Of a DNA stretch of 64,000 nucleotides, positions 1 to 64,000 are shown piece after piece; within the stretch, counting starts at the first letter, position 1, and each line of letters begins with the position of its first letter. Under the pieces are notes generated by a model. That model ran no database searches. It was not told the origin of the DNA and saw only the letters and a program-made list of their open reading frames with translations. The stretch is from the NCBI GenBank assembly GCA_043805735.1, contig JAZDHS010000024.1, positions 2,792 through 66,791 on the forward strand, in the 5' to 3' direction. The position numbers and the translations under genes were made by a program. This DNA is from Candidatus Omnitrophota bacterium. Lineage in GTDB: Bacteria > Omnitrophota > Gorgyraeia > JAFGHF01.

Positions 1-1
1 C

Positions 2-211
2 GGCAAAGCCGGAAAAAGCCGCTGGCTGGGAATTCGTCCCTCGGTAAGGGGAGTGGCAATGAACCCGGTAGACCATCCTCATGGCGGCGGCGAAGGCAAA
101 TCCTCCGGTGGACGCCATCCCGTAAGCCCTTGGGGTAAATCAGCAAAAGGCGCAAAAACCAGAAAACGCAAGAAACATTCCAGTAAATATATTCTTAAGA
201 GGAGGGAGTAA
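2..211 (+). CDS. rplB: 50S ribosomal protein L2, C-terminal fragment (gene starts upstream of window)
   Basis: In-frame translation ...[69 protein letters not shown]; canonical L2 C-terminus; followed by rpsS. Confidence 0.9.
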
Positions 212-217
212 AGCCAG

Positions 218-505
218 ATGAGCCGCTCGTTAAAAAAAGGACCATTTGTTGACGAAAAGCTGTTGAAAAAAATCGAAAAAGGGATGCGCTTGGGCGGCGA
301 AAGAAGGCCAATTAAGACCTGGTCCCGGCGTTCAACCGTTACTCCCGACTTCGTTGGTTTTACATTTTTAGTGCATAACGGCAACAAATTTATGCCGGTA
401 TTTATTACGGAAAATATGGTTGGCCATAAACTGGGCGAGTTTTCCCCAACGCGGTTTTTCCGTAAGCACGGCGGTGTTAGTAAAACATCAATGGATAAAA
501 CTTAA
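218..505 (+). CDS. rpsS: 30S ribosomal protein S19
   Basis: 95 aa [12 protein letters not shown]...; conserved S19 N-terminus; position after rplB. Confidence 0.95.
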
Positions 506-526
506 CCCCTTTATAGCAGGTAGGAA

Positions 527-949
527 TTGATTCCCATGATAAAAGTAAAAAGAGAAATAGTAGCAAGGGCCCATGAACGGTATTTGCGCATTTCCCCGCG
601 CAAGGTGCGTTACGTCATCGACTTGATCCGGGGCGAGGCAGTACCCAAGGCAATGGCGATGTTAGGTGTAGTCAATCGAGGCGCTGCCAAGCCGGTACAA
701 AAGGCGTTAAAATCAGTTTTAAGTAACGCCCTGCGTAATCCGACGGTAAAAAGCGATGAACTGATTATCAGTACAATCATGGCTGACTCCGGGCCAATGC
801 TCAAGCGCTTCCGCGCGGCCGCGATGGGCCGGGCAACGTCGATTCGTCATCGCACTACCCATCTCTTCATCGAGCTTTCCCGAATAATTAAAAAAGAGGC
901 AAAACCCGAAACTCAAAAGAAAACGGCAAAAACAAAAACGAGGAAATAG
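527..949 (+). CDS. rplV: 50S ribosomal protein L22 (with short K/T-rich C-terminal tail)
   Basis: 140 aa; synteny S19-L22-S3; L22-like core. Confidence 0.9.
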
Positions 950-951
950 AC

Positions 952-1680
952 GTGGGACAAAAAGCGCATCCGTACGGACTAAGATTAGGCTACATTAAAC
1001 CCTGGAAGTCTTCTTGGTTTGCCAAGAAGAAAGAATTTCCGCTCTTACTTAACGAAGACTATAAAATTCGCACTTTAATTAAGAAAAATTTTAGCAATGC
1101 CGGCATTGCGACTATCGTTATTGAACGCGCTTCCGGCCGGGCGCGCATTATCTTACATACCTCCCGCCCGGGTGTAGTGATTGGCCGCCGCGGCGCGGAT
1201 ATTGATCGCCTGCGCGATGAGCTGCAAAGCCTGACCGGGAAAAATATCTTTATTGATATCAAAGAGATTAAATCCCCGGAAACCGAGGCCCAACTGGTCG
1301 CGGAAAATGTCGCCTTCCAGCTGGAAAAACGTGTAGCCTTCAGAAGAGCGATGAAAAAGGCCCTGCAACTGGCTACGGATAACGGCGCCGGCGGGATCAA
1401 GATCAGATGTGCGGGGCGATTAGGCGGAGCAGAAATGTCCAGGACCGAAACCTACCGCACGGGAAAGATTCCTCTACAGACCTTCCGCGCGGATATTGAC
1501 TACGGTTTCGCCGAGGCCCGTACTACCTATGGCGCTATTGGCGTCAAGGTCTGGATTTATAAAGGCTATGTCGGCATCATCAAGAAAGAAAAAGCAGCAC
1601 CAACCGAAGAAACGCAACAATCACTGCAAACACAAGGAATAAAAGATGGTACTAATGCCCAAGAGGGTCAAGTATCGTAA
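952..1680 (+). CDS. rpsC: 30S ribosomal protein S3 (GTG start, C-terminal Q/E-rich extension)
   Basis: [24 protein letters not shown]... KH domain motifs; synteny. Confidence 0.95.
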
Positions 1681-2065
1681 AAGCCAAAGAGGCAAACGCC
1701 GCGGCATCAGCTTTAAAGGCTCGACAATCTCTTTCGGGGAATACGGACTGCAGGCACTGGAAAATGCCTGGCTGACCAACATTCAAATTGAAGCCGCTCG
1801 AGTGGCTATTACCAGACATTTAGCTGAAGCCGGGAAAATGTATATCCGCGTTTACCCGGATAAATCGGTAACCAAGAAACCCGCAGAAACCAGAATGGGT
1901 AAAGGTAAGGGCATGCCCGAGCAATGGGTAGCTGTAGTCAAGCGCGGAAAAATATTGTTTGAGCTCGAAGGTGTCCATGAAGACTTAGCGCGCGAGGCCT
2001 TCCGCCTGGGGACCCATAAACTGCCGTTTCGCACTAAATTTATCACCCGGAGGAAGTACGCATGA
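1646..2065 (+). CDS. rplP: 50S ribosomal protein L16
   Basis: [16 protein letters not shown]...; classic L16 N-terminus; overlaps rpsC 3' end (start could be ATG 1655). Confidence 0.93.
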
Positions 2066-2274
2066 AGGCAAAGGAAGTCAGGGAGCTGCCCAAAGAAGAG
2101 CTCGAACAAAAAATACTTACGCTTAAAGAAGAACTGTTTCATTTACGTTATCAGTCCAAAACCGGCAGGCTGGAAAAACCGAGCAGAATTCGCGCGGTAA
2201 AAAGGGATATTGCCAGAATAAACACTATTATTAGGGAAAGCAAAAATGCAAACACGCAAAATACGAAAAACTAG
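2062..2274 (+). CDS. rpmC: 50S ribosomal protein L29
   Basis: 70 aa, [29 protein letters not shown]; ATGA overlap with rplP. Confidence 0.9.
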
Positions 2275-2494
2275 AATCGGTATTGTAGTGAGTAACAAGA
2301 TGCAAAAAACCATAGTGGTTAGAGTGGACCGCCTGGCTAAACACCCCCGCTATGGCCGGGTCATGGCTCAGGCCAGTAAGTTTAAAGTACACGATGAGCA
2401 AAATCAGGCTAAGGTAGGCAATAAAGTCCTGATCTGCGAAACAAGACCTCTTTCTAAAGATAAGAGGTGGCGACTGGTGGAGATCTTAAAATGA
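2246..2494 (+). CDS. rpsQ: 30S ribosomal protein S17
   Basis: [24 protein letters not shown]... S17 signature; synteny. Confidence 0.9.
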
Positions 2495-2859
2495 TACAGA
2501 TGCGCACAATATTGGAAGTAGCCGATAACACCGGGGCAAAACGCGCCTCCTGCATTGGCGTGATTGGCCGGTCGGGAAAACTTTACGCCGACATCGGCGA
2601 CATCATCAGCTGCAATATCAAGGAGTCTACGCCTGAGGCCACGGTTAAAAAAGGCGAGGTGGCCCACGCGGTAATTGTGCGCACCACCGTGCCGATTCGC
2701 CGCCCGGACGGTTCATTCCTGCGCTTTGACCATAATGCCTGCGTGATTATCGATGACCAGCAGGAACCTAAAGGCACGCGTATTTTCGGCCCCGTGGCCA
2801 GAGAATTGCGCGACCGCAATTTTATGAAAATTATTTCTTTAGCGCCCGAGGTTATCTAA
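2491..2859 (+). CDS. rplN: 50S ribosomal protein L14
   Basis: [18 protein letters not shown]...; ATGA overlap with rpsQ stop; ORF-track start 2467 is an upstream in-frame extension. Confidence 0.95.
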
Positions 2860-2860
2860 C

Positions 2861-3175
2861 ATGTTTAAAATTAGAAAGAATGATATCGTAATGTGTATGG
2901 CCGGTAAAGACCGGGGTAAGAAAGGTAAAGTATTAGGAGTATTGACCGATCGCAATAAGGCCGTAGTCGAGGGGATTAATTTCATCAAAAAACATGCTCG
3001 CAAAACCCGCGAAGACCAGCAAGGCGGCATTGTCCAGCGCGAGGCCCCGGTCGGCCTATCAAAACTCATGCTTATCTGCTCGAAGTGCAATAAGCCCGTT
3101 CGGGCGGGTTTTAGTTTACTCAAAGACGGTTCAAAAGTACGAATCTGCAGAAAATGCAAAGAGGTTATCGGCTAA
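2861..3175 (+). CDS. rplX: 50S ribosomal protein L24
   Basis: MFKIRKNDIVMCMAGKDRGKKGKVL... KOW motif; synteny. Confidence 0.9.
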   Translation: MFKIRKNDIVMCMAGKDRGKKGKVLGVLTDRNKAVVEGINFIKKHARKTREDQQGGIVQREAPVGLSKLMLICSKCNKPVRAGFSLLKDGSKVRICRKCKEVIG

Positions 3176-3720
3176 TGGTACCCAGGTTACTGGAAAAATA
3201 CAGGAAAGAAATAGTGCCGGATATACAGCAGCGCTTCGCGCTGAAGAATAAATTACAGGTTCCCCACTTGGAAAAGATTGTAGTTAATATGGGGGTGGGA
3301 TTGGCCGCTCATGAAAGTAAGCTTCTGGAGCAGGCTAGCGCTGAGTTAGCTTTAATTACCGGGCAAAAACCGCTGATTACTAAAGCCCATAAGGCAATTT
3401 CGAATTTTAAAATCAGGATCGGCTCAACCGTCGGCTGTAAAGTTACTCTGCACGGCGCAAAAATGTATGAATTTTTTGACCGCCTGGTTAATATTGCCTT
3501 ACCGCGTATTAAGGACTTCCGCGGCTTCGCGAGCAATGCCTTTGATAAAGACGGCAACTATTCCCTGGGCCTGCGCGAGCAGACCATGTTCCCGGAAATC
3601 GACATCGACAAAGTGCAAAAAATTCAGGGGATGGATGTTACTTTTGTGATTAGTGGCAAAAACAAGAAATTGTCGCTGGAACTTTTACGCGCCTTTAATT
3701 TTCCCTTCAAACAGGAATAA
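3175..3720 (+). CDS. rplE: 50S ribosomal protein L5
   Basis: MVPRLLEKYRKEIVP...IVVNMGVG; TAATG overlap with rplX stop; ORF-track start 3154 is an upstream extension. Confidence 0.93.
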   Translation: MVPRLLEKYRKEIVPDIQQRFALKNKLQVPHLEKIVVNMGVGLAAHESKLLEQASAELALITGQKPLITKAHKAISNFKIRIGSTVGCKVTLHGAKMYEFFDRLVNIALPRIKDFRGFASNAFDKDGNYSLGLREQTMFPEIDIDKVQKIQGMDVTFVISGKNKKLSLELLRAFNFPFKQE

Positions 3721-3739
3721 GTGAAAAGGTCTTCTTAAC

Positions 3740-3925
3740 ATGGCAAAAAAATCACTGATCGCAAAAGCATTACGCACACCAAAGTTTAAAGTACGTAAAT
3801 ACACCCGCTGCAAAGTCTGCGGCCGCCGCCGTGGCTATATGCGCCGTTTCGGAGTATGCAGGATCTGCTTCCGCGAAATGGCCTTACGCGGCGACATCCC
3901 CGGCGTGACTAAGGCAAGCTGGTAA
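3740..3925 (+). CDS. rpsZ: 30S ribosomal protein S14 type Z (zinc-binding, Cys4)
   Basis: 61 aa; [20 protein letters not shown]; short zinc-ribbon S14 form. Confidence 0.9.
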
Positions 3926-3934
3926 ATGAAGCCC

Positions 3935-4050
3935 AGACTTACGGAGCCGCCGCAAAGCGGCAGGCGAACGTAAGTCTGAGGCTGAATTTATCCCGCCGAG
4001 TGTGCCAAAATTGTCGAAGATAATTTTGGCACATCATACGAGGCGGGATA
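3935..4050 (+). promoter_or_regulatory. Structured RNA spacer: 10-bp hairpin (3935-3978) plus nested 62-nt hairpin (3989-4050) immediately upstream of rpsH SD
   Basis: Perfect inverted repeats CAGACTTACG/CGTAAGTCTG and TATCCCGCC...GTGCCAAAATT/AATTTTGGCAC...GGCGGGATA seen directly; no ORF. Confidence 0.5.
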
Positions 4051-4066
4051 CACAAGGAGTGAAGCA

Positions 4067-4462
4067 ATGAACGTCGATCCTTTGGCAGATATGTTTACGG
4101 TTATCCGCAACGCCAGCCGGGCAAAAAAGGAAAAGGCTGAAATTCCATCTTCAAAATTAAAGCTGGGAATTTTAGAACTGTTGAAAAAAGAAGGCTACAT
4201 CAAAAATTACAAGTTTATAAGTGACAACAAACAGGGAGTGGTGCGGGTGTATTTGAAATACAAAAAAGATAACGCCCCAGTGATCACACAGATTAAACGC
4301 ATTTCCACACCCGGCCGGCGGGTCTATGTACCCAAGGACAAGGTCCCTAAGGTACTGCGCGGATGGGGTATGGCAATAGTGTCCACCTCCCAGGGAGTGC
4401 TTAGCGATGAACAAACGCGCGCACAAGGGTTGGGCGGAGAAGTACTTTGCCACGTATGGTAA
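4067..4462 (+). CDS. rpsH: 30S ribosomal protein S8
   Basis: 131 aa MNVDPLADMFTVIRNA...; SD AAGGAG 8 nt upstream. Confidence 0.95.
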   Translation: MNVDPLADMFTVIRNASRAKKEKAEIPSSKLKLGILELLKKEGYIKNYKFISDNKQGVVRVYLKYKKDNAPVITQIKRISTPGRRVYVPKDKVPKVLRGWGMAIVSTSQGVLSDEQTRAQGLGGEVLCHVW

Positions 4463-4574
4463 ATGATAAGTTGTACCCCTCGCATAACCGCTTCCCCCAT
4501 CATATTAGGGAGAGAGGGGATGCGCATGCTTCGGGGTTAATTCGCACAAACTAACGGAGAATAACTGAAGAAGA

Positions 4575-4628
4575 ACAATTTACGTATCGAGTGTAGGCAA
4601 GGACGTAAATTGTGTGCTCATTAAGGAG
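4575..4628 (+). promoter_or_regulatory. Leader hairpin (11-bp perfect stem ACAATTTACGT/ACGTAAATTGT) followed by GTGCTCATTAAGGAG, upstream of rplF
   Basis: Inverted repeat seen directly; same architecture and identical 15-mer found again at 61816-61868 upstream of hup. Confidence 0.5.
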
Positions 4629-4634
4629 CAAACA

Positions 4635-5171
4635 ATGTCGCGAGTAGGTAGAAAACCAATTCCGGTTCCCGAAAATACAAAAGTAGAAATTAAAGACGGC
4701 ACGATTAGTGTAACAGGGCCCAAGGGGCTCTTACAAAGAAAGTTCCACTACCGCATGGCGGTAGAGCTAAAAGACAATACGATTATCGTCAAACGGCCGA
4801 CGGATACGGCTCAAGACCGGGCTCTTCATGGCCTGACGCGCAATCTTATTGCCAATATGGTCATCGGGGTCAATGACGGTTTTAGCAAAGAATTGGAAAT
4901 CCAGGGTATGGGATTCCGCGCCGTAGCTACCGGCAAAACTCTAAATATGCAATTGGGTTTTACCCATCCGATCGACTTTGCGATCCCTGAGGACATTACC
5001 ATTGAGACACCAAAACCGACCCAGATATTCGTTAAGGGCACGGATAAGGAAAAGGTTGGTTTAATCGCGGCAAATATACGCTCTTTTTATCCTCCGGAGC
5101 CTTATAAGGGCCGGGGAATCAGATATAAAGATGAATATGTAAGACGTAAAGTCGGTAAGGCTGTGGCATAA
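4635..5171 (+). CDS. rplF: 50S ribosomal protein L6
   Basis: MSRVGRKPIPVPENTKVEIKDG...; AAGGAG SD at 4623; ORF-track start 4614 is an upstream extension. Confidence 0.9.
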   Translation: MSRVGRKPIPVPENTKVEIKDGTISVTGPKGLLQRKFHYRMAVELKDNTIIVKRPTDTAQDRALHGLTRNLIANMVIGVNDGFSKELEIQGMGFRAVATGKTLNMQLGFTHPIDFAIPEDITIETPKPTQIFVKGTDKEKVGLIAANIRSFYPPEPYKGRGIRYKDEYVRRKVGKAVA

Positions 5172-5209
5172 GACCCCAGCTTAAAGGAATGCTGGGTCTA
5201 TCCTGAAGG
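5171..5209. repeat. REP-like palindromic hairpin element, copy 1 (AGACCCCAGC-TTAAAGGAAT-GCTGGGTCT + ATCCTGAAGG)
   Basis: Exact reverse complement of the core at 51214-51242; begins at rplF stop codon. Confidence 0.7.
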
Positions 5210-5215
5210 ATAACC

Positions 5216-5575
5216 ATGAAAAACAAACACGAAAAAAGAATTAGAAGACACAACCGCATTCGTAAAAAGTTATTCGGAACACCGGCGAAACCCAGGCTCT
5301 GTGTTTACCGGGGGTTGGCCAACCTGCACGCGCAACTTATTGACGACGAAAACCAGAAGACCATCTTAAGCGTTTCAACGTCGACAAAGGATTTCCGGAA
5401 AAAGGGTATCTACGGAGGTAACGCCAAGGCGGCCGAATTACTGGGTGTAATGGTTGCCGAACAAGCCAAAAGTAAAGGTATTCAGGAAGTTATTTTTGAC
5501 CGTGCCGGCTTTGTCTATCACGGCCGAATTAAGGCCTTAGCCGAAGCGGCGCGCAAAAATGGTCTTAAGTTTTAG
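5216..5575 (+). CDS. rplR: 50S ribosomal protein L18
   Basis: 119 aa; L18 family; synteny L6-L18-S5. Confidence 0.93.
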
Positions 5576-5589
5576 AAAGGGGAACCGCA

Positions 5590-6135
5590 TTGGCGTATGA
5601 CAATAGAGGAACTCAAGCAAGAAAAGGCCAGGAACAGTCCGAATTGCTGGAAAAAGTAATTTCGGTTAACCGGACCGCAAAGGTAGTCAAGGGAGGCCGG
5701 CATTTCTCCTTTAGCGCCCTGGTGGTAGTCGGCAACGCCCAAGGTAAAATGGGCTATGGTCTTGGCAAAGCGCGGGAAGTTGCTGAGGCAATTCGTAAAG
5801 GGTTAAATGCGGCAAAGAAAGAAATGTTCACCATCCCCTTACACGGTAGTACGATCCCGCACGAAGTGGTGGGAAAATTTGGCGCCGCCCGGGTGCTGCT
5901 GAAACCGGCAAATAAAGGCACCGGTGTAATTGCCGGCGGCGCGGTAAGAGCTATTTGCGAAGTAGTCGGTATTCAAGATATTCTCACCAAAAGCCTGCGC
6001 TCGGATAACGCGGTAAACGTCACTCGTGCTTGTATTGAGGGCTTAAGCCGCTTTAAAACAGAAAGAACAGCTCCAGCTTCAGAGGAAGATATCGACAGTA
6101 AAGACGAAGAGGAAACTGCTGATGAGACTGCATAA
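5590..6135 (+). CDS. rpsE: 30S ribosomal protein S5 (TTG start; acidic C-terminal tail [17 protein letters not shown])
   Basis: [24 protein letters not shown]...; S5 dsRBD and C-terminal domain motifs. Confidence 0.93.
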
Positions 6136-6571
6136 CATTGGCGCTCCGTGGGGGGCAAATAAAAGAAAAAAACGTGTAGGCAGAGGAATTGGCTGCCATG
6201 GTAAAACTTCCGGCCGCGGCCATAAGGGTCAAAAGGCACGTACGGGAAGAAAACTTAAGCCGGGTTTTGAAGGCGGACAAATGCCTTTATCGCGGCGCTT
6301 ACCCAAGGTAGGATTTACCAACCCCTTTAAAGTTCCCTACCAAATAATCAATGTGGAAAATTTAAATACCTTCAAAAAAGATTCCACGGTGACACTGCAA
6401 ATGCTCAAAGACGAGGGGCTGATCAAGAACACGCGATTCCCGGTGAAAATACTGGGTGACGGAAAGATCGCAAAATCTTTAAACGTCCAGGCCCACAAGG
6501 CCTCTAAACAAGCTCTAGAAAAAATCGAAAAAGCAGGCGGAAAAATCGAACTGCTTAACATAGACGCATAA
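6122..6571 (+). CDS. rplO: 50S ribosomal protein L15
   Basis: [24 protein letters not shown]...; overlaps rpsE 3' end directly, with no rpmD in between. Confidence 0.9.
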
Positions 6572-6573
6572 CT

Positions 6574-7905
6574 ATGCTGCAGGCATTTGGCAATATTTTT
6601 CGTATTCCCGATTTAAGAAAAAAGATGCTCTTTACCCTGGGCCTTTTTGCCGTATACCGTCTGGGCGCCTTTATTCCCACTCCGGGTATCGACAGTGCCC
6701 GCCTAGCCCAGTTTTTTGACAACATCGCCAAATCGCAAGGTGGAACGCTCTTTGGCATCATGAATATGTTCAGCGGCGGGGCGATGCAGCGGTTAACCGT
6801 ATTCGCCTTAGGGATTATGCCCTATATTTCCGCTTCGATTATCTTACAGTTGCTCACCACGGTGATTCCTTTTCTGGAAAAAATGAGCAAGGAAGGCGAG
6901 GCCGGGCGCAAAAAAATCATTCAATACACGCGTTATGGCACTATCGCCTTGGCGGTCATCCAGTCGTTTTTCATCAGTTTATGGTTGGAAAATCCGGCTC
7001 ATTTTCAGGGCGTGCAAATAGTGCAGTTTATGGGCTGGCCTTTTAGACTCTTAACCGTGCTGACACTTACCACCGGCACGGCATTTATTATGTGGCTAGG
7101 CGAACAAATTCAGGAATTCGGGATTGGTAACGGCATATCTTTGATTATTACGATTGGTATTGTTTCGCGCGTGCCTTCGGCTCTTTATCAATTAGGGTTT
7201 TATTTGCGTAAAGGCCAAATGCAGCCGTTTGTTTTACTGTTGTTGGCAGTATTAATGGTGGCCGTTGTCTTGTCGGTAATTATGATTACCCAGGGGCAGC
7301 GCCGGATTCCCGTGCAATACGCCCGCCGGATCATCGGCCGTAAGGTCTATGGCGGCCAAAGCACCTATATCCCCTTAAGAGTGAATCACGCCGGGGTAAT
7401 CCCGATCATCTTTGCGCAGTCAATAATCTTATTCCCGGCGACCTTAGCCGGCTTAATGCCCAGTTCGCTGTTACAAAATCTGGCTACTTCGCTTACGGAG
7501 GGGGGCCTGCTCTATTTAATTTTATACACGGCCCTGATCGTTTTCTTTACCTATTTTTATACCGCCGTAACCTTTAACCCTATTGATGTGGCCGAAAACA
7601 TGCGTAAATACGGCGGCTTTGTCCCGGGTATCCGGCCGGGTAAACCAACAGCGCAATACTTTGATTTTATTTTAACCCGGATAACACTGCCCGGTGCCGT
7701 ATTTTTAGCTTTTATTGCCGTGTCGCCGCAAATGATCAGCGCCTGGCTTAAGATTCCTTATTTAATCGCGAGCTTCTTCGGCGGTACGGGACTGTTGATT
7801 ATCGTCGGTGTGATGCTCGATACCATTCGCCAAATAGAATCACACCTTTTGATGCGGCATTACGAAGGATTTATGAAAAAGGGAAGAATAAGAGGCCGGC
7901 GCTAA
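6574..7905 (+). CDS. secY: Preprotein translocase subunit SecY
   Basis: 443 aa, 10 TM pattern, conserved SecY motifs; synteny. Confidence 0.95.
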   Translation: MLQAFGNIFRIPDLRKKMLFTLGLFAVYRLGAFIPTPGIDSARLAQFFDNIAKSQGGTLFGIMNMFSGGAMQRLTVFALGIMPYISASIILQLLTTVIPFLEKMSKEGEAGRKKIIQYTRYGTIALAVIQSFFISLWLENPAHFQGVQIVQFMGWPFRLLTVLTLTTGTAFIMWLGEQIQEFGIGNGISLIITIGIVSRVPSALYQLGFYLRKGQMQPFVLLLLAVLMVAVVLSVIMITQGQRRIPVQYARRIIGRKVYGGQSTYIPLRVNHAGVIPIIFAQSIILFPATLAGLMPSSLLQNLATSLTEGGLLYLILYTALIVFFTYFYTAVTFNPIDVAENMRKYGGFVPGIRPGKPTAQYFDFILTRITLPGAVFLAFIAVSPQMISAWLKIPYLIASFFGGTGLLIIVGVMLDTIRQIESHLLMRHYEGFMKKGRIRGRR

Positions 7906-7906
7906 A

Positions 7907-8578
7907 ATGCGGCTGATTCTTTTAGGACCGCCCGGAGCAGGAAAAGGCACTCAAGCCAAATTGCTCTTTGAAAAATTTAAGCTTCCCCATATTTCTACGG
8001 GTGATATCCTGCGCGATGAGATGCGCGAACAATCGCCCTTGGGGATAAAAGTAGCGGCCTACGTCAAAAGCGGCGAATTGGTTCCCGACGCCATAGTGGT
8101 CGAGGTGGTGGCCAAAAGGTTAATTAAAAGCGACGCCCGGACCGGCTTTATTTTGGACGGTTTTCCGCGTACGGTAAATCAGGCCGAGGCCTTAGCCCAG
8201 AGTTTAAAAAAACAGTGCGCACCGATTGATTTGGTGCTTTATTTCGCCACAATCCCGGCCACCTGTGTTAAACGTCTTTGCGAAAGGCGGATTTGCGAAA
8301 AATGCGGGGCAATTTTTCACCTGACCAATATGCCGCCCAAGATCCCAGGAATTTGCGACCATTGCGGCGCGGAACTCTACTTAAGAGATGACGACCGGCT
8401 CGAAACTGTGCAAAAACGCCTGGAGGTATACCAAAATCAAACCGCTAGCCTTATTGAGTATTACAAAAAACAGGGGATCTTGCGCGAGGTTAGCGGTGAC
8501 CTGGAAGCCAAAGAACTATTTGTGCGACTTTTGGAGCTGTTTGGGCAAGAAAAACTGATCACCCCTGTAACGAAATGA
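7907..8578 (+). CDS. adk: Adenylate kinase (zinc-lid type, CxxC...CxxC)
   Basis: MRLILLGPPGAGKGTQA...; lid CEKCGAIFH...CDHCGAEL. Confidence 0.95.
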   Translation: MRLILLGPPGAGKGTQAKLLFEKFKLPHISTGDILRDEMREQSPLGIKVAAYVKSGELVPDAIVVEVVAKRLIKSDARTGFILDGFPRTVNQAEALAQSLKKQCAPIDLVLYFATIPATCVKRLCERRICEKCGAIFHLTNMPPKIPGICDHCGAELYLRDDDRLETVQKRLEVYQNQTASLIEYYKKQGILREVSGDLEAKELFVRLLELFGQEKLITPVTK

Positions 8579-9324
8579 TCGCAATCAGGACCAAAGAAGA
8601 GATTGCCAATATACGACATGCCTGCCAAATAGCGGCAAAAATACTCCGGCAGCTGGGGGAATACTTACATCCGGGAATTTCCACAGCCGAGGTTGATCGT
8701 AAAGCCGCGGAACTGCTCCAGGGCTACGGAACAGAATCGGCCTTTAAGGGATACGGTGGGTTTCCCGCCAATATTTGCACCTCGATAAACGAAGAAGTGG
8801 TACACGGTATTCCGGGTAAACGCATCTTAGAAGACGGCGATATTATTGGTTTAGATGTGGGCACAAAGATTAATGGGTACTTCGGCGATGTTGCCTGCAC
8901 TATTGGTGTGGGTGAGATTTCTCAACAAGCCGAAAAGCTCTTACGGGTTACCGAAGAGTCTTTATATAAAGGTATAGCCCTGGCCCTCCCGGGAAATCAC
9001 CTTTTTGATATTTCTAACGCGATACAAAAATATGCGGAATCATTTAACTTCGCAGTAGTACGTAAGTTTGTCGGGCATGGAATCGGCAGCAAGCTCCACG
9101 AGGAGCCCGAGATTCCCAACTTTGGCAAGGCCGGCATAGGGCCAATTTTGAAGGCGGGTATGGTTCTGGCCATCGAGCCGATGGTTAACGAAGGAACCTT
9201 TGATATCGAGATTTTGCCCGACCAGTGGACCGCAGTCACTAAAGACCGGCGGCTTTCGGCCCACTTTGAACATACGATTTGTATTACTGAACAAGGACCG
9301 TTAATTCTTACGACTTGGGAGTAG
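8575..9324 (+). CDS. map: Methionine aminopeptidase type I
   Basis: 249 aa, metal ligand pattern D..D..H..E..E; synteny. Confidence 0.95.
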   Translation: MIAIRTKEEIANIRHACQIAAKILRQLGEYLHPGISTAEVDRKAAELLQGYGTESAFKGYGGFPANICTSINEEVVHGIPGKRILEDGDIIGLDVGTKINGYFGDVACTIGVGEISQQAEKLLRVTEESLYKGIALALPGNHLFDISNAIQKYAESFNFAVVRKFVGHGIGSKLHEEPEIPNFGKAGIGPILKAGMVLAIEPMVNEGTFDIEILPDQWTAVTKDRRLSAHFEHTICITEQGPLILTTWE

Positions 9325-9327
9325 ATA

Positions 9328-9546
9328 ATGGCTAAAGAAGAACCGCTGCAAGTGGAAGGTACGGTTACCGAGTCCCTGCCCAATGCCACGTTTCGCGTGG
9401 AATTAGAAAACGGGCATAAAATTTTAGCACATATTTCCGGTAAGATGAGAATGAATTTTATTAGGATCTTACCTGGAGATAAGGTAACTGTAGAAATGTC
9501 CCCTTATGATTTAAGTAAAGGGCGCATTACCTACCGTAGTAAATAA
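9328..9546 (+). CDS. infA: Translation initiation factor IF-1
   Basis: 72 aa [41 protein letters not shown]. Confidence 0.95.
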
Positions 9547-9574
9547 TAGTTTATAGAAAAAGAGGATCAAGCTC

Positions 9575-9688
9575 ATGAAAGTACGCTCGTCCATAAAAAA
9601 GATTTGCGAAAAATGTAAAATTGTCAAGCGCGTGGGAATCTTACGCGTTATTTGCTCAAACCCCAAGCATAAACAAAGACAAGGATAA
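9575..9688 (+). CDS. rpmJ: 50S ribosomal protein L36 (not in ORF track; <60 aa)
   Basis: Manual translation [37 protein letters not shown]; AGAGGA SD; canonical position between infA and rpsM. Confidence 0.85.
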
Positions 9689-9694
9689 CTACAT

Positions 9695-10096
9695 ATGCCC
9701 AGGCTTATTGGAATTGACATACCTAAAGAAAAAAGAATTGAAATCGCCCTGACTTATATTTACGGTATTGGCAGAGCAACTTCCAACAGAGTTTTAAGCA
9801 TCGCCGGCATTAGTCCTGACGTACGGGCCAAGGATTTAACTGAAGATGAAATTGCCAAGTTAACCAACGTCATTCAAAAAGAGGCAAAAGTAGAAGGAGA
9901 TTTACGTAGAGAAATATCGCAAAATATCAAACGGCTGATGGATATCGGCAGCTGGCGCGGTTTAAGGCACAAAAAGGGCTTGCCGGTACGCGGGCAACGC
10001 ACCCGGACAAACGCCAGGACGCGTAAGGGTCCCCGTAAGACTGTAGGCGCATCGAAAAAGGCCAAGGAAACTGTTGCCGCAAAGGCCGCCCAATAG
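9695..10096 (+). CDS. rpsM: 30S ribosomal protein S13
   Basis: [26 protein letters not shown]... Confidence 0.95.
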
Positions 10097-10125
10097 AATT
10101 ACCGTGAATAACTAAGAGGAGAGCA

Positions 10126-10515
10126 ATGACCACCAAACCAAAAAAAACAAAGAAGAAGTTTCTTACGGATATTAGCATTTGTATCGCCCATATCCAGGCG
10201 ACATTCAACAATACGATTATTACGATTACCGATTTAAAAGGCAATGCCGTAGCTTGGGCCTCAAGCGGCGTAGTCGGTTTTAAAGGTTCAAAAAAATCTA
10301 CTCCTTTCGCCGCGCAGGTAGCCGCAGAGAATGTGGCCCGCCGGGCTAAGGAAATGGGGGTAAAACAAGTCGAAATCTTTATCAGCGGTCCGGGCTCGGG
10401 AAGAGAGTCGGCAATTCGCGCCATCCAGGCCGCCGGGCTTTCGATTACCGCAATCAGAGACGTAACGCCCATTCCACATAACGGATGCCGGCCCCCGAAA
10501 CGCAGGAGAGTATAA
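10126..10515 (+). CDS. rpsK: 30S ribosomal protein S11
   Basis: 129 aa; [18 protein letters not shown]...; S11 family. Confidence 0.95.
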
Positions 10516-11141
10516 TGGCGAGATACACTGGTCCATCATGCAGATTATGTAGAAGGGAAGGGGTTAAGCTCTTCTTAAAGGGAACCCGCTGTACGAGTGA
10601 AAAGTGCGCTTTAAATAAACGCGCCTTCCCGCCCGGACAGCACGGTAAAAATCGTATTAAGCTTTCCGATTACGCAGTGCAGTTGCGAGAAAAACAAAAA
10701 GTACGCCGCATCTACGGCTTAACCGAAAAACAATTCAGGCTCTATTTTAAAAAAGCTGAAAAAAGTAAAGGCGTTACCGGCACGGCGCTCTTGCAGTCCC
10801 TGGAAAGAAGGCTCGATAGCGTGGTTCTCAATTTAGGCTTTGCGCTTTCCCGGCAGCAGGCCCGCCAAATAGTAAAACACAAATTCCTTTTAGTCAATAC
10901 CAAACCGGTTGATGTGCCTTCTTTCTTAGTAAAACCCAGCGACATCATTACGATAAAAAATGACGAAGGCAAGATGAAGTTAATTAAGGAACTGCTTAAG
11001 GTCACCAAAGACAAAATGATTCCGGACTGGATTGCGTTGGATAAAGAGAAATTAGAGGCCAAAGTCATGCGCGTCCCGCGCCGGGAAGAAATACCTTATC
11101 CGATCCGCGAACAGCTAATCATTGAACTTTATTCAAAATAA
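10515..11141 (+). CDS. rpsD: 30S ribosomal protein S4
   Basis: [16 protein letters not shown]...; ORF-track start 10485 is an upstream extension. Confidence 0.9.
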   Translation: MARYTGPSCRLCRREGVKLFLKGTRCTSEKCALNKRAFPPGQHGKNRIKLSDYAVQLREKQKVRRIYGLTEKQFRLYFKKAEKSKGVTGTALLQSLERRLDSVVLNLGFALSRQQARQIVKHKFLLVNTKPVDVPSFLVKPSDIITIKNDEGKMKLIKELLKVTKDKMIPDWIALDKEKLEAKVMRVPRREEIPYPIREQLIIELYSK

Positions 11142-11160
11142 ACAAGTAGCAGGAGGAAAA

Positions 11161-12153
11161 ATGGGAATTAAGTGGAGAAATTTTGAGATGCCTAAAAAGC
11201 TGGAAATGATCCAGGAGGAGAATTTATCCCCGGATTCCTACGGCAAATTTATTGCCGAACCTTTTGAACGAGGCTACGGAATCACCATCGGTAACTCCAT
11301 AAGAAGAATTTTGCTTTCTTCCATTGAGGGCAGCGCGATTACTTCCATTAAAATCGAAGGGGTGCTTCATGAGTTTTCCACTATGCCCGGAGTCGTTGAG
11401 GATGTGCCGGAAATAATTCTCAACATTAAAAAGTTAACTCTAAGGGGGCACACCAAAAACCCGAAAACAATTTTTATTAAGGCTGAGAAGAAGGGCGAGG
11501 TCACCGCGGCGGATATCATTACTGATGAAACCATCGAGGTGGTCAATCCCGAGCTGCACATCGCCACGCTTTCCAAAAATAGCAAATTTTTTGTGGAAAT
11601 GGAAGTCGGCCGGGGACGAGGCTATGTGCCTGCGGAAAAAAACAAAAAAGAATCACAGAGTATCGGCGTAATTCCGATTGATTCGCTTTTTTCCCCGATT
11701 ACCAAAGTGAATTTTCACGTTGAAAACACTAGGGTCGGCCAGATGACCGATTACGACAAACTGATTTTGGAAATCTGGACGAATAGAGGCATCGGCCCCA
11801 AAGATGCGCTGCTTTACGCGGCCAATATCCTGCAAAAGCACCTCGAGGTTTTTATTGGATTCGGAAAACTCCCTGAAGAAGAAGAGCTACAGGAGAGTTC
11901 CGAAGACCAGGAACTCTATGATAAGCTCCGACAGCCAATTTCCGAACTGGAGTTATCGGTCAGAAGCAGCAACTGCCTTGAGGAGGCGCGGATTAAAACT
12001 ATCGGCGACCTGGTCCAAAAATCCGAGATGGAAATGCTCAAATACCGTAATTTCGGCAAAAAGTCGCTGGCCGAGATTAATAATATCCTCGGCGGTATGA
12101 ACCTTTCGCTGGGAATGAAGATTGACTCCAAAAAACTTAAGAAAAAACAATAA
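11161..12153 (+). CDS. rpoA: DNA-directed RNA polymerase subunit alpha
   Basis: MGIKWRNFEMPKKLEMI...; N-terminal domain and C-terminal domain motifs; GGAGG SD upstream. Confidence 0.9.
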   Translation: MGIKWRNFEMPKKLEMIQEENLSPDSYGKFIAEPFERGYGITIGNSIRRILLSSIEGSAITSIKIEGVLHEFSTMPGVVEDVPEIILNIKKLTLRGHTKNPKTIFIKAEKKGEVTAADIITDETIEVVNPELHIATLSKNSKFFVEMEVGRGRGYVPAEKNKKESQSIGVIPIDSLFSPITKVNFHVENTRVGQMTDYDKLILEIWTNRGIGPKDALLYAANILQKHLEVFIGFGKLPEEEELQESSEDQELYDKLRQPISELELSVRSSNCLEEARIKTIGDLVQKSEMEMLKYRNFGKKSLAEINNILGGMNLSLGMKIDSKKLKKKQ

Positions 12154-12170
12154 GGTAAGGAATAAAAACA

Positions 12171-12743
12171 ATGCGCCATCGTAAGTTTTCACAAAGGCTG
12201 AGCAGGCCACTAGGAGCTAGGCGTGCAACTGTACGTAATCTGGTGCGGGCACTGCTTAAATACCAACGTATTAAAACAACTAGAGCGAAGGCAAAATTTA
12301 CGCAGCGTGTTGTTGAGCGGCTGATCACTATCGGTAAAGAAGACTCGCTCCACGCTCGTCGAAAGGCCTATCAATTTTTGAATGATCGAGACATGGTCCA
12401 GCATCTTTTTAAGAAAATTGTACCGCTGTTTAAAAACCGAAACTCAGGATTTACCCGGGTAATTCACTTGCCGATCTACCGAGCAGGTGATGGCACAAGC
12501 CTGGTTCTTTTAGAGCTCACCGAACAGCTACCGATCGTTAAGCCGGTCCATTCCAAAAAAGAAAAGGCCGAAAAGCCCGTTCAAGGGAACAAGCCTGAAC
12601 CAGAAAAAACACTAAAGACGGAAACGATTAAAGAAGAAACAAAACACCCGCACAAATTTGAAAAACCCTTCAAAAAAGAAAAACCGAAGAAATTTTTAGG
12701 AGGGTTACGCCGGCTATTTAAGAAAGAAAGGGATTCTTTGTGA
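12171..12743 (+). CDS. rplQ: 50S ribosomal protein L17 with ~70-aa K/E/P-rich C-terminal extension
   Basis: MRHRKFSQRLSRPLGARRATVRNLV...; core ~120 aa then low-complexity KPEPEKTLKTETIKEETKHPHKFEKPFKKEKPKKF. Confidence 0.9.
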   Translation: MRHRKFSQRLSRPLGARRATVRNLVRALLKYQRIKTTRAKAKFTQRVVERLITIGKEDSLHARRKAYQFLNDRDMVQHLFKKIVPLFKNRNSGFTRVIHLPIYRAGDGTSLVLLELTEQLPIVKPVHSKKEKAEKPVQGNKPEPEKTLKTETIKEETKHPHKFEKPFKKEKPKKFLGGLRRLFKKERDSL

Positions 12744-13912
12744 AAATAGCCAAAAGGCTGGAGAAAGTTAGCCCTTCGCTTACTTTAGAAGTGACTAACT
12801 TGGCGAAAAAGCTCAAGGACCAAGGACGGGCGATAGTAAACTTTGCTGGAGGCGAACCGGATTTTGATACTCCGGAACATATAAAATTGGCAGCAATAGC
12901 GGCAATCAAGGAAGGGTTCACTAAATACACTCCTTCCTCCGGTACGGCCCAACTGAAAAAAGCAATTGCCCAAAAGTTCCTTCAGGACAATCACCTATCT
13001 TATACCCCCGAACAGATCATCGTCAGTTGCGGAGCTAAGCACTCTATTTACAACATAATCCTCGCCCTCTGTGAAAAAGGCGATGAGGTAATTATGGGCT
13101 CGCCGTACTGGCTGAGTTATCCGGAAATGGTGGCCTTAGCCGAGGCCAAAGCTAAAATCGTTAAAACCCCACTGAAAAAAAATTTTAAACTCGATAAAGA
13201 GTCGCTCCAGCGCAGTATCAATAAAAAGAGCAAGCTCCTTATTCTCAATAGCCCCTCTAATCCCACCGGCGCAGTTTATACCCGTGACGAACTCAAAGAG
13301 ATTGTTGAGGTGGTGCTGCGCCATAATCTCTATGTGATTAGTGACGAAATTTACGAGAAACTGATTTACGATGGCCAAGAGCATGTCTCCTGCGCCTCTT
13401 TAGGAAAAGAAATCTTCCAGCGCACGATTGTTGTCAATGGCGTTTCTAAAAGTTACGCGATGACGGGCTGGAGAATCGGCTACTTAGCCTCACCCGACAA
13501 GGAAATTGTCAATGCCATCGATACCCTCCAAAGCCATTCTACCTCTAACCCCTGTTCGATCAGCCAAAAGGCTACTTTAGAAGCACTCACCACCACCGAC
13601 AACACCCAGATGCAAAAAATGGTGCAGGAGTTTCAGTCCAGAAGAGACATTCTCCTCCAGGGGCTCGACGCGGCGAAGATTCCCTATGTCAAGCCTCAAG
13701 GGGCCTTTTACGTCTTCTGCAATATCGCCAAGACCGGCCTGAATTCAATAACGTTCTCTCGAGAACTCCTGGAACAGGCAGAGGTAGCGGTCATTCCCGG
13801 AATAGCCTTCGGCAAAGACGACTACGTACGCTTGAGCTTTTCCACCAGCGCTGAGCAAATTCGCGAAGGAACGCGGCGAATTAAAGATTGGCTTAAGTCG
13901 CGTAATCGCTAA
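12740..13912 (+). CDS. PLP-dependent aminotransferase class I/II (aspartate aminotransferase-like), GTG start
   Basis: 390 aa; SKSYAMTGWRIGY PLP-Lys motif; overlaps rplQ stop. Confidence 0.75.
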   Translation: MKIAKRLEKVSPSLTLEVTNLAKKLKDQGRAIVNFAGGEPDFDTPEHIKLAAIAAIKEGFTKYTPSSGTAQLKKAIAQKFLQDNHLSYTPEQIIVSCGAKHSIYNIILALCEKGDEVIMGSPYWLSYPEMVALAEAKAKIVKTPLKKNFKLDKESLQRSINKKSKLLILNSPSNPTGAVYTRDELKEIVEVVLRHNLYVISDEIYEKLIYDGQEHVSCASLGKEIFQRTIVVNGVSKSYAMTGWRIGYLASPDKEIVNAIDTLQSHSTSNPCSISQKATLEALTTTDNTQMQKMVQEFQSRRDILLQGLDAAKIPYVKPQGAFYVFCNIAKTGLNSITFSRELLEQAEVAVIPGIAFGKDDYVRLSFSTSAEQIREGTRRIKDWLKSRNR

Positions 13913-13940
13913 AACAAAAGCACTGCGGATCTAATCAAAC

Positions 13941-15206
13941 ATGGGCCAGACTATTGTCGAAAAAATACTCTCAAGCCACAGCCGCAAGAAGGTCAAGGCG
14001 GGGGATATCGCTATCTGTGATATCGATTTTTGTTTTGGCCAAGACGGCACTTCCGAACTCGTCATTGACAACTTCCGTTCTCTGGGAAAGAAACAGGTGT
14101 TCGATAAAAAGAAGTTTGCTATTGTTATCGACCACAGCACGCCCAGCCCCAAACAATCCATCTCCAATATTCATAGTAAACTAAGAAGTTTCAGTAAGGA
14201 ACAGGGCACGCTCCTTTTTGATATCGGCTGCGGGGTCTGTCATCAGGTTATCCCGGAATCGGGAGTTATACTTCCCGGAAGCGTTGTCATCGGGGCTGAC
14301 TCGCATACCTGCACTTACGGAGCGCTCAACGCCTTCGCCTGTGGACTAGGCTCCACTGATATCGCCATTACCTTAGCCAGTGGCAAAAATTGGTTCAAGG
14401 TTCCTCAAACCATTAAAATTGTGGTCAAGGGCCGCTTGGCTTTAGGTGTATCGGCCAAAGACATTGTGCTTTATGTTATCGGGACGCTCACCGCTAACGG
14501 CTGCACTTATAAAGCCGTAGAGTTTAGCGGCCCGGCAATGGATAGCTTAAGTATGGACGGGCGATTCACCATCAGCAATATGGCCGTAGAAATGGGTGCA
14601 AAATGCGGAATTTTTTGCGCCGATGCCAAAACACGAGCGTGGCTGGGTAACAAAACAAAAAGGAAAATAAGAGCAGTTGCTGCCGACGAAGACGCCCGTT
14701 ATGAAAAGGTAGTTGAATTTGATATATCCAAGCTCACCCCGCAGATAGCCAAACCGCATAGCGTAGATAACGTTGTCACTATTGACCAGATGAAAGGCAC
14801 GCCGATTCAGCTCGCCTATTTAGGTACCTGCACCAACGGCAGACTCCAAGACCTGACTATTGCCGCAAATATTGTCAAAGGCAGAAAGGTAAAAGCAGGA
14901 GTAACTTTTGTAGTTGCCCCGGCTTCTAAAATTATCTACCTTGAGGCGGCAAAACGTGGTATATTAGAAACCTTGACCGCTGCTGGAGCAGTAATACTTC
15001 CCCCTGGATGCGGACCATGCGTGGGAACGCATGCCGGCGTACCTGCCGACGGACAAAACGTTATTTCGACCGCGAATAGAAATTTTAAAGGCCGGATGGG
15101 TAATCCCAGCGCCTTTATTTATCTGGCATCTCCGGCCACGGTAAGCGCTAGCGCCCTGACCGGAGAAATCAGCAATCCCGCATCCTATTTAAGAAAGAAG
15201 AGATAA
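13941..15206 (+). CDS. leuC: Aconitase-family hydratase large subunit, archaeal-type LeuC/HacA (3-isopropylmalate dehydratase or homoaconitase type)
   Basis: 421 aa; Fe-S ligand Cys pattern (CGPC...); length typical of two-subunit LeuCD type. Confidence 0.7.
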   Translation: MGQTIVEKILSSHSRKKVKAGDIAICDIDFCFGQDGTSELVIDNFRSLGKKQVFDKKKFAIVIDHSTPSPKQSISNIHSKLRSFSKEQGTLLFDIGCGVCHQVIPESGVILPGSVVIGADSHTCTYGALNAFACGLGSTDIAITLASGKNWFKVPQTIKIVVKGRLALGVSAKDIVLYVIGTLTANGCTYKAVEFSGPAMDSLSMDGRFTISNMAVEMGAKCGIFCADAKTRAWLGNKTKRKIRAVAADEDARYEKVVEFDISKLTPQIAKPHSVDNVVTIDQMKGTPIQLAYLGTCTNGRLQDLTIAANIVKGRKVKAGVTFVVAPASKIIYLEAAKRGILETLTAAGAVILPPGCGPCVGTHAGVPADGQNVISTANRNFKGRMGNPSAFIYLASPATVSASALTGEISNPASYLRKKR

Positions 15207-15208
15207 CT

Positions 15209-16294
15209 ATGGATTTAAGGACGCTACTACAGGTGGCTTTGGAAAAAGGCGCATCGGATTTACATATTACCGAAAACGCGCCCCCGATGCTGCGCATTAA
15301 CGGAAAACTCAATTTCACTGATTTTAATAAGCTTTCGCGGGAGGATACGAAAAATTTAGTCTATAGCATCCTTACCGACGACCAGAAAAAAATCTTTGAG
15401 AAGACTTTTGAACTTGATTTTTCTTTTACCTTGCCTGGGGTGCAAAGAGTAAGAATAAACGTACATATGCAAAGAGGGAGCGTTGAGGCCGCGTTTCGCT
15501 TGGTGAGTTTAAAAATCCGCACAATCAGAGAATTGGGGCTGCCGCTCATCGCCGAAGAGCTGGCGCGCAAACCATCAGGCCTGGTTTTGATTACTGGGCC
15601 AACGGGAACGGGTAAAACCACAACCCTGGCGGCAATGGTCGATCTAATTAATAATGAGAAAGAATACATTATCGTTGCTATTGAAGACCCGATTGAATTT
15701 TTGCATTACAATAAGAAAAGCGTAATCAAGCAAAGGGAACTCTATTCCGACACTCTTTCTTTTTCCGCCGCGCTTAAACATGCGCTACGTCAGGATCCCA
15801 ACGTCATTGTAGTCGGTGAAATGCGCGACCTGGAAACCATTTCCACGGCGCTGACAGCTGCGGAAACCGGGCATTTAGTGCTGGCTACTTTGCATACGCC
15901 GGACGCACCGCAAACAATTGACCGGATTATTGATGTCTTTCCGCCGTATCAACAAAGCCAGGTTGTCGTGCAGCTTTCCAATTCCCTCCAGGGCATTATC
16001 GCGCAACGGCTCTTGCCCAGGGCCGATCGCCCGGGAAGAATAGTGGCGACCGAAGTGCTGATCGCGACCACAGCCGTACGCAATTTAGTCCGTGAACACG
16101 AAACGGAACAACTACTCACCCTTATTCAAACCGGCTCGCAATACGGTATGCATACGATGGACAAGTGCCTGCGAGAACTTTACGAAAGAAAGATTATTTC
16201 CATCGACACCGCAATGGCGCACTGTAAAGATGCGGCGGAGTTTTCCCAGTCCAGCGGTAGAGGCGGCGGGGCAGAACCACAGACCTTTCGATGA
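15209..16294 (+). CDS. pilT: Type IV pilus twitching-motility retraction ATPase PilT
   Basis: 361 aa; GASDLHI, GPTGTGKTTT Walker A, IEDPIEF, VVGEMRD, TGHLVLATLHT; starts 3 nt after leuC-like stop, ATGA overlap with next gene. Confidence 0.85.
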   Translation: MDLRTLLQVALEKGASDLHITENAPPMLRINGKLNFTDFNKLSREDTKNLVYSILTDDQKKIFEKTFELDFSFTLPGVQRVRINVHMQRGSVEAAFRLVSLKIRTIRELGLPLIAEELARKPSGLVLITGPTGTGKTTTLAAMVDLINNEKEYIIVAIEDPIEFLHYNKKSVIKQRELYSDTLSFSAALKHALRQDPNVIVVGEMRDLETISTALTAAETGHLVLATLHTPDAPQTIDRIIDVFPPYQQSQVVVQLSNSLQGIIAQRLLPRADRPGRIVATEVLIATTAVRNLVREHETEQLLTLIQTGSQYGMHTMDKCLRELYERKIISIDTAMAHCKDAAEFSQSSGRGGGAEPQTFR

Positions 16295-16797
16295 AAAACA
16301 AGGCCACAGCCTATAAATTCGGCGATAATATCAGCACTGACCTGATTATTTCCGGGCGCTATAAATTCGCGATCCGCGATATGAAGGAACTAGCCAAACA
16401 TGCCATGGAAGATGCCGACCCTGATTTTTACCAGAAGACGCAAGGAAAACCTTCTTTCGTAGTTGGCGGCTGGAATTTTGGCATGGGCTCCTCGCGCGAA
16501 CAGGCCCCCTGGGCGCTCAAAGAGGCCAATGTCCAGGCAGTTATTGCCAAAAATTTCGCCCGTATTTTTTACCGCAATGCCTTTAATATCGGGCTGCCTT
16601 TGGTTGAGTGCAATACCGATTTAATCGCTAATGAAGATATTTTAGAACTGGATTTAGATAAGAGCTACTTAAAAAATATTACCAAAAATCGCGAAATTCC
16701 CATTGAGCCAATCCACCCGACGATGAGTGCGTTACTGAAGGCCGGTGGGGTAATCAGCTATTTAAAAGAACATAAGGATTTAAACTTTGAGGCATAG
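16291..16797 (+). CDS. leuD: Aconitase-family small subunit (LeuD/HacB type)
   Basis: 168 aa swivel-domain protein; partner of 13941..15206. Confidence 0.7.
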   Translation: MKNKATAYKFGDNISTDLIISGRYKFAIRDMKELAKHAMEDADPDFYQKTQGKPSFVVGGWNFGMGSSREQAPWALKEANVQAVIAKNFARIFYRNAFNIGLPLVECNTDLIANEDILELDLDKSYLKNITKNREIPIEPIHPTMSALLKAGGVISYLKEHKDLNFEA

Positions 16798-17875
16798 AGT
16801 AACGATTATTCCTGGTGATGGCATCGGGCAGGAAGTAAGCCTGGCCGCTAAAAGATGCATTGACTCTACCGGCGTGGAAATTCAATGGGAAGAGGCATTG
16901 GTCGGAGAAGAGGCCTTAAAGAAGTACGGAGAGATTTTGCCGCCGGCCACTATTGAGTCGATTAAAAAAAATAAAGTGGCAATTAAAGGCCCGGTCATTA
17001 CTCCCATCGGTAAAGGGTTTCGCTCGGTTAACGTGCAATTAAGGCAGGTGCTTGACCTCTATGCTTGCGTACGTCCCTGTAAATGGTATGAAGGGGTCAA
17101 GGCCCCCTACACACATATCGACCTGGTCGTAATTAGGGAAAACACCGAAGACCTTTATGCCGGTATTGAGTTTGATATCCACGAGCAGTCGACTAAAGAA
17201 CTAATTTCGTGCATTCAAAAATTAGGCGGTAAAACTATCCGGCCGGATAGCGCCTTAAGCATTAAACCGATTTCGCGCACCGGCTCAGAAAGAATAGTCC
17301 GCTTCGCCTTCGAGTATGCCCTGGCGAATAAAAGAAAAAAAGTCACCGCCGTACACAAAGCCAATATCATGAAGTTTACCGACGGGCTGTTTATGCGGGT
17401 AGCCCAGGAAGTGGCCAAGGAATACGAGGGCCGAGTTGCTTTTGAGGAAAGATTAGTCGATAATATGTCGATGCAATTAGTGCAAAAACCGCAAGACTAT
17501 GACTGCCTGGTCCTGCCTAATCTTTACGGAGACATTCTTTCGGACTTATGCGCCGGCTTAGTCGGCGGCCTGGGCGTGGCGCCGGGCGCGAATATCGGCA
17601 AAGAATACGCCCTGTTTGAACCCACGCACGGCAGCGCTCCCAAGTACCAGGGACTGAATAAAGCCAATCCTACGGCAACTATTCTTTCCGGGGTAATGAT
17701 GTTGCGGCATTTAGGAGAAGAGCAGGCCGCGCAAAGACTGGAGCAGGCGGTAAGCGCGGTAATTAAAGAAGCGAAGTTCGTGACCTATGATTTAAAAGCC
17801 GACCGCAATGATCCCCAGGCCTGCGGGACAAGCCAAATGGCCGACGCGATTATTGCCAAACTTAAAAGGCGTTAA
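16787..17875 (+). CDS. leuB: 3-isopropylmalate / isocitrate dehydrogenase family (beta-decarboxylating dehydrogenase)
   Basis: 362 aa; IPGDGIGQEV N-terminus, NLYGDILSD motif; length favours LeuB but NAD-IDH/HICDH not excluded. Confidence 0.7.
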   Translation: MRHRVTIIPGDGIGQEVSLAAKRCIDSTGVEIQWEEALVGEEALKKYGEILPPATIESIKKNKVAIKGPVITPIGKGFRSVNVQLRQVLDLYACVRPCKWYEGVKAPYTHIDLVVIRENTEDLYAGIEFDIHEQSTKELISCIQKLGGKTIRPDSALSIKPISRTGSERIVRFAFEYALANKRKKVTAVHKANIMKFTDGLFMRVAQEVAKEYEGRVAFEERLVDNMSMQLVQKPQDYDCLVLPNLYGDILSDLCAGLVGGLGVAPGANIGKEYALFEPTHGSAPKYQGLNKANPTATILSGVMMLRHLGEEQAAQRLEQAVSAVIKEAKFVTYDLKADRNDPQACGTSQMADAIIAKLKRR

Positions 17876-17879
17876 GACA

Positions 17880-18803
17880 ATGAGAATAGCTGTTATTGGC
17901 GCGGGAAATGTCGGGGCGGCAACGGCGATGCGTATCGCCGAAGCGGATTTGGCCGACGTTGTCCTGATCGATATTGTTGAAGGCAAAGCCGCGGGAATCG
18001 CCCTGGATATCTCAAGCGCCTCGGCGATTGTGCGCCACTCGCGTTCTTTAATCGGCAGCAGTGATTACGCTGATCTGGAGGGCGCGGAGATTGTAGTAAT
18101 GACGGCGGGCTTCGCCCGTAAACCCGGGGAAAGCCGCGACGATTTACTGTTGAAAAATGCGGCGGTAGTAAAAGAGGTTGCCGCGCAAATCGCGCGATAT
18201 TGCCCGGAGGCGATTGTCATCGTTGTCACCAATCCCCTGGACGCGATGGCCTACCTGTTGTATAAGACGACTAACTTTGCCTGCGCGCAAATCATCGGCA
18301 TGGGCGGAACCTCGGACTGCGCGCGATTGAATATGCTCATTGCCGATGAGTTAAATACAAACGTGCAAAATATTCAGTCGATGATCATCGGGGCCCATGG
18401 CGACAGCATGGTGGTCTTACCCAGGCTTTGCACAGTCCAGGGCATCCCGATCAGTGATTTATTAAGTGAAGAAAAGGTCAGTGATATTATCGAACAAACG
18501 CGCCATTTTGGCGCCCATGTTGTCGAGCTCTTAGGGCAGGGCAGCGCCTATTATGGCCCCTCCGCCGGGGTACTACAATTAGTCGATGCTATTGTCCACG
18601 ACCGCAAGAGCGTACTCTGTGCCTCTACTTTTATCGACGGGCAATATGGTTTAAACAATATCTTTATCGGCATTCCGGTAAAGATTGGGCGCAGCGGCAT
18701 TGAAGAAATCATCGAGCTGGAGTTAAACGAAGAAGAAAAAACCGATTTTATTTATTCGGTTAACAAGGTAAGAGAAACAATAGAGAAATTAGACCCTGCT
18801 TAA
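17880..18803 (+). CDS. mdh: Malate dehydrogenase (LDH-like family)
   Basis: MRIAVIGAGNVGAATA Rossmann N-terminus; ~308 aa from ATG 17880 (ORF-track 17808 is an extension). Confidence 0.8.
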   Translation: MRIAVIGAGNVGAATAMRIAEADLADVVLIDIVEGKAAGIALDISSASAIVRHSRSLIGSSDYADLEGAEIVVMTAGFARKPGESRDDLLLKNAAVVKEVAAQIARYCPEAIVIVVTNPLDAMAYLLYKTTNFACAQIIGMGGTSDCARLNMLIADELNTNVQNIQSMIIGAHGDSMVVLPRLCTVQGIPISDLLSEEKVSDIIEQTRHFGAHVVELLGQGSAYYGPSAGVLQLVDAIVHDRKSVLCASTFIDGQYGLNNIFIGIPVKIGRSGIEEIIELELNEEEKTDFIYSVNKVRETIEKLDPA

Positions 18804-18830
18804 AAGGAATGCGCAGGTCTATCCTCTGGG
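18791..18830. repeat. REP-like palindromic hairpin element, copy 2 (variant with compensatory stem changes), overlapping mdh stop codon
   Basis: AGACCCTGC-TTAAAAGGAAT-GCGCAGGTCT + ATCCTCTGGG; same loop and flank as copy 1. Confidence 0.65.
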
Positions 18831-18844
18831 ATTAGGAGCCTAGC

Positions 18845-20029
18845 ATGGACGAAGCTAATAGAATGAAAAGATTACCACTGTATCTTTTTACCATTCTTGA
18901 CCATCTTAAAGAAGAGGCAAAAAGTAAAGGCTTGGAAATGGTCGATCTGGGGATGGGCAATCCCGATCTGCCCACACCGAAACATATCATCGATGAACTC
19001 TGTGAGCAGGCCCGTAAACCGGAGAACCACGGTTATCCCCGGCCAAACGAGCCGGCGGAGAAAAAATTAAAACTAGCGATTGCCAACTGGTATAAAGAAC
19101 GTTTTAACGTTGACTTAGACCCACAAACAGAGGTCCTGCCTTTAATCGGTTCCAAAGAAGGCGTGGCTCATCTTTCGCTGGCATTCCTCAATCACGACGA
19201 CATGGCCCTCGTACCCAGTCCAGGATATCCGGTGCACTTTAACGGGGTAGTGATGGCCGGTGGCATCCTTTATAATATCCCGATGACCGAAGAAAATGAT
19301 TTTAAGCCGGATTTAAAAAATATCAGCAAGAGCGTAATCAATATGTCGAAAATGCTTTTCATCAGCTATCCGCATAACCCGACCGGCGCGGTGGTTGACC
19401 TGGATTTTTATAACGAGGTGGCTCATTGGTCAAAGAACAAAGATATTATTATCGCCAGTGACGTGGCCTATTCGGACATCGTCTTTGACGGCTATAAGGC
19501 ACCGAGCATGCTGCAGGTAAAAGGTATTAAAGATAAGGTCATTGAATTCCACACGCTCTCTAAATCTTACAATATGGCCGGCTGGAGGATCGGGTTTGCT
19601 GTCGGCTCAAAAGCGATTATCACCTCGCTGGCAAAAACCAAAAGTTATATCGATTTCGGCATCTTTCCGCCGATTCAATACGCGGCCATCAAGGCCTTAA
19701 GCGGCCCACAGGATTGCGTGAAGCAATTAGTGGAAATCTACAAAAAGAGAATGGATGTATTTGTCGATGGCCTAAACGGCATCGGCTGGAACGTCAAAAA
19801 ACCCAAAGCCACTTTTTATGTCTGGGCGCGGATTCCTTTAAAATATGACGCCCTCACTTCGATGGAATTTGCCGAGCTTTTAGTCAACGAGGCCGGGGTA
19901 GTCGCGGCTCCCGGCATCGGTTTTGGCGAATACGGTGAAGGTTATGTGCGTTTTGCACTCATCGAAGAAGAAAAGAAACTTAAATTGGCCTGCGAACGGA
20001 TCAAAAAAGTATTGGCTATGAGAAGCTAG
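18845..20029 (+). CDS. PLP-dependent aminotransferase class I/II (LL-DAP/alanine aminotransferase-like)
   Basis: 394 aa; SKSYNMAGWRIGF PLP-Lys motif. Confidence 0.7.
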   Translation: MDEANRMKRLPLYLFTILDHLKEEAKSKGLEMVDLGMGNPDLPTPKHIIDELCEQARKPENHGYPRPNEPAEKKLKLAIANWYKERFNVDLDPQTEVLPLIGSKEGVAHLSLAFLNHDDMALVPSPGYPVHFNGVVMAGGILYNIPMTEENDFKPDLKNISKSVINMSKMLFISYPHNPTGAVVDLDFYNEVAHWSKNKDIIIASDVAYSDIVFDGYKAPSMLQVKGIKDKVIEFHTLSKSYNMAGWRIGFAVGSKAIITSLAKTKSYIDFGIFPPIQYAAIKALSGPQDCVKQLVEIYKKRMDVFVDGLNGIGWNVKKPKATFYVWARIPLKYDALTSMEFAELLVNEAGVVAAPGIGFGEYGEGYVRFALIEEEKKLKLACERIKKVLAMRS

Positions 20030-20054
20030 GTCATATTTGGGCTTGTTTTTTTCA

Positions 20055-20083
20055 TTGACAAGTCTAACAAAGTATAGTAAAAT
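20055..20083 (+). promoter_or_regulatory. Sigma70-like promoter TTGACA-17-TAAAAT
   Basis: Hexamers and spacing read directly; ~120 nt upstream of diguanylate cyclase ATG. Confidence 0.45.
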
Positions 20084-20205
20084 CGACAAAACTGTAAATG
20101 CAGGGGACCGATCAGTAATTTAAGCACAGGGGTGGCAGGGGAAAAGCGCATCCCTATTTTTTTTAGTTTATTGTAAATAAATTTAAAAACAAATTTATTA
20201 AGCGC

Positions 20206-21420
20206 ATGAAAAAAACATTTTTAGATTTACGCATTGTAGTGCTGGCTGTGGGGCTAATTGGATTAGTGGTCCTTAGACAACTGATCCAGTCCTTTGGCGT
20301 TTCTTTAGGTTATCTTTATATTACCCTGATTTCTTTGGCCGGGTTTTGGTTTGGCGTAAGGGGGGGGCTAATCGCCGCGCTAGTCGCCGCTTTAATCTGT
20401 ATATTGGAGCTTAGCCACTTTAGTTATTGGCAAAACAGAAGCATCGCGATGATGGGAATGTCTTTACGTATCCTGGTTTATATTCTAACAGGCCTCTCCA
20501 TCGGCTATTTTGCCACTGAGGAAAAAAAGCTAAAAGAAAAACTGCAGGCCCTTTCTCAATTTGACGAGCTCACCGGATGCGTAAATTACCGTTGGGCAAT
20601 GAAGTTATTGGAGAACGAAATCTTACGCGCCAAACGCTATCACAACGAAATGTCGGTGGTGCTGATCGACCTCGATCATTTCAAAAAAGTGAATGATACT
20701 TACGGCCATCTCGTCGGTAACGACGTACTTAGGATTTTCGCCCAAGTTTTGGCGCAAAGCGTGCGCAATGTAGACACCGTTTGCAGATACGGGGGGGAGG
20801 AATTTTTACTTATCCTTCCCGAGGCTAGTTTGCAACAGGCAGCGTTTGTCCTACAGCGAATTAAATCAAAACTTGCCCAAACAAAAATTACCTCCACTTT
20901 CTTAAAGGCTGAAAAGTCTCTGGGCATCACCTTTAGCGCCGGCGGCGCGGCATTTCCTTTAAACGGCGATAAACTCGAGAGCCTAATTCATATTGCCGAC
21001 ACCGCACTGTATCAGGCCAAACAATCGGGAAGAAACCGCTCTATCGTTGATCGGCGCCGATGGGCGAGGGTTAAACCGCCGGGTGATTTTAAACTCGAAA
21101 TCACCCAGTTGTCGACTAGTGATTTTCAGCGCTTTGAGATTGAAAATATTGGTGTTGGAGGCATGCTGATTCTTTTCCCCCAGGCAGTAAGCTACGCCCG
21201 CAATGTGCTCGTTCTTTTTCCCCAACGTTTCCCATATGTGAATTTTTCCTCAACGCTGAATATTCCCGGAAAAACCTACTCTTACGATGTTCAGTGTAAG
21301 GTAATCCATCAGTCTAAACAAGACCAAAGCTGGCACCGCGTCGGAGTGCAATTTTTGGACTTAGCCAAGGACAGAGAAGAAAAGCTCGCCCATTATTTAC
21401 AAAGTCAGGAAGTCAATTAG
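20206..21420 (+). CDS. Membrane-anchored diguanylate cyclase (GGDEF; GGEEF active site) with C-terminal PilZ-like region
   Basis: N-terminal TM segments; RYGGEEF; C-terminal ~110 aa beta-rich domain. Confidence 0.75.
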   Translation: MKKTFLDLRIVVLAVGLIGLVVLRQLIQSFGVSLGYLYITLISLAGFWFGVRGGLIAALVAALICILELSHFSYWQNRSIAMMGMSLRILVYILTGLSIGYFATEEKKLKEKLQALSQFDELTGCVNYRWAMKLLENEILRAKRYHNEMSVVLIDLDHFKKVNDTYGHLVGNDVLRIFAQVLAQSVRNVDTVCRYGGEEFLLILPEASLQQAAFVLQRIKSKLAQTKITSTFLKAEKSLGITFSAGGAAFPLNGDKLESLIHIADTALYQAKQSGRNRSIVDRRRWARVKPPGDFKLEITQLSTSDFQRFEIENIGVGGMLILFPQAVSYARNVLVLFPQRFPYVNFSSTLNIPGKTYSYDVQCKVIHQSKQDQSWHRVGVQFLDLAKDREEKLAHYLQSQEVN

Positions 21421-21440
21421 GCCTTTTAAGTGCTTTTACG

Positions 21441-21473
21441 GCCTCAAGATTATACTTGAGGCTTTTTTATTTT
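21441..21473 (+). terminator. Rho-independent terminator GCCTCAAG-attata-CTTGAGGC + TTTTTTATTTT
   Basis: 8-bp perfect stem plus U-tract 20 nt after DGC stop. Confidence 0.8.
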
Positions 21474-21484
21474 GGCAGTATAAT
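21456..21484 (+). promoter_or_regulatory. Candidate promoter TTGAGG-17-TATAAT for marC-family gene (overlaps terminator 3' arm)
   Basis: Hexamers read directly; AAAGGAG SD follows. Confidence 0.35.
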
Positions 21485-21512
21485 ACAATTCGGGAAAGGA
21501 GCGAAGTTGGCC

Positions 21513-22100
21513 ATGTGGAAAGAGTTCTTGCTTGTCTTTATTCCGTTATTCGTAGCCGTAGATGCCATCGGCGTACTGCCGATATTTATCTCGCTTACCC
21601 AAGGGTACGGTAAAAGAGAAAAAAATAGGATTATCATACAATCGATTTTTACTGCGCTTTGCCTAGCAATTGCTTTTCTATTTCTGGGTAAGGCGGTCTT
21701 TCGCTTCCTCAATATCACGATCGGTGATTTCTTAGTCGCCGGAGGGATCCTGCTTTTCTGCATCGCCATCCTCGACATCGTCAATCCCACTAAACAACGC
21801 CGGATACCCACCCAGGAAATTGCCAGCGTACCTTTGGGGACACCCTTAATCGTTGGTCCAGCGGTGTTAACCACTTCGCTGATCATGCTGCAGCAGCACG
21901 GCTTAGTTCTAACGCTGGGAGCAGTTTTAGCTAACGTGCTCCTTGGTGCACTAATCTTTTCGCTCTCAGGAGTAATTATCAAAACAATCGGCGAGTCCGG
22001 CACACGCGCTCTTTCCAAGATTGCGGCCTTATTTTTATCCGCCATAGCCGTAATGATGGTGCGCAAAGGAATCATCTTTTTACTCGCCCTCCGCGTATAA
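21513..22100 (+). CDS. MarC-family (UPF0056) integral membrane protein
   Basis: MWKEFLLVFIPLFVAVDAIGVLPIFISLT... typical MarC N-terminus; 6 TM. Confidence 0.7.
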   Translation: MWKEFLLVFIPLFVAVDAIGVLPIFISLTQGYGKREKNRIIIQSIFTALCLAIAFLFLGKAVFRFLNITIGDFLVAGGILLFCIAILDIVNPTKQRRIPTQEIASVPLGTPLIVGPAVLTTSLIMLQQHGLVLTLGAVLANVLLGALIFSLSGVIIKTIGESGTRALSKIAALFLSAIAVMMVRKGIIFLLALRV

Positions 22101-22133
22101 CCAGCCCGAAACACTACCAATCGGCATTAACGC

Positions 22134-22165
22134 TTGACAAAGTAGAATGAAACAGGTATTCTACT
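22134..22165 (+). promoter_or_regulatory. Promoter TTGACA-17-TATTCT containing perfect palindrome AGTAGAAT-n9-ATTCTACT (22141-22165), candidate operator
   Basis: Seen directly; palindrome spans spacer and -10. Confidence 0.45.
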
Positions 22166-22187
22166 TTAACTATCACGAGGAAAACCG

Positions 22188-22844
22188 ATGAGCGACGTAA
22201 AGACAAAATCGCTATCTGCGCTGGAACAAAAAATGCAGGGTTTAAGCAGTGACTCACTGCGTTACCAAATTCTTAACCATACCAAGCATTTTAAGACCTC
22301 CTGGGTAGAACTGGGCCAGGCCCTTTATTCAGCGTGGAAAGATAAGCTCTATAAGGAGTGGGGTTTTAGCACCTTCGAGGCCTATACGGCGAAAGAAATC
22401 GGTATCCGTTCACAAACCGCGCTCAAACTTTTGCGTTCGTATTATTTTCTGGAAAAGGAAGAACCGCGATTACTGCGTAAAGAATATGCCGATCAGGCCC
22501 AGGCCTCGAGCATGCCGACGTTGGACTCAATCGATACCTTAAGGTTGGCTCAAAAAAAGAGCTTGGACAAGGAAGATTTTTTACGGATTAAAAATAATGT
22601 GCTCGAAAAGGGCAAAGATGCCAAAGAGATCAAAAAAGACTTAACCCTCTTAATGCAGCAAAGGCAAGAACTGGAGCCGGAAGAAGCGCGGCAAAAAAGG
22701 AAACTCACCCAGTTACGACGGTTGATTAGTGTTTTAACATCGCTGCGCGAGGAAATAGCGGTTGCCAAGGCTCTACCCGCAGCGATGATTAAAGAGATCG
22801 ACAAGTTAATCCGCAATCTAACCGAACAAATGCCACAACCATAA
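22188..22844 (+). CDS. Hypothetical protein, N-terminal HTH-like domain plus C-terminal coiled coil
   Basis: 218 aa; no confident family; K/E/Q-rich heptad-like C-terminus. Confidence 0.4.
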   Translation: MSDVKTKSLSALEQKMQGLSSDSLRYQILNHTKHFKTSWVELGQALYSAWKDKLYKEWGFSTFEAYTAKEIGIRSQTALKLLRSYYFLEKEEPRLLRKEYADQAQASSMPTLDSIDTLRLAQKKSLDKEDFLRIKNNVLEKGKDAKEIKKDLTLLMQQRQELEPEEARQKRKLTQLRRLISVLTSLREEIAVAKALPAAMIKEIDKLIRNLTEQMPQP

Positions 22845-22863
22845 AGGCGAAGGGAGGAAGCAA

Positions 22864-23100
22864 ATGCCTTACGACAGCAGCATGGATCAATCGTTATATT
22901 CAAAATCATGGGAAAACGATACCGGCCGGCTCACGGTCAGCGTCTTTTCCTATAATAAAGGGCAAAAAAAAATACAGCTTTCCCGCGAAAATAGGGATCC
23001 GCAAGGGGAATTTCGTTTTGCTAAGTTGGGAAGACTGACCAAGGAAGAAATAACGGCAATTATACCCTTCATTCAAGACGCAGTAAAGATGATGGATTAA
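22864..23100 (+). CDS. Small PC4-like (transcriptional coactivator p15 fold) ssDNA-binding protein
   Basis: 78 aa; LTVSVFSYNKGQKKIQLSRENRDPQGEFRFAKLGRLTKEEITAIIPFIQDAV resembles PC4 core; GGAGG SD. Confidence 0.45.
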   Translation: MPYDSSMDQSLYSKSWENDTGRLTVSVFSYNKGQKKIQLSRENRDPQGEFRFAKLGRLTKEEITAIIPFIQDAVKMMD

Positions 23101-23109
23101 TGAGGAGCT

Positions 23110-24507
23110 TCAGGTAAGATAGACCTGTTGATTTCTCTTGGGGATAACAACGGGGATATTCAGTGATTTTATCGCACTACGTAAGTCATCTGACTGTTCA
23201 AGCTCGCCGTGGACAATAAAGACTTTCTTCAGCTTTCCCCGGCACTCCTTGACGTAACGAATTAAATCATACCGATCGGCATGCGCGCTAAAGGCATCTA
23301 AAATCGCAATTTCCGCCTTTACGTGGTAAGGCCTACCGAAAATATTGACCATCGGGCTATGCTCGATGAGTTTCCTGCCTAATGTGTCTTTCGGCATAAA
23401 CCCGACAATGACAATCGTGTTATAGGGGTTTTCGATATTATTCTTGAGATGGTGCAGGATCCTACCGTTTTCGCATGATCCGGCAGCGGAAATAATAATC
23501 ATCGGCCCGGACTTGTCATTGAGTTTCTTGGAAAGATTAACGTTACTGATATAAGTAATATTTTTGTGCTCCAGGGGGCTTAATTGCTGTTTAAACAGCT
23601 CCTGGGTCTGACTGTCAAAATATTCCCAGCTATTTTGAAACACTTTGGTAATATTTACGGCTAAAGGGCTATCTAAGTAAATCGGAATATCTTTGATCTT
23701 TTTTTGCCGCATCAGCCGAGAAAGAAAAAAAAGCACTTCCTGAGCCCGCTCGAGTGCAAAAGAGGGGATAATAATCTTACCTCCGCGCTTTACCGTGCGA
23801 TTAATTATCTTAGCAAGGCGCTCCTCCAGGGTGTCAATGTCGGAATGCGTCCGGCCACCATAGGTACTTTCGATAATCAAATAGTCGACGCCCTTAGGAG
23901 CTTCCGGGCTCTTGAGGAAGGGTAAACGGGGGCGGCCTAAATCTACAGCATAGGCAATTCTGCTCACGCCGCGTTTAGTATAAATATCGAAGGTGGGGAT
24001 AGAAGAACCCAAAATATGCCCGGCATTAAAAAAAGTTAATTCACTATCCTTAGCCAGGCTAAGTTTACGGTGATATTCCAAGGTCCGTAAATATTTGAGG
24101 GACTTTTCGGCTTCACTTTGGTCGTAAAGGGCAAAACGTTCAGGCAGGCCTCTTCTTTTATTGATTTTATTGACGTACTTTACGTCTTCCTCTTGGACAT
24201 AACCGCTGTCCGGTAAAATATATTTGCAGAGGTCGCGAGTGGATGGGGTAAGGTAGGCCTTGCCTTTAAAGCCTTGCTTGACCAGGGTAGGAAAATTGCC
24301 GCAATGGTCAATATGGGCGTGGGAGATCACGCAACAATCAAGCTCGGCAGGGTTAAAAGGAAAACGGGCGTTAACCGTATAAAATTCGTCTCGGTGCCCC
24401 TGGAATAAACCGACATCGATTAAAATTCGCGTGTTCTCGGTGGTCAATAGGTGCATTGAACCGGTTACAGTTTCCGTACCACCACAAAACTGGATCATTG
24501 TTGCCAT
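23110..24507 (-). CDS. Beta-CASP family MBL-fold ribonuclease (RNase J/CPSF-like)
   Basis: 465 aa; HAHIDHCG metallo-beta-lactamase motif, beta-CASP region. Confidence 0.75.
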   Translation of the reverse strand: MATMIQFCGGTETVTGSMHLLTTENTRILIDVGLFQGHRDEFYTVNARFPFNPAELDCCVISHAHIDHCGNFPTLVKQGFKGKAYLTPSTRDLCKYILPDSGYVQEEDVKYVNKINKRRGLPERFALYDQSEAEKSLKYLRTLEYHRKLSLAKDSELTFFNAGHILGSSIPTFDIYTKRGVSRIAYAVDLGRPRLPFLKSPEAPKGVDYLIIESTYGGRTHSDIDTLEERLAKIINRTVKRGGKIIIPSFALERAQEVLFFLSRLMRQKKIKDIPIYLDSPLAVNITKVFQNSWEYFDSQTQELFKQQLSPLEHKNITYISNVNLSKKLNDKSGPMIIISAAGSCENGRILHHLKNNIENPYNTIVIVGFMPKDTLGRKLIEHSPMVNIFGRPYHVKAEIAILDAFSAHADRYDLIRYVKECRGKLKKVFIVHGELEQSDDLRSAIKSLNIPVVIPKRNQQVYLT

Positions 24508-24602
24508 AATAGCTTAATATGATAGTATAAATTGAAAAATTTTGCAATAGAAATTTAGTTTGATCTATGCTATATTATTCTCATAATTAAGGAGCGCTTA
24601 AG

Positions 24603-24767
24603 GTGGATAAAGTTCCGGTTCAGATTGATATTAAAAAAGTAACTAACAATCCTGATTTATTTGTGTTTACCGTGGCCACCCCAATGATTCGCTCTCAATT
24701 TCGCATTCCCCGCGCGATATTGAATCAATTACGCATCCTAATTGAGCGAGTGCTAACAAATAAATAA
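24603..24767 (+). CDS. Small hypothetical protein (54 aa, GTG start; not in ORF track)
   Basis: Manual translation VDKVPVQIDIKKVTNNPDLFVFTVATPMIRSQFRIPRAILNQLRILIERVLTNK*; AAGGAG SD 8 nt upstream; TTGATC-17-ATAATT upstream. Confidence 0.3.
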   Translation: MDKVPVQIDIKKVTNNPDLFVFTVATPMIRSQFRIPRAILNQLRILIERVLTNK

Positions 24768-24799
24768 TTGCGGCTACTACGTTTAACAAAGGAGCAGGC

Positions 24800-25027
24800 A
24801 TGAAAACATTAGTTATTTGTGTTTTCACCATAATTTTTTTGTCTTTTATTTTTGTCGAAAGCAATACCTGGCAGGCCGATGTCGTAAAAGAATACATCGG
24901 CAACGACGAATATATCGTCACTAAACACAGCCTTCACTGGGATCGATTTATCAATTATGTAATCGCTATCCCCTCCAAGATAGCGGAACAGGCGTCATCA
25001 TTATTTAAACAAGGGGGCCTTCGATGA
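24800..25027 (+). CDS. Small secreted/membrane hypothetical protein
   Basis: 75 aa; N-terminal hydrophobic signal; AAAGGAG SD. Confidence 0.4.
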   Translation: MKTLVICVFTIIFLSFIFVESNTWQADVVKEYIGNDEYIVTKHSLHWDRFINYVIAIPSKIAEQASSLFKQGGLR

Positions 25028-25377
25028 AACAATATACGGTAATACTTGCGCTGTTATCCTTTTTATTGCTGACGCTCTGCGGGTGCGCCACCATTAAAAC
25101 AACTTGCCAAACTAAAGACAATTTGACAAAGATTGAAATTGGGATGTCCAAGGGCGATTTAATCACCCTCATGGGCCAGCCCGAAGCTAGCGAGGAATTA
25201 GTTACTAAAGACGGCTCGCTTGTGGAGATTCTTAAATATCGCACCGGGTATAAACTGGAAGGCATTCCGATCTGGTGGCCATACACGCCGGTCTGCGTGC
25301 AAAACAAAGAAGTGATCGGCTGGGGCAGCAAGTTTTGTAAAAACAAAAAACGCGAGCTGGAGTTTATATTTCCCTAA
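25024..25377 (+). CDS. Putative lipoprotein
   Basis: 117 aa; signal peptide with LTLCGC lipobox-like motif. Confidence 0.5.
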   Translation: MKQYTVILALLSFLLLTLCGCATIKTTCQTKDNLTKIEIGMSKGDLITLMGQPEASEELVTKDGSLVEILKYRTGYKLEGIPIWWPYTPVCVQNKEVIGWGSKFCKNKKRELEFIFP

Positions 25378-25380
25378 TTA

Positions 25381-26523
25381 ATGGACAGAAGAAATATACT
25401 AATTGTGCACATCTCCAATATCTCCGGCCACCGTGGCGCGAGTATCGCAATTGAAAAAGCTTTGCGAGAAATCAATGCGCCGGCGCAGATCCAGAGTATC
25501 AACGGCTTTGGCTATACTAATCCTCGCGCCGAGAGAGTCATTAACGCCCTCTATATGCTGGTCATCCAGAAAATTCCCGCTTTTTGGGAATATCTCTATG
25601 ACAACGAACGCGTGTTAGAGCGGCTCAAGAAAACCCGGACCTGGATTCATAAACGCCAAGAAAATAAAATTGCCCGGTTATTGGAAGAATACGCGCCTGA
25701 TATTGTGGTCTGCACTCAAGCCTTTCCCTGCGGCATGATCGCCGATTACAAGTGCCGGCACAACCTGCGGATTCCCTTAATGGCAGTATTAACCGACTAT
25801 GCCCCACATGGATACTGGTTACATCAAGGCATCGACATTTATGTTGTTCCCAGCGAAGAGGTAAAATCCCGCTTCATTCAACGCGGAATTGCCCCCGATT
25901 GTCTGATGCCGATCGGTATCCCGGTTAGCCCGGAGTTTTTACAACACCACCAGCGCCCAGAAACCTTCCGGCGCTATAACCTGGCTCCGGAAATCCCCGT
26001 AGCCTTAGTGATGGGCGGAGGCCAGGGCCTGGGACCAATTAAAGAGGTAACAGGACAACTCAATCGCGTATCTAGCCCCTTACAAATAGCGGTTGTCTGC
26101 GGTACAAATAAAAGGCTCTTCCTCTGGCTGAAAAAACGGCAACGCCTTTTTTCTAAACTGACCGTGGTGATTGGGCAAACCGATAACAACGTCATCAGCG
26201 AGCTAATGGATATCGCCGCCTTTATTGTCACCAAGCCCGGCGGCTTAACCACGGCGGAGGCTCTAAGTAAATCTCTGCCGATGATTATTATTGATCCTCT
26301 TCCCGGGCAGGAAAAATTTAATACCCGTTTTCTTCTGGAAGGCAAGGCGGCATTAAAAGTAAATACCCCGCGTGAACTGGGCTCACTTGCAGAAAAGCTG
26401 TTAAAATATCCGCGAGCCCTGCAAGAACTGCGAATGAGAGCAAAGAATCTGGCTTGCCCAGACTCAGCGCTAAAAATCGCTCGGCTGATACTGCAAACCA
26501 TGCAAAGATACAACAAAAACTGA
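25381..26523 (+). CDS. MGDG-synthase-like glycosyltransferase (GT28-type C-terminus; diacylglycerol glycosyltransferase)
   Basis: 380 aa; N-terminal MGDG_synth-like domain, C-terminal GT-B domain. Confidence 0.7.
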   Translation: MDRRNILIVHISNISGHRGASIAIEKALREINAPAQIQSINGFGYTNPRAERVINALYMLVIQKIPAFWEYLYDNERVLERLKKTRTWIHKRQENKIARLLEEYAPDIVVCTQAFPCGMIADYKCRHNLRIPLMAVLTDYAPHGYWLHQGIDIYVVPSEEVKSRFIQRGIAPDCLMPIGIPVSPEFLQHHQRPETFRRYNLAPEIPVALVMGGGQGLGPIKEVTGQLNRVSSPLQIAVVCGTNKRLFLWLKKRQRLFSKLTVVIGQTDNNVISELMDIAAFIVTKPGGLTTAEALSKSLPMIIIDPLPGQEKFNTRFLLEGKAALKVNTPRELGSLAEKLLKYPRALQELRMRAKNLACPDSALKIARLILQTMQRYNKN

Positions 26524-26528
26524 CTCCG

Positions 26529-27416
26529 ATGCTTTACTATTTCTATAAATTCGCCGCGTTTTTAATCGGTATCTTGCCGATACGGGTAACTTATTTCCTG
26601 GCTGAACTTATTGCCAGCGGATATTTCTTTTTCGCCAAAAAAGACAAAATAAATCTGGCCCACAATCTGAGTGTCGTTTTAGAGTATACCCGCAATCCAC
26701 GCAATATCAACCGGGCCAGCCGGATGGTTTTTGTGAATTTTGCCTGGTATTTGGCTGAATTCCTACGCGCCGCAAAATTCGACCTTAATTACCTGCGCTC
26801 GCATGTAGAATTCCAGGGGAAAGAACATTTAGACCAGGCTTTAGAGCTTCGGAAAGGGGTAATCTTGGTCAGCGCGCATCTGGGAAACTGGGAATTAGGC
26901 AGCATGGTTGTCTCGATGTCGGGCTATCCGATGAATATTGTGGCTTGGACGCATAAGGATAAGAAAGTAAATAACTTCTTTATCCAACAGCGGCAAGAGA
27001 AGGGGGTCGCGGTAATTCCTTTGGGTGTAGCGGTAAGAAAGGTACTCACGGCATTAGCGGCTAATCAAGTAGTGGCTTTCGCCGGGGATATCGACTTTGC
27101 CAATCCCAAAGAGGGGATAAAAGTCAAACTTTTCGGTAAAGATACGCTGATGCCCAAAGGCCCAGCTACATTTAGTTTAAAAACCGGCGCGCCGCTGGTA
27201 CCGACTTTTATGATTAGAGAGCATCCGGATCGCTTTAGGCTGATTCTGCAAGCACCGATATTGCCGGAGAGTTCCGGCGACTCTGACGCTGATAGAATAC
27301 GGCTTACTGAAAAAATCGCGCAAAAGATGGAGGCGATGATTGCCCGCTATCCTGAACAATGGTTTATGCCTACCCCGCGTTGGCAAACGCCGCAAAATAG
27401 CAAGGCCGATCGATGA
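26529..27416 (+). CDS. LpxL/HtrB-family lipid A (lauroyl/myristoyl) acyltransferase
   Basis: N-terminal TM, HLGNWE acyltransferase motif; ATG 26529 right after upstream stop. Confidence 0.65.
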   Translation: MLYYFYKFAAFLIGILPIRVTYFLAELIASGYFFFAKKDKINLAHNLSVVLEYTRNPRNINRASRMVFVNFAWYLAEFLRAAKFDLNYLRSHVEFQGKEHLDQALELRKGVILVSAHLGNWELGSMVVSMSGYPMNIVAWTHKDKKVNNFFIQQRQEKGVAVIPLGVAVRKVLTALAANQVVAFAGDIDFANPKEGIKVKLFGKDTLMPKGPATFSLKTGAPLVPTFMIREHPDRFRLILQAPILPESSGDSDADRIRLTEKIAQKMEAMIARYPEQWFMPTPRWQTPQNSKADR

Positions 27417-28090
27417 ATATCTGCGTACTTATACCTTCATTTAACGAAGCTAAAACAATCGCCCAATTAGTAAAACGGGTGTTAGCGCAGCATTTAGTCG
27501 TCGTTGTCGTCGATGACGGCTCCGCGGATACTACGGCCGAAGTAGCCGCTGCCGCCGGGGCCGCTGTGCTTAAGCATCCGCACAATAAAGGTAAAGGCGC
27601 GGCTTTAAAAAACGGTTTCCGTTTTGCCTTAAACAAAAAATACGACGCCGTCATTACTATGGACGGCGATGACCAGCACAGCCCCGACGATATTGCACAC
27701 TTTATTCAAGCGGCTTTAACCTCTGACGCTGATATTATCGTCGGTAACCGGATGACTGCCAGCCGAAAAATGCCCAAGGTCCGCTGGCTAACCAATAAGG
27801 CGATGTCCTCTCTGGTATCGCTTATTTGCCGCAGGAAGATCCCCGACAGCCAATGCGGTTTTCGCTTGTTTAAACGCGCGGTTTTAGCCGAGATGAACCC
27901 CTTAAGCGATAACTACGAAATTGAAACCGAAATCCTGATTGAGGCTAGCCGCAAAGGCTTTAAAATTAGTTCTATTCCTATTCAAACCATTTATACTTCC
28001 AAGGTGGGCAGCATCAATCCAGTCATCGATACTATCCGCTTTATCCGATACCTGCTGAGAATGCTGTTTACGTTTAATCCTAACAAATGA
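27413..28090 (+). CDS. GT2 polyprenol-phosphate glycosyltransferase (DPM1-like)
   Basis: 225 aa; VVVVDDGSAD...DGDDQH motifs. Confidence 0.75.
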   Translation: MNICVLIPSFNEAKTIAQLVKRVLAQHLVVVVVDDGSADTTAEVAAAAGAAVLKHPHNKGKGAALKNGFRFALNKKYDAVITMDGDDQHSPDDIAHFIQAALTSDADIIVGNRMTASRKMPKVRWLTNKAMSSLVSLICRRKIPDSQCGFRLFKRAVLAEMNPLSDNYEIETEILIEASRKGFKISSIPIQTIYTSKVGSINPVIDTIRFIRYLLRMLFTFNPNK

Positions 28091-28746
28091 AAGATCCCTT
28101 CCTAGATCTGCGCCAACAAATGGTAGAAGAGCAATTGGCCAACCGCGACATTCGTGATCAGCGGGTATTAGCGGCCTGCCAAAAAGTTCCGCGCCATAAA
28201 TTTGTGCCTAAGGCGTATAGCGCCAAGGCCTACCAGGATTACCCCTTGCCGATCGGAGAAGAGCAAACCATTTCCCAGCCTTATATGGTGGCGCTGATGA
28301 CGCAGTGCCTTGGGCTTTCGGGCCAAGAAAAGGTGTTGGAAATCGGTACCGGTTCAGGTTATCAAACGGCGTTATTAGCCGAGCTGGCTCAACAGGTGTA
28401 CAGCGTTGAACGCTTGCCGGCTTTAGCGGAAAAAGCCCAGCTGGTCCTGGCGGAATTAGGCTACCGCAATATTGAAATTAAAGCCGGGGACGGGACTCAA
28501 GGGTGGCCGCAACACGGCCCCTTTGACGCAATTATTGTTACTGCCGGCGCTCCGGATATACCGGCTCCGTTAATCGAACAGTTAAAGGAGGGGGGCCGGC
28601 TAGTTATTCCTTTGGGAGGGCGCTTCACTCAGACGCTGGCGGTGGTCACGAAGAATAAACAGGGTACGCTCAGACAAGATTGGTGCGGATGCATCTTTGT
28701 TCCTCTGGTCGGACGATACGGATGGGGAGAGGAAAATGCTCAGTAA
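28087..28746 (+). CDS. pcm: Protein-L-isoaspartate O-methyltransferase
   Basis: 219 aa; VLEIGTGSGYQTALLAEL SAM motif. Confidence 0.85.
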   Translation: MKDPFLDLRQQMVEEQLANRDIRDQRVLAACQKVPRHKFVPKAYSAKAYQDYPLPIGEEQTISQPYMVALMTQCLGLSGQEKVLEIGTGSGYQTALLAELAQQVYSVERLPALAEKAQLVLAELGYRNIEIKAGDGTQGWPQHGPFDAIIVTAGAPDIPAPLIEQLKEGGRLVIPLGGRFTQTLAVVTKNKQGTLRQDWCGCIFVPLVGRYGWGEENAQ

Positions 28747-29248
28747 ACTCTTGCTGTTAATAAAAGATTTACCGCACGAAGCCATCACGCTGATCATTGC
28801 CGCGCTGCCGCTGGCCGAGTTAAGAGGGTCAATACCAGTGGCATTGCTTACTCTTAAAGAGCCGATAGCGAAAACATTTATCCTTTCAGTGATCGGTAAT
28901 CTTCTGCCCATTATTCCGTTTTTATTGCTGTTAGAGCCGCTTTCCGAAAAATTACGCCACTTTCGGCTTTGGCGTAATTTTTTTGACTATCTCTTTGAGC
29001 AAACGAAAAAAAAGGCAGCGTTAATAGAGAAGTACGAAGCCGTTGGCTTGATGCTGTTTGTGGCCGTGCCTTTACCGATGACCGGGGCCTGGTCAGGATG
29101 CATTGCCGCGTCGCTATTTAAGATCCGCTTCCGCTATGCCTTATTAGCAATAACCTTAGGTGTAATTATCGCCGGCGTCATCGTCACCGCGGTTACTCTC
29201 ATCGGTAAGGGGATATTCATAAAGCTATTTTTGGCACCTACGGCATAA
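28736..29248 (+). CDS. Small multidrug export-like membrane protein (COG2426-like)
   Basis: MLSKLLLLIKDLPHEAITLIIAALPLAELRG...; GGGGAGAGG SD; overlaps pcm stop. Confidence 0.5.
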   Translation: MLSKLLLLIKDLPHEAITLIIAALPLAELRGSIPVALLTLKEPIAKTFILSVIGNLLPIIPFLLLLEPLSEKLRHFRLWRNFFDYLFEQTKKKAALIEKYEAVGLMLFVAVPLPMTGAWSGCIAASLFKIRFRYALLAITLGVIIAGVIVTAVTLIGKGIFIKLFLAPTA

Positions 29249-29263
29249 AAGAGGGTCTCGGCT

Positions 29264-29839
29264 GTGCCACTGCCAGCGAAAAAAAAATTCGACCTTGTCA
29301 ACTGGGTCTGCCTGGGTATTTTGGGGCCACTTTTTTTAGGTGTCTTTACATATTGCCCGTTTAAGATGCCTTTTATCTACTGCGCGCTCTGTCCCGTACG
29401 CTGTCCTTGGTTTTACTTACGGGGCTATGTCTTGGCGGGAGCGCTGGTCTTAAATGTCCGCCAAAACCTTTTTTGCGCACGGATCTGCCCTTATGGTACG
29501 CTGCAAGTAGCGCTGGCTAAAATTAGCCATAAAAAGATCGTCCTGCCCGCCGCCTTACGTTATGCTCAATGGGGTAGCATTGTCCTTTTGGCGCTCTTAG
29601 TATGGACTAGCTTTCATCCCCAGCTAATCGCAACCACCATCGCCGGCATTAGTCTAGGAACGCTGGCAATCATTAAAATGAGATGGTTATTATTGGGCTT
29701 GTTTACCTTAAGCATCTTGCTCAGTATTATTAATTATCGTTGCTTTTGTAATCACCTTTGTCCGGTGAGAACGATCAGCGGATTTCTCCATCGCCTGGGC
29801 TTTAAACGACGTAGAGGAAATGATGTTTTCAACGGATAG
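29264..29839 (+). CDS. Cysteine-rich integral membrane protein (possible 4Fe-4S ferredoxin-type membrane protein)
   Basis: 191 aa; CALCPVRCP, CARICPYG, CFCNHLCP motifs. Confidence 0.4.
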   Translation: MPLPAKKKFDLVNWVCLGILGPLFLGVFTYCPFKMPFIYCALCPVRCPWFYLRGYVLAGALVLNVRQNLFCARICPYGTLQVALAKISHKKIVLPAALRYAQWGSIVLLALLVWTSFHPQLIATTIAGISLGTLAIIKMRWLLLGLFTLSILLSIINYRCFCNHLCPVRTISGFLHRLGFKRRRGNDVFNG

Positions 29840-30473
29840 AACCTTAAGCCTTTCTCTTTTGGTTTCGCTGATTTTTCATCTCTTTATCTTTCTGCCCCTA
29901 CCCATACTACGCTACCAACCGCAGTCAAGGAGCGAACTGCCGCTGGAAGTTACTTATGTCGTCCTGGCCCAAGCCGCGGCTAAAAAGACACCGCCAGCGC
30001 CCAAACCAGCAAATTCAGCTCAAGATACTGCCGCTTCAACCAAACTAACGGTCCAGGCCCAGGCAGTAGAGCCACCGCCAATCCCTACGCCGGTGATACA
30101 ATCAGCGCCCGCGGTTATTCCGGCAAAAAGCGAGGCCGAAACAATTGAAATTCCCCCGGACTTGCCTAAGGAAAAAGAGGGCACTTATATTGATTATTAT
30201 CAATCGATCCGTGAAAAAATCCGGCTTTTTGTCGAAAAAAATTATCCCCGTTTTATCGATTACGGCGAGGTCTGCCTCTATTTTGTGCTCCAGCCTAATG
30301 GAAAACTGGCGCAAATGCAGGTGCTTAAAGAAAGATCAACCGCCAACAATCAACTCATTGACATTGTCAAACGCAGCGTCAAACAAGCGGCTCCTTTTCC
30401 GGCCTTCCCGCAAAATTTAAGCTCGGAACAGCTTTCCTTCAATGTCACCGTATCGTTCGAACGGGCCGAATAG
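29820..30473 (+). CDS. TonB-family energy transducer
   Basis: N-terminal TM, Pro-rich spacer (PPAPKP...PPPIPTP), C-terminal TonB domain. Confidence 0.65.
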   Translation: MMFSTDRTLSLSLLVSLIFHLFIFLPLPILRYQPQSRSELPLEVTYVVLAQAAAKKTPPAPKPANSAQDTAASTKLTVQAQAVEPPPIPTPVIQSAPAVIPAKSEAETIEIPPDLPKEKEGTYIDYYQSIREKIRLFVEKNYPRFIDYGEVCLYFVLQPNGKLAQMQVLKERSTANNQLIDIVKRSVKQAAPFPAFPQNLSSEQLSFNVTVSFERAE

Positions 30474-30491
30474 CAAAGGGTTAAAATCTAT

Positions 30492-30520
30492 TTGCTATTT
30501 GCCAAAAACAATGGTATACT
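30492..30520 (+). promoter_or_regulatory. Promoter TTGCTA-17-TATACT
   Basis: Read directly; AGGAG SD and ATG 30548 follow. Confidence 0.45.
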
Positions 30521-30547
30521 GAAAATTCCCGAAAGGAGCGATAAAAA

Positions 30548-30745
30548 ATGGCACCGCAAGAAAAAAAAGTCGGCGCGCAAACTTTCGGCGCGGTGGTAAA
30601 AGTGCTGATCGGCCTGGGGTTACTGATACTGGGCTGCCAACTTATCTGGATCTGGAAAAATGAAGTCCTGGCGGTCATTAAAGGCTTCGTGGGAATAACG
30701 GTGATTTTAGCCGGGGTAATCTTTTTAGCCATCGCCAAGGAATAA
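30548..30745 (+). CDS. Small membrane protein (65 aa, 2 TM)
   Basis: Hydrophobic; good SD. Confidence 0.4.
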   Translation: MAPQEKKVGAQTFGAVVKVLIGLGLLILGCQLIWIWKNEVLAVIKGFVGITVILAGVIFLAIAKE

Positions 30746-30784
30746 GACAGTTTAAAAAATCGTTAAAGGAAAGAAGGGATAAAG

Positions 30785-30940
30785 ATGCCCAGAGTGGAAA
30801 TAAAGGAGGGCGAGCCGCTGGAAAAGGCGCTGCGCAGGTTTAAGCGTAAGATCGAACGGGAAGGAATTCTCAAACAAATTAAGGCGCGCAAACATTATGA
30901 AAAACCTAGCGAGCGCAAGCGTAGAAGAAACAAACAATAA
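30785..30940 (+). CDS. rpsU: 30S ribosomal protein S21 (not in ORF track; <60 aa)
   Basis: Manual translation MPRVEIKEGEPLEKALRRFKRKIEREGILKQIKARKHYEKPSERKRRRNKQ*. Confidence 0.8.
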   Translation: MPRVEIKEGEPLEKALRRFKRKIEREGILKQIKARKHYEKPSERKRRRNKQ

Positions 30941-33623
30941 TTTTTCACTGAGCCACAGAGGAGCCTCTTTATTAGGGCGTAGCCTGTGGCTTTTATTTTG
31001 CTGTTATTTATTTAGTGCTTACTATAATCCTCATTGTGTAGCCACCGAGCCACCCGGCGCTAAGCCGCTTTTCGCTCAAGAGGGCGTCATCCGCCACGAG
31101 CTCGGTAACGGGATGACGGTATTCTTAAAAGCGAATCACACTGTGCCGCTGGTGAACATCTTCTTATGTGTTCGTTCGGGCAGTGCCCAAGAGGCCGAAT
31201 TAGCCGGTAGCGGCGTTTCTCATCTTATCGAACATATGGTCTTTAAAGGGACCGCGACCCGCGGGGCGGGAGAAATCTTCCGCGAGATTGAGTCTTACGG
31301 CGCAACGATTAACGCCTTTACCAGTTATGATTATACCGGCTATACCATTACGGTGCCGCGCGAACATACTCCAGCGGCCTTGGCGGTGCTGGCCGATATG
31401 CTCATCAATGCGGCCTTTGCCCCCGAAGAGTTGGTGAAGGAAAAAGAGGTCGTGTTAAAAGAAATAAAAATGAATCGCGACGACCCCGAGCGTTATGTCA
31501 ACCGGCTGCTTTGGGAAATGGCGTATACAACGCACCCCTACAGATTGCCGATTCTCGGAGAAGAGCAGGCCTTTGCCGCCTTGGATCGTGCGGCTATTAT
31601 TAATTTTTATCAAAACGCCTACGTTCCCGAAAAAATGGTGCTGAGCATCGTCGGCGATATCGATACTGATCAATGCCTGCCTTTGGTCCGGGAAATCTGG
31701 GGAGGTTTTAGTCGCGCTAGCGCACCGGCATCAGCTATTGCCGTTGAACCGGAACAAACCACACTGCGTACAACAGAGGTCGAATTCACCGCCAGCCTGA
31801 CATACTTGACGCTGGGGTATCACAGCGTGGCGATTACTGACGAAGACCTGTTTGCCTTGGATGTAGCGGCAACGATTTTAGGGGCAGGGGAAAGCTCGCG
31901 GCTGTATAATCTGCTCTATCGCCAAAAAGAACTTGTTTACAGTATCGGGGCCTTAAATTATACTCCGCGTTTTAGCGGGCTGTTTATTATTTCGGCATTG
32001 TTAGAAGAGTCCCATCGTGAAGAAGCCGTAGCGCTCATCTTCGATCAGATCGCCCAATTGCAGAATTCGCTGGTAAGCGCCGACGAGGTTGAAGCGGCCA
32101 AAAACAAAATCGTCAGCGATATTCTATTTTCCCTGCAAACCCTCTCCGACCAGGCCCAAGACCTGGCGCTCAATGAAGTATTAACGAACAACGTGCGCTT
32201 TACCGAAACTTACCTGGAAAATATCGAGCGCGTTGGCCCTGAAGATGTTCAAAGGGTGGCCCAAAAATATTTACAGCAATCAAGGTTAACGATCGCGGCG
32301 CTGAAGCCCCTGGCTAAAGCAAAAAGCCCGGCTGAGCGGCCGATACGAAAAAAGTTTATCCTGGGCCTAGAGCAGCTTTCCGCAAATGAAGAGCATAACG
32401 ACGTAAAGAGATTCACTTTAGATAACGGCATTACCCTTTTAGTCAGCGAAAATAAAGATACGCCGCTGGCCACAATCTGCGCCGTTTTTCAAGGAGGCCT
32501 GCGCGCGGAAGACGAAAAGACTAATGGAATATCCAATCTGATGGTTAAGCTGCTGGATAAGGGTACGAAAACCCGGGATGCTGAAGAAATTGCCCGCCAG
32601 ATTGAGTCGAAAGGCGCGCATTTATCCGCCTACAGCGGGTACAACAGTTTCTTGATCACTCTCGACTTATTAAGCCGAGATCTGGACCAAATGCTGCCGC
32701 TATTGGCGCAATTGATCCTTAACCCCATTTTTCCACAGCACGAACTGGACCGGCAGAAAGAGCAAAACCTGGCGCAGATAAAAGCCCAGGAAGACAATTT
32801 ATTTGAATCGGGAAACTTAACCCTTAAGCAAGCCTTATTCCAAAAACATCCTTACCGTTTTCAGCCGCTGGGCAACAAGAAATCACTCAAGCGATTAACC
32901 CGATCTGACATTAGCGCATTTTACCAGAAGTACTGTGTCGGTAAAAACATGGTCCTGGCTATTTTTGGCGATGTCAACACCGATACGGTAGTCGCACAGG
33001 CACGCGAGTATTTTGCTACTTTGCCGGCGGGAGAAAAGGCCTTGATATTTGCGCCAAAAGAAGAAAAACGGGCCGTGCGTACGGCAACAGTACTGATGCC
33101 TAAACAACAAAGCCTGGTGCTGATGGGCTTTCCGGGAACTACTGTTTATAGCGATGATAAATTTGCCCTGGAAATAATCTGCCAAATTCTTTCTCAGTCT
33201 TCGGGACGGCTTTTTAATCAAATCCGGGAACAAAATGCTCAAGCCTACACCCTGGGGGCGCATCAAGTCACCGGCCTCGATCCGGGATCAATAGTAATAT
33301 ACGTGGCGACCACTCAAGAAAATGTGCCCACGGTAACCGAGACACTGCGGGCACAACTGGCCCAACTAGCCGCAGCACCTTTAAGCGCGGCCGAGTTGGC
33401 TCAAGCTAAAAGGGCACTGGTGAGCGAAAAATTAATCGGGCGCCAGACCAATACCGCCCGGGCCTTAGAAGGCGCTCTCGATGAACTTTATAGCCTGGGC
33501 TACGATTATTACCGCAGCTATGCCGAGCATATTAACGCGGTCGATGCCCAAACTGTCCAGCGTTGCGCCACCACCTATTTTGATTTCAAAAATTATGCCC
33601 TCGTTACTGTTGGGCCTAAATAA
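30897..33623 (+). CDS. Tandem-domain M16 (pitrilysin/insulinase) zinc peptidase; start codon uncertain
   Basis: 908 aa; HLIEHMVFKG HxxEH motif; two M16 halves; only ATG upstream of signal peptide overlaps rpsU by 44 nt. Confidence 0.75.
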   Translation: MKNLASASVEETNNNFSLSHRGASLLGRSLWLLFCCYLFSAYYNPHCVATEPPGAKPLFAQEGVIRHELGNGMTVFLKANHTVPLVNIFLCVRSGSAQEAELAGSGVSHLIEHMVFKGTATRGAGEIFREIESYGATINAFTSYDYTGYTITVPREHTPAALAVLADMLINAAFAPEELVKEKEVVLKEIKMNRDDPERYVNRLLWEMAYTTHPYRLPILGEEQAFAALDRAAIINFYQNAYVPEKMVLSIVGDIDTDQCLPLVREIWGGFSRASAPASAIAVEPEQTTLRTTEVEFTASLTYLTLGYHSVAITDEDLFALDVAATILGAGESSRLYNLLYRQKELVYSIGALNYTPRFSGLFIISALLEESHREEAVALIFDQIAQLQNSLVSADEVEAAKNKIVSDILFSLQTLSDQAQDLALNEVLTNNVRFTETYLENIERVGPEDVQRVAQKYLQQSRLTIAALKPLAKAKSPAERPIRKKFILGLEQLSANEEHNDVKRFTLDNGITLLVSENKDTPLATICAVFQGGLRAEDEKTNGISNLMVKLLDKGTKTRDAEEIARQIESKGAHLSAYSGYNSFLITLDLLSRDLDQMLPLLAQLILNPIFPQHELDRQKEQNLAQIKAQEDNLFESGNLTLKQALFQKHPYRFQPLGNKKSLKRLTRSDISAFYQKYCVGKNMVLAIFGDVNTDTVVAQAREYFATLPAGEKALIFAPKEEKRAVRTATVLMPKQQSLVLMGFPGTTVYSDDKFALEIICQILSQSSGRLFNQIREQNAQAYTLGAHQVTGLDPGSIVIYVATTQENVPTVTETLRAQLAQLAAAPLSAAELAQAKRALVSEKLIGRQTNTARALEGALDELYSLGYDYYRSYAEHINAVDAQTVQRCATTYFDFKNYALVTVGPK

Positions 33624-33631
33624 AAAAGACT

Positions 33632-34549
33632 ATGTTCGCACTTTCTACGTCCTGGAATTCCTGGAAACATCACCATGCCCAAGATATCATTAACGAAATT
33701 AAACCCCTGGGATTTACGCAGGTTGAGCTTAATTTTAGCCTGAGCGAATCACTGGTCCAGGAAATGGGCGAGCTGCAAAAAAAGGGCCTTATCTCTATTG
33801 TATCGGTACATAATTTTTGCCCCATTCCGTTGGGGATATCCCGTAAAGAGGCTTCTCCGGACTCACCATCGCTTTCATCTACGGACGAACAGGAGAGGGC
33901 GTTAGCGGTTAAGTTTACCAAGCGCACTATCGACACTGCGCTCAGGCTAGGCGCCGCTTGTGTCGTACTGCACACCGGCAGAGTGCGGATGCGTGAAAAG
34001 ATTCGCGAGTTGGCGGCTTTGAAAAACAATTCAGAAGAACGAAAGTTCACCGCCCTGAAAAACCGGTTGATCAAAGAACGCAGCGCAAAATCGCCCCGAT
34101 TCTTCAATCAGGTGCTCAAAAGCCTAGATGAACTCTCAGGCTACGCCCTGACGCACAAAATAAAACTAGGCATCGAAAACCGTTTTTATGTCAGCGAGAT
34201 CCCTTTAGGGCAAGAATTGGATCTGTTGTTTGCGCGCTTTCCCTCGCCGCCGGTTTATTACTGGCATGATGTCGGCCATGCCCAGATCTTTGAGTATCTG
34301 GGTTTTTCACGGCAGGAAACAAACTTAGAAAAATTCGCTCACCGGCTGGCCGGAATCCATCTGCATGATGTGCAAGAGATGAGTGACCACCGCGCACCGC
34401 TTACGGGCGCATTTGATTTTTCCCGTCTTCGGCCATATATGCAACGAGAGCTGATTAAGGTTATGGAAGTGCATCATCCCAGCACCAAAGAAGAAATTAT
34501 CCGCGGGCTCGACCACTTAAAGAAAGTCTTTTCCGAGGTAACGAGATGA
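33632..34549 (+). CDS. Xylose-isomerase-like TIM-barrel sugar phosphate isomerase/epimerase
   Basis: 305 aa; family-level only. Confidence 0.55.
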   Translation: MFALSTSWNSWKHHHAQDIINEIKPLGFTQVELNFSLSESLVQEMGELQKKGLISIVSVHNFCPIPLGISRKEASPDSPSLSSTDEQERALAVKFTKRTIDTALRLGAACVVLHTGRVRMREKIRELAALKNNSEERKFTALKNRLIKERSAKSPRFFNQVLKSLDELSGYALTHKIKLGIENRFYVSEIPLGQELDLLFARFPSPPVYYWHDVGHAQIFEYLGFSRQETNLEKFAHRLAGIHLHDVQEMSDHRAPLTGAFDFSRLRPYMQRELIKVMEVHHPSTKEEIIRGLDHLKKVFSEVTR

Positions 34550-35346
34550 TTCGCCAGGCTTATGTTTCCGGACAGTTTTATCCGGCCGATGTTGCCGGTT
34601 TAAAAAAACAGCTGGAAACTTTTATTGAGAAAAAAGTAAAAAAAGAAAATGCGCTGGGCATTGTTGCGCCTCACGCCGGGTATATGTATTCGGGACCGGT
34701 GGCCGGTGCCTGTTATTCGCGCATTCGCGTCACCCCAACCGTAGTGATTATCGGACCCAACCATACGGGGATGGGTGAGCCTTTTAGCCTGATGAGTAAG
34801 GGAACGTGGCAAATGCCGCTGGGTAATGTCGAAATCAATACTGAACTGGCAGAGGCGATCCGACGGCGCTCTAAGTACCTGCAGCAAGACTCCCAGGCCC
34901 ACCTCCATGAACACTCGATCGAGGTGCAGATTCCTTTCCTGCAGTATTTTCTGCCGGAAGTGCGAATTGTGCCGCTTATTCTGGCTGGCGCGGACTTCGC
35001 GGTGTATGCCGAAATCGGAGCAGCCATCGCCGGGGCAATCAAGGAAAACAAGCCTGCGCTGATAGTCGCCTCAAGCGACATGACTCATTATCTGCCCCAT
35101 GAAAAAGCAAAAAGCCTGGATGCGCTGGCTATTGAGCGCATCCTTAAACTTGATGTCCAGGGATTATTGGATCTGGTCAAAGAAAAAAACATCTCAATGT
35201 GCGGATACGGTCCGGTAGCCTGCATGCTCTCGGCGGTGAAAGAACTTAAAGGCCGCGGCGCGCAGTTAATAAAATATCAGACCAGCGGCGAAACCGGGGG
35301 CGATTATTCGTCAGTGGTAGGATACGCGGGAATCGTGGTGAAATAA
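34546..35346 (+). CDS. AmmeMemoRadiSam system protein B (MEMO1 family)
   Basis: 266 aa; MIRQAYVSGQFYP...APHAGYMYSG. Confidence 0.75.
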   Translation: MIRQAYVSGQFYPADVAGLKKQLETFIEKKVKKENALGIVAPHAGYMYSGPVAGACYSRIRVTPTVVIIGPNHTGMGEPFSLMSKGTWQMPLGNVEINTELAEAIRRRSKYLQQDSQAHLHEHSIEVQIPFLQYFLPEVRIVPLILAGADFAVYAEIGAAIAGAIKENKPALIVASSDMTHYLPHEKAKSLDALAIERILKLDVQGLLDLVKEKNISMCGYGPVACMLSAVKELKGRGAQLIKYQTSGETGGDYSSVVGYAGIVVK

Positions 35347-35348
35347 CG

Positions 35349-36320
35349 ATGAATAGCCTTTTACTAATTTTGCTCATTATCCTAAGCTTTGCCGGTGCGC
35401 TTTGGGCAACGATCTTGCTGATTAAGCTTCTCAAGCCGCCAAAGCCAGAGATTTCTTTGCCGGAGCTGATGAAGGTGCTGGCCGATGTCGGCGCGCTTAA
35501 GGCCACCTTGCAAACCGTAGAAGGCGGGCAAAGAGACCTCTCGCTCTCAATTAAAGAAACGCAAAGAGTAACTGACAGCATCAAAACTGACTACGACTCC
35601 AGGAAACGGTTCTTTGAAGAATTACACAGTTCCATTGAAAGAATGGAACAAACCATCTCCGGGACAAAAAGAAGGGGAGAGGCGGGAGAAAATATCCTCC
35701 AGGATATACTTAAATCTTTCCCACCGCAAATGATTGCCCGGGGTTTTCGCATCGGCGGCAAAGAGGTGGAATTTGCGCTGGTCTTAAGTAACGAAAAGGT
35801 GGTACCGCTAGATTCTAAATGGGCCGCCCAGGAACTGCTCAAACAATTCGCTCAAGAATCTGACCCGCAGCAACAATTGGCGATCGGTATAAAAATTGAA
35901 AATGAAATCAATAAACGGGTAAGTGAAGTGGCACAATACATTGATCCCGCGCGTACTGTCCCCTGGGCCGTCGCGGCAATTCCTGATGCCGCTTTTGCGG
36001 TTTGCCGCCGGGCCCATCTCGATGCCTACCGCAGAGGCGTCATTGTCATTCCTTACAGCTTAGTCGTGCCTTATCTTTTGACACTGTTTAATCTACACCT
36101 GCAATATGCCGGCACAATTGATGTCGAAAATCTACAGCAGTATATTCTTAATATTAAACGCCAGCTTGAAGAAATGGAAAACATCCTGGAAAACAGCATT
36201 GTCCGCGCAATTAAAATGATCAGCAATGCCGCCAATGAATACCGCCAGGCCCTGGGTTCTATTCGCGGCAATCTACTAAATTTACAGCCACCCAAAGGCA
36301 ATACTGATGAAAAACCCTAA
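35349..36320 (+). CDS. rmuC: DNA recombination protein RmuC (short form)
   Basis: N-terminal TM, coiled coil, RRGEAGENILQDIL and PWAVAAIPDAAF...VIVIPYSLV motifs. Confidence 0.6.
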   Translation: MNSLLLILLIILSFAGALWATILLIKLLKPPKPEISLPELMKVLADVGALKATLQTVEGGQRDLSLSIKETQRVTDSIKTDYDSRKRFFEELHSSIERMEQTISGTKRRGEAGENILQDILKSFPPQMIARGFRIGGKEVEFALVLSNEKVVPLDSKWAAQELLKQFAQESDPQQQLAIGIKIENEINKRVSEVAQYIDPARTVPWAVAAIPDAAFAVCRRAHLDAYRRGVIVIPYSLVVPYLLTLFNLHLQYAGTIDVENLQQYILNIKRQLEEMENILENSIVRAIKMISNAANEYRQALGSIRGNLLNLQPPKGNTDEKP

Positions 36321-37260
36321 ACTATTGCTTATTTTGCGCCTGGCCGTGAGCCTATTTCTGCTGCTGCTGTTATTTTGGCTGGCCCGAGAACATCTTGGCA
36401 AAATCGGGGAACTTTTAAAAAATGTGAACCTCGGCTATTACGTCCTGGGATTGTTATTTTTTGTTCTTACCATTGTCATTCTCTGTTGGAGGCTGCAGAT
36501 CCTTTTAAGCGTCCAGGGATGCAACGTTTTTTCCTTCCAGGATATATTTTCGCTCAATCTGATCGGTTATTTTTTTACTAATTTTATGCCGACCTCGATC
36601 GGCGGCGATTTAGTCAAAGGTTTTTTTATTGCGCAAAAAATTAATAATAAGACCCTGGCCTACGCCACTATCTTTATCGACCGCGTAGTCGGGACGCTCT
36701 CTCTTGCGCTAATTGCCGCTTCGGCGTTAGTAGCTACCCACAAAGAAATTGAATATCCCTTTATTTTTTGGGCGGTCGGGTTTTTGCTTTTTATCAGCCT
36801 AGTGGTTATAACGTTTTTATTGAATAAAAGACTCTCACAGCAGATCAGCAACCGTTTTGGCCTAAAGCACTTATTGCGCATTTTAAAAATCGACGCCTTA
36901 GCAAAGAAGGCCTATGAAGCAATGCATATTTACGCCCACTACAAAAGACAAATGCTGATGGCTTTTCTGATTTCCCTGGCTGCCCATTTTATTACTTTTA
37001 CCTCAGTGCTTTTTCTGGCGCTCAGCCTGGGGGCGCATACCCCTTACGTAAAAATACTCTTAGCGGTGCCGGTAATCTCAATACTCTGCATGCTGCCGAT
37101 CACCTTAAATGGCCTGGGCCTGCGCGAATGGGCCTTTGTTTTTTTCTTCCGTACTGATATTGGCGAACCGGCCGCGCTTTCGCTTTCATTATTGCTTCTG
37201 TCGCTGTTTCTTTTAGTAAGCGTATTTGGCGGTATTGTCTATTTACTCAAGAAAGCTTAA
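36307..37260 (+). CDS. UPF0104 / lysylphosphatidylglycerol-synthase-TM-like flippase-family membrane protein
   Basis: 317 aa, ~8 TM. Confidence 0.55.
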   Translation: MKNPKLLLILRLAVSLFLLLLLFWLAREHLGKIGELLKNVNLGYYVLGLLFFVLTIVILCWRLQILLSVQGCNVFSFQDIFSLNLIGYFFTNFMPTSIGGDLVKGFFIAQKINNKTLAYATIFIDRVVGTLSLALIAASALVATHKEIEYPFIFWAVGFLLFISLVVITFLLNKRLSQQISNRFGLKHLLRILKIDALAKKAYEAMHIYAHYKRQMLMAFLISLAAHFITFTSVLFLALSLGAHTPYVKILLAVPVISILCMLPITLNGLGLREWAFVFFFRTDIGEPAALSLSLLLLSLFLLVSVFGGIVYLLKKA

Positions 37261-37275
37261 AAAGGGGGAAGGGTA

Positions 37276-37716
37276 ATGGCAAAAATTTTAGTGATCCACG
37301 GACCAAATCTTAATTTGTTGGGAAAACGCCAGCCCGAGGTTTACGGAACATTTACGCTGGAGGAAATCAACACTCAATTAAAGACCTTGGCCAAAAAGCA
37401 CAAAGTTAAGCTTGATTTTGTACATTCTAACCATGAAGGGGAAATTGTTGACGCCATCGGAAAGGCGAAGAAATCCTATGCCGCGCTATTAATTAATCCG
37501 GCGGCCTACACGCACACCAGTGTCGCTATACGCGATGCGATCGAAGCGGTTAAGCTCCCCACGGTTGAGGTACATCTCTCTAACATCTACGCACGTGAAG
37601 AATTTCGCCACCATTCGCTAATTGCCCCAGTAGCCAAAGGGCAAATTTGCGGTTTTGGCATTAATAGCTACCTCTTAGGACTGGAAGCGGCAATCCGGCT
37701 GGTAAAAAAGAAATGA
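37276..37716 (+). CDS. aroQ: 3-dehydroquinate dehydratase type II
   Basis: [24 protein letters not shown]. Confidence 0.9.
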
Positions 37717-38762
37717 ACCTTTTGGGATTAAATAAAATCCGGGCACTTTTAGAACGCGATAGGCTCGATGGCCTGGTCGTCACCAAGCCGACGAATGTAT
37801 CTTACCTAAGCGACTTTACGGGTGAGGGGCAGCTGTTAATTTCTTCCACGCGCCAATTTCTGATTACCGATTTTCGCTTTCAGCAAGAAGCCTGGCAGGA
37901 AATCAAATCCTTTCAACTACTACCCAGAGAAAGCTTTGTCCCTTTAGAAGAAACCCTGGCTAACGCCGTAAAAAAGTTAAAAATTAAACGGTTGGGCTTT
38001 GAGGCCAATAACCTTTCCTTTTCTTTTTATCAAAAATTACTCAAGGCCTGCCCGCAAATTACTTTAGTGCCCACCCAGGAGCTGATTGAGCGCGTGCGGG
38101 CGATTAAAACCGCGCGCGAAATTCAGCTCTTGCGTAAAGCCGCGTCCTGCGCGGTAGCGAGTTTTGCCTTCGCCAAAAACATTATCAAAGAGGGTAAAAC
38201 CGAACAGGAAATCGCCGAAGGCATTCTCTATTTTATGAAGAAGAGCGGCGCCGAAACTTGCGCCTTTGACACTATCGTCGCTTCCGGCAAAAGAACGGCC
38301 CTGCCGCATGCCCGCATCAGCACTAAGACAATCAAGAAGAATGAGGCGATTATTGTTGACTTAGGCTGTCTTAAAGACGGCTATAATTCCGACTTGACAA
38401 GGGTAGTCTTTTTGGGTAAAATGAGTGGAAAAATTAAGCGGATTTATGACGTAGTCCTGCGAGCGCAAGAGCTTGCCATTCAAGCAGTAAGAGCCGGCGA
38501 ACCGATTCAAAAAATTGATAAAATCGCCCGCCATTACATCACTAAAGCGGGTTTCGGTCCCTACTTTGGCCACGCCCTAGGACATGGAATTGGAAGAGAA
38601 GTCCACGAGTACCCCGTGATTTCACCCCGCAATCAAGAGGCAATTCAGGAAGGAATGGTCTTCACTATTGAACCGGGAATTTATCTGCCTGGATTAGGGG
38701 GCATTCGCATTGAAGATATGGTGCTGGCGACTAAAACCGGCGCCGAAATACTCACACATTAA
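37713..38762 (+). CDS. M24-family Xaa-Pro aminopeptidase
   Basis: 349 aa; HGIGREVHE metal site motif. Confidence 0.8.
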
Positions 38763-38783
38763 CACCCGAAAGGTACCCCGCGC

Positions 38784-39344
38784 ATGTTTATCGGCCCTAA
38801 CCAATTCAAAAACGGCCTGACCGTAACTTTTGATGGCCAGATTTTTGCCATTGTCAGTTACCAGTTTGTAAAACCGGGCAAAGGCGGCGCTTTTGTGCGC
38901 ACCAAGCTGAGAAATCTAAAAAACGGAAATTTTTTGGAAAAAACGTTCCGCACTGAAGAAAAAGTGGAACAGGCTTTTATTGAAGAGAAAAAAATGCAGT
39001 ATCTTTATCGCCAAGGAGATACCTACAACTTTATGGATCAGGAAACCTTTGAGCAAACCGAACTACATGCCCAGCGGTTGGAAGAAAAGTCACGTTTCTT
39101 GAAAAATGGCGTGATTATTTCCCTCTATTTCTACAAAGACGAGATTATCGACATTAATTTACCCAACTTTGTCGAATTAGCGGTTGCGGACTGCGAACCA
39201 GGCACACGCTCCGATACCGTAAAAGCCACTTCCAAAAATGCGACCTTGGAAACAGGCGCCACGCTCGCGGTACCCATTTTTATCAATCGCGGCGATATAC
39301 TTAAAATAGACACGCGCACGGGCGAATATGTCGGCCGGGTCTAA
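38784..39344 (+). CDS. efp: Elongation factor P
   Basis: 186 aa; KPGKGGAFVRTKLRN. Confidence 0.9.
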   Translation: MFIGPNQFKNGLTVTFDGQIFAIVSYQFVKPGKGGAFVRTKLRNLKNGNFLEKTFRTEEKVEQAFIEEKKMQYLYRQGDTYNFMDQETFEQTELHAQRLEEKSRFLKNGVIISLYFYKDEIIDINLPNFVELAVADCEPGTRSDTVKATSKNATLETGATLAVPIFINRGDILKIDTRTGEYVGRV

Positions 39345-39370
39345 GAGCCGACGTAACAGGTGAGGCCAAG

Positions 39371-39811
39371 ATGAATCTAAAAGAAATAAAAGAAATGATC
39401 GCGTTAATGAACGAAAATGACCTGACCGAGCTGGAATTAGAACGCGACGGTTTGAAAATCAGGCTGAAGAAAAGCGGCGGTGAGATCCAACAGTTTATTA
39501 CCCACCCTCAAGCCGCGGCGCAATACAAAGAAGCGGCGCAAGCGCCAGCCCCACAACCGCCAGATTCACATCTGATCGAAGTTAAATCGCCGATGGTCGG
39601 CACGTTCTATCGTGCGGCTTCCCCGGAAAGCGCAGCCTTTGTGGATACCGGCAGCGAAATCCAGCCGGAACAGGTCGTCTGCATTATCGAGGCGATGAAA
39701 TTGATGAATGAAATTAAGTCGGAAGTCAAGGGCATTGTCCGTGAAATCCTGGTGGAAAACGGCCACCCGGTTGAGTACGGCCAAGTCCTCTTCCGTGTAG
39801 AACCACTTTAG
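39371..39811 (+). CDS. accB: Biotin carboxyl carrier protein
   Basis: EAMKLMNEI biotinyl-Lys motif. Confidence 0.9.
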   Translation: MNLKEIKEMIALMNENDLTELELERDGLKIRLKKSGGEIQQFITHPQAAAQYKEAAQAPAPQPPDSHLIEVKSPMVGTFYRAASPESAAFVDTGSEIQPEQVVCIIEAMKLMNEIKSEVKGIVREILVENGHPVEYGQVLFRVEPL

Positions 39812-39814
39812 GCC

Positions 39815-41182
39815 ATGTTCTCCAAAGTACTCATTGCTAATCGCGGAGAAATTGCCCTACGGATTATCCGGGCCTGCAAAGAATTGGGCGTGCGCACCGT
39901 AGCCGTCTATTCTGAACCGGATCTACATTCGCTGCACGTGCGCCTTGCCGATGAAGCGATTTGTATCGGGGCAGCCGCACCCAGCCAGAGTTACTTAAGT
40001 GTCCCCAGCATCATCAGCGCTGCGGAAATTGCCGATGTCGACGCCATTCATCCCGGATATGGATTTCTGGCCGAAAATGCCCACTTTGTAGAAATCTGCC
40101 AGTCCTGCAACATCCACTTTATCGGGCCCAATCCCGAACCGATGCGCCTAATGGGTGACAAAATGCGGGCCAAGGATACGATGCGTAAAGCCGGCATCCC
40201 GGTAGTGCCCGGCAGCGAGGGTATAGTTAAAAATAAGGAAGAGGCCCTGCGCATTGTCAAAAAACTGAAATATCCGGTTATTATTAAAGCCGTGGCCGGC
40301 GGCGGCGGCAAAGGAATGCGCATTTGCCACAATGATGTCCGGCTGGCCAGCGCGTTACCCATCGCCCAAGCCGAGGCCGAAGCGGCCTTCGGTATTCCCG
40401 ACGTCTACATCGAAAAATATTTTCCTAAACCCCGGCATATTGAATTTCAAATTATGGCCGATAATTATGGCCATGTCATTCATCTGGGTGAACGCGACTG
40501 CACCATTCAAAGACGCCATCAAAAGCTGGTTGAAGAGTCGCCCTCACCGGCCCTGGATCCTAAATTGCGTAAACGCATGGGGGAGGCAGCGCTTAAAGCC
40601 GCCCGCTGCGTCAACTATAACAATGTGGGGACAATCGAGTTTTTACTCGACGAGAAGAATAACTATTACTTTCTGGAAATGAATACCCGTATCCAGGTAG
40701 AACACGGGGTGACGGAAATGGTCACCGGAATTGACATTGTCAAGGAGCAGATCAGGCTGGCCTCAGGCGAAAGGCTGCAGTTTAACCAGGATGATGTAAA
40801 GAGTAACGGCTGGGCGCTGGAGTGCCGCATTAATGCCGAGGACCCGGATAATAATTTTGCTCCTTTCCCGGGAAAAATCCAGACCTATATCGTGCCCGGC
40901 GGGCGGGGAGTACGTATTGACAGCTGCGCCTATCAAAATTATGAAGTCCTGCCTTACTACGACTCGCTGATCGCCAAGTTAATCACCCATGGGAAAACCC
41001 GCACGGAGGCAATACAAATCATGGTCCGCGCCTTGGAAGAATACATCATTGATCCGATTAAGACCACACTTTCCTTCTCCCGTGAGATCATGAACGACCG
41101 GCGATTTCTGCGTGGTAAAATATATACCGATTTCGTGGATATTCTAACTTCAGAAAAACAAAAAGAAAGTGAAAGGAAGTGA
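39815..41182 (+). CDS. accC: Biotin carboxylase
   Basis: 455 aa; ATP-grasp motifs. Confidence 0.95.
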
Positions 41183-41189
41183 GGCAGCG

Positions 41190-41807
41190 ATGAGGGCACT
41201 GGGAACATTTGTGATAATTTTGTGCACGCTGGTCTTTACCATCATCGGAGGTTTTTTGGTTTCATTCTTATTTAATGTATTCAACATCTTCCATGTGATG
41301 AAATTCGTCAAGCTTATTTATCAGTTTGAAAATATCAATCTGATTATCGGCAGCATCGGCCTATTTCTGGTCTTGGCCAGTATTTTAACGGCGCAAATCA
41401 GTATCGGCAGAATACAAAGAGAAAGAACCATTGCCTTCAGTAATCCCAACGGCGAGGTTACGGTCTCCTTAAATGCGATTGAGGAATTCATTAAGCGCCT
41501 CTCGATGGGGATGAATGAAATTAAAGAGCTGCGTAGCAACGTTATCGCCGGAAAGAAGGGGATTGAGGTGAATACTCGAGTCAGCCTCTGGGCCGACGCC
41601 AATATTCCCGAAACAACAAACAACATTCAGGATATCCTCAAGACCCGGCTGCAGGAAATACTCGGAATTGAAGACCCGATTACCATACGCATCCATGTCG
41701 TAAAGATCATACCGAAAGAAAAGAAAAAAACCAGAAAAGAAGAAGTAGAAGCAGAAGAACAACTACCCCCGTTTCGGGGAAGCATTGAATACGGAAAGGA
41801 AAGGTAA
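41190..41807 (+). CDS. Asp23/Gls24-family membrane protein
   Basis: N-terminal TMs plus Asp23-like segment; acidic/lysine tail. Confidence 0.45.
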   Translation: MRALGTFVIILCTLVFTIIGGFLVSFLFNVFNIFHVMKFVKLIYQFENINLIIGSIGLFLVLASILTAQISIGRIQRERTIAFSNPNGEVTVSLNAIEEFIKRLSMGMNEIKELRSNVIAGKKGIEVNTRVSLWADANIPETTNNIQDILKTRLQEILGIEDPITIRIHVVKIIPKEKKKTRKEEVEAEEQLPPFRGSIEYGKER

Positions 41808-41809
41808 AA

Positions 41810-42841
41810 ATGCAAAAACGTGTTGGCCTCCTGTCCGGAGGAGGAGATTGCCCGGGAATTAATCCTGTGATCAGAGGAATTGTGCGCAAGGCCTATAGGG
41901 AAAAATACCACGCCATCGGCATCCAAAACGGCTGGAAAGGACTAATTACTAAAGACGTAATCAGCCTGGACCTCAACTCCGTATCCGGAATATTACCAAG
42001 AGGCGGCACTATTTTAGGAACCTCACGTACTAACCCTTATAAAAAGAAGGAAGATGTTGCGGCCTGCATCGAAAATTTCAAGGCCTTGGAGCTTGATGCA
42101 ATTATCGCGATCGGCGGAGAAGATACCCTGGGCGTTGCCTTCAAATTATATAAAGAGGGTTTAAACATTGTCGGCGTGCCCAAAACTATCGATAATGATC
42201 TCTCGGCCACTGACCGGACCTTCGGTTTCGACACCGCGGTTAATATCGCCATGGAGGCGATCGATAGAATTCACACCACTGCCGAATCCCACCATCGTGT
42301 TATGGTTGTTGAGGTGATGGGCCGGCATTCCGGCTGGATTGGCCTAGAAGCGGGATTAGCCGGTGGAGCGGATGTAATCTTACTTCCTGAGTTTCCCATT
42401 GATATTGACGAGACTTGCGCGTCAATTAAAAAAAGGCATGAACGCGGCAAAACTTTTAGCATAGTGGTAGTAGCTGAAGGGGCGACTTTTAAAGAGGGAT
42501 CAGAGGTGCTTCAGGATAAGGAACTCGATGCCTTTGGCCATGTCCGCCTGGGCGGGATCGGCCAAATCTTGTGCGAGGAAATTCAAAAGCGGACCTGGTT
42601 TGAAACTAGAGTGACTGTACTGGGACATATCCAACGGGGCGGATCGCCCACCGCTTACGATCGCGTCTTGGGTACGCGTTACGGAGTAAAGGCAATGGAG
42701 CTGGTTATCGAAGGCAAGTATGGCCAAATGGCTAGTCTACGAGGAACAGAGATTGTGGCAATGCCCTTAGAAGCCGCGGTGGGTACGATCAAGACTGTCC
42801 CGCTGGAACTTTATGACATCGCCAAACTCTTTTTTGGTTGA
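41810..42841 (+). CDS. pfkA: 6-phosphofructokinase (ATP- or PPi-dependent)
   Basis: MQKRVGLLSGGGDCPGINPVIRG. Confidence 0.85.
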   Translation: MQKRVGLLSGGGDCPGINPVIRGIVRKAYREKYHAIGIQNGWKGLITKDVISLDLNSVSGILPRGGTILGTSRTNPYKKKEDVAACIENFKALELDAIIAIGGEDTLGVAFKLYKEGLNIVGVPKTIDNDLSATDRTFGFDTAVNIAMEAIDRIHTTAESHHRVMVVEVMGRHSGWIGLEAGLAGGADVILLPEFPIDIDETCASIKKRHERGKTFSIVVVAEGATFKEGSEVLQDKELDAFGHVRLGGIGQILCEEIQKRTWFETRVTVLGHIQRGGSPTAYDRVLGTRYGVKAMELVIEGKYGQMASLRGTEIVAMPLEAAVGTIKTVPLELYDIAKLFFG

Positions 42842-42844
42842 ACC

Positions 42845-43432
42845 ATGATTAAACAAGACATTAAAAGGCTTCTTGATGAAAGTCAGGCGCTACATCAGGC
42901 GCTCCGGGAAGACGATGCTATCATTTCCGCCATCCAAAAATTAGTAACAATGATTATCGTCTGTCTAAAAAATGGCGGAAAAGTCATTCTCTTTGGCAAC
43001 GGCGGAAGCGCAAGCGACAGCCAGCATATTGCCGCGGAGTTCGTTGGCCGGTTTAAGTACAACCGCAAAGCGTTTGCGGCACTGGCCCTTACTGGAGATA
43101 CCTGTAACCTCACCTGTATCGGCAATGATTTCGGATTCGAACACATCTTTTCCCGTCAGATCGAGGCCTTAGCTTGCGCTAAAGATATAGCGATTGGTAT
43201 TTCCACCAGCGCAACCTCGCCTAATGTTATCGCCGGAATCACTCAAGCAAAAAGAATGGGCTTAAGAACCGCGGTGCTCGCCGGCGCCAAAAAGACTGCG
43301 CTTACGCGCTTGGCCGATGTTACGGTCTCGGTGCCCTCAACAGTAACGGCTCGCATTCAGGAGGCGCATATTACTATTGGCCATATCACTTGTGAACTGG
43401 TAGAAAAGGCTATCGGCAGTGACAAAAGATAA
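42845..43432 (+). CDS. gmhA: D-sedoheptulose-7-phosphate isomerase (SIS domain)
   Basis: LFGNGGSASDSQHIAAEF. Confidence 0.78.
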   Translation: MIKQDIKRLLDESQALHQALREDDAIISAIQKLVTMIIVCLKNGGKVILFGNGGSASDSQHIAAEFVGRFKYNRKAFAALALTGDTCNLTCIGNDFGFEHIFSRQIEALACAKDIAIGISTSATSPNVIAGITQAKRMGLRTAVLAGAKKTALTRLADVTVSVPSTVTARIQEAHITIGHITCELVEKAIGSDKR

Positions 43433-43910
43433 AATTAAAACACTGAAAAACCTTAAGGTTAGCGTTAATCGGGCCAAGGCCGAAGGGAAAAGCATCGTTT
43501 TTACTAACGGCTGTTTTGATCTTCTTCATGTCGGCCACGTCAGCTATTTAGAAAAAGCAGCGGCATTAGGAACGATACTCGTGGTCGCAATTAACAGTGA
43601 TGCTTCAGTGCGTAAACTTAAAGGCCGCGGCCGACCGCTTTACTCTGAGCGTGAACGGGCCCTCGTCCTGGCCGCGCTGGAGTGTGTAGACTATGTTACG
43701 GTCTTTAAAGAAAAAACTCCTTCTAGGGTGATCAAAGCACTTAAGCCAAACATATTGGTCAAGGGCGGGGATTGGTCCCTTAAGTCTATTGTTGGAAAAA
43801 CTTTTGTCGAGGCGTATGGCGGTAAAGTCGCATCCTTGCCTTTTGTAAAGGGATTTTCCACCACCGCATTAATTACGAAGATGAAAAACATTGAACAAAG
43901 AAATAGCTAG
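43419..43910 (+). CDS. D-glycero-beta-D-manno-heptose-1-phosphate adenylyltransferase (RfaE domain II-like)
   Basis: FTNGCFDLLHVGHVSYL nucleotidyltransferase motif. Confidence 0.78.
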   Translation: MTKDKIKTLKNLKVSVNRAKAEGKSIVFTNGCFDLLHVGHVSYLEKAAALGTILVVAINSDASVRKLKGRGRPLYSERERALVLAALECVDYVTVFKEKTPSRVIKALKPNILVKGGDWSLKSIVGKTFVEAYGGKVASLPFVKGFSTTALITKMKNIEQRNS

Positions 43911-44298
43911 AATCATTGATGCCAATATTAACCGTTCCCGTGAGGGCTTAAGAGTCTGCGAAGAAATAGCCCGGTTTATCCTGGAAGATAAGACGCTCAG
44001 TGCAGAATATAAGCAATTACGCCACCGTATTTCGCGCTTAATAAAGAAGTTTCCCGGCGCGCATCGGGGACTGGCAAAGGCCAGAGAGAGTCAGGCGGAC
44101 GTCGGCCGCAATATTCCCGATGCCTCCCGGAGAAAAAACTATCATGATATCCTTTTGGCAAATATGCAAAGAACAAAAGAATCTTTAAGGGTTTTAGAAG
44201 AATTCTCCGCGATTTTTAACCGTTCCTTGCGCACAAGTTTTGCGCGGGTGCGCTTTGCGGTGTATCGCCTGGAAAAAAAGACCATTGCGCGACTTTAG
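43891..44298 (+). CDS. Hypothetical protein translationally coupled to thiE
   Basis: 135 aa; no confident family. Confidence 0.35.
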   Translation: MNKEIARIIDANINRSREGLRVCEEIARFILEDKTLSAEYKQLRHRISRLIKKFPGAHRGLAKARESQADVGRNIPDASRRKNYHDILLANMQRTKESLRVLEEFSAIFNRSLRTSFARVRFAVYRLEKKTIARL

Positions 44299-44923
44299 AT
44301 TATACGTCATTTTAGATGGCGAGGTAGTCCAGCCAAAGAAGATGCCCGCCGTAGCCCAGGCAGTAGTCGCCGGTGGAGCCGAGGTAGTGCAATTAAGGGC
44401 GAAAACCTGGTCCGATCGGCAAATTCTCAACGTCGGACAACAGATAAAAAAATATGCACGGCGCGCGGGAACCGCTTTTCTGCTCAATGACCGGGTAGAT
44501 TTGGCCCTGGCGCTTGATGCCGACGGTGTCCATCTCGGACAAGAGGATTTAACGGTTCCAGAAGCGCGCGCGCTTCTGGGTAAAGATAAGCTGATTGGAA
44601 TTTCCACGCATAGTCTTAATCAGGCCCGACAGGCGCAGGCTAACCTAGCGCACTACATTGCCATTGGACCGCTGTTTGCCACCGCGACCAAACCCAAAGC
44701 GGCACCTTTAGGAACAGGCATTATTAGCGCAGCGGGTGAATTCCTGGCTCGGCCCTGGTTGGCAGTGGGAGGAATTACTTTGGAGAACCTCACCTCGGTC
44801 TTAAAAAAAGGTGCAACGCGAGTGGCCATTTGCCGGGCAATATTAGAGTCTCGGGCCATAACCAAAACGACAAAAGAATTTAAACGCCGACTTTACGCTG
44901 ATGACTCAACTCGAATACGCTAA
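44285..44923 (+). CDS. thiE: Thiamine-phosphate synthase (probable TTG start)
   Basis: LYVILDGE... TIM-barrel ThiE motifs; ORF-track start 44240 is an extension. Confidence 0.78.
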   Translation: MRDFRLYVILDGEVVQPKKMPAVAQAVVAGGAEVVQLRAKTWSDRQILNVGQQIKKYARRAGTAFLLNDRVDLALALDADGVHLGQEDLTVPEARALLGKDKLIGISTHSLNQARQAQANLAHYIAIGPLFATATKPKAAPLGTGIISAAGEFLARPWLAVGGITLENLTSVLKKGATRVAICRAILESRAITKTTKEFKRRLYADDSTRIR

Positions 44924-46199
44924 AGCTAAAAAAATTACCGCGCCAATGCAGCAGGTTGCCCGCGAAGAAGGGCTGGACCCGAAAGCTCTCTGCTCAAAGA
45001 TCGCCGCCGGAAAAATAGTCCTTCCGTTCAATACCCGCCACCACCCTAAAAAAGTGTGCGCAATAGGGGAAGGCCTGCGCACAAAAGTTAACGCTAATAT
45101 TGGTACGTCAGCGGACTCACCCAATTTAGCCGATGAGCTGAAAAAAATGAAATTAGCGGTTAAGGCCGGCGCGCACACCGTAATGGACCTAAGCACTGGC
45201 GGCAATATTCGTAAGATTCGCCAAACTATTCTGCGCAATTCACCGGTTGCTCTGGGCACGGTCCCGATCTACGAAACCGCGATTGCGGCAGCGAAACGCT
45301 TTGGCTCAACTACAAAAATGCGCGCCGAAGATATCCTTAAAACCATTGAGGAGCACGCCGCTGACGGCGTGGACTTCTTTACGCTGCACTGCGGCGTCAC
45401 TAATGAAGGCATCGCCCGCCTGAAAAAAGAAAGACGGGTTACCGATGTGGTTAGCCGGGGGGGAGCGCTCTTGATCGAATGGATGTGCAGAAATAAAAAA
45501 GAAAACCCTCTTTATGAACATTTTGACACTATCCTTGATATCGCACGAACCTACGATGTCACTATTAGCCTGGGAGACGGCATGCGGCCCGGCTCGATCG
45601 CCGACGCCACCGACCGAAGCCAAATTCAGGAATTGGTTCTCTTGGGAGAATTGGCCCAACGGGCGCAGGAAAAAGGCGTGCAGGTGATGATTGAAGGCCC
45701 GGGGCATGTACCTCTGGATCAAATCCAGGCCAATGTGCTGCTGCAAAAACGCCTTTGCCACGATGCGCCTTTTTATGTCTTGGGGCCCCTGGTCACCGAC
45801 GTGGCCAGCGGATACGACCATATCAGTTCAGCGATTGGCGGGGCGATTGCCGCCGCCTACGGGGCGGATTTCCTCTGTTATGTCACTCGTTCGGAACATT
45901 TGCGTCTGCCTAGCGCTGACGACGTAAGGGAAGGGGTAATTGCCGCCCGTATTGCCGCCCATGCCGGTGACATTGTCAAAGGAATTAAGGGCGCCCGGCA
46001 ATGGGACCTGCGGATGTCGCAGGCACGTAAGAAAAGGGATTGGAAAAAACAAATCGCCCTGGCGATCGATCCGGAACAACCGCGAAAAATGCGCCAGGGC
46101 TCACGGGCGCAGATCGCCGATGTCTGTACGATGTGCAGTCAATACTGTTCACTCAAAATAATGGATAAAGTCCGCAAAGAATTGGGTGCCGAACAATGA
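44901..46199 (+). CDS. thiC: Phosphomethylpyrimidine synthase
   Basis: 432 aa; C-terminal CTMCSQYC radical-SAM-like cluster motif. Confidence 0.9.
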   Translation: MTQLEYAKAKKITAPMQQVAREEGLDPKALCSKIAAGKIVLPFNTRHHPKKVCAIGEGLRTKVNANIGTSADSPNLADELKKMKLAVKAGAHTVMDLSTGGNIRKIRQTILRNSPVALGTVPIYETAIAAAKRFGSTTKMRAEDILKTIEEHAADGVDFFTLHCGVTNEGIARLKKERRVTDVVSRGGALLIEWMCRNKKENPLYEHFDTILDIARTYDVTISLGDGMRPGSIADATDRSQIQELVLLGELAQRAQEKGVQVMIEGPGHVPLDQIQANVLLQKRLCHDAPFYVLGPLVTDVASGYDHISSAIGGAIAAAYGADFLCYVTRSEHLRLPSADDVREGVIAARIAAHAGDIVKGIKGARQWDLRMSQARKKRDWKKQIALAIDPEQPRKMRQGSRAQIADVCTMCSQYCSLKIMDKVRKELGAEQ

Positions 46200-47095
46200 G
46201 CATGATAGTAGTAGGAACTGTGGCATTGGATGACGTCCAGACTCCTTTCGGGAAGGTGACCAGCGCCCTGGGCGGTTCAGCGACTTATGCTGGGGTAGCG
46301 GCCAGCTTTTTCTGTAAGGTTAAAATGGCGGCTATTGTCGGTACGGATTTTCCGGAAAAAAACATCTCTTTTTTGCAGCGGCGGGGAATCGATACCACGG
46401 GATTAGTCATTGAAAAAGGGAAAACCTTCCGCTGGTCGGGTAAATACACCTACGACTTGAATAATCCCCAAACGCTCAAGACCGAACTTAACCTGCTCAC
46501 CCAGTTTAAACCGATACTTCCCAGCGCATACCGTAAAGAAAAATTCGTTTTTTTAGCCAACATTGATCCGAATATTCAGTTAGCTGTACTTGAGCAATTA
46601 ACCCAGCCCAAACTAGTGGTCGCCGATACAATGAACTACTGGATTAGGCAGGAAAAGAAAGCCCTGCGAAAAGTAATTAAAAAGTGCGATATTTTAGTCG
46701 TGAACGATTCCGAGGCCAGGCAATATACTGAAGAAGCAAATGTGCTCAAGGCCGGGCGGATACTTTTAGCGCAAGGCCCCGACTTAGTAATCATCAAAAG
46801 AGGAGAATACGGCTGCTTGCTTTTTGGGTCGCGGTTTATGTTTAGCATTCCGGCCTATTTGTTGGAAAGCCTGGCTGATCCCACCGGGGCCGGGGACAGT
46901 TTTGCCGGCGGTTTCTTAGGGTATCTTACCGCGTGCCCGCGGATCAACGAACAGTCTTTTCGTAAAGCCATCGCCTACGGGACAATTATGGCTTCTTTTG
47001 CGGTCGAAGAGTTTAGCCTCAACCGCTTAAAAACAATAAAAAAAACAGATATCGAATCGCGATTTAACAAATTTAGAAGAATTACACGGTTTTAA
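46196..47095 (+). CDS. PfkB-family carbohydrate kinase
   Basis: 299 aa; GAGDSFAGGFL C-terminal motif. Confidence 0.65.
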   Translation: MSMIVVGTVALDDVQTPFGKVTSALGGSATYAGVAASFFCKVKMAAIVGTDFPEKNISFLQRRGIDTTGLVIEKGKTFRWSGKYTYDLNNPQTLKTELNLLTQFKPILPSAYRKEKFVFLANIDPNIQLAVLEQLTQPKLVVADTMNYWIRQEKKALRKVIKKCDILVVNDSEARQYTEEANVLKAGRILLAQGPDLVIIKRGEYGCLLFGSRFMFSIPAYLLESLADPTGAGDSFAGGFLGYLTACPRINEQSFRKAIAYGTIMASFAVEEFSLNRLKTIKKTDIESRFNKFRRITRF

Positions 47096-47103
47096 GAAAA
47101 TTG

Positions 47104-47178
47104 GCGAGGGTAATTCAGTGGTAGAATGCAAGCTTCCCAAGCTTGACGTCGCGGGTTCGAGTCCCGTCCCTCGCTCCA
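47104..47178 (+). tRNA. tRNA-Gly (anticodon CCC)
   Basis: Manual cloverleaf: acceptor GCGAGGG/CCCTCGC, D-stem ATTC/GAAT, anticodon stem CAAGC/GCTTG, loop TTCCCAA, T-loop TTCGAGT, CCA end. Confidence 0.9.
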
Positions 47179-47199
47179 GAAGTTTAACGATTTGATGTT

Positions 47200-47907
47200 G
47201 TGGGCATGAAAAAAAATAGACGTCCTGCTTTTGCTTTTTACCTTGTAGCCTTGACCGTACTGAGCAGTTTGCTCGGCGGTTGCGCCAGCACAGCAACTGT
47301 TACCGCCCTGCCAGGGCCTAAGCAGCCCACAGTACCAGGCTCCTATCACACCGTAAAGAAAGGCCAAACTCTTTGGCGGATTTGCAAGGCCTACGGCGTG
47401 GATATCGAAGAGGTAACACGTATAAATCAACTGGCTGACGCCACTAAAATTGAAGTTGGACAACGCATTTTTATTCCTGGTGTCAATAACGCTCTGAGCG
47501 AACTGCTCATGCCATCAGATTTTAAAGATAAGGGCGGAGATTTCATCTGGCCGCTGCATGGCAAAATCGGTTCATTCTTCGGGATGAAGAATGAGGGGGT
47601 AAGGAGCAAAGGCATTACTATTGAAGCTCAAGAAGGCACCGCCGTAAGAGCGACGCGTTCCGGCAAGATAGCTTTTTGCAGCCAGGCCTTAAAAGGCCTG
47701 GGGAAAACCATTATTATTGACCACCTCGACGGATATTCTACTGTCTACTCCCATAATGCGGAAAATCTGGTCGCCGTTAATCAGATGATCACGCAGGGTG
47801 AGACAATCGCTAAGGTCGGTTCAAGCGGCCGGGCCCAGCGCCCTGAGCTTTACTTTGAGATTAGAAAAGGCGAACAACCACAAAACCCATTTTTTTACTT
47901 ACCGTAA
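47200..47907 (+). CDS. LysM-domain M23 peptidase lipoprotein (NlpD-like)
   Basis: Lipobox LLGGCAS; LysM; M23 HxxxD/HxH motifs. Confidence 0.8.
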   Translation: MGMKKNRRPAFAFYLVALTVLSSLLGGCASTATVTALPGPKQPTVPGSYHTVKKGQTLWRICKAYGVDIEEVTRINQLADATKIEVGQRIFIPGVNNALSELLMPSDFKDKGGDFIWPLHGKIGSFFGMKNEGVRSKGITIEAQEGTAVRATRSGKIAFCSQALKGLGKTIIIDHLDGYSTVYSHNAENLVAVNQMITQGETIAKVGSSGRAQRPELYFEIRKGEQPQNPFFYLP

Positions 47908-47913
47908 AATAAC

Positions 47914-49542
47914 ATGTTTAGCGATCCTGTAACTGGAGATAAGTTTTTCGGCCGCAGCGAAACCCTGGAACTGCTGACCAAAAGGGCCAACGGATTAAAA
48001 GACGGCTATCGGCAAAATATCGCCATTCTCGGGCCCCAGCTGATGGGTAAATCCTCGCTGATTCTGCAGTTTTTATCCCGTCTTTCACACCCGGCGCTGA
48101 TTCCGATTTACATTGAGGTCAGAAAAAATTCATTCAGTAATTTCGTCTATAAGTTCTTGGGCGCGGTGCTCTATCACTATCTCAAAGCCAAGAATCTCCC
48201 CGTTCATGAAGATCTTGAACTTTTAAAAAAGGAGGCGGAAAAAAACCTGCCTAAAACAGTCGAGTTTATCCGCGGTATCGAACAGCAATATAAAAGCGGA
48301 AACCTCGAGCGCGCCTTCGAAGAAGTAATCGGCCTGACCGCGGTATTTAAGCAGGAAAGCAATATCTCCTGCATGCTTATTTTGGACGGATTCCACTTCC
48401 TCGACACTTTTAGAATTAAAAATACCTACTCCAAGCTGGCCCGGGAAATTATGACCCAGAAGGACACGATGTATATCTTCATCAGCTCGCAGCTGAGTTA
48501 CGCTAAAAGGATTCTGGCCAACGAACTTTCACTTTTATTCGGCAATTTCGAGGTGATTAATTTAGAACCGTTTGATTATTCTACCTGCTGTAAATTTTTA
48601 GAGCAGCGTTTTGAGACTATCTTTTTGCCTGCGGCGTACAGAGATTTTCTGATTACGTTTAGCAAAGGCCATCCGTTCTACCTCGACATCATGAGCGCTA
48701 AGCTCAAAGAGAAGGCCAAAGAGCTCAATTACAGCGAAGTCAATTATCGGCTGATCAGCCAGGCAATGCACGAAGTCATTTACGATTCCAAGGGCATCCT
48801 CAATCAGTATTTTACCACTATGCTCACGCATAATCTCAATGGCGCCGATTACGCTAACTATCTGCCGATTTTACTTTCGGCCAGCGAAAAAGGATGCCGC
48901 CCCCAAGAGATTGCCCGGCTCACCTTACGTCAACCCAAGGTAATCGCCAAACAGATGAACTCGCTGGTGGAGAAAGACCTGCTCAATAAAATCGGGGTAT
49001 TTTACCGGATCCAGGATAAGATTTTCCGTTTCTGGCTCAAATCCGTATACCAAAGAAAGCGCCTCTCGCTTACCGCTGATCCTCAGACCGAATCCGACGA
49101 TTTTTGCATCGAAATAGAGCAGGAGATTCTCGCCTTTTCCGAACATGCCCATATGCAGTTAGTGCAGCGGATTGAAAATTTATTTAAATCATTTAAGAAT
49201 GAGATTGTCACGCTGCAAAATAAACGCTTTAAATTCTGGCATTTTGAAGAAGTGCGCACCTGGGACATCTTGCGCTTCACACACTGCCTAATTGCTCGTT
49301 ACAAGGATGGCTACTGGGTCGCGATGGTTAAGCAGGGCGACATCAGCGAAGCCGATATTCAGGAGTTTCACCGCGCGATACGGGTGAGCACCTATCCGAT
49401 CAGAAAGACGATTATCATTGCCTGTAAAAAAATGGAGCTTAATGTTCGCCTGATGGCGCTAGAAAAGAAATTTTGGATTTGGGATCTTGCTGATCTCAAC
49501 ACAATTTTGGATTTATACGGAAAACAACAGGTGATGGGTTAA
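47914..49542 (+). CDS. ATP-binding protein (Arch_ATPase-like P-loop NTPase with DUF234-like C-terminal domain)
   Basis: 542 aa; Walker A GPQLMGKS. Confidence 0.55.
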   Translation: MFSDPVTGDKFFGRSETLELLTKRANGLKDGYRQNIAILGPQLMGKSSLILQFLSRLSHPALIPIYIEVRKNSFSNFVYKFLGAVLYHYLKAKNLPVHEDLELLKKEAEKNLPKTVEFIRGIEQQYKSGNLERAFEEVIGLTAVFKQESNISCMLILDGFHFLDTFRIKNTYSKLAREIMTQKDTMYIFISSQLSYAKRILANELSLLFGNFEVINLEPFDYSTCCKFLEQRFETIFLPAAYRDFLITFSKGHPFYLDIMSAKLKEKAKELNYSEVNYRLISQAMHEVIYDSKGILNQYFTTMLTHNLNGADYANYLPILLSASEKGCRPQEIARLTLRQPKVIAKQMNSLVEKDLLNKIGVFYRIQDKIFRFWLKSVYQRKRLSLTADPQTESDDFCIEIEQEILAFSEHAHMQLVQRIENLFKSFKNEIVTLQNKRFKFWHFEEVRTWDILRFTHCLIARYKDGYWVAMVKQGDISEADIQEFHRAIRVSTYPIRKTIIIACKKMELNVRLMALEKKFWIWDLADLNTILDLYGKQQVMG

Positions 49543-49546
49543 ATCG

Positions 49547-50032
49547 ATGAGGATTATTGTCGTCTCCGACACACATAGCATGCAGGGTGAAGATTTACCC
49601 AAAGAGTTCCTGCGCGCCTGCGCCGGCGCGGACCTGGTTTTACACGCCGGAGATATTACGAGCGATGCTATTCTTGATACGATCAAGAAAATCAATCCGG
49701 CGCTTGTGGCCGTTTGCGGGAACATGGATCCGCTGTCGTTAAAAAAGGGACTTGCGGAAAAAGAAATTATCGAAGTGCCTCCTTTTCGCATCGGGTTAAC
49801 TCACGGCAGTGGCGCGCCTTTTAATTTAATCGATTACGTAAAGGAAAAATTTATCAAGGATAAGGTCGATTGCATTGTCTTTGGGCATTCCCATACACCG
49901 TATAACGAATACCATCAAGGAATTCTCCTTTTTAATCCGGGGAGCCTGTTGGATAAATTTTTTTCGCCCTATAATTCCTATGGGGTCTTAGAAGTAGATA
50001 AAAAAATTACCAGTACGATCGTCAAAATATAA
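49547..50032 (+). CDS. YfcE/MJ0936-family metallophosphoesterase
   Basis: 161 aa; MRIIVVSDTH...GH.H. Confidence 0.75.
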   Translation: MRIIVVSDTHSMQGEDLPKEFLRACAGADLVLHAGDITSDAILDTIKKINPALVAVCGNMDPLSLKKGLAEKEIIEVPPFRIGLTHGSGAPFNLIDYVKEKFIKDKVDCIVFGHSHTPYNEYHQGILLFNPGSLLDKFFSPYNSYGVLEVDKKITSTIVKI

Positions 50033-50041
50033 GGATCAGAC

Positions 50042-51202
50042 TTGCTCAAGAGAAAAGCACTTGAACAATTAGAAAATAAGTTTCTTGCCAACTATGCGAT
50101 GAAAAGCCGCGATTCTCAAGGGCGAATCCATCCTGAACCGGAACATCCCTACCGCATGGTTTTTCAACGTGACCGCGACCGGATTATCCATTCTACGGCC
50201 TTTCGAAGATTGGAATACAAAACCCAGGTGTTTGTGAACTACGCGGGAGATTATTACCGCACCCGCTTAACCCATACCCTCGAAGTCGCCCAAATCGCCA
50301 AAACGATCGCCCGGGCCCTGCGGCTCAATGAAGACCTTGTAGAGGCGATCGCGCTGGCCCACGACTTGGGGCATACGCCCTTTGGCCACGCCGGTGAAGA
50401 GATACTGCACGAACTAATGAAAGAACACGGCGGGTTTGAACATAATTTGCAGGGTTTAAGGGTAGTTGATTCCCTCGAAGAACGTTACCCCGATTTTAAA
50501 GGCCTGAATTTATGCTGGGAAGTCCGCGAAGGCATCCTCAAACACGTAACTACTTATGACCACCCTAGTGAGCTGATCGAATTTACACGCTATAAGTTTC
50601 CTACCCTGGAGGCCCAGGTTGTCGATGTTGCTGATGAAATCGCTTATGATAATCATGATTTGGACGACGGCATTACCTCCGATTTTATCAATACCAAAGA
50701 TTTGAATAAAGTCGACCTCTGGTCGCAGGCAAAAGAAAAAATTGCTCAAACGCATCCGCGACTGAATGAGGAAATTAAAAAATTCCAGATCATTAAGTTC
50801 CTGATTAATTTACAGGCTCAGGACGTAATCATCTACTCGGAAAAACGACTAAGAAAATCCCACGTGCGTTCTGTGGACGAGGTTCGCCGGGCCCCCGAGC
50901 GCCTGATCAGCTTTAGCCCAGGCGTAGCCAAAAAATGCGCCCAGCTGCGCCAATTCCTCAACCAGCACCTCTATCAGCATTATCAGGTTGTGCGGATGTC
51001 AAATAAGGCCAAAAGATTTATCGAAGAGCTTTTTAAATGTTACGTCGCCAGCCCTAAACAATTACCTCCCACCAGCCTAGCGCGTTCAAAAGATGAAGAC
51101 GTATACAGGGTAGTCTGCGACTACATTGCGGGAATGACCGACCGTTATGCCCAAAATGAGTACCGCCGGCTCTTTCAGCCTTACGAAGAAAAATTAGGGT
51201 AG
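50042..51202 (+). CDS. dgt: dGTPase-like HD-domain triphosphohydrolase
   Basis: 386 aa; RLTHTLEVAQIAK...HDLGHTPFGH. Confidence 0.78.
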   Translation: MLKRKALEQLENKFLANYAMKSRDSQGRIHPEPEHPYRMVFQRDRDRIIHSTAFRRLEYKTQVFVNYAGDYYRTRLTHTLEVAQIAKTIARALRLNEDLVEAIALAHDLGHTPFGHAGEEILHELMKEHGGFEHNLQGLRVVDSLEERYPDFKGLNLCWEVREGILKHVTTYDHPSELIEFTRYKFPTLEAQVVDVADEIAYDNHDLDDGITSDFINTKDLNKVDLWSQAKEKIAQTHPRLNEEIKKFQIIKFLINLQAQDVIIYSEKRLRKSHVRSVDEVRRAPERLISFSPGVAKKCAQLRQFLNQHLYQHYQVVRMSNKAKRFIEELFKCYVASPKQLPPTSLARSKDEDVYRVVCDYIAGMTDRYAQNEYRRLFQPYEEKLG

Positions 51203-51335
51203 CCCAGAGGGGCAGACCCAGCATTCCTTTAAGCTGGGGTCTAACCCTAAAGTATAGGCCTTCGTAATTCCATATTAACGAAGGGCCTAACCCAGTAGGG
51301 TAGACCCCGGCATTCCTGTAAGCTGGGGTCTAAAT
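51199..51335. repeat. Cluster of three hairpins incl. REP-like element copies 3 (51203-51242) and 4 (51291-51331), opposite orientation to copies 1-2
   Basis: CCCAGAGGGGC-AGACCCAGC-ATTCCTTTAAG-CTGGGGTCT and CCCAGTAGGGT-AGACCCCGG-CATTCCTGTAAG-CTGGGGTCT; middle hairpin AGGCCTTCG...CGAAGGGCCT. Confidence 0.7.
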
Positions 51336-51348
51336 TCACTCGTCAACA

Positions 51349-51378
51349 TTGACATTATAGAGACTATTGCGGTATAAT
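51349..51378 (+). promoter_or_regulatory. Promoter TTGACA-18-TATAAT; -10 ends 8 nt before ATG 51387 (leaderless mRNA?)
   Basis: Read directly. Confidence 0.45.
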
Positions 51379-51386
51379 TATAAGCT

Positions 51387-52952
51387 ATGAAAGACAATAG
51401 CGGGTATCAGCAGCAACTTTTTGAGAAACTATCCAAAAGCTACGATCTGAAAAAAGAAAGTGAAATCTTAGGCGGCTTATTTAAAGATTCTTTTCTTTGG
51501 ATAGTGGATAGCGCCTCGGCGCTGGAAGCTGACGCGCAAGGCAAAAAAAACCAGATCAAGCACGTTATCGAACTCTGCGCCCCAGAATCGGACGCTTTGT
51601 GTACCCACCACTGCACCTTGTCGAAAAGTGCGGTGCGCAGTAAATGCCTGGGTTGCATTAGCGGGGCACTCCAGCGGGCAAAAAAAACGCATAGCATTGA
51701 AAAGTTCAGCTGCGATAACCACTTGTACGGGTTATGCTTTCCGCTCTCTCAAGGTGACGCGCTTTACGGCTTTCTCATTTTATGCAGTTTAAAACAGGAA
51801 CCTACCCCTGAATCCCTGCGTTTATTCGAGGCCCTCAATAGCACGATTCTGGAAAAAATCCAAAAAGAACTTGAACTTTCTAAACTATACGAAACTATTC
51901 GGCCAAGAGCCATTGCGCTTTCCACGGTGCACACTATCCACCGGCTGATTAGTTCAAGCCTTGATCTCGACGAGCTGCTTCCGCGCATTGCCCGGCTTTC
52001 TTTACAGGTCTTGCGTTCTAAGCGCTGCCTGATCAGCCTGGTAGACAAAAAAAGCAAGCAATTGGTCTCCAAGGCCTTTATCGATGTCTCCAAAAAGAAG
52101 GCCTGCGTTTCGGCCTTCCAGAAAACCTTAGAAAAAAAGGTCCTGCACAGCGGCCGAATCGTACTCAACAAGGCCTACTTAAGCGTTCCATTCGTCGATG
52201 AAGAACCGCTGGGCGTTATTTCTGTATTCGATAAAATGTCCGGCCGTCCATTTGATAATTTTGACCTGGAAATTCTTAACGCCCTGGCCGAACAAGCCAC
52301 CGGCGCCATTAAGAACGCGCAAATGTATCGTGAACAGGAGCATCTGCTCTCGGGCACGGTCAAATTTATTTCCACGCTTTTAAAGCTTAAATCCGGAGCG
52401 CCATATACGCACTCCAAGCATATTGTTGAAATTATTATGCATATCGCCAAAGAGCTAAGCCTCTCCAGCGAAGAATTGCGCAATTTGCGCTATGCGGCGA
52501 TGCTCCACGATGCGGAAAAAATCGGGATTCCCGAAGAAATCCTCAAGAAACCGACGCCGCTGACAATAAAAGAGTACAAAATTGTCAAAGAGCACCCTAG
52601 AAAAAGCGCGCGTATCTTAAGCCCGATGGAACGCTTAAGGCCAGCGGTAGGAATTATTATGCACCACCATGAAAAATTTGACGGGACGGGCTATCCCGAT
52701 AAATTAAAAGGGGAGCAAATCCCCATCGGTGCGCGCATTATGGCGGTTGCCGACAGCCTGGAGGCAATGATTTCCCTTAGGCCTTATCGCCAGTCGACCA
52801 CTATTGCCGAGGCAATTAAGGAACTTAAAAGTAAAAGCGGTACACAGTTTGACCCGCGAGTAATTAAGGCTTTTTTAAAACTAATTAAGCGAAAAACATT
52901 TAAAAGGCTGCTTAAAGGTATCCAAAATGACCGGTCTAAAAAAAGTCTGTGA
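51387..52952 (+). CDS. GAF-domain HD-GYP c-di-GMP phosphodiesterase
   Basis: 521 aa; HHHEKFDGTGYP HD-GYP signature. Confidence 0.75.
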   Translation: MKDNSGYQQQLFEKLSKSYDLKKESEILGGLFKDSFLWIVDSASALEADAQGKKNQIKHVIELCAPESDALCTHHCTLSKSAVRSKCLGCISGALQRAKKTHSIEKFSCDNHLYGLCFPLSQGDALYGFLILCSLKQEPTPESLRLFEALNSTILEKIQKELELSKLYETIRPRAIALSTVHTIHRLISSSLDLDELLPRIARLSLQVLRSKRCLISLVDKKSKQLVSKAFIDVSKKKACVSAFQKTLEKKVLHSGRIVLNKAYLSVPFVDEEPLGVISVFDKMSGRPFDNFDLEILNALAEQATGAIKNAQMYREQEHLLSGTVKFISTLLKLKSGAPYTHSKHIVEIIMHIAKELSLSSEELRNLRYAAMLHDAEKIGIPEEILKKPTPLTIKEYKIVKEHPRKSARILSPMERLRPAVGIIMHHHEKFDGTGYPDKLKGEQIPIGARIMAVADSLEAMISLRPYRQSTTIAEAIKELKSKSGTQFDPRVIKAFLKLIKRKTFKRLLKGIQNDRSKKSL

Positions 52953-53193
52953 AATACCCTTAAATCGAAAGGTGATCTCTTTTTTCCATGAGAATCCTTC
53001 GACGGTGGATACGTCCCGGGCAATCGCCGCATGGCTCAACTGTGAGCGTAAAGAGGTAAAAAAAGCGCTAGACTATTTAGTCACTCAAGGAATTTTACTG
53101 CCACACCGGATCGGCGCCTCTACTGCCTATGCTTATACCCAAGATAAAAAAATTATTTTCAAAATAGAAAAAATTTTAAACATTCAAACTTAA
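52927..53193 (+). CDS. Hypothetical small protein
   Basis: 88 aa; overlaps upstream gene 3' end. Confidence 0.35.
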   Translation: MTGLKKVCEIPLNRKVISFFHENPSTVDTSRAIAAWLNCERKEVKKALDYLVTQGILLPHRIGASTAYAYTQDKKIIFKIEKILNIQT

Positions 53194-53202
53194 GGAGGGG
53201 AC

Positions 53203-53850
53203 ATGTTCGAATCGGAACATAAAGACAAACAGGTGGAATTCTTCAACGATTATACCTGCATGTCTAAAAAACCGCGTACCTCGAAGCTGGCTTTAGGAAA
53301 AATTGCGCTTTCTTTATCCTACGAAAACGTGATCATTGTTTCTATCGGCCTGATTATGATTTTAATCGTCTGTTATTCTTTGGGGGTAGAAAAAGGCAAA
53401 TACCTGGCGAAACTTTCCACTGATGTCGATGTAATCGCAATTAAAGCTGAGCCCACGCCTAGCTTGGAAAGCGCAAAAACTGAAAACCTGATTAAAGAAG
53501 TTCCGCTTAAATCCCCGATTAAAGAAACTACTAAGCCCAAAGATGAACCACTACCCACAAAAACGGCAGAAGAAAAGAAGGCCCCTGCGCCACAGGAGAA
53601 AAAAGTAAAGATCAAAATTGCCAATAAACAGCTTTATACTATACAGGTGGCAACATTCCGTCAAAGCACTTCCGTACAAAAAGAAACCGACCGCTTGAAG
53701 AAAATCGGCTACAGCTCGTTTCCCATTTCCAGTAATAAACTTACTGCGCTTTGTATCGGAAATTATAAAAGTAAGGGCGAGGCTTCAAAAGACCTCGTAA
53801 AACTTAAAAAGCTCTATAGTGACTGTTACGTGCGTTTAGTAAAAAAATAA
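53203..53850 (+). CDS. SPOR-domain membrane protein (septal peptidoglycan binding)
   Basis: TM then C-terminal KQLYTIQVATFRQSTSVQKETDRLKKIGY SPOR-like. Confidence 0.6.
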   Translation: MFESEHKDKQVEFFNDYTCMSKKPRTSKLALGKIALSLSYENVIIVSIGLIMILIVCYSLGVEKGKYLAKLSTDVDVIAIKAEPTPSLESAKTENLIKEVPLKSPIKETTKPKDEPLPTKTAEEKKAPAPQEKKVKIKIANKQLYTIQVATFRQSTSVQKETDRLKKIGYSSFPISSNKLTALCIGNYKSKGEASKDLVKLKKLYSDCYVRLVKK

Positions 53851-53886
53851 AGGTAATTTCCGCTTTTCGAAAGGAGAAATAATAGA

Positions 53887-54177
53887 ATGTCGTTGCATCC
53901 CTCGTTAGTTCCTAAAGGTAAAGGAAAAAGAAGACACAGCGTAATGAAACGCTACGAACGAATAAAAGAAATGCTGGAAAAAGAGAAGTGGAAGCCCGGG
54001 GATTCGGTCTATGGGCTAGCCAAGCTCAAGGTAATGCGCTGGAAGGCTAAAAAAGTGAAAAAGGCCGCGGAGGCGGCCGGCGCGGAAGGCACTGCCCCCG
54101 AGGCCGGTGCAGCCGCAAAACCAGCCGCAGGAAAACCAGCCGCCGCTACTGAGAAGAAAGAAGCTGTAAAAAAATGA
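53887..54177 (+). CDS. Small basic protein with K/A-rich histone-H1-like tail
   Basis: 96 aa; KKAAEAAGAEGTAPEAGAAAKPAAGKPAAATEKK. Confidence 0.35.
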   Translation: MSLHPSLVPKGKGKRRHSVMKRYERIKEMLEKEKWKPGDSVYGLAKLKVMRWKAKKVKKAAEAAGAEGTAPEAGAAAKPAAGKPAAATEKKEAVKK

Positions 54178-55022
54178 GGAACATTACTGTTTTATTTTGT
54201 TTATGTATAAGTATCACCACAGGGGCGTTTTGTTTTGCTCAAGAAACAGCTCCGGCAGTATTTGAAGCGGTGTACGCCACTATTCAAGGAGAAAAGGTCA
54301 ACGTGCGTGCCGGCCAAGGCGTCAACTTTGAGTCACTGGGCCAACTAGAAAAAAGTATGCCGGTAGTGGTCTTGGGTGAGGAGTACGGTTGGTATAAAGT
54401 AAAATTGCCGAAAAACTGCCTGGCCTATGTCCATAAAGACTATGTCAAAGATAATGTTGTTACTGCCGGCGCATTACGTATACGCGCCCGACCCGGGTTA
54501 AAATCGAGCGTACTGGGTACGCTGCAAAAAGGAGACAAAATCGTAGTGCGTAAGCAAGAGGGCGAGTGGCTACTCATCGTACCTGAGGAAGAAACAGCGG
54601 GCTGGATTCAAAAAGATTATCTTAAGCTATCGTCGAAAAAATATCTGCCCGCGGTTAGCCTGGCCACGGCAGTGGTCCAAGAAACGCCGCCGCAAGAGCC
54701 ACTGACGCTAAAGGCCGAGAAACCTACGCCTGCGCAAATAACCGAACAGCCGCCTCTGCCGGAACCAAAATCAACCCAAACGGCTAAGCTTGCAAAAGAT
54801 GAATACACGGGAATCATTCAAGATGTAGGTAAGTTTCACAAACGGCCAGCCGCCCACAAGTTAGTCCAAGACAACGGCACAACTTACTACCTTAAAAGCG
54901 ACAGCGTAAACCTTAATCAATATATCTACCGTAATGTTTCTGTGGTCGGCGAAATACAAGAGCTACCCGGTCTTGCTTATCCACTGATTAGCGCAACGCA
55001 GGTTAAGGCCTTGGCACAATGA
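54174..55022 (+). CDS. Secreted protein with two bacterial SH3 (SH3b) domains
   Basis: Signal peptide; two VNVRAG/LRIRARPG SH3_3-like repeats. Confidence 0.55.
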   Translation: MRNITVLFCLCISITTGAFCFAQETAPAVFEAVYATIQGEKVNVRAGQGVNFESLGQLEKSMPVVVLGEEYGWYKVKLPKNCLAYVHKDYVKDNVVTAGALRIRARPGLKSSVLGTLQKGDKIVVRKQEGEWLLIVPEEETAGWIQKDYLKLSSKKYLPAVSLATAVVQETPPQEPLTLKAEKPTPAQITEQPPLPEPKSTQTAKLAKDEYTGIIQDVGKFHKRPAAHKLVQDNGTTYYLKSDSVNLNQYIYRNVSVVGEIQELPGLAYPLISATQVKALAQ

Positions 55023-55630
55023 CCCTTTTTTTCATCGCCCTTTTTCTGCTGGCGGTTATTATTCATGAAGTTGCCCACGGATGGATGGCCAATAAGCTGG
55101 GAGATCCGACCGCAAAATTCGCTGGCCGTCTCACGCTTAACCCAATCGCCCACATCGACCCGATGGGAACGATACTTTTTCCTTTATTGCTTTCTTTAAG
55201 CGGATCGCCAATAGTTTTCGGCTGGGCCAAGCCAGTGCCGATCAATTTCGCTCTCCTGCGCAATGGCAAAAAGGGCCTCCTTTTAGTCAGCGCCGCGGGC
55301 ATCGGCGCAAATGCGGTCTTGGCGGTTTTGTTTGCGCTGCTACTAAGGATGGGGCTTTTTCCGTATAATAGCTATGGTTGGGTATTTTTGAATTACGGCA
55401 TCATGGTAAACCTGGTGCTCGCGGTCTTCAATGCCATTCCCATACCGCCTTTGGATGGCTCAAAGATTGTCTTGAGCATTTTACCAAAAGAGCTTGCCAA
55501 TACTTACCTGAAAATTGAACCTTACGGCTTTGTGATATTGCTCGGCCTGGCGTGGCTGGGATTATTAGGCCGAGTCATTTGGCCGGTAGTTACTTTTGCC
55601 TCCCGTTTATTAGGAGCAGGCATCTTATGA
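55019..55630 (+). CDS. Site-2 protease family (M50) membrane metalloprotease, short form
   Basis: HEVAHGWMA HExxH in TM1. Confidence 0.75.
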   Translation: MTLFFIALFLLAVIIHEVAHGWMANKLGDPTAKFAGRLTLNPIAHIDPMGTILFPLLLSLSGSPIVFGWAKPVPINFALLRNGKKGLLLVSAAGIGANAVLAVLFALLLRMGLFPYNSYGWVFLNYGIMVNLVLAVFNAIPIPPLDGSKIVLSILPKELANTYLKIEPYGFVILLGLAWLGLLGRVIWPVVTFASRLLGAGIL

Positions 55631-55631
55631 A

Positions 55632-55682
55632 CCCCGCCCTTCCTAAGAGGGTGGGGAATAGATTGAAAGGAAGGGCGGGGTG
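55632..55682 (+). promoter_or_regulatory. 13-bp GC-rich hairpin CCCCGCCCTTCCT...AGGAAGGGCGGGG sequestering SD and GUG start of aroB
   Basis: Perfect inverted repeat seen directly; 3' arm ends on G of GTG start. Confidence 0.5.
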
Positions 55683-56777
55683 AAACGAATTCGCGTAAAG
55701 CTTGGTCAACGCAGCTATGATATCATTATCGGCCACGGAACGCTCAACCGGCTCACCCGGCTGCTCGGCGCTTTCTCTTTAAGTAAAGTTGCCCTGGTCA
55801 TCACCAACCCCACCATTTATCGTCTTTACGGCGAAAAGTTAAAAACACTGTTGGCGCATGCCGGCTATGAAGTGTATTGCGAAGAAGTGCCGGATAGCGA
55901 AGAAAGTAAATCTTTCGCGGTCTGCACACGCCTGGTGGCCAGATGCGCAGAATTAGACGGGGGAAGGGGCATTTTTATTATTGCTTTAGGTGGGGGGGTA
56001 ATCGGCGACCTTGCCGGCTTCTGCGCGTCAATTTATCACCGGGGTATCCCGTATGTACAAATTCCGACAACGCTATTGGCCCAGGTAGACTCAAGTATTG
56101 GCGGTAAAGTGGCCCTGGACCTCGCTTGCGGAAAAAATTTAGTCGGCTCTTTCTACCAGCCGCTTTTAGTCTTGAGTGATATCGACTTTTTGGCGAGCTT
56201 AGAAGAAAAACAAATCCGTAACGCGCTCGCTGAGATTATTAAATACGGCGTTATTGCCGATCGGCAATTATTCTGTTTCCTGGAACGCTCTGTTGACGAT
56301 ATTCTTAAACGCGACCGAAAAAAGCTGCAGCATATCGTCGAGGTATGCAGCCGGATAAAGACGCGCGTAGTGGAACGGGACGAATACGACAATAAGGGCA
56401 AGCGCATGACTCTCAACTTCGGCCATACTATCGGCCATGCGCTTGAAGCCGCATATGACTATTCGGCACAACTGCCCCATGGTTTCGCCATCGCCATCGG
56501 GATGCTCGTTGCCGGTGATATCGCTTTACGCCTGGGCCTAGTTGGCGAAAGTACGCTCCGGCGTATCGAAACCTTAATCCGCAAAGCCGGTCTTCCTACT
56601 CAGATGAGCGGGGTAACGATCGAAAAGATTATTGCCGCCCAGGCTCACGATAAGAAGTTTAACTTAGGCAAAAACCGTTTTGTCCTTCCGGTACGTATCG
56701 GTAAAGTAATCATAAAAGAGGGCGTTGCGCAAAAAGTTATCGTCAACGCCCTGCACGCCAGAATGCAACGTGTCTAA
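55680..56777 (+). CDS. aroB: 3-dehydroquinate synthase (GTG start)
   Basis: 365 aa; GGGVIGDLAGF...NFGHTIGHALE. Confidence 0.85.
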   Translation: MKRIRVKLGQRSYDIIIGHGTLNRLTRLLGAFSLSKVALVITNPTIYRLYGEKLKTLLAHAGYEVYCEEVPDSEESKSFAVCTRLVARCAELDGGRGIFIIALGGGVIGDLAGFCASIYHRGIPYVQIPTTLLAQVDSSIGGKVALDLACGKNLVGSFYQPLLVLSDIDFLASLEEKQIRNALAEIIKYGVIADRQLFCFLERSVDDILKRDRKKLQHIVEVCSRIKTRVVERDEYDNKGKRMTLNFGHTIGHALEAAYDYSAQLPHGFAIAIGMLVAGDIALRLGLVGESTLRRIETLIRKAGLPTQMSGVTIEKIIAAQAHDKKFNLGKNRFVLPVRIGKVIIKEGVAQKVIVNALHARMQRV

Positions 56778-56788
56778 AACCTATCCGG

Positions 56789-57283
56789 TTACTTAATCTT
56801 TAAATTAAATTCCGCATCCTTATAAGAAAGCTTAACGAAATTAGGCTGGATTTCCAAAAGCCGGGCTCCATCAACCAGGTTGCCTTCACCAACAATGCGG
56901 CTGTTGATAATTGCCAGCGGCCGTTTCTGGTCATAAACAATGCCGCTGAGCTGAAAATTAGCCGAATCGACTGTCGGAAACTCAAAATCAATCTTTCTTA
57001 AATTCAGTACGTTTTGCGCCAGTGGCACCCGGTGAAGAGCCTGTTGCTGTGCCGGCGCCCTTGTCGGCTCAAGAGGAATAGACCCTGGGCCAGGGGACAA
57101 GAAAAGATAAAGCGATAACCCGTAGACAATCACGGTGCCGCTCCATAAAAACCAGCGGCGCGTGGAATGACTGCGAGCAGTGCGCGACATGACGTTGATA
57201 TCGTTAAGTACACGCATCTTCGTATCACCGTAACCGGCTTGTTGTTTTTCTGCTTTCTTCAAGGCATCGTTAATAATACTCAT
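56789..57283 (-). CDS. GspB-like protein (general secretion pathway protein B C-terminal domain)
   Basis: MSIINDALKKAEK... TM ... C-terminal FQLSGIVYDQKRPLAIIN; GGAGG SD; ATGA overlap with exeA-like stop. Confidence 0.5.
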   Translation of the reverse strand: MSIINDALKKAEKQQAGYGDTKMRVLNDINVMSRTARSHSTRRWFLWSGTVIVYGLSLYLFLSPGPGSIPLEPTRAPAQQQALHRVPLAQNVLNLRKIDFEFPTVDSANFQLSGIVYDQKRPLAIINSRIVGEGNLVDGARLLEIQPNFVKLSYKDAEFNLKIK

Positions 57284-58116
57284 AACCGAACCTCCTCGTT
57301 TGCCGCCATTTCCATTCCTTCCAATTCGCGAATACAACGGATAATCAGTTCTACTGTAATCGTCTTGGTTTCCTCCACAAATGCCGCTAATAAAGCTTTA
57401 TCGCAGAGGATATTAATCAGCCGGGGTACCCCTTGCGAGTACTTATAAATTTCGCTGACTGCCCCTTTAGTAAAAAAGGTATTTCCCGACGCCCCGGCAA
57501 CGGTAAGCCGGTGGGCAATGTAGGCCTCTACTTCATCTTCGTCTAACGCCGCGATGTGATAACGCACGCTGATTCTCTGCCTTAGCTGGCGTAATTCGGG
57601 AAGCTTAAGCCGCTGGCGCAATTCCGGCTGCCCGACCAATACTATCTGCAGCAGCTTTTCTTTTTCCGTCTCCAGGTTAGAAAGTAAACGGATTGCCTCC
57701 AAAAGAGAGCTCTTTAAATTCTGGGCCTCATCGACAATGACCACCACATTGTTACCCAGGGCTAACTGCTGGATCAGAAAGTTATTCAGGGCATCCAAAA
57801 GCGAAAGCTCGGGTGACCTTTTTACCTCAATGCCCAAATCCTGGACAATCGAACGGAGTAATTGATATTTACTTAATTCGGGATTTAGAATCAGGGCGGT
57901 TCTAGTGTTTTTATCCAGGGAATTCAACAGCGCCTTACAGATCGTGGTCTTGCCGGTACCGATTTCACCGGTAATTTCCAAAAAGCCTTTGCGCTCTTTA
58001 ATCCCGTAGATCAGGTGGGCGAACGCCTCTTTATGCTTACGGCTAAAGAAGAGGAAGGCCGGATCGGAAGTAACGTTAAACGGCTTTTCTTTCAGGCCAA
58101 AAAATTGCTCGTACAT
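57280..58116 (-). CDS. ExeA/GspA-like AAA ATPase
   Basis: MYEQFFGLKEKPFNVTSDP...GEIGTGKTT. Confidence 0.75.
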   Translation of the reverse strand: MYEQFFGLKEKPFNVTSDPAFLFFSRKHKEAFAHLIYGIKERKGFLEITGEIGTGKTTICKALLNSLDKNTRTALILNPELSKYQLLRSIVQDLGIEVKRSPELSLLDALNNFLIQQLALGNNVVVIVDEAQNLKSSLLEAIRLLSNLETEKEKLLQIVLVGQPELRQRLKLPELRQLRQRISVRYHIAALDEDEVEAYIAHRLTVAGASGNTFFTKGAVSEIYKYSQGVPRLINILCDKALLAAFVEETKTITVELIIRCIRELEGMEMAANEEVRL

Positions 58117-58179
58117 AGCATATTTAGTATAACACCGCGCCCGCCGCTTGTAAAGAGTTTTTCAGCAAAAACACTGGGC

Positions 58180-58208
58180 TTGACAACGACTGAAAATCAG
58201 TGTAAGAT
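58180..58208 (+). promoter_or_regulatory. Promoter TTGACA-17-TAAGAT with TG extended -10
   Basis: Read directly upstream of dnaE. Confidence 0.4.
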
Positions 58209-58252
58209 GCTTCTGTCGAAGCAATTCCTTTCAGTGGATCTACTAAATTCCG

Positions 58253-61200
58253 ATGACTCAGCATTCCGATTTTGTGCACTTACACGTGCACACTCAATAT
58301 AGCCTTTTAGACGGGGCCTGTAAAATTGACGCCCTGCTTAATTTAGCCCGTAATGAACGCGCGCCCGCCTTAGCCATTACCGATCACGGTAACCTCTTTG
58401 GTGTAATTGAATTCTACCAGCAATGCATTGTCGATGGTGTAAAACCGCTGATCGGCTGTGAAATATACATCGCCCCCGTCAGCCGCCTGGAAAAAACCCT
58501 GCAGAACAATCAGGAAAACGCCTACCATCTTACACTGCTGGCCAAAGACGAAAAAGGTTATAAAAATTTAATGCTGCTGGTCAGCATTGGCTACCTTGAG
58601 GGATTTTATTACAAGCCCCGAATCGACAAAGAATGCTTGCGTCAACACAGCCAAGGCCTGATTGCCTTAAGCGGATGCCTGCACGGAGAAATTGCGCATG
58701 CGTTTCTTACCGGGTCGGCGCAAAAGGCGGCTGAACTGGCCGGTGAATACAGCGAAATTCTGGGTAAAGACAATTTTTATCTGGAACTGCAGGATCAGGG
58801 AATACCCCAGCAGAAAACAGTCAATCGCGCGCTGATTGAGTTGAGTAAAAAGCTTGCTCTTCCAATAGTTGCCACCAACGATGTCCACTATTTAAGCAAA
58901 AGAGACGCCGCGGCGCACGACGCGCTCTTATGCATCCAAACCCAAACTACCCTCTCTAACACCAACCGCCTGAAGATGGCCACCGATGAATTCTATTTTA
59001 AAAATGCGGCGCAAATGCACGAGCTGTTTAAGGAAACTCCGGAGGCAATTTCCAATACGCTGGCCATTGCCGAAAAATGCAACATGGAGATCGATTTCTC
59101 AAAAACCTATCTGCCTCACTATAAAGTCCCCGAAGGTATTTCTCGGGAAGACTATCTGCGGCAACTCTGCAACGAAGGCCTGCAGAAAAGGTATAAAGGC
59201 CAAATCGACAAGATTATCATCGACCGTTTAAACCACGAACTCAACGTAATCAAAGATTCCGGATACATTAGTTATTTTTTAATCGCTTGGGACTTCATCC
59301 ATTACGCCAAAGAAAAGGGGATCCCCCATGGCCCCGGCCGCGGTTCCGCGGCGGGTAGTATCGTCAGTTACATCTTGGGGATTACCGACATTGACCCACT
59401 GAAATACGGCCTGATCTTTGAACGCTTTCTCAACCCTGAACGCGTCAGCCTGCCCGACATTGACATCGATTTTTGTTATGAACGCCGCGGTGATGTCATT
59501 AATTACGTTACTGAGAAATACGGTAAACAAAACGTCGCCCAAATCATCACCTTCGGCACGATGGGGGCCAAGGCGGTGGTGCGCGATGTCGGCCGCGTAA
59601 TGGGGATGCCTTATGCCGAGGTCGATAAAATTGCCAAGCTTATCCCTACTGACTTGAATATCGCCCTGACCTCCGCTCTTCAGGCTGAGCCAGAACTAAA
59701 AAGTCTCTACAAAAGCAACCCCCAGATTAAAGAACTGCTTGATACCTCTCTGGCGCTGGAAGGGCTTACCCGTCATGCCTCTACGCACGCTGCCGGAGTT
59801 GTGATTTGCGAGGATAATCTCACCGAGCACATCCCGTTATTTAAAACCAGCGATGGACAGATTACTACCGGGGTCGCGATGGGCTCCCTGGAAAAAATCG
59901 GCCTGTTAAAAATGGACTTTTTAGGCCTGCGCACGCTCACCGTAATCGACGAGACCATTAAAATTATCAAACGAATGAAGGGCATCGACCTGGACTTAAC
60001 CACGCTTTCCTTAGAAGACTTAAAAACCTATGAACTCCTCGGCCAGGCCAAGACCGTGGGCGTGTTTCAGTTAGAAAGCCGAGGAATGCGCGACCTGCTT
60101 AAAAAACTCAAACCGGAAAAATTTGAAGACCTGGTAGCGCTGTTGGCGATTTATCGTCCCGGCCCGATCGGCAGCGGTATGGTCGATGATTTTATCAGAC
60201 GTAAGCACGGCCAGGTTCCAATTAGCTACGACGACCCGCACCTTGAGCCGATCCTCAAAGAAACCTACGGCATTATTATCTTCCAGGAGCAAGTCATGCA
60301 GATTGCCAGCGAACTGGCCGGTTTCGCACTAAGCCAGGCCGACATCTTAAGGCGGGCAATGAGCAAAAAAGATACGCAGGTCATGGAAGAACAACGCAAC
60401 TTTTTTGTCGACGGCTGCGTGCGCAATAAAATTAATAAAAAAGTGGCCAGCAAGATTTTTAACTTGATCGAATATTTTGCCGGCTATGGTTTTAATAAAT
60501 CGCATTCCGCGGCCTACGCGCTGATTTCTTACCGCACAGCCTATCTCAAAGCTAATTTTCCGGTTGAATTCATGACCGCGTTACTCACCAGTGAAAAAGA
60601 CAACACCGACAAAATCGTGGTCTATATCAACGAGGCCAATAAAATGGCGATCGAGATCCTTTCTCCCGACGCAAACGAGAGTTTTGCCAAATTCACCATG
60701 GTCTCCGATGCCTCGATCCGCTTCGGGTTATCGGCCGTAAAAAATGTGGGCCAGGGCGCGATTGACTCCATTATCCTCGCCCGTAATAAACAGGGAAGGT
60801 TTAATTCTCTTTTTGAATTTTGCGAATTCACCGATTCGCGCCTGGTAAATAGAAAGGTTATTGAGAGTCTGATTAAATGCGGGGCTTTTGATAGTTTCGG
60901 GCAATTTCGTTCCCAGCTAATGGTCAACCTGGATAAGGCGCTGGAAATGGCTCAAGGATTTCAAAAAGACCGGCAAAACGGCCAATTCTCTTTCTTTGAC
61001 GCCAACAACAAAACCCAAACTTTTAAAAAAGACTTTTACGACACGCCGGATTTACCGGAGTGGCCGGAAAACCAACTCCTGGCCTACGAAAGACAGATGC
61101 TCGGCTTTTATATCACCGGGCATCCGCTGGCCCGCTATGCCAAAACCTTAAACGCCTATGCCACCCACTCCACCCAAGACATCGCCAATTTGAAAGAAGG

Positions 61201-61702
61201 GGAGGCCATCTCTATTGGCGGGGTAATCAGCAAGGTCCGCAATTTGATCACCCGAAAAAATGAAAAAATGGCTATATTGGAATTGGAAGACCTCAGCGGC
61301 TTCATCGAAGTGCTCGTCTTTCCACGGGTATTTACCCAATATAGCCAAATTGTCAAGCTACACTCGATTATCTTCATGAAAGGGCGGATCAGCCTGCGCG
61401 ACCGGGAACCGCAAATAGTAGCCGAAGAAATTATTCCGCTGCCGGATGTGCATAAATACTATACCATTTCGATCCAAATTACGCTTTTTACTACCGGCCT
61501 GGAAGAACAAATGCTCAACAAGCTCAAAGACATCCTCAAACGCCACCCTGGAAAAATACCGGTTTACCTAGGCCTGCAAAGCCCCGACCACCACCGGGTC
61601 CAGCTGGAAGTCAATCCCGAATTCTATAGCGAACCCTCGGAACAGCTGGTCAGCGAAATCGAAACCGCTCTGGGAGAAGGGGTTGTAACACTAAGAAGCT
61701 GA
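58253..61702 (+). CDS. dnaE: DNA polymerase III alpha subunit
   Basis: 1149 aa; PHP domain HLHVHTQYSLLDG, pol catalytic motifs. Confidence 0.95.
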   Translation: MTQHSDFVHLHVHTQYSLLDGACKIDALLNLARNERAPALAITDHGNLFGVIEFYQQCIVDGVKPLIGCEIYIAPVSRLEKTLQNNQENAYHLTLLAKDEKGYKNLMLLVSIGYLEGFYYKPRIDKECLRQHSQGLIALSGCLHGEIAHAFLTGSAQKAAELAGEYSEILGKDNFYLELQDQGIPQQKTVNRALIELSKKLALPIVATNDVHYLSKRDAAAHDALLCIQTQTTLSNTNRLKMATDEFYFKNAAQMHELFKETPEAISNTLAIAEKCNMEIDFSKTYLPHYKVPEGISREDYLRQLCNEGLQKRYKGQIDKIIIDRLNHELNVIKDSGYISYFLIAWDFIHYAKEKGIPHGPGRGSAAGSIVSYILGITDIDPLKYGLIFERFLNPERVSLPDIDIDFCYERRGDVINYVTEKYGKQNVAQIITFGTMGAKAVVRDVGRVMGMPYAEVDKIAKLIPTDLNIALTSALQAEPELKSLYKSNPQIKELLDTSLALEGLTRHASTHAAGVVICEDNLTEHIPLFKTSDGQITTGVAMGSLEKIGLLKMDFLGLRTLTVIDETIKIIKRMKGIDLDLTTLSLEDLKTYELLGQAKTVGVFQLESRGMRDLLKKLKPEKFEDLVALLAIYRPGPIGSGMVDDFIRRKHGQVPISYDDPHLEPILKETYGIIIFQEQVMQIASELAGFALSQADILRRAMSKKDTQVMEEQRNFFVDGCVRNKINKKVASKIFNLIEYFAGYGFNKSHSAAYALISYRTAYLKANFPVEFMTALLTSEKDNTDKIVVYINEANKMAIEILSPDANESFAKFTMVSDASIRFGLSAVKNVGQGAIDSIILARNKQGRFNSLFEFCEFTDSRLVNRKVIESLIKCGAFDSFGQFRSQLMVNLDKALEMAQGFQKDRQNGQFSFFDANNKTQTFKKDFYDTPDLPEWPENQLLAYERQMLGFYITGHPLARYAKTLNAYATHSTQDIANLKEGEAISIGGVISKVRNLITRKNEKMAILELEDLSGFIEVLVFPRVFTQYSQIVKLHSIIFMKGRISLRDREPQIVAEEIIPLPDVHKYYTISIQITLFTTGLEEQMLNKLKDILKRHPGKIPVYLGLQSPDHHRVQLEVNPEFYSEPSEQLVSEIETALGEGVVTLRS

Positions 61703-61746
61703 CCAGTCTTTAAATCCGCCGATTATCCACATTACCGCATTTTTCC

Positions 61747-61775
61747 TTGACAGCTAAACTCTTTAATGCTATATT
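61747..61775 (+). promoter_or_regulatory. Promoter TTGACA-17-TATATT
   Basis: Read directly upstream of hup leader. Confidence 0.45.
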
Positions 61776-61815
61776 ATTTAAGTCTTGAAATTACTTATAG
61801 TTAGCACATTAATTC

Positions 61816-61871
61816 GCACAACAACTTACGTCACTATCGTTCCGTAAGTTGCGTGCTCATTAAGGAGGTGA
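61816..61871 (+). promoter_or_regulatory. Leader hairpin (GCACAACAACTTACG...CGTAAGTTGCGTGC) followed by TCATTAAGGAGG; same architecture as 4575-4628
   Basis: Inverted repeat and shared 15-mer GTGCTCATTAAGGAG seen directly. Confidence 0.5.
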
Positions 61872-61879
61872 AATGAAAA

Positions 61880-62152
61880 ATGACAAAGAAGGAAATCGTC
61901 CTCAAGATTGCCGAAGAAACGAATATTAAGCAGGTAGACGTAAAGAAAGTAGTGCAAAAGGCGTTAGATGAAATTGTTGCCGCCTTAGCCAGGGGGGAAC
62001 GGGTAGAGCTGCGCAACTTTGGTATTTTTAAGGTTAAAGCTAGACGCGGCCGCACCGGTAGGAACCCACGCACCGGACAGGCAGTTCCCGTACCGGCGAA
62101 AAAGGTAGCGGTCTTTAAACCCGGTTTAATCATGAAACGGGACATCAAGTAG
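61880..62152 (+). CDS. hup: HU/IHF-family DNA-binding protein
   Basis: 90 aa; [27 protein letters not shown] arm. Confidence 0.85.
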
Positions 62153-62278
62153 CGCAAACCCAGCATTAGCCGCTGCAGCAACTTTACTCCGAGAATATTG
62201 TCTTTACTGCGCATTAATATAACTACTTAGAATGAAAGGCCTTTAAGGCCGACGCCTTGAGACTTTTTATATACTATT

Positions 62279-63535
62279 TTGACAGGCACAATGAGAATAA
62301 AAGCGGTTAGAGGAACAAAAGATATCCTGCCATACGATGCAAAAATATGGCGGTTAATCGAAGATAAAGCAAGAAGTTTATTAGAACTCTATTGCTATCA
62401 AGAAATACGCACGCCTCTTCTGGAAGAAGCCCGCCTTTTTACGCGCAGTATCGGCGAAAGCTCCGATATCGTCCGCAAAGAGATGTATTCTTTCAAGGAC
62501 CGTAAAGAAAGAGTGCTTTGCCTGCGGCCGGAAGGAACGGCCTCGGTAGTCCGGGCTTACCTGGAGCACGATCTAGACCAAAGCGAGCAGCTAAGCAAAT
62601 TTTATTATTTCGGCCCGATGTTTCGGGCCGAACGGCCGCAAGCCGGAAGGCTGCGCCAGTTTCATCACATCGGGGTAGAAGCAATCGGCTCAGGCTCACC
62701 TTACTTAGATGCAGAGGTGATTACCCTAGCCGTAAGAATCCTTGAGCATACCGGCGTAAATAACTTCACCGTCCATTTAAATAGTATCGGTTCACAACAA
62801 GACCGCGAAGAGTTTAAGTCGCTAATCTCAACAGCCCTAAAGAGTAAAATTAAAGAACTCTGCCCGGATTGCCACAGCCGGCTAAAAACTAATGTGCTGC
62901 GTATTTTTGATTGCAAAAATACCTCCTGCCAGGCAGTGACCCGCCAATTGCCGCCGATAACGCAAGCGCTGGGATCGCAAAGCAAAGAACATTTCCTACA
63001 AGTGCAAAAACTTCTCGATACCTTGAGCATTCCTTATACACTTAATCCCTTCTTAGTACGCGGGCTGGATTACTACACTACTACTTGTTTTGAAATTGTA
63101 CATCCGAATTTAGGGGCGCAAAATGCGCTCGGGGCCGGGGGAAGATACGACAGCTTAGTCAGCGATCTCGGCGGGCCGCCGCGACCGGCAGTCGGGTTTG
63201 CCCTGGGCATGGAACGCTTAATTGCGGCCAAGATAGTAGAGCCCGGCGAACCGGGACCGGGGATGCGCGTTTTTATTGCGGTGCTCGGAGATCAAGCCCA
63301 ACCACTGGCTTTTTCTCTTTTAAACTCGCTACGCGGTGAGGGCATTAGCGCGGAGATGAATTATCAGGATAAATCACTGAAAAGCCAAATGCGCCTGGCC
63401 GATAAATTAGCGGCGGCGAACGTCGTCATTATCGGCGAAGAAGAAGTCAAAAAACAAAAAGTAATCTTACGTAACATGCGCGATAAAACCCAAAAAGAAG
63501 TCGAAATCGCAAGACTTGCACAGGAGTTAGAATAA
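62279..63535 (+). CDS. hisS: Histidyl-tRNA synthetase
   Basis: 418 aa; class II motifs. Confidence 0.9.
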   Translation: MTGTMRIKAVRGTKDILPYDAKIWRLIEDKARSLLELYCYQEIRTPLLEEARLFTRSIGESSDIVRKEMYSFKDRKERVLCLRPEGTASVVRAYLEHDLDQSEQLSKFYYFGPMFRAERPQAGRLRQFHHIGVEAIGSGSPYLDAEVITLAVRILEHTGVNNFTVHLNSIGSQQDREEFKSLISTALKSKIKELCPDCHSRLKTNVLRIFDCKNTSCQAVTRQLPPITQALGSQSKEHFLQVQKLLDTLSIPYTLNPFLVRGLDYYTTTCFEIVHPNLGAQNALGAGGRYDSLVSDLGGPPRPAVGFALGMERLIAAKIVEPGEPGPGMRVFIAVLGDQAQPLAFSLLNSLRGEGISAEMNYQDKSLKSQMRLADKLAAANVVIIGEEEVKKQKVILRNMRDKTQKEVEIARLAQELE

Positions 63536-63538
63536 CTA

Positions 63539-64000
63539 ATGATGCGCACACATACCTGCGGAGAACTCAACGATAAACATCTAGGCCAAGAAGTAACACT
63601 TTGTGGTTGGGTCCATAGCCGGCGCGACCACGGCAATATTGTTTTCATTGACCTGCGTGATAAATTTGGCCTGACCCAAATAGTTTTTTGGGGTAAAAAA
63701 GCGATTGAAAAGATTGCCGACATCCGTTCGGAGTTTGTCTTAAAAATCAAAGGCAAGGTCCAGCCCCGGCCAAAAGGCACAGAGAATCCTAAAATCCCTA
63801 CCGGCCTGATTGAGGTTGCGGTTACGGAGTTTGAGATTTTAAACACTTCGCAAACCCCGCCGTTTGAAATTTCCGGCACGATCGAGGCCACCGAGGAAGT
63901 CCGTTTCACCCACCGCTATCTTGACCTGCGCCGACCGGGCGTAATTGAAAAGTTAGAGTTACGGCACAAAGTGATCAAGGCAATGCGCGATTTCCTTGAT
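63539..64000 (+). CDS. aspS: Aspartyl-tRNA synthetase, N-terminal fragment (continues past window)
   Basis: MMRTHTCGELNDKHLGQEVTLCGWVHSRRDHGNIVFIDLRD... OB-fold anticodon-binding domain. Confidence 0.85.
   Translation, partial: MMRTHTCGELNDKHLGQEVTLCGWVHSRRDHGNIVFIDLRDKFGLTQIVFWGKKAIEKIADIRSEFVLKIKGKVQPRPKGTENPKIPTGLIEVAVTEFEILNTSQTPPFEISGTIEATEEVRFTHRYLDLRRPGVIEKLELRHKVIKAMRDFLD

Follow-up and report, generated by a model that had tools for sequence, protein, structure and literature searches.

In a Candidatus Omnitrophota genome, pilT, which encodes the type IVa pilus retraction ATPase, separates the genes for the large and small subunits of a [4Fe-4S] hydratase, inside a block of central-carbon genes that directly adjoins the ribosomal alpha operon. 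When species-representative genomes were compared, the acnL-pilT-acnS order appeared at 53 of the 80 loci with the best pilT matches, nearly all of them Omnitrophota; it is apparently undescribed in the literature. Taken as a whole, the explanation that we consider probable is a single insertion of pilT followed by inheritance, a biosynthetic block whose hydratase is probably an aconitase, and hitch-hiking of pilT on a housekeeping operon.

Gene run at the end of the alpha operon

The window (the whole 64 kb stretch of DNA that was analysed) carries a tightly packed run of rpoA, rplQ, an aminotransferase gene, acnL, pilT, acnS, icd, mdh and a second aminotransferase gene, all on the forward (+) strand. 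Immediately upstream of the block stand secY-adk-map-infA-rpmJ-rpsM-rpsK-rpsD-rpoA-rplQ, with rpoA (11122..12153, RNA polymerase alpha) and rplQ (12171..12743, ribosomal protein L17 with a Lys-rich C-terminal extension) leading into it. RNA_pol_L, RNA_pol_A_bac and RNA_pol_A_CTD were found on the rpoA orthologues of loci L001-L003, and Ribosomal_L17 at the position orthologous to rplQ; rpoA is kept upstream in most loci.

The first aminotransferase gene (AT1, 12740..13912) starts with GTG at 12740, overlapping the end of rplQ (12743) by 4 nt. Its product is a class I/II, aspartate-aminotransferase-like enzyme (Aminotran_1_2, 273.6 bits) whose top NCBIfam model, asp_aminotase_Arch, scores 440.6 bits, below the equivalog cut-off of 550. 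acnL (13941..15206) encodes the large subunit of a LeuCD/HacAB-type [4Fe-4S] hydratase, the proposed aconitase large subunit; its TAA stop (15204-15206) is separated from the pilT ATG at 15209 by a 2-nt spacer (CT). pilT (15209..16294) ends in a TGA (16292-16294) that overlaps the ATG (16291-16293) of acnS (16291..16797), the gene for the small, swivel-domain subunit, and the resulting ATGA (16291..16294), as read from the sequence, is a candidate for translational coupling. Then come icd (16787..17875), for an NADP-type isocitrate dehydrogenase, and mdh (17880..18803), for a malate dehydrogenase of the LDH-like family with Ldh_1_N and Ldh_1_C domains. The likely mdh start is the ATG at 17880, 4 nt past the icd stop; the match to NF004863 (387.9 bits, cut-off 283) covers the longer ORF 17808-18803 only from residue 23-25 onward. 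Last in the tight run is the second aminotransferase gene (AT2, 18845..20029), LL-diaminopimelate/alanine aminotransferase-like (NF006756, 516.4 bits, cut-off 507), which is restricted to the window's own clade and follows mdh only in L001 and L006. The ORF coordinates of a preliminary description of this DNA proved exact, and profile searches confirmed all its gene identities for the block, including the flanking malate dehydrogenase and two aminotransferases (both Aminotran_1_2 proteins) and the position of pilT between the hydratase genes, with the exception of a leuB-like call that is treated below.

The proposed biosynthetic module is attached to the rpoA-rplQ end of the alpha operon with little or no intergenic space, so that pilT most likely lies on a long housekeeping polycistron. 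Co-transcription from the alpha operon and translational coupling had both been proposed for this block, and the gene spacing is compatible with them. Some 40% of orthologous loci (about 24 of about 57) have the ATGA (-4) overlap, which appears also in independent gene calls for L001 and L002 and may often couple translation of pilT to that of acnS. In about a dozen loci pilT is followed by a non-homologous spacer of 83-336 nt, in many cases resembling a hairpin or terminator, so that some lineages may have a broken polycistron. Promoter-like and terminator-like sites across 9500-22500 were no more frequent than in shuffled sequence; the top-scoring ones fall after 20029, a promoter-like site at 20055-20083 (the best) and a terminator-like site at 20138-20155. 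Extended ribosomal spc/alpha operons (secY, adk, map, infA, rpoA) likewise place unrelated housekeeping genes on ribosomal-protein transcripts; here, however, the extension brings in a pilus motor along with central-carbon enzymes, for which the literature searched offered no parallel.

Conservation and inheritance of the order

Synteny in relatives bears out the arrangement that had been read from one genome. Counting the 53 loci with the full acnL-pilT-acnS order, pilT occupies the rplQ/AT1...icd/mdh neighborhood at 72 of the 80 loci, with AT1 upstream of the block in 67 of these 72. The loci that can be placed all belong to GTDB class Koll11 (Gorgyraia plus Velamenicoccia of Seymour et al.). 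The order is kept over RpoA sequence divergence of up to ~45%, and PilT, AcnL, AcnS and Icd retain all their catalytic motifs across loci. PilT and RpoA distance matrices are strongly correlated (Mantel r=0.857, a value reached in 0 of 999 permutations), and the clades of the PilT tree reappear in an independent tree of RpoA+AT1, both being neighbor-joining trees of one or two proteins each, without bootstrap support. The order thus appears ancient and vertically inherited, and the co-divergence of PilT with RpoA fits one ancient insertion; pilT would have come to lie between the two hydratase genes through a single event, early in the ancestry shared by the sampled Omnitrophota lineages.

The window does come from a metagenome-assembled genome, where one might suspect an artefact of assembly or binning, or a horizontal insertion that happened recently in a single MAG. 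The probability of either is negligible: 53 independent species-level assemblies share the order, among them the closed chromosome CP070837.1 and the single-cell genome L006, a recurrence that rules out chance and misassembly, and pilT matches its neighbors in GC and GC3 besides co-diverging with RpoA.

A probable two-subunit aconitase

The preliminary description allowed the hydratase a role in leucine biosynthesis or as a two-subunit aconitase or homoaconitase. Profile searches place both subunits firmly in the wider family, AcnL scoring 564 bits with NF001614 (aconitase/IPMI large-subunit family, cut-off 385) and AcnS 167.6 bits with TIGR02087 (LeuD/DmdB small subunit, cut-off 108.95), but neither reaches an equivalog cut-off of LeuCD or HacAB: AcnL falls short of LEU2 (475 vs 610.65) and HacA, and AcnS of leuD (164.9 vs 245.85) and HacB. 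Among solved structures, AcnL matches Methanocaldococcus jannaschii IPMI LeuC at 369 bits and HacA at 341 bits, while AcnS is equidistant from HacB (131 bits) and LeuD (130 bits). The three Cys-ligand motifs of AcnL (GADSHTC, GTCTNGR, GCGPCVG) are conserved among orthologues, and in AcnS the substrate loop, GRYKF, is invariant and a GSSREQAP motif is present. With M. jannaschii LeuCD (MJ0499/MJ1277) and HacAB (MJ1003/MJ1271) the pair shares both families, subunits of ~420 and 168 aa, three Cys ligands and the small-subunit GSSRE motif. It differs in its loop, GRYKF(A/S)I as against YLVY in IPMI and YLRT in homoaconitase, in the splitting of its subunit genes by pilT, and in having IDH and MDH as partners instead of LeuA/LeuB or AksA/AksF.

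The adjoining dehydrogenase is not LeuB. Icd scores 360 bits with Iso_dh, and its top NCBIfam and PDB matches are all IDH (6lky, 365 bits; Archaeoglobus fulgidus NADP-IDH 2iv0, 331 bits; IPMDH ~150-220), whereas it fails the leuB model (195.7 vs cut-off 353). The isocitrate Ser-x-Asn (FRSVNV) and NADP Lys-Tyr (APKY) motifs are conserved across loci. The label "leuC-leuD-leuB" that had been given to the block is therefore probably wrong.

Fourteen loci have an AT1-pilT-icd form without acnL and acnS, and 13 of them make up one nested clade, in which there is no room for remnants of the two genes and pilT keeps its slot between the aminotransferase gene and icd. The placeable members of this clade, L059 and L074, both belong to the order Zapsychrales. 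Monomeric AcnA was found in only 3 of 14 Omnitrophota MAGs from Ace Lake, and 9 of the 11 MAGs without AcnA have two LeuCD-type enzymes, one of which was suggested to be an aconitase (Williams et al., 2021, PMC8542988). All three AcnA-bearing MAGs are Zapsychrales. AcnA and the operon hydratase thus have complementary distributions, as compared at order level across genomes between three MAGs of one study and two placed loci.

Because of the Icd signatures, the missed cut-offs, the GRYKF loop, and the pattern of hydratase loss and AcnA distribution, the hydratase is most likely the cell's aconitase, with two subunits. Together with the NADP-isocitrate dehydrogenase, the malate dehydrogenase and the aspartate-type aminotransferase it would form a biosynthetic "horseshoe" TCA module, running from citrate through isocitrate to 2-oxoglutarate and including oxaloacetate, malate and aspartate. 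Such a horseshoe has been inferred in Omnitrophota (Williams et al., 2021, PMC8542988), and IDH and MDH occur in 165 and 166, respectively, of 176 complete Omnitrophota genomes (bioRxiv 10.64898/2026.06.07.730766). The predicted role, citrate/isocitrate interconversion feeding NADP-IDH, would be that of monomeric AcnA/AcnB, but AcnA/AcnB models score far below their cut-offs, and a heterodimer of ~590 aa in total here compares with a single chain of ~880 aa there. Our literature search found no paper on a LeuCD-type heterodimer with aconitase activity.

It is unlikely that the pair is instead a genuine isopropylmalate/citramalate isomerase of branched-chain synthesis, or bifunctional, and the block an amino-acid cluster. 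The nearest solved relative of AcnL is indeed the large subunit of such an isomerase, homologues carry the source-given name 3-isopropylmalate dehydratase, and two aminotransferases flank the block; moreover, more than 75% of species-representative genomes encode pathways for all 20 amino acids (Seymour et al., PMC10066038), so some LeuCD must exist. The missed LEU2 and leuD cut-offs, a substrate loop unlike that of IPMI and an IDH-type neighbor argue otherwise, as do the lack of leuA, leuB and ilv genes in the 64 kb window and the absence of the operon pair from a clade with members in Zapsychrales, to which the AcnA-bearing MAGs also belong. It had been proposed that a leuABCD set elsewhere in the genome would settle a leucine role, but this logic is reversed: a second LeuCD pair elsewhere, as reported for related MAGs, argues that acnL/acnS is not the leucine enzyme.

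PilT and the reason for its linkage

pilT here is an ordinary, intact gene for a type IVa pilus retraction ATPase. Its product scores 459.4 bits with TIGR01420 (PilT/PilU family, cut-off 319.1), is closer to Geobacter PilT (5zfq, 384 bits) than to PilU (9n32, 263 bits) or PilB (112 bits), and is identical (100%) to a database protein annotated as Candidatus Omnitrophota PilT. Walker A, IEDPIEF, GEMRD, TLHT and the C-terminal AVRNLVRE are conserved, which upholds the original call of a genuine PilT. The lack of other pilus genes in the 64 kb window, and the location of pilT outside a pil cluster, in a housekeeping operon, could be taken to mean that a hexameric ATPase was recruited to some other housekeeping role. 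We regard this as very improbable given the full-length model match, the complete set of ATPase boxes with the PilT-specific AIRNLIRE-type motif, and alignment with Geobacter PilT over nearly its full length. In other bacteria, too, pilT is often unlinked from pil clusters. Across all classes of Omnitrophota, most genomes are reported to carry type IVa pilus gene sets (Seymour et al., 2023, PMC10066038).

A precedent for pilT in a housekeeping operon is the experimentally demonstrated pilT-ftsA-ftsZ operon of Clostridium perfringens, where pilT likewise stands with essential housekeeping genes away from pil clusters, in a synteny conserved in related species for which the rationale is unknown (PMC6958937). 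There pilT comes first, ahead of cell-division genes, and co-transcription was shown by RNA-seq (PMC6958937); here pilT lies inside the run, downstream of the ribosomal operon, with one subunit gene of a single enzyme on either side, and the spacing suggests co-transcription.

A functional tie between pilus motor and hydratase, implied in the preliminary description, is not supported, and nothing shows the two acting together. A real partnership, in which PilT and the Fe-S hydratase interact physically or regulate each other (for example by making pilus retraction responsive to citrate, iron or redox status) and pilT is held between the subunit genes by selection, is improbable. It could draw on the wide RpoA divergence over which the order is kept, on the recurrent ATGA overlap, and on L062, where pilT is still directly preceded by a full-length AcnL-like ORF devoid of Fe-S ligands. 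Yet pilT stayed in place throughout a monophyletic clade from which both hydratase genes were lost, acnS is missing in L058 and L062 and acnL in L013, and PilT has neither an extra domain nor an altered motif. The dead AcnL of L062 has a single match among 5.8 billion proteins, a 99% identical twin, and is therefore a single-lineage relic.

Since pilT is retained where the hydratase is lost, its linkage would be to the housekeeping operon and not to the enzyme. We infer that the arrangement was retained by operon hitch-hiking, which would give an essential pilus motor constitutive, growth-linked expression without mechanistic partnership with the hydratase. Given how long the interleaved order has lasted, and given the dead AcnL that still precedes pilT in L062, a non-neutral link retains some plausibility. 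Outside the neighborhood, L035, L041 and L057 encode a 62-64% identical PilT in a conventional tandem pilT pair, a further point against partnership.

Position and identity of the pilT gene

The components of the gene cluster are all of known families, and the novelty lies in how they are arranged: pilT comes between the subunit genes of an Fe-S hydratase, at the end of the ribosomal alpha operon. The arrangement is conserved across at least four orders, and the searchable literature, also that on pilT in Omnitrophota or Velamenicoccus, holds no description of it. On the forward strand, rplQ (12171-12743) overlaps by 4 nt AT1, an aspartate-type aminotransferase gene with a GTG start (12740-13912). 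There follow acnL, the large-subunit gene (421-aa ORF, 13941-15206, TAA stop at 15204-15206), pilT (361-aa ORF, 15209-16294, TGA at 16292-16294), whose ATG at 15209 comes 2 bases after the acnL stop, and acnS, the small-subunit gene (168-aa ORF, 16291-16797), whose ATG (16291-16293) overlaps the pilT stop as ATGA. The Iso_dh gene icd (16787-17875) overlaps acnS by 11 nt, the match of mdh to the MDH model starts at an ATG at 17880, 4 nt past the Iso_dh stop, and a second aminotransferase gene, LL-DAP/alanine-aminotransferase-like, comes after mdh (18845-20029). All coordinates of the preliminary description, its acnL/pilT spacing and its ATGA overlap were reproduced from the raw sequence and a six-frame list of ORFs. 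Subunit genes of LeuCD/HacAB-type hydratases are usually adjacent; the 1086-nt pilT separates them in the window and in 53 of 80 related loci.

In 9500-22500, scanned by consensus, there was no excess of promoter- or terminator-like sites over shuffled sequence; the best promoter-like site (20055-20083, 11/12 matches) and the terminator-like sites at 20138-20155 and 21440-21463 are downstream of the second aminotransferase gene. Nearly all ORFs of at least 150 aa in the window were scanned, and none of them was a further pil gene or belonged to leuA, leuB or ilv.

PilT matches TIGR01420 over its full length (459.4 bits, cut-off 319.1; residues 3-343 on profile positions 2-342 of 343). Its Walker A (GPTGTGKTTT), Asp (IEDPIEF), Walker B (GEMRD) and His (ATLHT) boxes are all present, align with those of Geobacter PilT and are kept in more than 80 relatives, and its C-terminal AVRNLVRE aligns with the PilT-specific AIRNLIRE motif. 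The closest solved relatives are Geobacter PilT (5zfq, 384 bits; 6ojx, 378 bits), then those of Aquifex and Pseudomonas. PilT structures score 324-384 bits, as against 263 for PilU (9n32) and 112 for PilB, ruling out the latter two identities and bearing out the original PilT call. An identical protein (100%) is deposited as Candidatus Omnitrophota. Two candidates for a fusion of PilT with hydratase domains, the database proteins P0044 and P0048, proved to be tandem PilT-PilT proteins of other organisms. Judged by its sequence, the window's PilT is in itself in no way unusual.

A candidate two-subunit aconitase and its partner dehydrogenases

The family of the hydratase is clear: AcnL scores 564 bits (cut-off 385) with NF001614, the aconitase/IPMI large-subunit family, and AcnS 167.6 bits (cut-off 108.95) with TIGR02087, while the three [4Fe-4S] Cys-ligand motifs of AcnL and the GSSREQAP motif of AcnS are conserved among orthologues. 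The leuC and leuD labels given in the preliminary description did not survive profile search, since the equivalogs for LeuC (LEU2, 475.4 vs 610.65 for AcnL) and LeuD (leud, 164.9 vs 245.85 for AcnS) both fall below cut-off, as do those for methanogen homoaconitase (HacA_Meth, 442 vs 550 for AcnL; HacB2_Meth, 166.5 vs 230 for AcnS). Scores with the M. jannaschii structures of IPMI and homoaconitase (369 and 341 bits for AcnL, 130 and 131 for AcnS) place the pair, at the level of sequence, equidistant between the two. The substrate loop of AcnS reads IISGRYKF(A/S)I(T/R)D across orthologues, with an invariant GRYKF core (GRYKFAI in the window). IPMI LeuD (MJ1277) differs in having the hydrophobic YLVY at the position of GRYKF, and methanogen HacB has an Arg-Thr loop, YLRT, with YKFA of AcnS aligned against YL-RT. 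A loop that is invariant and unlike either of these suggests a distinct specificity class.

The downstream dehydrogenase had been labelled leuB- or NAD-IDH-like, yet the leuB model fails (195.7 bits, cut-off 353.2), and all top NCBIfam and PDB matches are isocitrate dehydrogenases (6lky, 365 bits; A. fulgidus NADP-IDH, 331 bits), as against roughly 150-220 bits for IPMDH structures. The best NCBIfam IDH equivalog reaches 378 bits (cut-off 510). By established work on E. coli IDH, its Ser113 and Asn115 bind the gamma-carboxylate of isocitrate, and its Lys344 and Tyr345 the 2′-phosphate of NADP. FRSVNV of Icd aligns with Ser113-x-Asn115 and APKY with Lys344-Tyr345, both conserved in orthologues; NAD-dependent 6lky has APDI in place of APKY. 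These motifs and scores rule out LeuB and homoisocitrate dehydrogenase, and the gene most likely encodes an NADP-isocitrate dehydrogenase. Mdh exceeds the cut-off of NF004863, an LDH-like malate dehydrogenase family (387.9 bits, cut-off 283), and is borderline for the equivalog TIGR01763 (349.8 vs 351.85).

A 3-isopropylmalate dehydratase proper is unlikely (equivalogs below cut-off, the GRYKFAI loop, the failed leuB model, no leuA in the window), as is a methanogen-type homoaconitase (HacA_Meth and HacB2_Meth below cut-off, no YLRT loop). The partnership with NADP-IDH and MDH makes the genomic context favor aconitase, and the hydratase is most likely the aconitase (EC 4.2.1.3) of a horseshoe TCA pathway. 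Such a pathway, with an oxidative branch from citrate synthase to 2-oxoglutarate, has been inferred for Omnitrophota (Williams et al., 2021; PMC8542988); according to the supplementary note only 3 of 14 MAGs have AcnA, and 9 of the 11 others encode two LeuCD-type "aconitase family" enzymes, one of which, the authors proposed, may be aconitase. Of 176 complete Omnitrophota genomes, 165 have IDH and 166 have MDH (bioRxiv 10.64898/2026.06.07.730766). The arrangement lends added support to a LeuCD-type aconitase; if this is right, the "missing aconitase" gap of Omnitrophota reconstructions is filled, and the genes point to an uncharacterized two-subunit enzyme. No paper on a characterized two-subunit or heterodimeric aconitase was found in the literature searched. 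An annotation trap is also corrected: the genes here that look like LeuC, LeuD and LeuB are most likely aconitase and NADP-isocitrate dehydrogenase of the horseshoe TCA.

Conservation, descent and loss

Three PilT homologues (68-76% identity) each have the same gene order around them, secY-adk-map-infA-(rpmJ)-rpsM-rpsK-rpsD-rpoA-rplQ-aminotransferase-Aconitase-PilT-Aconitase_C-Iso_dh-Ldh; one of these neighborhoods is in a closed 1.55-Mb chromosome (CP070837.1). For a wider survey, one genome per GTDB species was scanned and the 80 best PilT loci, nearly all from Omnitrophota MAGs or SAGs, were compared by tblastn with the window's proteins. The order acnL-pilT-acnS recurs in 53, and in all pilT lies within the rplQ/AT1...icd/mdh neighborhood in 72. 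Besides the 53, two loci begin at pilT at a contig edge and continue with acnS-icd-mdh. Fourteen have aminotransferase-pilT without hydratase genes, ten of them followed by icd or an icd paralogue; in the remaining four, tblastn found no Iso_dh gene after pilT. The context is uninformative in five. One locus differs on the left (L013:2245-8047), where pilT-acnS-icd-mdh comes after tpiA, secG, an MFS transporter, marC, glgC and a small acetyltransferase gene rather than rplQ-AT1-acnL; at a contig coverage of about 2x, the difference is due either to a true rearrangement or to chimeric assembly.

Two loci have partial forms: L058 (acnL-pilT-mdh) and L062, which has no acnS. In L062 an intact 421-aa AcnL-like ORF (L062:5720-6985) stands upstream of pilT (6998-8047), with 37% identity to the window's AcnL; all three Fe-S Cys ligands and the GADSH and NRNFKGR motifs are lost. 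The ORF is possibly a relic in decay, possibly a pseudoenzyme. We rejected the idea that it is a paralogous "true LeuC", as all catalytic residues are gone and its only close match is a 99% identical twin.

In three loci (L035, L041, L057) a 62-64% identical PilT is instead paired in tandem with a second PilT-family gene (~41% identity) elsewhere in the genome, outside the ribosomal/TCA context; in L057 this second gene scores 421 bits with TIGR01420 and the order is argS-lipB-pilT'-pilT-aminotransferase-gatA. With these loci the arrangement may reach its limit in the phylum.

By a start-codon heuristic that agrees with independent gene calls in three loci (L001-L003), about 24 of about 57 full loci have the ATGA overlap of pilT and acnS. 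About a dozen have spacers of 83-336 nt instead, often hairpin- or terminator-like. Eleven loci (L010, L012, L015, L024, L030, L037, L038, L044, L046, L071, L076) have spacers of 60-336 nt, many of them with long inverted repeats or a terminator-like hairpin plus T-run. The longer spacers share no conserved elements and are non-homologous between loci, suggesting independent insertions, and in some lineages these may attenuate read-through into acnS.

Neighbor-joining trees of PilT and, independently, of RpoA+AT1 recovered the same major groups. The full arrangement is spread over several deep clades, the window's own included. Thirteen of the 14 hydratase-less loci (L053, L059-L061, L064, L065, L068, L070, L072, L074, L077, L078, L082) make up a single nested clade in the PilT tree, and the RpoA+AT1 tree has 11 of them together; the fourteenth, L080, stands apart on a long branch. 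Pairwise distances of PilT and RpoA are correlated (Mantel r=0.857, 0/999 permutations as high; Spearman 0.80), and GC and GC3 of pilT are those of the neighboring genes. An assembly artefact or a recent transfer can be dismissed: the order recurs in 53 of 80 loci and in a closed genome, pilT has the composition of its neighbors, and PilT and RpoA co-diverge. The most parsimonious history is that pilT entered between acnL and acnS once, long ago, and was then inherited vertically, and that both hydratase genes were later cleanly deleted in a single event; the loss clade has only 6-166 nt on either side of pilT, so that no hydratase remnants are left. In four loci of the loss form (L059, L060, L064, L068) the place of icd is taken by a divergent Iso_dh paralogue (36-37% identity) without the Ser-x-Asn and Lys-Tyr motifs, followed in L060 by lipB.

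Seven loci could be placed through the genome table of Seymour et al. (2023; PMC10066038), all in the GTDB class Koll11. The full form is in the orders Gorgyraeales (L017), Gygaellales (L030, L042) and Duberdicusellales (L048, L075), and the loss form in Zapsychrales (L059, L074). The sole Ace Lake Omnitrophota MAGs reported with monomeric AcnA, three in number, are likewise Zapsychrales: two Aceula species and Zapsychrus. Compared between genome sets (three MAGs vs two placed loci, in Zapsychrales), AcnA and the operon hydratase are complementary in distribution, the expected product of non-orthologous displacement of a two-subunit aconitase by AcnA.

The order rplQ-AT-acnL-pilT-acnS-icd-mdh is a simple and phylogenetically deep marker for a large part of the uncultured Omnitrophota, and it exposes several MAGs whose taxonomic labels look wrong. 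Fifteen records carrying the Omnitrophota operon (L004, L009, L019, L023, L028, L033, L036, L037, L039, L046, L051, L053, L065, L072, L077) are titled Planctomycetia/Planctomycetales, Deltaproteobacteria or Candidatus Elulimicrobium, the last placed by NCBI taxonomy in the Patescibacteria group. Six of these are present in the RpoA+AT1 tree and all six nest among Omnitrophota; the deposited labels of the 15 are probably wrong.

Why pilT sits there, and neighboring genes

In every Omnitrophota class most genomes are reported to have type IVa pilus gene sets, whose presumed role is to attach the cell to its host (Seymour et al., 2023; PMC10066038). Because pilT stays in place after hydratase loss, and PilTs of 62-64% identity occur elsewhere in tandem pairs, its link appears to be to the ribosomal/central-metabolism unit and not to the enzyme. 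The favored explanation is hitch-hiking on this operon, by which the retraction motor would gain constitutive, growth-linked expression; the gene order would then be locked, since breaking it anywhere would upset the expression of acnS, icd and mdh. In these ultra-small, probably host-attached bacteria the motor would thus serve a housekeeping function and be expressed along with ribosomal and central-carbon genes; the known workings of PilT and of the hydratase are unchanged. The closest precedent is the unexplained pilT-ftsA-ftsZ operon of C. perfringens (PMC6958937), for which co-transcription was shown; here it is probable.

A functional coupling of PilT with the LeuCD-type hydratase would be another explanation, through a PilT-AcnL/AcnS complex or coupled translation that tied pilus retraction and host attachment to, for example, citrate, iron or redox status. 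On this view the dead AcnL of L062 would be left over from that role in non-catalytic form, and it is indeed a full-length ORF without any catalytic motif still upstream of pilT; however, with just the one twin in the protein database, it has the look of a single-lineage relic. Moreover, where both hydratase genes were lost pilT was kept at the same place. We consider such coupling very improbable. Of what the preliminary description proposed, co-transcription is probable from the tight gene packing, and the implied tie between pilus motor and enzyme is unsupported.

Directly after the block comes a gene for a membrane-anchored diguanylate cyclase with a C-terminal PilZ domain (20206-21420, forward strand; GGDEF 156 bits, PilZ 36 bits), which has a promoter-like site of its own (20055-20083) as well as a strong terminator-like hairpin (21440-21463). 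The other loci yielded no homologue; the gene might conceivably be linked to control of the pilus by c-di-GMP. Ribosomal protein L17 (12171-12743, forward strand), of 190 aa, has a long Lys/Glu-rich C-terminal extension, and its orthologues in related loci have 175-233 aa. At 56789-58116 (reverse strand), between aroB and dnaE and on the opposite strand, lies an XrtA/PEP-CTERM-system-associated ATPase-like gene (323.8 bits vs cut-off 324.5), followed by a 182-aa ORF without family match. Finally, a 217-aa reverse-strand ORF (21456-22120) mirrors a MarC-family gene (21456-22100, forward strand) almost exactly and is most likely a spurious antisense ORF.

Follow-up and report, generated by a model that had tools for sequence, protein, structure and literature searches.

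Integron attC sites are imperfect hairpins in which extrahelical bases mark the strand; they lie at gene 3′ ends, and recombination takes place at a short core triplet. The REP, BIME and REPIN repeats, which are associated with RAYT enzymes, are short imperfect palindromes (20–50 nt) that carry a short tag 5′ of a stem whose irregularity is conserved. They are described as lying mostly just downstream of genes, as able to supply stop codons, as occurring in open reading frames and as clustering (PMC8266576, PMC3733652). Bacterial MITEs (RUP/IS630, Correia/NEMIS, Coxiella QMITE1 and QMITE2, and the Tourist-like elements with TWA) are non-coding, multi-copy and hairpin-folding, and have TA-containing flanking repeats. 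They are found at or overlapping gene 3′ ends, where they alter C-termini by a few residues (PMC5896051), and they can lie within genes (PMC2229807). Rickettsia palindromic elements (RPEs) occur in frame in housekeeping genes, and the short peptide that they add is tolerated in many unrelated proteins (PMC10969869).

The hairpin repeats described here resemble each of these systems in the properties just listed. They come from a 64-kb stretch of Omnitrophota DNA (hereafter, the window) that holds five copies at three loci, four of them near-identical and one diverged. We think that they are very probably copies of a selfish, non-autonomous miniature mobile DNA element of about 45 nt. The family appears to be an undescribed variant, in Omnitrophota, of a known class of small bacterial repeat.

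Copies in the window and anatomy of the element

A covariance model run over the whole window with its filters off gave four copies at E values of about 1e-15 and a partial match to the diverged copy; no further credible copy was found in the window. The copies and two associated features are as follows.

5169 to 5213, plus strand: copy A (61.6 bits, E = 6.6e-15); large hairpin 5171–5199, small hairpin 5200–5211; triplets TAA at 5169–5171, which is also the rplF stop, and TAA at 5211–5213.
18789 to 18834, plus strand: copy B (60.5 bits); large hairpin 18791–18820, small hairpin 18821–18832; triplets TTA at 18789–18791 and TTA at 18832–18834.
18832 to 18844, plus strand: former 3′ end of mdh, now a relic that copy B has displaced; TTA GGA GCC TAG followed by C.
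51200 to 51244, minus strand: copy C (64.5 bits); large hairpin 51214–51242, of the same sequence as that of copy A, small hairpin 51202–51213; outer triplet the dgt stop TAG at 51200–51202 (CTA on the element strand), inner triplet TAA at 51242–51244, common to copy M.
51242 to 51290, minus strand: copy M, the diverged member (partial match, E = 0.08); large hairpin 51256–51288, with arms AGGCCCTTCG / CGAAGGCCT and loop TTAATATGGAATTA; decayed small hairpin 51244–51255; triplets common to copies C and D.
51288 to 51333, minus strand: copy D (66.3 bits); large hairpin 51302–51331, without a bulge, small hairpin 51290–51301; triplets TAA at 51288–51290 and TAA at 51331–51333.
51349 to 51378, plus strand: predicted sigma-70-type promoter (12/12 match) of the GAF/HD-GYP gene, directly after the array of copies C, M and D.

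Every window copy consists of a large hairpin with a small hairpin of 4 bp directly on its 3′ side, and T-W-A triplets stand on both sides of the whole unit. The body of the element is about 40–44 nt long, and insertion adds 43–47 nt including one triplet, with a mode of 45. The large hairpin spans 29–33 nt and has a stem of 9–10 bp with arms of 10 and 9 nt, a loop of the TTAAAGGAAT type and one extra C in the 5′ arm, which is present in 74 of 80 unique copies (93%). The tag 5′ of the stem is TTAG or TAAG, that is, T-W-A-G, and the small hairpin exists in the versions ATCC-nnnn-GGAT, GCCC-nnnn-GGGC and ACCC-nnnn-GGGT. The element has no terminal inverted repeats (TIRs); its ends are GACCC... 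and ...GGA, and their resemblance is limited to an ‘ACCC(C)AG’-like stretch of 6–7 nt in some copies. It has no coding capacity and no gene of its own. A mini-ORF within it (ATG CTG GGT CTA TCC TGA) was rejected, as no usable Shine-Dalgarno spacing accompanies it.

Copy A occupies the whole of the rplF–rplR spacer, and the 3′ half of its small hairpin, GAAGGA, is the Shine-Dalgarno sequence of rplR. Copy B sits inside the 3′ end of mdh, so that the ORF now ends in ...EKLDPA*, with only the last two codons replaced, and stops at a new TAA (18801–18803) in the loop of the copy. The mdh relic stands directly before the ATG at 18845, and the ribosome-binding site that serves the aminotransferase gene, AGGAG, is preserved in it. 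In the 184-nt dgt/HD-GYP spacer the copies form a head-to-tail array, D-M-C, in which neighbours share triplets. Copy M has arms of 10 and 9 nt like the other members, with the extra C and a loop of the form TTAA..GGAAT, and AGGCCC...GGCCT stem variants like its own recur in metagenome copies (L114 and L135). In copy D, an A.C mismatch on the element strand is a G.U pair on the plus strand.

A sequence-only reading of the window had described several of these features. The 29-nt core at 51214–51242 is, as it had said, the exact reverse complement of 5171–5199 (no match in 100 shuffles). The copies at 18791–18820 and 51302–51331 are real, with none expected by chance, and the G-U wobble that it saw in the latter is correct on the plus strand. 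Its count of three back-to-back hairpins in the 184-nt spacer also holds, the middle one (51256–51288) being a diverged fifth member of the family and no separate thing. The conserved ‘CCCAGAGG-like flank’ is present and is in fact the second 4-bp hairpin. Copy B does overlap the mdh stop; the stop lies in the loop and not at the 5′ edge of the element. The stem ‘CCTGCG’ given for this copy has to be corrected, since that sequence is absent there and the stem is CC-TGC/GCA-GG. The pair-preserving stem variation was borne out in 104 distinct copies, in which 91.3% of stem cells are paired and eight pairs carry changes on both sides (0 of 500 shuffles); slid controls had 20–55% of cells paired. 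The pair a3, for example, is seen as AT, GC, CG and TA. The non-palindromic loop is conserved in both orientations.

Two other model matches were attributed to chance: a weak one at 25749–25794 in the MGDG-synthase gene, whose product shows no insertion at this place when set against its orthologues, and one in the map gene of contig L086 (14032–14063), which has no hairpin. An apparent gene-free stretch of 653 nt (26524–27176) is covered by an ORF at 26454–27416.

Filled and empty sites in relatives

Deletion of 18790–18832 (copy B and one TTA) from the sequence restores an mdh C-terminus of ...IEKLGA* and, with it, the junction of stop, 1 nt and ATG that is seen in relatives L081–L084. Most of 21 mdh orthologues from Omnitrophota end in LGA or LGV (three differ), and the relatives’ junctions read GTA GGA GCG TAA G ATG and CTA GGA GTT TGA T ATG. 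The rplF/rplR site is empty in relative L086, where the rplF stop overlaps the rplR ATG (GCATAATG). The dgt/HD-GYP spacer, 184 nt here, measures 50 nt in L087 and L088; removal of the 131-nt array leaves 53 nt, which matches the promoter-bearing 50-nt spacers of the relatives. Elsewhere, ‘CACATTTTACGAGG’ in L137 is an empty site and ‘ACATT-TTA[...]TTA-CGAGG’ in L181 a filled one, and removal of two nested copies from L187 restores ...SLIKNLGV*. Empty sites carry a single triplet. Judged from these comparisons, the copies are insertions; the relatives with empty sites are distant (60–81% protein identity), and the polarity is taken from parsimony together with the mdh relic.

More than 110 further copies were found by covariance model and pattern scan in one relative metagenome-assembled genome (MAG) and in 104 metagenome contigs. 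The MAG, GCA_016783405.1, has two copies (45.8 and 41.6 bits). The pattern scan gave 116 matches in the 104 contigs, a few of them by chance. Since its pattern fixed AGACCC, AGGAAT and GGTCT, some of the conservation seen there reflects how the copies were selected. With the covariance model, 116 matches in the first 100 of the 104 contigs had E < 1e-3. Seventeen of these contigs carry genes whose products are 38–81% identical to window proteins, and several are clearly syntenic. First scans of metagenome and viral sequences had found nothing with a pattern that demanded AGGAATGC, which is absent from most relatives, and an overly loose pattern produced 80 chance matches in a scan of genome contigs, none of them element-like.

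Head-to-tail arrays sharing one triplet are found in the window (D-M-C) and in L158, which has three copies, L107, L136 and L159, and copies are nested in the loops of other copies in L187 and L182. A single real large hairpin in L178 lacks the small hairpin; the next gene encodes a signalling protein and not a transposase. A REPtron-like arrangement, with genes bracketed by inverted copies, was considered for L107 and L173 and rejected, the enclosed genes being ordinary. The same genomes hold a second repeat family, which is always flanked by TGAA, a sequence that overlaps TGA stops.

Flanking triplets and proposed mode of mobility

The triplets that flank a copy are identical in 87 of 104 unique copies (Fisher p = 6e-19): 45 have TAA/TAA and 38 have TTA/TTA, and CTA is rare. 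The concordance is also seen inside one subfamily (p = 0.002) and among non-tandem copies (p = 7e-14). Matching triplets could represent either a target-site duplication or insertion beside a triplet identical to the element’s own end. The middle base, W, tracks the subfamily, a small loop of TTTA going with TTA by 30 to 1 and one of CTGT going with TAA by 22 to 3. W also has its complement in the base that ends the small loop (a loop A for W = T in 33 copies, a loop T for W = A in 50, 20 exceptions). This recalls the way in which guide and target pair in IS200/IS605 elements.

We propose that the element inserts at T-W-A (TAA or TTA, rarely CTA), after which the same triplet would stand on both sides. 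In these compact genomes, which have almost no intergenic DNA, few insertions would survive. The survivors would be those in TAA stops, where the stop is regenerated; those in the last few codons, which receive a new short tail and stop; those in spacers; and those at genic sites where 45 nt keep the frame. The TTA and TAA in the ends and loop of the element would allow new copies to land beside or inside old ones, giving rise to arrays and nesting. Both hairpins, along with the extra C and the loop, are maintained whether the element runs with transcription or against it, from which we infer that the folded element is recognised as DNA, probably single-stranded, by an enzyme encoded elsewhere. 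Any effects on the host, including hairpins at mRNA 3′ ends and the rplR ribosome-binding site of copy A, would have arisen secondarily, as by-products or through co-option. A Pfam scan of about 50 window genes revealed no transposase or recombinase, and none adjoins the copies examined. A phmmer search of 1839 ORFs (about 0.6 Mb) with an approximate query sequence detected no IS200/IS605-type TnpA or RAYT-like ORF.

One scenario, which we regard as possible if somewhat doubtful, is that the element spreads as REPs do, by means of TnpA-REP, an HUH tyrosine transposase with a single gene copy, whose substrate is the hairpin in single-stranded form. The palindrome of 29–33 nt falls inside the REP range of 20–50 nt, the stem is preceded by an xTAG tag (TTAG/TAAG), and the structure is kept whatever the direction of transcription. 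The stem irregularity is conserved, and the bulge of E. coli REPs is needed for cleavage (PMC8266576). REPs have been described as supplying stop codons, occurring inside ORFs and forming head-to-tail dimers (PMC3733652). However, the tag reads T-W-A-G where REPs have GTAG or CGTC, and its first three bases behave like part of the target; matching flanking triplets are not mentioned in the passages on REPs that were consulted in PMC8266576 and PMC3733652. Moreover, the arrays are head-to-tail and not inverted BIME/REPIN pairs, an obligatory second mini-hairpin is no REP feature, and the approximate-query phmmer search of about 0.6 Mb yielded no RAYT-like ORF.

Alternatively, the element might be a classical cut-and-paste MITE, moved as double-stranded DNA by a DDE transposase of the IS5 (IS1031 group) or PIF/Harbinger type, with a 3-bp staggered cut at TWA as in Tourist-like elements. 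We consider this unlikely. Duplications of 3 bp (TWA/TNA) are typical of PIF/Harbinger and of the IS1031 group, and the matching TAA/TAA, TTA/TTA and CTA/CTA flanks would fit. According to reviews, TA is found in the ends of bacterial MITEs and in the target sequence that they duplicate (PMC2229807, PMC5896051). Yet the ends (GACCC... / ...GGA) form no TIRs, and the body of about 40 nt is far under the 70–300 bp, and without the 15–30 bp TIRs, quoted for MITEs (PMC3733652). Pair-preserving change in two internal hairpins and an extrahelical C would not be expected if double-stranded ends were recognised. The association of W with the subfamily implies an oriented reading of the otherwise symmetric TWA; a plain staggered-cut model does not predict it.

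A third scenario, likewise unlikely in our estimate, is that double-hairpin elements of REP size, without TIRs but with matching T-W-A triplets on the two sides and with the target read from the element itself, form a class of their own. If this is true, few known transposable units would be smaller, and these elements would remodel proteins in frame by 15 residues across a candidate phylum, and the use of stop codons as safe landing sites would be a strategy common to the TGAA-flanked second family.

Placement at gene ends and comparison with known systems

It is very unlikely that the copies are host cis-regulatory RNA hairpins, that is, 3′ stabilisers, processing sites or U-tract-less terminators under selection in the transcript. 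The sequence-only reading had taken the covariation as a sign of RNA-level selection and had suggested an mRNA-stabilising or processing role. The hairpins do fold, and they do so on either strand (z between −0.75 and −4.2 for copies taken singly, and −5.1 for the array). They are located at gene 3′ ends, the G.U pair of copy D is on the transcribed strand, and copy A provides the rplR Shine-Dalgarno sequence; transcripts of MITEs and REPs are known to influence mRNA stability (PMC2229807). The role is nevertheless hard to reconcile with copies in both orientations that conserve a non-palindromic loop, with the empty orthologous junctions of relatives, with copies translated in frame within enzymes and with copies nested in one another. 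Copies A and B are in sense orientation to the gene that precedes them, copies C, M and D in antisense, and stop-adjacent metagenome copies have the same orientation as the ORF in 11 cases and the opposite one in 12. Nineteen copies lie inside long ORFs, and all but one of these are exactly 45 nt long and hence in frame (18/19, vs 34/89 elsewhere). Their hosts, which are real genes as judged from Pfam domains, include aroB, thiE and a CDC48-like ATPase, among others; in L088 the element adds 15 residues each to aroB and thiE, whose orthologues are without them. The window itself has no intragenic copy.

The statement that the copies are not canonical terminators was upheld: a scan of 50900–51500 found no terminator-like site and no T-run follows any copy, whereas ordinary terminators with hairpin and T-run exist elsewhere in the window. 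Against Rfam 15, only a tRNA exceeds the threshold in the window, and the best match in the dgt spacer is isrJ, at 24.6 bits vs a threshold of 37. Placement exactly at stop codons is seen, as had been claimed, and is accounted for by the target triplet, because the target TAA is at the same time the stop codon used most often (46 of 81 window genes). Few other sites tolerate an insertion because the median gene spacer is only 4 nt. As about 37% of tolerable TA sites are in or beside stops, finding three of three loci there gives p ~0.05, and a stop-codon bias beyond the target effect is only marginal in the window. A dedicated regulatory role of the element is very improbable.

Chance palindromes or assembly artefacts can practically be dismissed, since nothing beyond the small copy number in the window favours them, zero matches are expected, E is about 1e-15, and more than 110 independent copies exist in assemblies from several sources. 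The family of hairpin repeats that the sequence-only reading had proposed was thus confirmed, by covariance-model searches of the window and the metagenome contigs, and its label of ‘REP/BIME-like element’ was in the right neighbourhood.

If the copies are very probably a mobile element, as we think, then the hairpins at stop codons, including the one in the spc ribosomal operon, are explained without a new regulatory RNA, and a very small mobile family is documented in Omnitrophota, a phylum for which nearly all knowledge comes from metagenomes. The altered C-termini, the 15-residue inserts in housekeeping enzymes and one donated ribosome-binding site matter for the annotation of MAGs and for the reading of protein insertions.

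Like attC sites, the element is an imperfect hairpin with an extrahelical base, a position at gene 3′ ends and a short triplet. Its hairpins are much shorter, however, with no R″/L″-L′/R′ layout, integrase or cassette array, and the genes that host it are core housekeeping genes whose synteny is conserved. An attC-like reading was rejected: only copy C has a match to GTTRRRY (GTTAGAC), and neither layout nor context agrees. RPEs measure 105–150 bp and belong to Rickettsia, whereas the element measures 45 nt and belongs to Omnitrophota, is translated in several frames and in both orientations, and has most of its copies between genes or at stops. Compared with MITEs, the element is 3–7 times smaller (about 45 nt vs 100–400 bp), is without TIRs and has internal hairpins kept by compensatory change; we know of no parent IS for it. 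Unlike REPs, it has its T-W-A repeated on the far side, a tag of T-W-A-G in place of the conserved GTAG/CGTC, an obligatory second hairpin of 4 bp, a loop that is conserved while the stem sequence drifts, and arrays that are head-to-tail and share one triplet, with no inverted BIME/REPIN pairs. In its traits the element stands between REPs, MITEs and RPEs, having the size and hairpins of a REP with a conserved extrahelical base, no TIRs and yet matching triplets.

Hairpin copies and their setting in the window

The sequence-only reading had claimed that the segment at 51214-51242, AGACCCAGCATTCCTTTAAGCTGGGGTCT, is the exact reverse complement of 5171-5199, and that further copies lie at 18791-18830 and 51302-51331. 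Both claims were borne out, the first of these two further copies being placed at 18791-18820, with 0 such matches expected in shuffled sequence, and the observation as a whole holds with minor corrections. All copies were turned alike before comparison. The large hairpin has a loop of the TTAAAGGAAT type between a 5' arm of 10 nt and a 3' arm of 9 nt; the longer arm holds one additional C. In copies A-D it is followed directly on its 3' side by a 12-nt mini-hairpin (ATCC-TGAA-GGAT, ATCC-TCTG-GGAT, GCCC-CTCT-GGGC or ACCC-TACT-GGGT). The hairpin at 51256-51288, AGGCCCTTCG / TTAATATGGAATTA / CGAAGGCCT, has the same layout and is treated here as a fifth copy, M; compared with copy A, both bases are altered in five of its pairs.

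Copies of the main family in the window
Copy A: from 5171, plus strand, large-hairpin start
Copy B: from 18791, plus strand, large-hairpin start
Copy C: from 51242, minus strand, large-hairpin start
Copy M: 51256-51288, minus strand, "middle" hairpin of the dgt spacer, layout like the other copies
Copy D: from 51331, minus strand, large-hairpin start

When the window was searched, filters off, with a covariance model of these five copies, no other credible match appeared, and an Rfam search of the window returned no family matching these hairpins.

The genes of the window are very closely packed (median spacer 4 nt) and nearly all lie on the plus strand. Copy A begins in the rplF stop TAA and takes up the whole rplF-rplR spacer. 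Copy B sits within the 3' end of mdh, which now ends in ...EKLDPA and stops at the TAA in the loop of copy B. The minus-strand copies C, M and D follow one another head to tail, and the array that they make up is bounded by the dgt stop and by the promoter of the GAF/HD-GYP gene, a perfect one of sigma-70 type. No T-run follows any copy in the window, and a terminator scan at the array region found nothing; ordinary terminators with T-runs are present elsewhere in the window. No transposase was found among the ~50 of the window's ~80 genes that were scanned against Pfam.

Two features of these spacers were observed in addition. The promoter (51349-51389) matches the consensus at 12/12 positions (TTGACA, 18 nt, TATAAT) and ends only 8 nt before the GAF/HD-GYP ATG, which implies that the mRNA would be leaderless or nearly so; the same promoter-to-ATG layout is seen in L087 and L088, contigs of Omnitrophota relatives. 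The small hairpin of copy A (5200-5215) departs from its relatives in the loop only, where TGAA stands instead of TCTG; a GAAGGA lying 5 nt before the rplR ATG is the result. Copy A thus seems to give rplR its ribosome-binding site, one that would have been needless at the ancestral overlapping junction.

Filled and empty sites, and neighbouring repeats

Comparison with relatives, which are distant, indicates that the window copies are insertions. The mdh product ends in LGA or LGV in most of 21 Omnitrophota orthologues (three differ), and in silico removal of 18790-18832, the element plus one TA/TTA, gives an mdh end of ...IEKLGA*, followed by 1 base and the aminotransferase ATG. Four related contigs share this arrangement of stop, 1 base and ATG (GTA GGA GCG TAA G ATG; CTA GGA GTT TGA T ATG). 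The displaced mdh codons GGA GCC TAG survive downstream of copy B and contain the ribosome-binding site used by the following gene. At rplF/rplR, stop and start overlap in one relative (GCATAATG). The dgt/HD-GYP spacer measures 50 nt, promoter included, in two synteny-conserving relatives versus 184 nt in the window, where subtraction of the 131-nt array leaves 53 nt. A clean empty/filled pair is provided by two metagenome contigs, L137 (CACATTTTACGAGG) and L181 (ACATT-TTA[element]TTA-CGAGG).

Other repeats occur nearby. At 55627-55684, the 49 nt that separate an M50-like gene (stop TGA, 55628-55630) from aroB (GTG, 55680) consist entirely of a member of a second hairpin family, CCCCGCCCTTCC...GGAAGGGCGGGG, with direct TGAA repeats on either side. 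Its removal yields TTATGAAAC, with an ATGA stop/start overlap; the corresponding junction in L087 reads TTATAATGAAA. The second family is also found in L081-L085, L121 and L138, with the same arms but with loops of 23-102 nt. Its flanks are mostly TGAA (two copies have TGAG or TAAA on one side), and the TGA is often the stop codon of the upstream gene. The rpsN-rpsH spacer (3926-4066) contains two long stable hairpins, of which the second (chiefly 3990-4048; ATCCCGCCGAGTGTGCCAAAATT...AATTTTGGCACA...CGAGGCGGGAT) belongs to a repeat family with copies 88-91% identical in L137, L161, L155, L181, L099 and L107; in L181 a main-family copy is inserted at a TTA inside such a repeat. The rpsH-rplF spacer (4463-4613) is structured, and a 57-nt segment of it (~4528-4584) is 89% identical to L088 6072-6128, which lies at a non-orthologous site between thiC and pfkB; shorter segments are common to L181, L137, L191 and L085. 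This segment is probably a fourth repeat family, in which case three consecutive spc-operon spacers would be occupied by repeats in this genome.

The family in relatives and metagenomes

Further copies were found in a relative MAG and in metagenome contigs. The MAG, GCA_016783405.1, has two strong covariance-model copies, each a 45-nt insertion between TTA or TAA triplets; aroB holds one of them and thiE the other, in reverse orientation, and each adds 15 residues that are absent from the proteins of the window and of another relative. The metagenome pattern was designed to fit all six clean copies and fixes parts of the sequence, so the collected copies are preselected at those parts. It gave 116 matches in 104 contigs, a few of them chance matches with unpaired stems, and the covariance model gave 116 hits (E < 1e-3) in the first 100 of the 104 pattern-matched contigs. 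Genes 38-81% identical to window proteins are carried by 17 contigs, several clearly syntenic with the window, and this synteny indicates that at least the latter come from Omnitrophota relatives. Independent insertions in those contigs lie at the pfk stop, at a pilT-like/leuD-like junction and between ribosomal protein genes, and others again occupy the end of mdh and the junction following rplF. Copies are also nested, one being inserted in the TTA/TAA of another's loop.

Nested copies
L187, 1830-1950, minus strand: mdh 3' end
L182, 1125-1223: after rplF

In silico removal of both nested copies from L187 restores ...SLIKNLGV*. The two junctions are those of the window but the nucleotide positions differ, so these are separate insertions at shared gene ends.

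In most of 104 unique copies the flanking triplets match (TAA/TAA 45, TTA/TTA 38, CTA/CTA 3; Fisher p = 6e-19), and matching persists within the CTGT-loop subfamily (p = 0.002) and in copies without a preceding copy (p = 7e-14). Insertions are 43-47 nt long (mode 45); 18 of the 19 copies within long ORFs measure 45 nt, compared with 34/89 elsewhere, and Pfam verifies the host genes as genuine, among others a CDC48-like AAA ATPase, an HI0933-like flavoprotein, an MFS transporter and a phosphoribosyltransferase. The 23 stop-adjacent copies are divided between the orientation of the ORF (11) and the opposite one (12), and in 8 the flanking triplet is itself the stop codon.

Both hairpins are maintained through pair-preserving change, a pattern that the sequence-only reading had noted for the stem bases: 91.3% of cells are paired, with both-side changes in 8 pairs, values attained in 0/500 shuffles, and slid controls are 20-55% paired. 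The third stem pair is seen as A-T, G-C, C-G and T-A, and the extra C is present in the 5' arm of 74/80 unique copies. Furthermore, the middle base of the triplet follows the small-hairpin loop (TTTA with TTA, 30:1; CTGT with TAA, 22:3); in the metagenome copies (L089-L192) it is complementary to the last small-loop base in 83 cases and not in 20. This correlation is not accounted for by plain duplication of the target; it could stem from common descent or from the target being read in a guide-like manner.

Mobility, constraint and known elements

The main family fits a non-autonomous mobile element with a T-W-A target, that is, TAA or TTA and rarely CTA. TAA is the commonest stop codon in the window (46/81 genes) and there is nearly no other non-coding DNA, so that gene stops and last codons would be the chief sites where insertion does no harm. 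Since ~37% of the tolerable TA sites in the window lie in or adjoin stops, it is only marginally unexpected that 3/3 window loci are found there.

In either transcription orientation, and in translated copies as well, the element keeps its loop, its two stems and the extra C, from which we infer that the constraint acts on the element as DNA. The earlier argument from covariation to an RNA function is unsupported, as is the suggested mRNA-stabilising or processing role. Secondary effects of single copies, for example the GAAGGA of copy A as the rplR ribosome-binding site, are possible. The simplest form of a DNA constraint would be a folded single strand recognised by a trans-acting enzyme, for which no candidate was found among the ~50 of ~80 window genes compared with Pfam or the genes beside the copies examined. 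An IS256-type (Transposase_mut/MULE) gene near the end of L088 (18403-19659), in the relative MAG that holds the two in-frame copies, shows no obvious connection with the hairpins.

As to how the element moves, the hairpin covariation and the lack of terminal inverted repeats argue for a structure-specific mechanism, HUH-type or recombinase. The matching triplets favour a DDE-type mechanism of the IS5/PIF kind, in which a staggered cut duplicates the target, but that same lack and the covarying hairpins speak against it.

The element resembles REPs (PMC8266576, PMC3733652) in its size, stem irregularity and xTAG-like tag, and like them it can provide stop codons, lie within ORFs and form clusters. 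The proposed label "REP/BIME-like" is broadly right. The GTAG/CGTC tag and the inverted pairing of REPs are absent, and no RAYT gene appeared among the ~50 window genes scanned against Pfam. Bacterial MITEs likewise have TA-containing flanking repeats and overlap gene 3' ends (PMC2229807, PMC5896051), but are several-fold larger and have terminal inverted repeats. Rickettsia RPEs also insert in frame into housekeeping genes (PMC10969869), but measure 105-150 bp. No description of such an element was among the best matches in the literature on Omnitrophota/Omnitrophica repeat elements, a weak negative. We therefore file the main family as a selfish repeat that works like those of the REP/MITE/RPE type and belongs to no named family.

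Follow-up and report, generated by a model that had tools for sequence, protein, structure and literature searches.

The hairpin in the hup leader of an Omnitrophota bacterium belongs to a palindromic repeat family of the phylum

Why do the genes for a nucleoid protein and a ribosomal protein carry the same hairpin immediately before their Shine-Dalgarno (SD) sequences? The question is raised by the 64,000-nucleotide stretch of a Candidatus Omnitrophota contig analyzed here (the window), in which the HU gene (hup) and the L6 gene (rplF) share a leader motif. The initial annotation took this motif for a cis-element and suggested either a common RNA-binding regulator or RNase recognition site or a small dispersed repeat family. 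By folding the element, searching for it in other genomes, and comparing orthologous sites, we found that the hup hairpin is an insertion in the leader and a member of a multicopy family.

The hup leader and the unit shared with rplF

The hup leader contains the following features.

61747..61775, plus strand: sigma-70-type hup promoter, TTGACA-17-TATATT, with TG before the -10 (11 of 12 matches)
61809..61863, plus strand: A-type (start-side) copy of the element in the hup 5' UTR (model R1, 73.2 bits, E = 3e-16; fold)
61809-13 with 61859-63, plus strand: P1 of this copy (fold)
61814-15 with 61857-58, plus strand: TC/TC internal loop (fold)
61816-19 (GCAC) with 61853-56 (GTGC), plus strand: P1b (fold)
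61822-30 with 61843-51, loop 61831-42, plus strand: P2 (fold)
61864..61868, plus strand: GGAGG, the ancestral hup SD, outside the repeat (element-free relatives have AAAGGGGGTGA or AAAGGAGGTGA there)
61880..62152, plus strand: hup, HU/IHF-family protein of 90 aa (Pfam PF00216; 91% identity to Omnitrophota MAG proteins)

Positions and folds in the window bear out what had been described of this leader, namely, the hairpin arms and loops, the promoter, and a 15-mer, GTGCTCATTAAGGAG, that has exactly two matches in the 64 kb, at 4614-4628 and 61853-61867. Two matches were reached in none of 100 shuffles of the window. The shared motif is therefore real, but its description was incomplete: alignment of the two leaders shows that a 13-mer, TTAATTCGCACAA, is also identical between the rplF and hup copies (4537-4549 and 61809-61821), and GGAG, the last four bases of the 15-mer, is the SD and lies outside the repeat. 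The unit that the leaders share runs from TTAATTCGCAC through GTGCTCATTAA, ~55 nt, and occupies 61809-61863 at hup and 4537-4624 at rplF. The 15-mer is thus not a single unit; it consists of the 11-nt 3' arm of the element plus the adjoining SD, and it is identical at the two genes because the conserved 3' arm stops where the SD starts. Nor is it a frequent SD context. Among the 38 genome matches described below, what comes directly after the element varies (GGAG, AGGAG, ATG, or something else).

From the outside in, the unit folds into a TTAAT/ATTAA stem, a TC/TC internal loop, GCAC/GTGC, and a CAAnTTACG/CGTAAnTTG stem, and in this inner stem the hup and rplF copies differ by a compensatory T-A to C-G change. 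Because the hup promoter is upstream of the element, the latter is transcribed within the hup 5' UTR, at about +27 to +81, with a fold of roughly -17 to -19 kcal/mol; GGAGG is unpaired in the predicted centroid structure of the leader. The same promoter is kept in L001, L003, L045, L046, and L047 (L numbers designate the loci fetched for comparison).

The true hup start is the ATG at 61880. A second ATG, at 61873, is out of frame; it lies 4 nt past the SD and opens a 17-codon ORF (61873-61926) that overlaps the hup start, and because relatives have ATA there, it is lineage specific and probably of no significance. Downstream of hup, only ~125 nt with a terminator-like hairpin (62153-62278) separate it from hisS, and the cold-shock-domain gene (66 to 67 aa) that lies between hup and hisS in L001 and L003-L006 is missing from the window.

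Copies in the ribosomal-protein operon

A filter-free covariance-model search of the window found exactly three copies: those at hup and rplF and one on the minus strand at 3923-3990. The latter contains the hairpin at 3935-3978 that had been proposed as a third relative, and its membership in the family is thereby upheld. Together with associated hairpins, the copies of the rpsN-rpsH-rplF region are as follows.

3923..3990, minus strand: B-type (stop-side) copy in reverse orientation (36.6 bits, E about 1e-6; fold z = -10.4)
3990..4049, plus strand: GC-rich "H1" hairpin (ATCCCGCC...GGCGGGAT) between the B-type copy and the rpsH SD (fold)
4460..4536, plus strand: stop-side arm remnant (TAAATGA..TAAGTTGTA, opening with the rpsH stop codon) and GC-rich "H1" hairpin (CCCC...GGGG) (comparison with the intact composite L126 2382-2547; fold)
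4537..4624, plus strand: A-type copy of the SD-carrying subfamily, between rpsH and rplF (54.5 bits)

The terminal TAA of the B-type copy is the rpsN stop codon, and a matching arrangement is found at L126 1873-1926. The rplF copy has a purine-rich insert (about 4549-4574) between P1b and P2, a variant that also occupies the orthologous site of L125 and L126/L127. Judged against the intact composite of L126, the block at 4460..4536 is the left part of such a composite in decayed form; the arm remnant proper spans 4460-4476, and L030 has another. The rpsN-rpsH spacer therefore contains a B arm with a GC hairpin, and in the rpsH-rplF spacer an A arm of the SD subfamily is preceded by a decayed B arm and a GC hairpin, unlike hup, which has a lone A arm. 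Hairpins of the CCC...GGG type lie next to copies at many loci. For annotation, the element accounts for the odd 140- to 175-nt gaps within the spc operon. Exact look-ups of the HU and L6 proteins of the window gave no hit; the L6 protein is 100% identical to MFH1045923.1 (NCBI; an Omnitrophota MAG), and the homologs of HU and L6 assign the window to Candidatus Omnitrophota.

The window also contains an unrelated hairpin repeat at 51197-51335, in which two copies of GGTAGACCCnGCATTCCTTTAAGCTGGGGTCTAA enclose a related TAGGCCTTCG...CGAAGGGCCTAA hairpin. The block (~130 nt) is preceded by a stop codon and followed by a promoter-like TTGACA..TATAAT. The orthologous spacer of L033 lacks it, whereas in L021 a similar unit precedes the element. 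This repeat probably represents the family that the initial annotation had called REP-like.

Spread across Omnitrophota and covariation

We scanned one genome per species (596 Gb, both strands) for the pattern CGTAANTTGNGTGCTCATTAA, whose 19 fixed bases lead one to expect ~4 chance matches, and obtained 38 loci, nearly all of them in MAGs labeled Omnitrophota. A few carry the labels Planctomycetia, Nitrospirota, or Scalindua (as deposited), and one betaproteobacterial match looks like chance. Most of the 38 also have the full left arm. At the first free position of the pattern, the partner base always compensates (C-G 11, U-A 11, G-C 3), and at the second, it mostly does (G-C 10, A-U 8, G-U 3, U-A 1, unpaired 3).

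A covariance model (R1), built from 25 copies and run on the window and the fetched loci, recognized ~69 distinct copies, with up to 5 per 8 kb. All model copies are intergenic, whether among the ~69 from 340 kb of seed-centered loci, the 3 in the 64-kb window, or the 5 in 366 kb of unbiased HU loci. When 62 distinct copies were aligned, 97.7% of cells proved to be paired, and compensatory changes affecting both partners were seen in 15 of the 19 pairs. Doubly changed cells numbered 169, compared with 37 in shuffles, none of 500 of which reached as high a count, and this margin is large, although the alignment was fitted to the model and so favors structure. The outer stem covaries as well (TCAAT/ATTGA, TAAAT/ATTTA, TAAGT/ACTTA). 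Each half of the unit is an inverted repeat of the other over ~21 nt, and the loop between them ranges from 3 nt up to nested GC hairpins.

Hence, the suggestion of a small dispersed repeat family proved correct, the family being present in dozens of Omnitrophota genomes. Were the three copies in 64 kb the only ones, a chance match or a recent local duplication within one genome might suffice to explain them; given 38 loci elsewhere, strong covariation, and the failure of 100 shuffles to produce two 15-mers, such an origin is vanishingly unlikely, and the element is plainly conserved in related genomes.

At the gathering score, Rfam 15 found only a tRNA in the window, and at E values of ≤1 it found nothing on the element in three element-rich loci. 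Viral contigs gave no match to the element, and a literature search by phylum, keywords, and sequence returned no published description of it.

At L039 1-80, a contig end in a single-cell genome, both the element and its flanks are mirrored to give a perfect palindrome; this copy, most likely a fold-back artifact of amplification or assembly, was excluded from the set. Two element-rich Omnitrophota loci contain matches to other RNAs, one resembling a c-di-GMP-I-GGC riboswitch (L009 104-218; 51 bits versus a gathering score of 59) and one to a group II intron domain, above the gathering score (L027 7705-7778).

Gain and loss at orthologous sites

Filled and empty orthologous sites were found at four places: the hup leader, the S8-L6 (rpsH-rplF) and S14-S8 (rpsN-rpsH) spacers, and the region upstream of tRNA-Gly. 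In the five closest relatives by HU (82 to 91% identical), the hup promoter and leader (...ATTACTTATAGTTAAGTAAAGGGGGTGA..ATG) are kept and the element is absent. The model search detected it in 0 of 52 related hup loci; L001, L003, and L006, read directly, also lack it, and only 5 copies occur anywhere in 366 kb around 61 HU loci, ~300 kb of which is Omnitrophota-like. Since element-free relatives share the hup leader and SD, the SD must be ancestral, with the hairpin inserted immediately 5' of it as a block of ~55 to 57 nt.

The S8-L6 spacer tells the same story. The empty site of L130 reads tggTAA, GGAGAGTCTAGG, ATG, and by comparison the window has 162 nt exactly between TAA and GGAG, with nearly identical flanks and with the block itself ending in TAA. 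This site is empty in L128, L129, and L130 and is filled with the SD-carrying variant in L125 and L126, so that 3 of 6 lineages have it filled. The S14-S8 copy is found in the window and in L126; L125 carries a copy only in S8-L6. Both spacers are element-free and only 11 to 34 nt long in L128, L129, and L130. Upstream of tRNA-Gly(CCC), the syntenic relative L033 has a full composite whose last base directly abuts the first base of the tRNA, versus a 7-nt spacer in the window. Three ribosomal-protein regions, 58.7 kb in total, contained no copy.

In L128, an element-free complete genome (CP070837.1), the S10/spc spacers at 3684-3791, 4700-4838, and 8047-8157 are still 100 to 140 nt long and may hold a different repeat.

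These comparisons bear directly on the proposal of a gene-specific cis-regulatory leader, in which a single regulator would read rplF and hup as one regulon joining a ribosomal and a nucleoid protein. Two highly expressed genes do share an identical 13-mer and 15-mer ahead of their SDs, which speaks for it, as does retention of the rplF copy at the orthologous site in L125 and L126, but the absence of the element from all the related hup leaders searched and from the rplF site of L128, L129, and L130 makes it very improbable. Furthermore, the element precedes ~40 unrelated genes and also follows stop codons in inverted orientation. The downstream genes are diverse housekeeping genes for translation and the nucleoid (S7, S11, S16, L6, L32, L34, L36, HU), biosynthesis (hemB, fabH, leuB, aroB), the chromosome and cell surface (ftsK, ruvA, parA, pilM), and redox functions (rubrerythrin, desulfoferrodoxin, ferredoxins), in addition to others and one tRNA. 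They form no regulon, and the element has no gene-class specificity. It may contain an RNase recognition site, as had also been suggested, and this would then be a property of the whole family and not of rplF and hup specifically.

Placement, arm subfamilies, and composites

Copies follow a placement rule. Forty-seven of the 69 end -3 to +20 nt from a start codon, and 14 contain or adjoin the stop codon of the upstream gene; the remaining 8 comprise copies at the tRNA, at a short L36 gene, and at contig ends and a few of unassigned context. Start-side copies are of three kinds. In the first, which includes hup and rplF of the window, the SD directly follows the element and the ATG lies at +9 to +16. 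The second comprises ~22 copies with an ATG or GTG 0 to 5 nt after the element and no SD, among them the well-anchored starts of S7, L6 (L125/L126), hemB (two genomes), and ftsK (two genomes). In the third, which forms a subfamily, a conserved purine-rich insert with AAGGAG lies just 5' of the inner stem (P2), and the ATG is at +0 to +2 in 5 of 6 cases. The stop-side copies form a subfamily of their own, TAAATTCGGCC..GGCCTCATTTA, which on the mRNA strand reads TAAATGAGG... and provides TAA and TGA stops in two frames. Arm subfamily is strongly associated with position (Fisher p = 2e-8; p = 1e-3 without the seed-pattern copies).

At least 10 opposite-strand pairs of copies, 35 to 130 nt apart, surround a GC hairpin. 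The order in such composites is stop codon, inverted B arm, GC-rich hairpin with a CCC..GGG base, A arm, and SD or start codon, and the polarity from B to A along transcription holds in 10 of 10. The A and B arms are reverse complements of one another, conserved loops included. Taken together, the arm subfamilies, the polarity, the SD-less flush starts, and the tRNA whose 5' end adjoins a copy suggest that selection is linked to transcription or translation.

The GC-rich hairpins beside A copies belong to sequence families common to different genomes (CCCAGCAC(T/C).., CCCGCCCTTTTG.., and ACCCTTGACATT..), as seen at L009 5610-5650, L030 3886-3935, and L020 3863-3940 and upstream of the copies in L024/L027; some have long AT-rich loops. 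At L028 4861-4948, the loop of an A copy contains an H1-type GC hairpin (CCCGCCCTTTG..CAAAGGGCGGGG) bordered by the direct repeat CTTCGT, which resembles a 6-bp target duplication and suggests that the GC hairpins are separately mobile. A hybrid hairpin at L011 5731-5785, with a 5' half that is B-like on the mRNA strand (TAAAAATGAGGCC) and a 3' half that is an A arm, has the form that would be expected if a composite had collapsed by deletion between its arms.

Several familiar kinds of element were considered and set aside. Inspection by eye revealed no sigma-70- or sigma-54-like hexamers at sensible spacing inside the element, and the hup promoter lies upstream and is kept where the element is missing. 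A leader peptide ending at the terminal TAA would have no good start codon and would lose its frame across copies of 55 to 57 nt. A split ribosome-binding site with its SD at the end of the upstream ORF showed no enrichment (2/14 versus 3/19). Neither T runs after the arms nor T runs after the GC hairpin, as an intrinsic terminator would have, were present. Integron attC sites have R''/R' cores (RYYYAAC/GTTRRRY) and form same-orientation cassette arrays beside intI; the termini of the element misfit these cores, and its copies lie beside core housekeeping genes in either orientation. Judged by cores, array structure, and context, the element is neither an attC site nor a CRISPR repeat.

A probable mobile repeat or a possible cistron-boundary signal

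We conclude that the hup hairpin is one inserted copy of an Omnitrophota-wide, multicopy, noncoding palindromic repeat, probably a non-autonomous mobile element of the REP, REPIN, or MITE kind that is moved by a putative enzyme. The unit is a ~55-nt interrupted hairpin (5-bp outer stem, conserved TC/TC loop, 4-bp stem, 9- to 10-bp stem, and variable loop) that is found alone or as an oriented composite (stop, inverted B, GC hairpin, A, SD or start). Copies are placed exactly on the TAA of a cistron boundary, either a stop codon or a TAA just 5' of an SD, and the 3' arm is fused to GGAG at both rplF and hup because of this placement. At hup, the copy entered between the conserved promoter and the ancestral SD, giving a transcribed 5'-UTR hairpin predicted to leave the SD free, and we infer that its effect on hup is most likely neutral or a modest shift in mRNA stability or translation. 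The family may also have been shaped for harmlessness at cistron boundaries, as the B-arm stops in two frames and the SD carried by one A subfamily would imply.

Some observations sit less easily with a mobile element. A motif scan of 829 kb of fetched loci, a weak test, turned up no transposase or RAYT, and there is no unambiguous target-site duplication. Such a duplication is not callable because TAA/TTAA belongs to the covarying terminal stem: TAA flanks the insert at S8-L6 and hup yet is part of that stem, and TTAA as a target-site duplication was ruled out on the same ground. The near-consensus hup singlet, inserted alone, misfits the REPIN rule that the doublet is the replicative unit, and sequence conservation across a phylum is unusual for selfish repeats. 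Against pure DNA parasitism, the position-specific arm subfamilies and the uniform composite polarity point to selection linked to the direction of transcription. The ~22 SD-less copies flush with start codons are hard to square with mere harmlessness unless the element has a positive role.

The main competing explanation is an operon "punctuation" RNA whose B arm closes the upstream cistron and whose A arm sets the 5' boundary of the next RNA, with mobility being secondary. In variants of this idea, the A hairpin is cut at its 3' base, yielding a leaderless or short-leader mRNA or a tRNA 5' end, or else serves as an SD-independent initiation platform, and a conserved Omnitrophota protein reads it. 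The SD-less starts, the copy that ends exactly at the first base of tRNA-Gly, the division into start-side and stop-side subfamilies with constant B-to-A order, the subfamily with AAGGAG just 5' of P2 and the ATG right behind the element, and covariation combined with phylum-wide sequence conservation would all follow. We nevertheless regard punctuation as possible but unlikely, as orthologous sites in relatives work without the element and whole regions and genomes are free of it. As RNAs, moreover, the two arms are different sequences; since they are reverse complements even in their conserved loops, the conserved entity can be argued to be DNA. Mismatches of the G-T and A-C types show no strand signal (16:12 and 6:3, from few mismatches), and SDs are not enriched at the ends of upstream ORFs. 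A broader version, a general cistron-boundary signal that is mobile but functional, with the A hairpin read by a lineage-specific factor for cleavage or SD-less ribosome recruitment and the B arm capping the upstream cistron, seems to us unlikely as well.

Likeness to known repeats

Returning to the reading as a mobile repeat, the element has several counterparts. REP families carry a conserved GTAG-type tetranucleotide at the head of the palindrome and have been described chiefly downstream of genes. The element, in contrast, has termini of TTAAT/ATTAA and covarying variants without GTAG, and most of its copies are at the beginnings of genes, where they directly adjoin the start codon or SD; its arm is a 55-nt three-stem hairpin, whereas a REP measures 20 to 40 nt. 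What it has in common with REPs, BIMEs, and REPINs is that all are short imperfect palindromes present in many copies in extragenic transcribed DNA, with two inverted arm subtypes that are separated by a short spacer and can form a larger hairpin; decayed arm remnants occur here too. REPINs come with RAYT transposases, encoded by a single-copy HUH-Y1 gene that the repeats flank, and their singlets are decayed remnants that are less conserved than doublets. BIMEs and REPINs are known as inverted doublets with a spacer, accompanied by decayed singlets, that, like this family, persist vertically over long periods with patchy copy number (PMC3116915; bioRxiv 10.1101/2021.07.10.451892). The element departs from them in that no RAYT was identified for it by the weak scan mentioned above, in its hup singlet, which at 73 bits is near consensus and was inserted alone, and in having composites of fixed polarity relative to transcription and a consensus shared by many species across the phylum.

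MITEs such as Correia/NEMIS, RUP, and ERIC are similarly small and noncoding, with inverted-repeat ends, are cotranscribed, and can supply expression signals, and presence/absence polymorphism at orthologous intergenic sites (four sites here) is another shared trait. At 55 nt, however, the element is far below typical MITE size; it is essentially all inverted repeat, forms a modular three-part composite, and lacks a clear target-site duplication, and the fetched loci revealed no parent insertion sequence with matching ends.

A stable hairpin between SD and start codon defines the split ribosome-binding site of the phage T4 gene 38 type. The subfamily with AAGGAG 5' of P2 and the ATG after the 3' arm resembles it only as a structural analogy, the non-hairpin spacing being ~15 nt. 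Neisseria REP2 and Borrelia IR elements lie immediately upstream of ORFs and contain internal stem-loops and a ribosome-binding site (PMC3184786), and the SD-carrying subfamily behaves alike. REP2, however, carries a promoter and an ATG and is without terminal inverted repeats, whereas the hup promoter is outside the element, most copies of the element have no SD, and the element also occurs inverted after stop codons.

Significance

Most work on intergenic repeat families has dealt with cultivated Proteobacteria and Firmicutes. The present family belongs to a phylum that is uncultivated and whose cells are very small and possibly host dependent. Unusual features are that it has a consensus common to many species, that it lies flush with start and stop codons even in ribosomal-protein operons, that its start-side and stop-side arms are separate and of fixed polarity, and that one subfamily has its own SD. 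Leaders of this kind should not be annotated as gene-specific regulators. If the family is only selfish DNA, it shows a repeat evolving tolerance in the tightest operons and can readily serve to mark contigs as Omnitrophota; if instead the RNA form is what is read, the family would represent a new way to mark cistron boundaries and to start translation without an SD.
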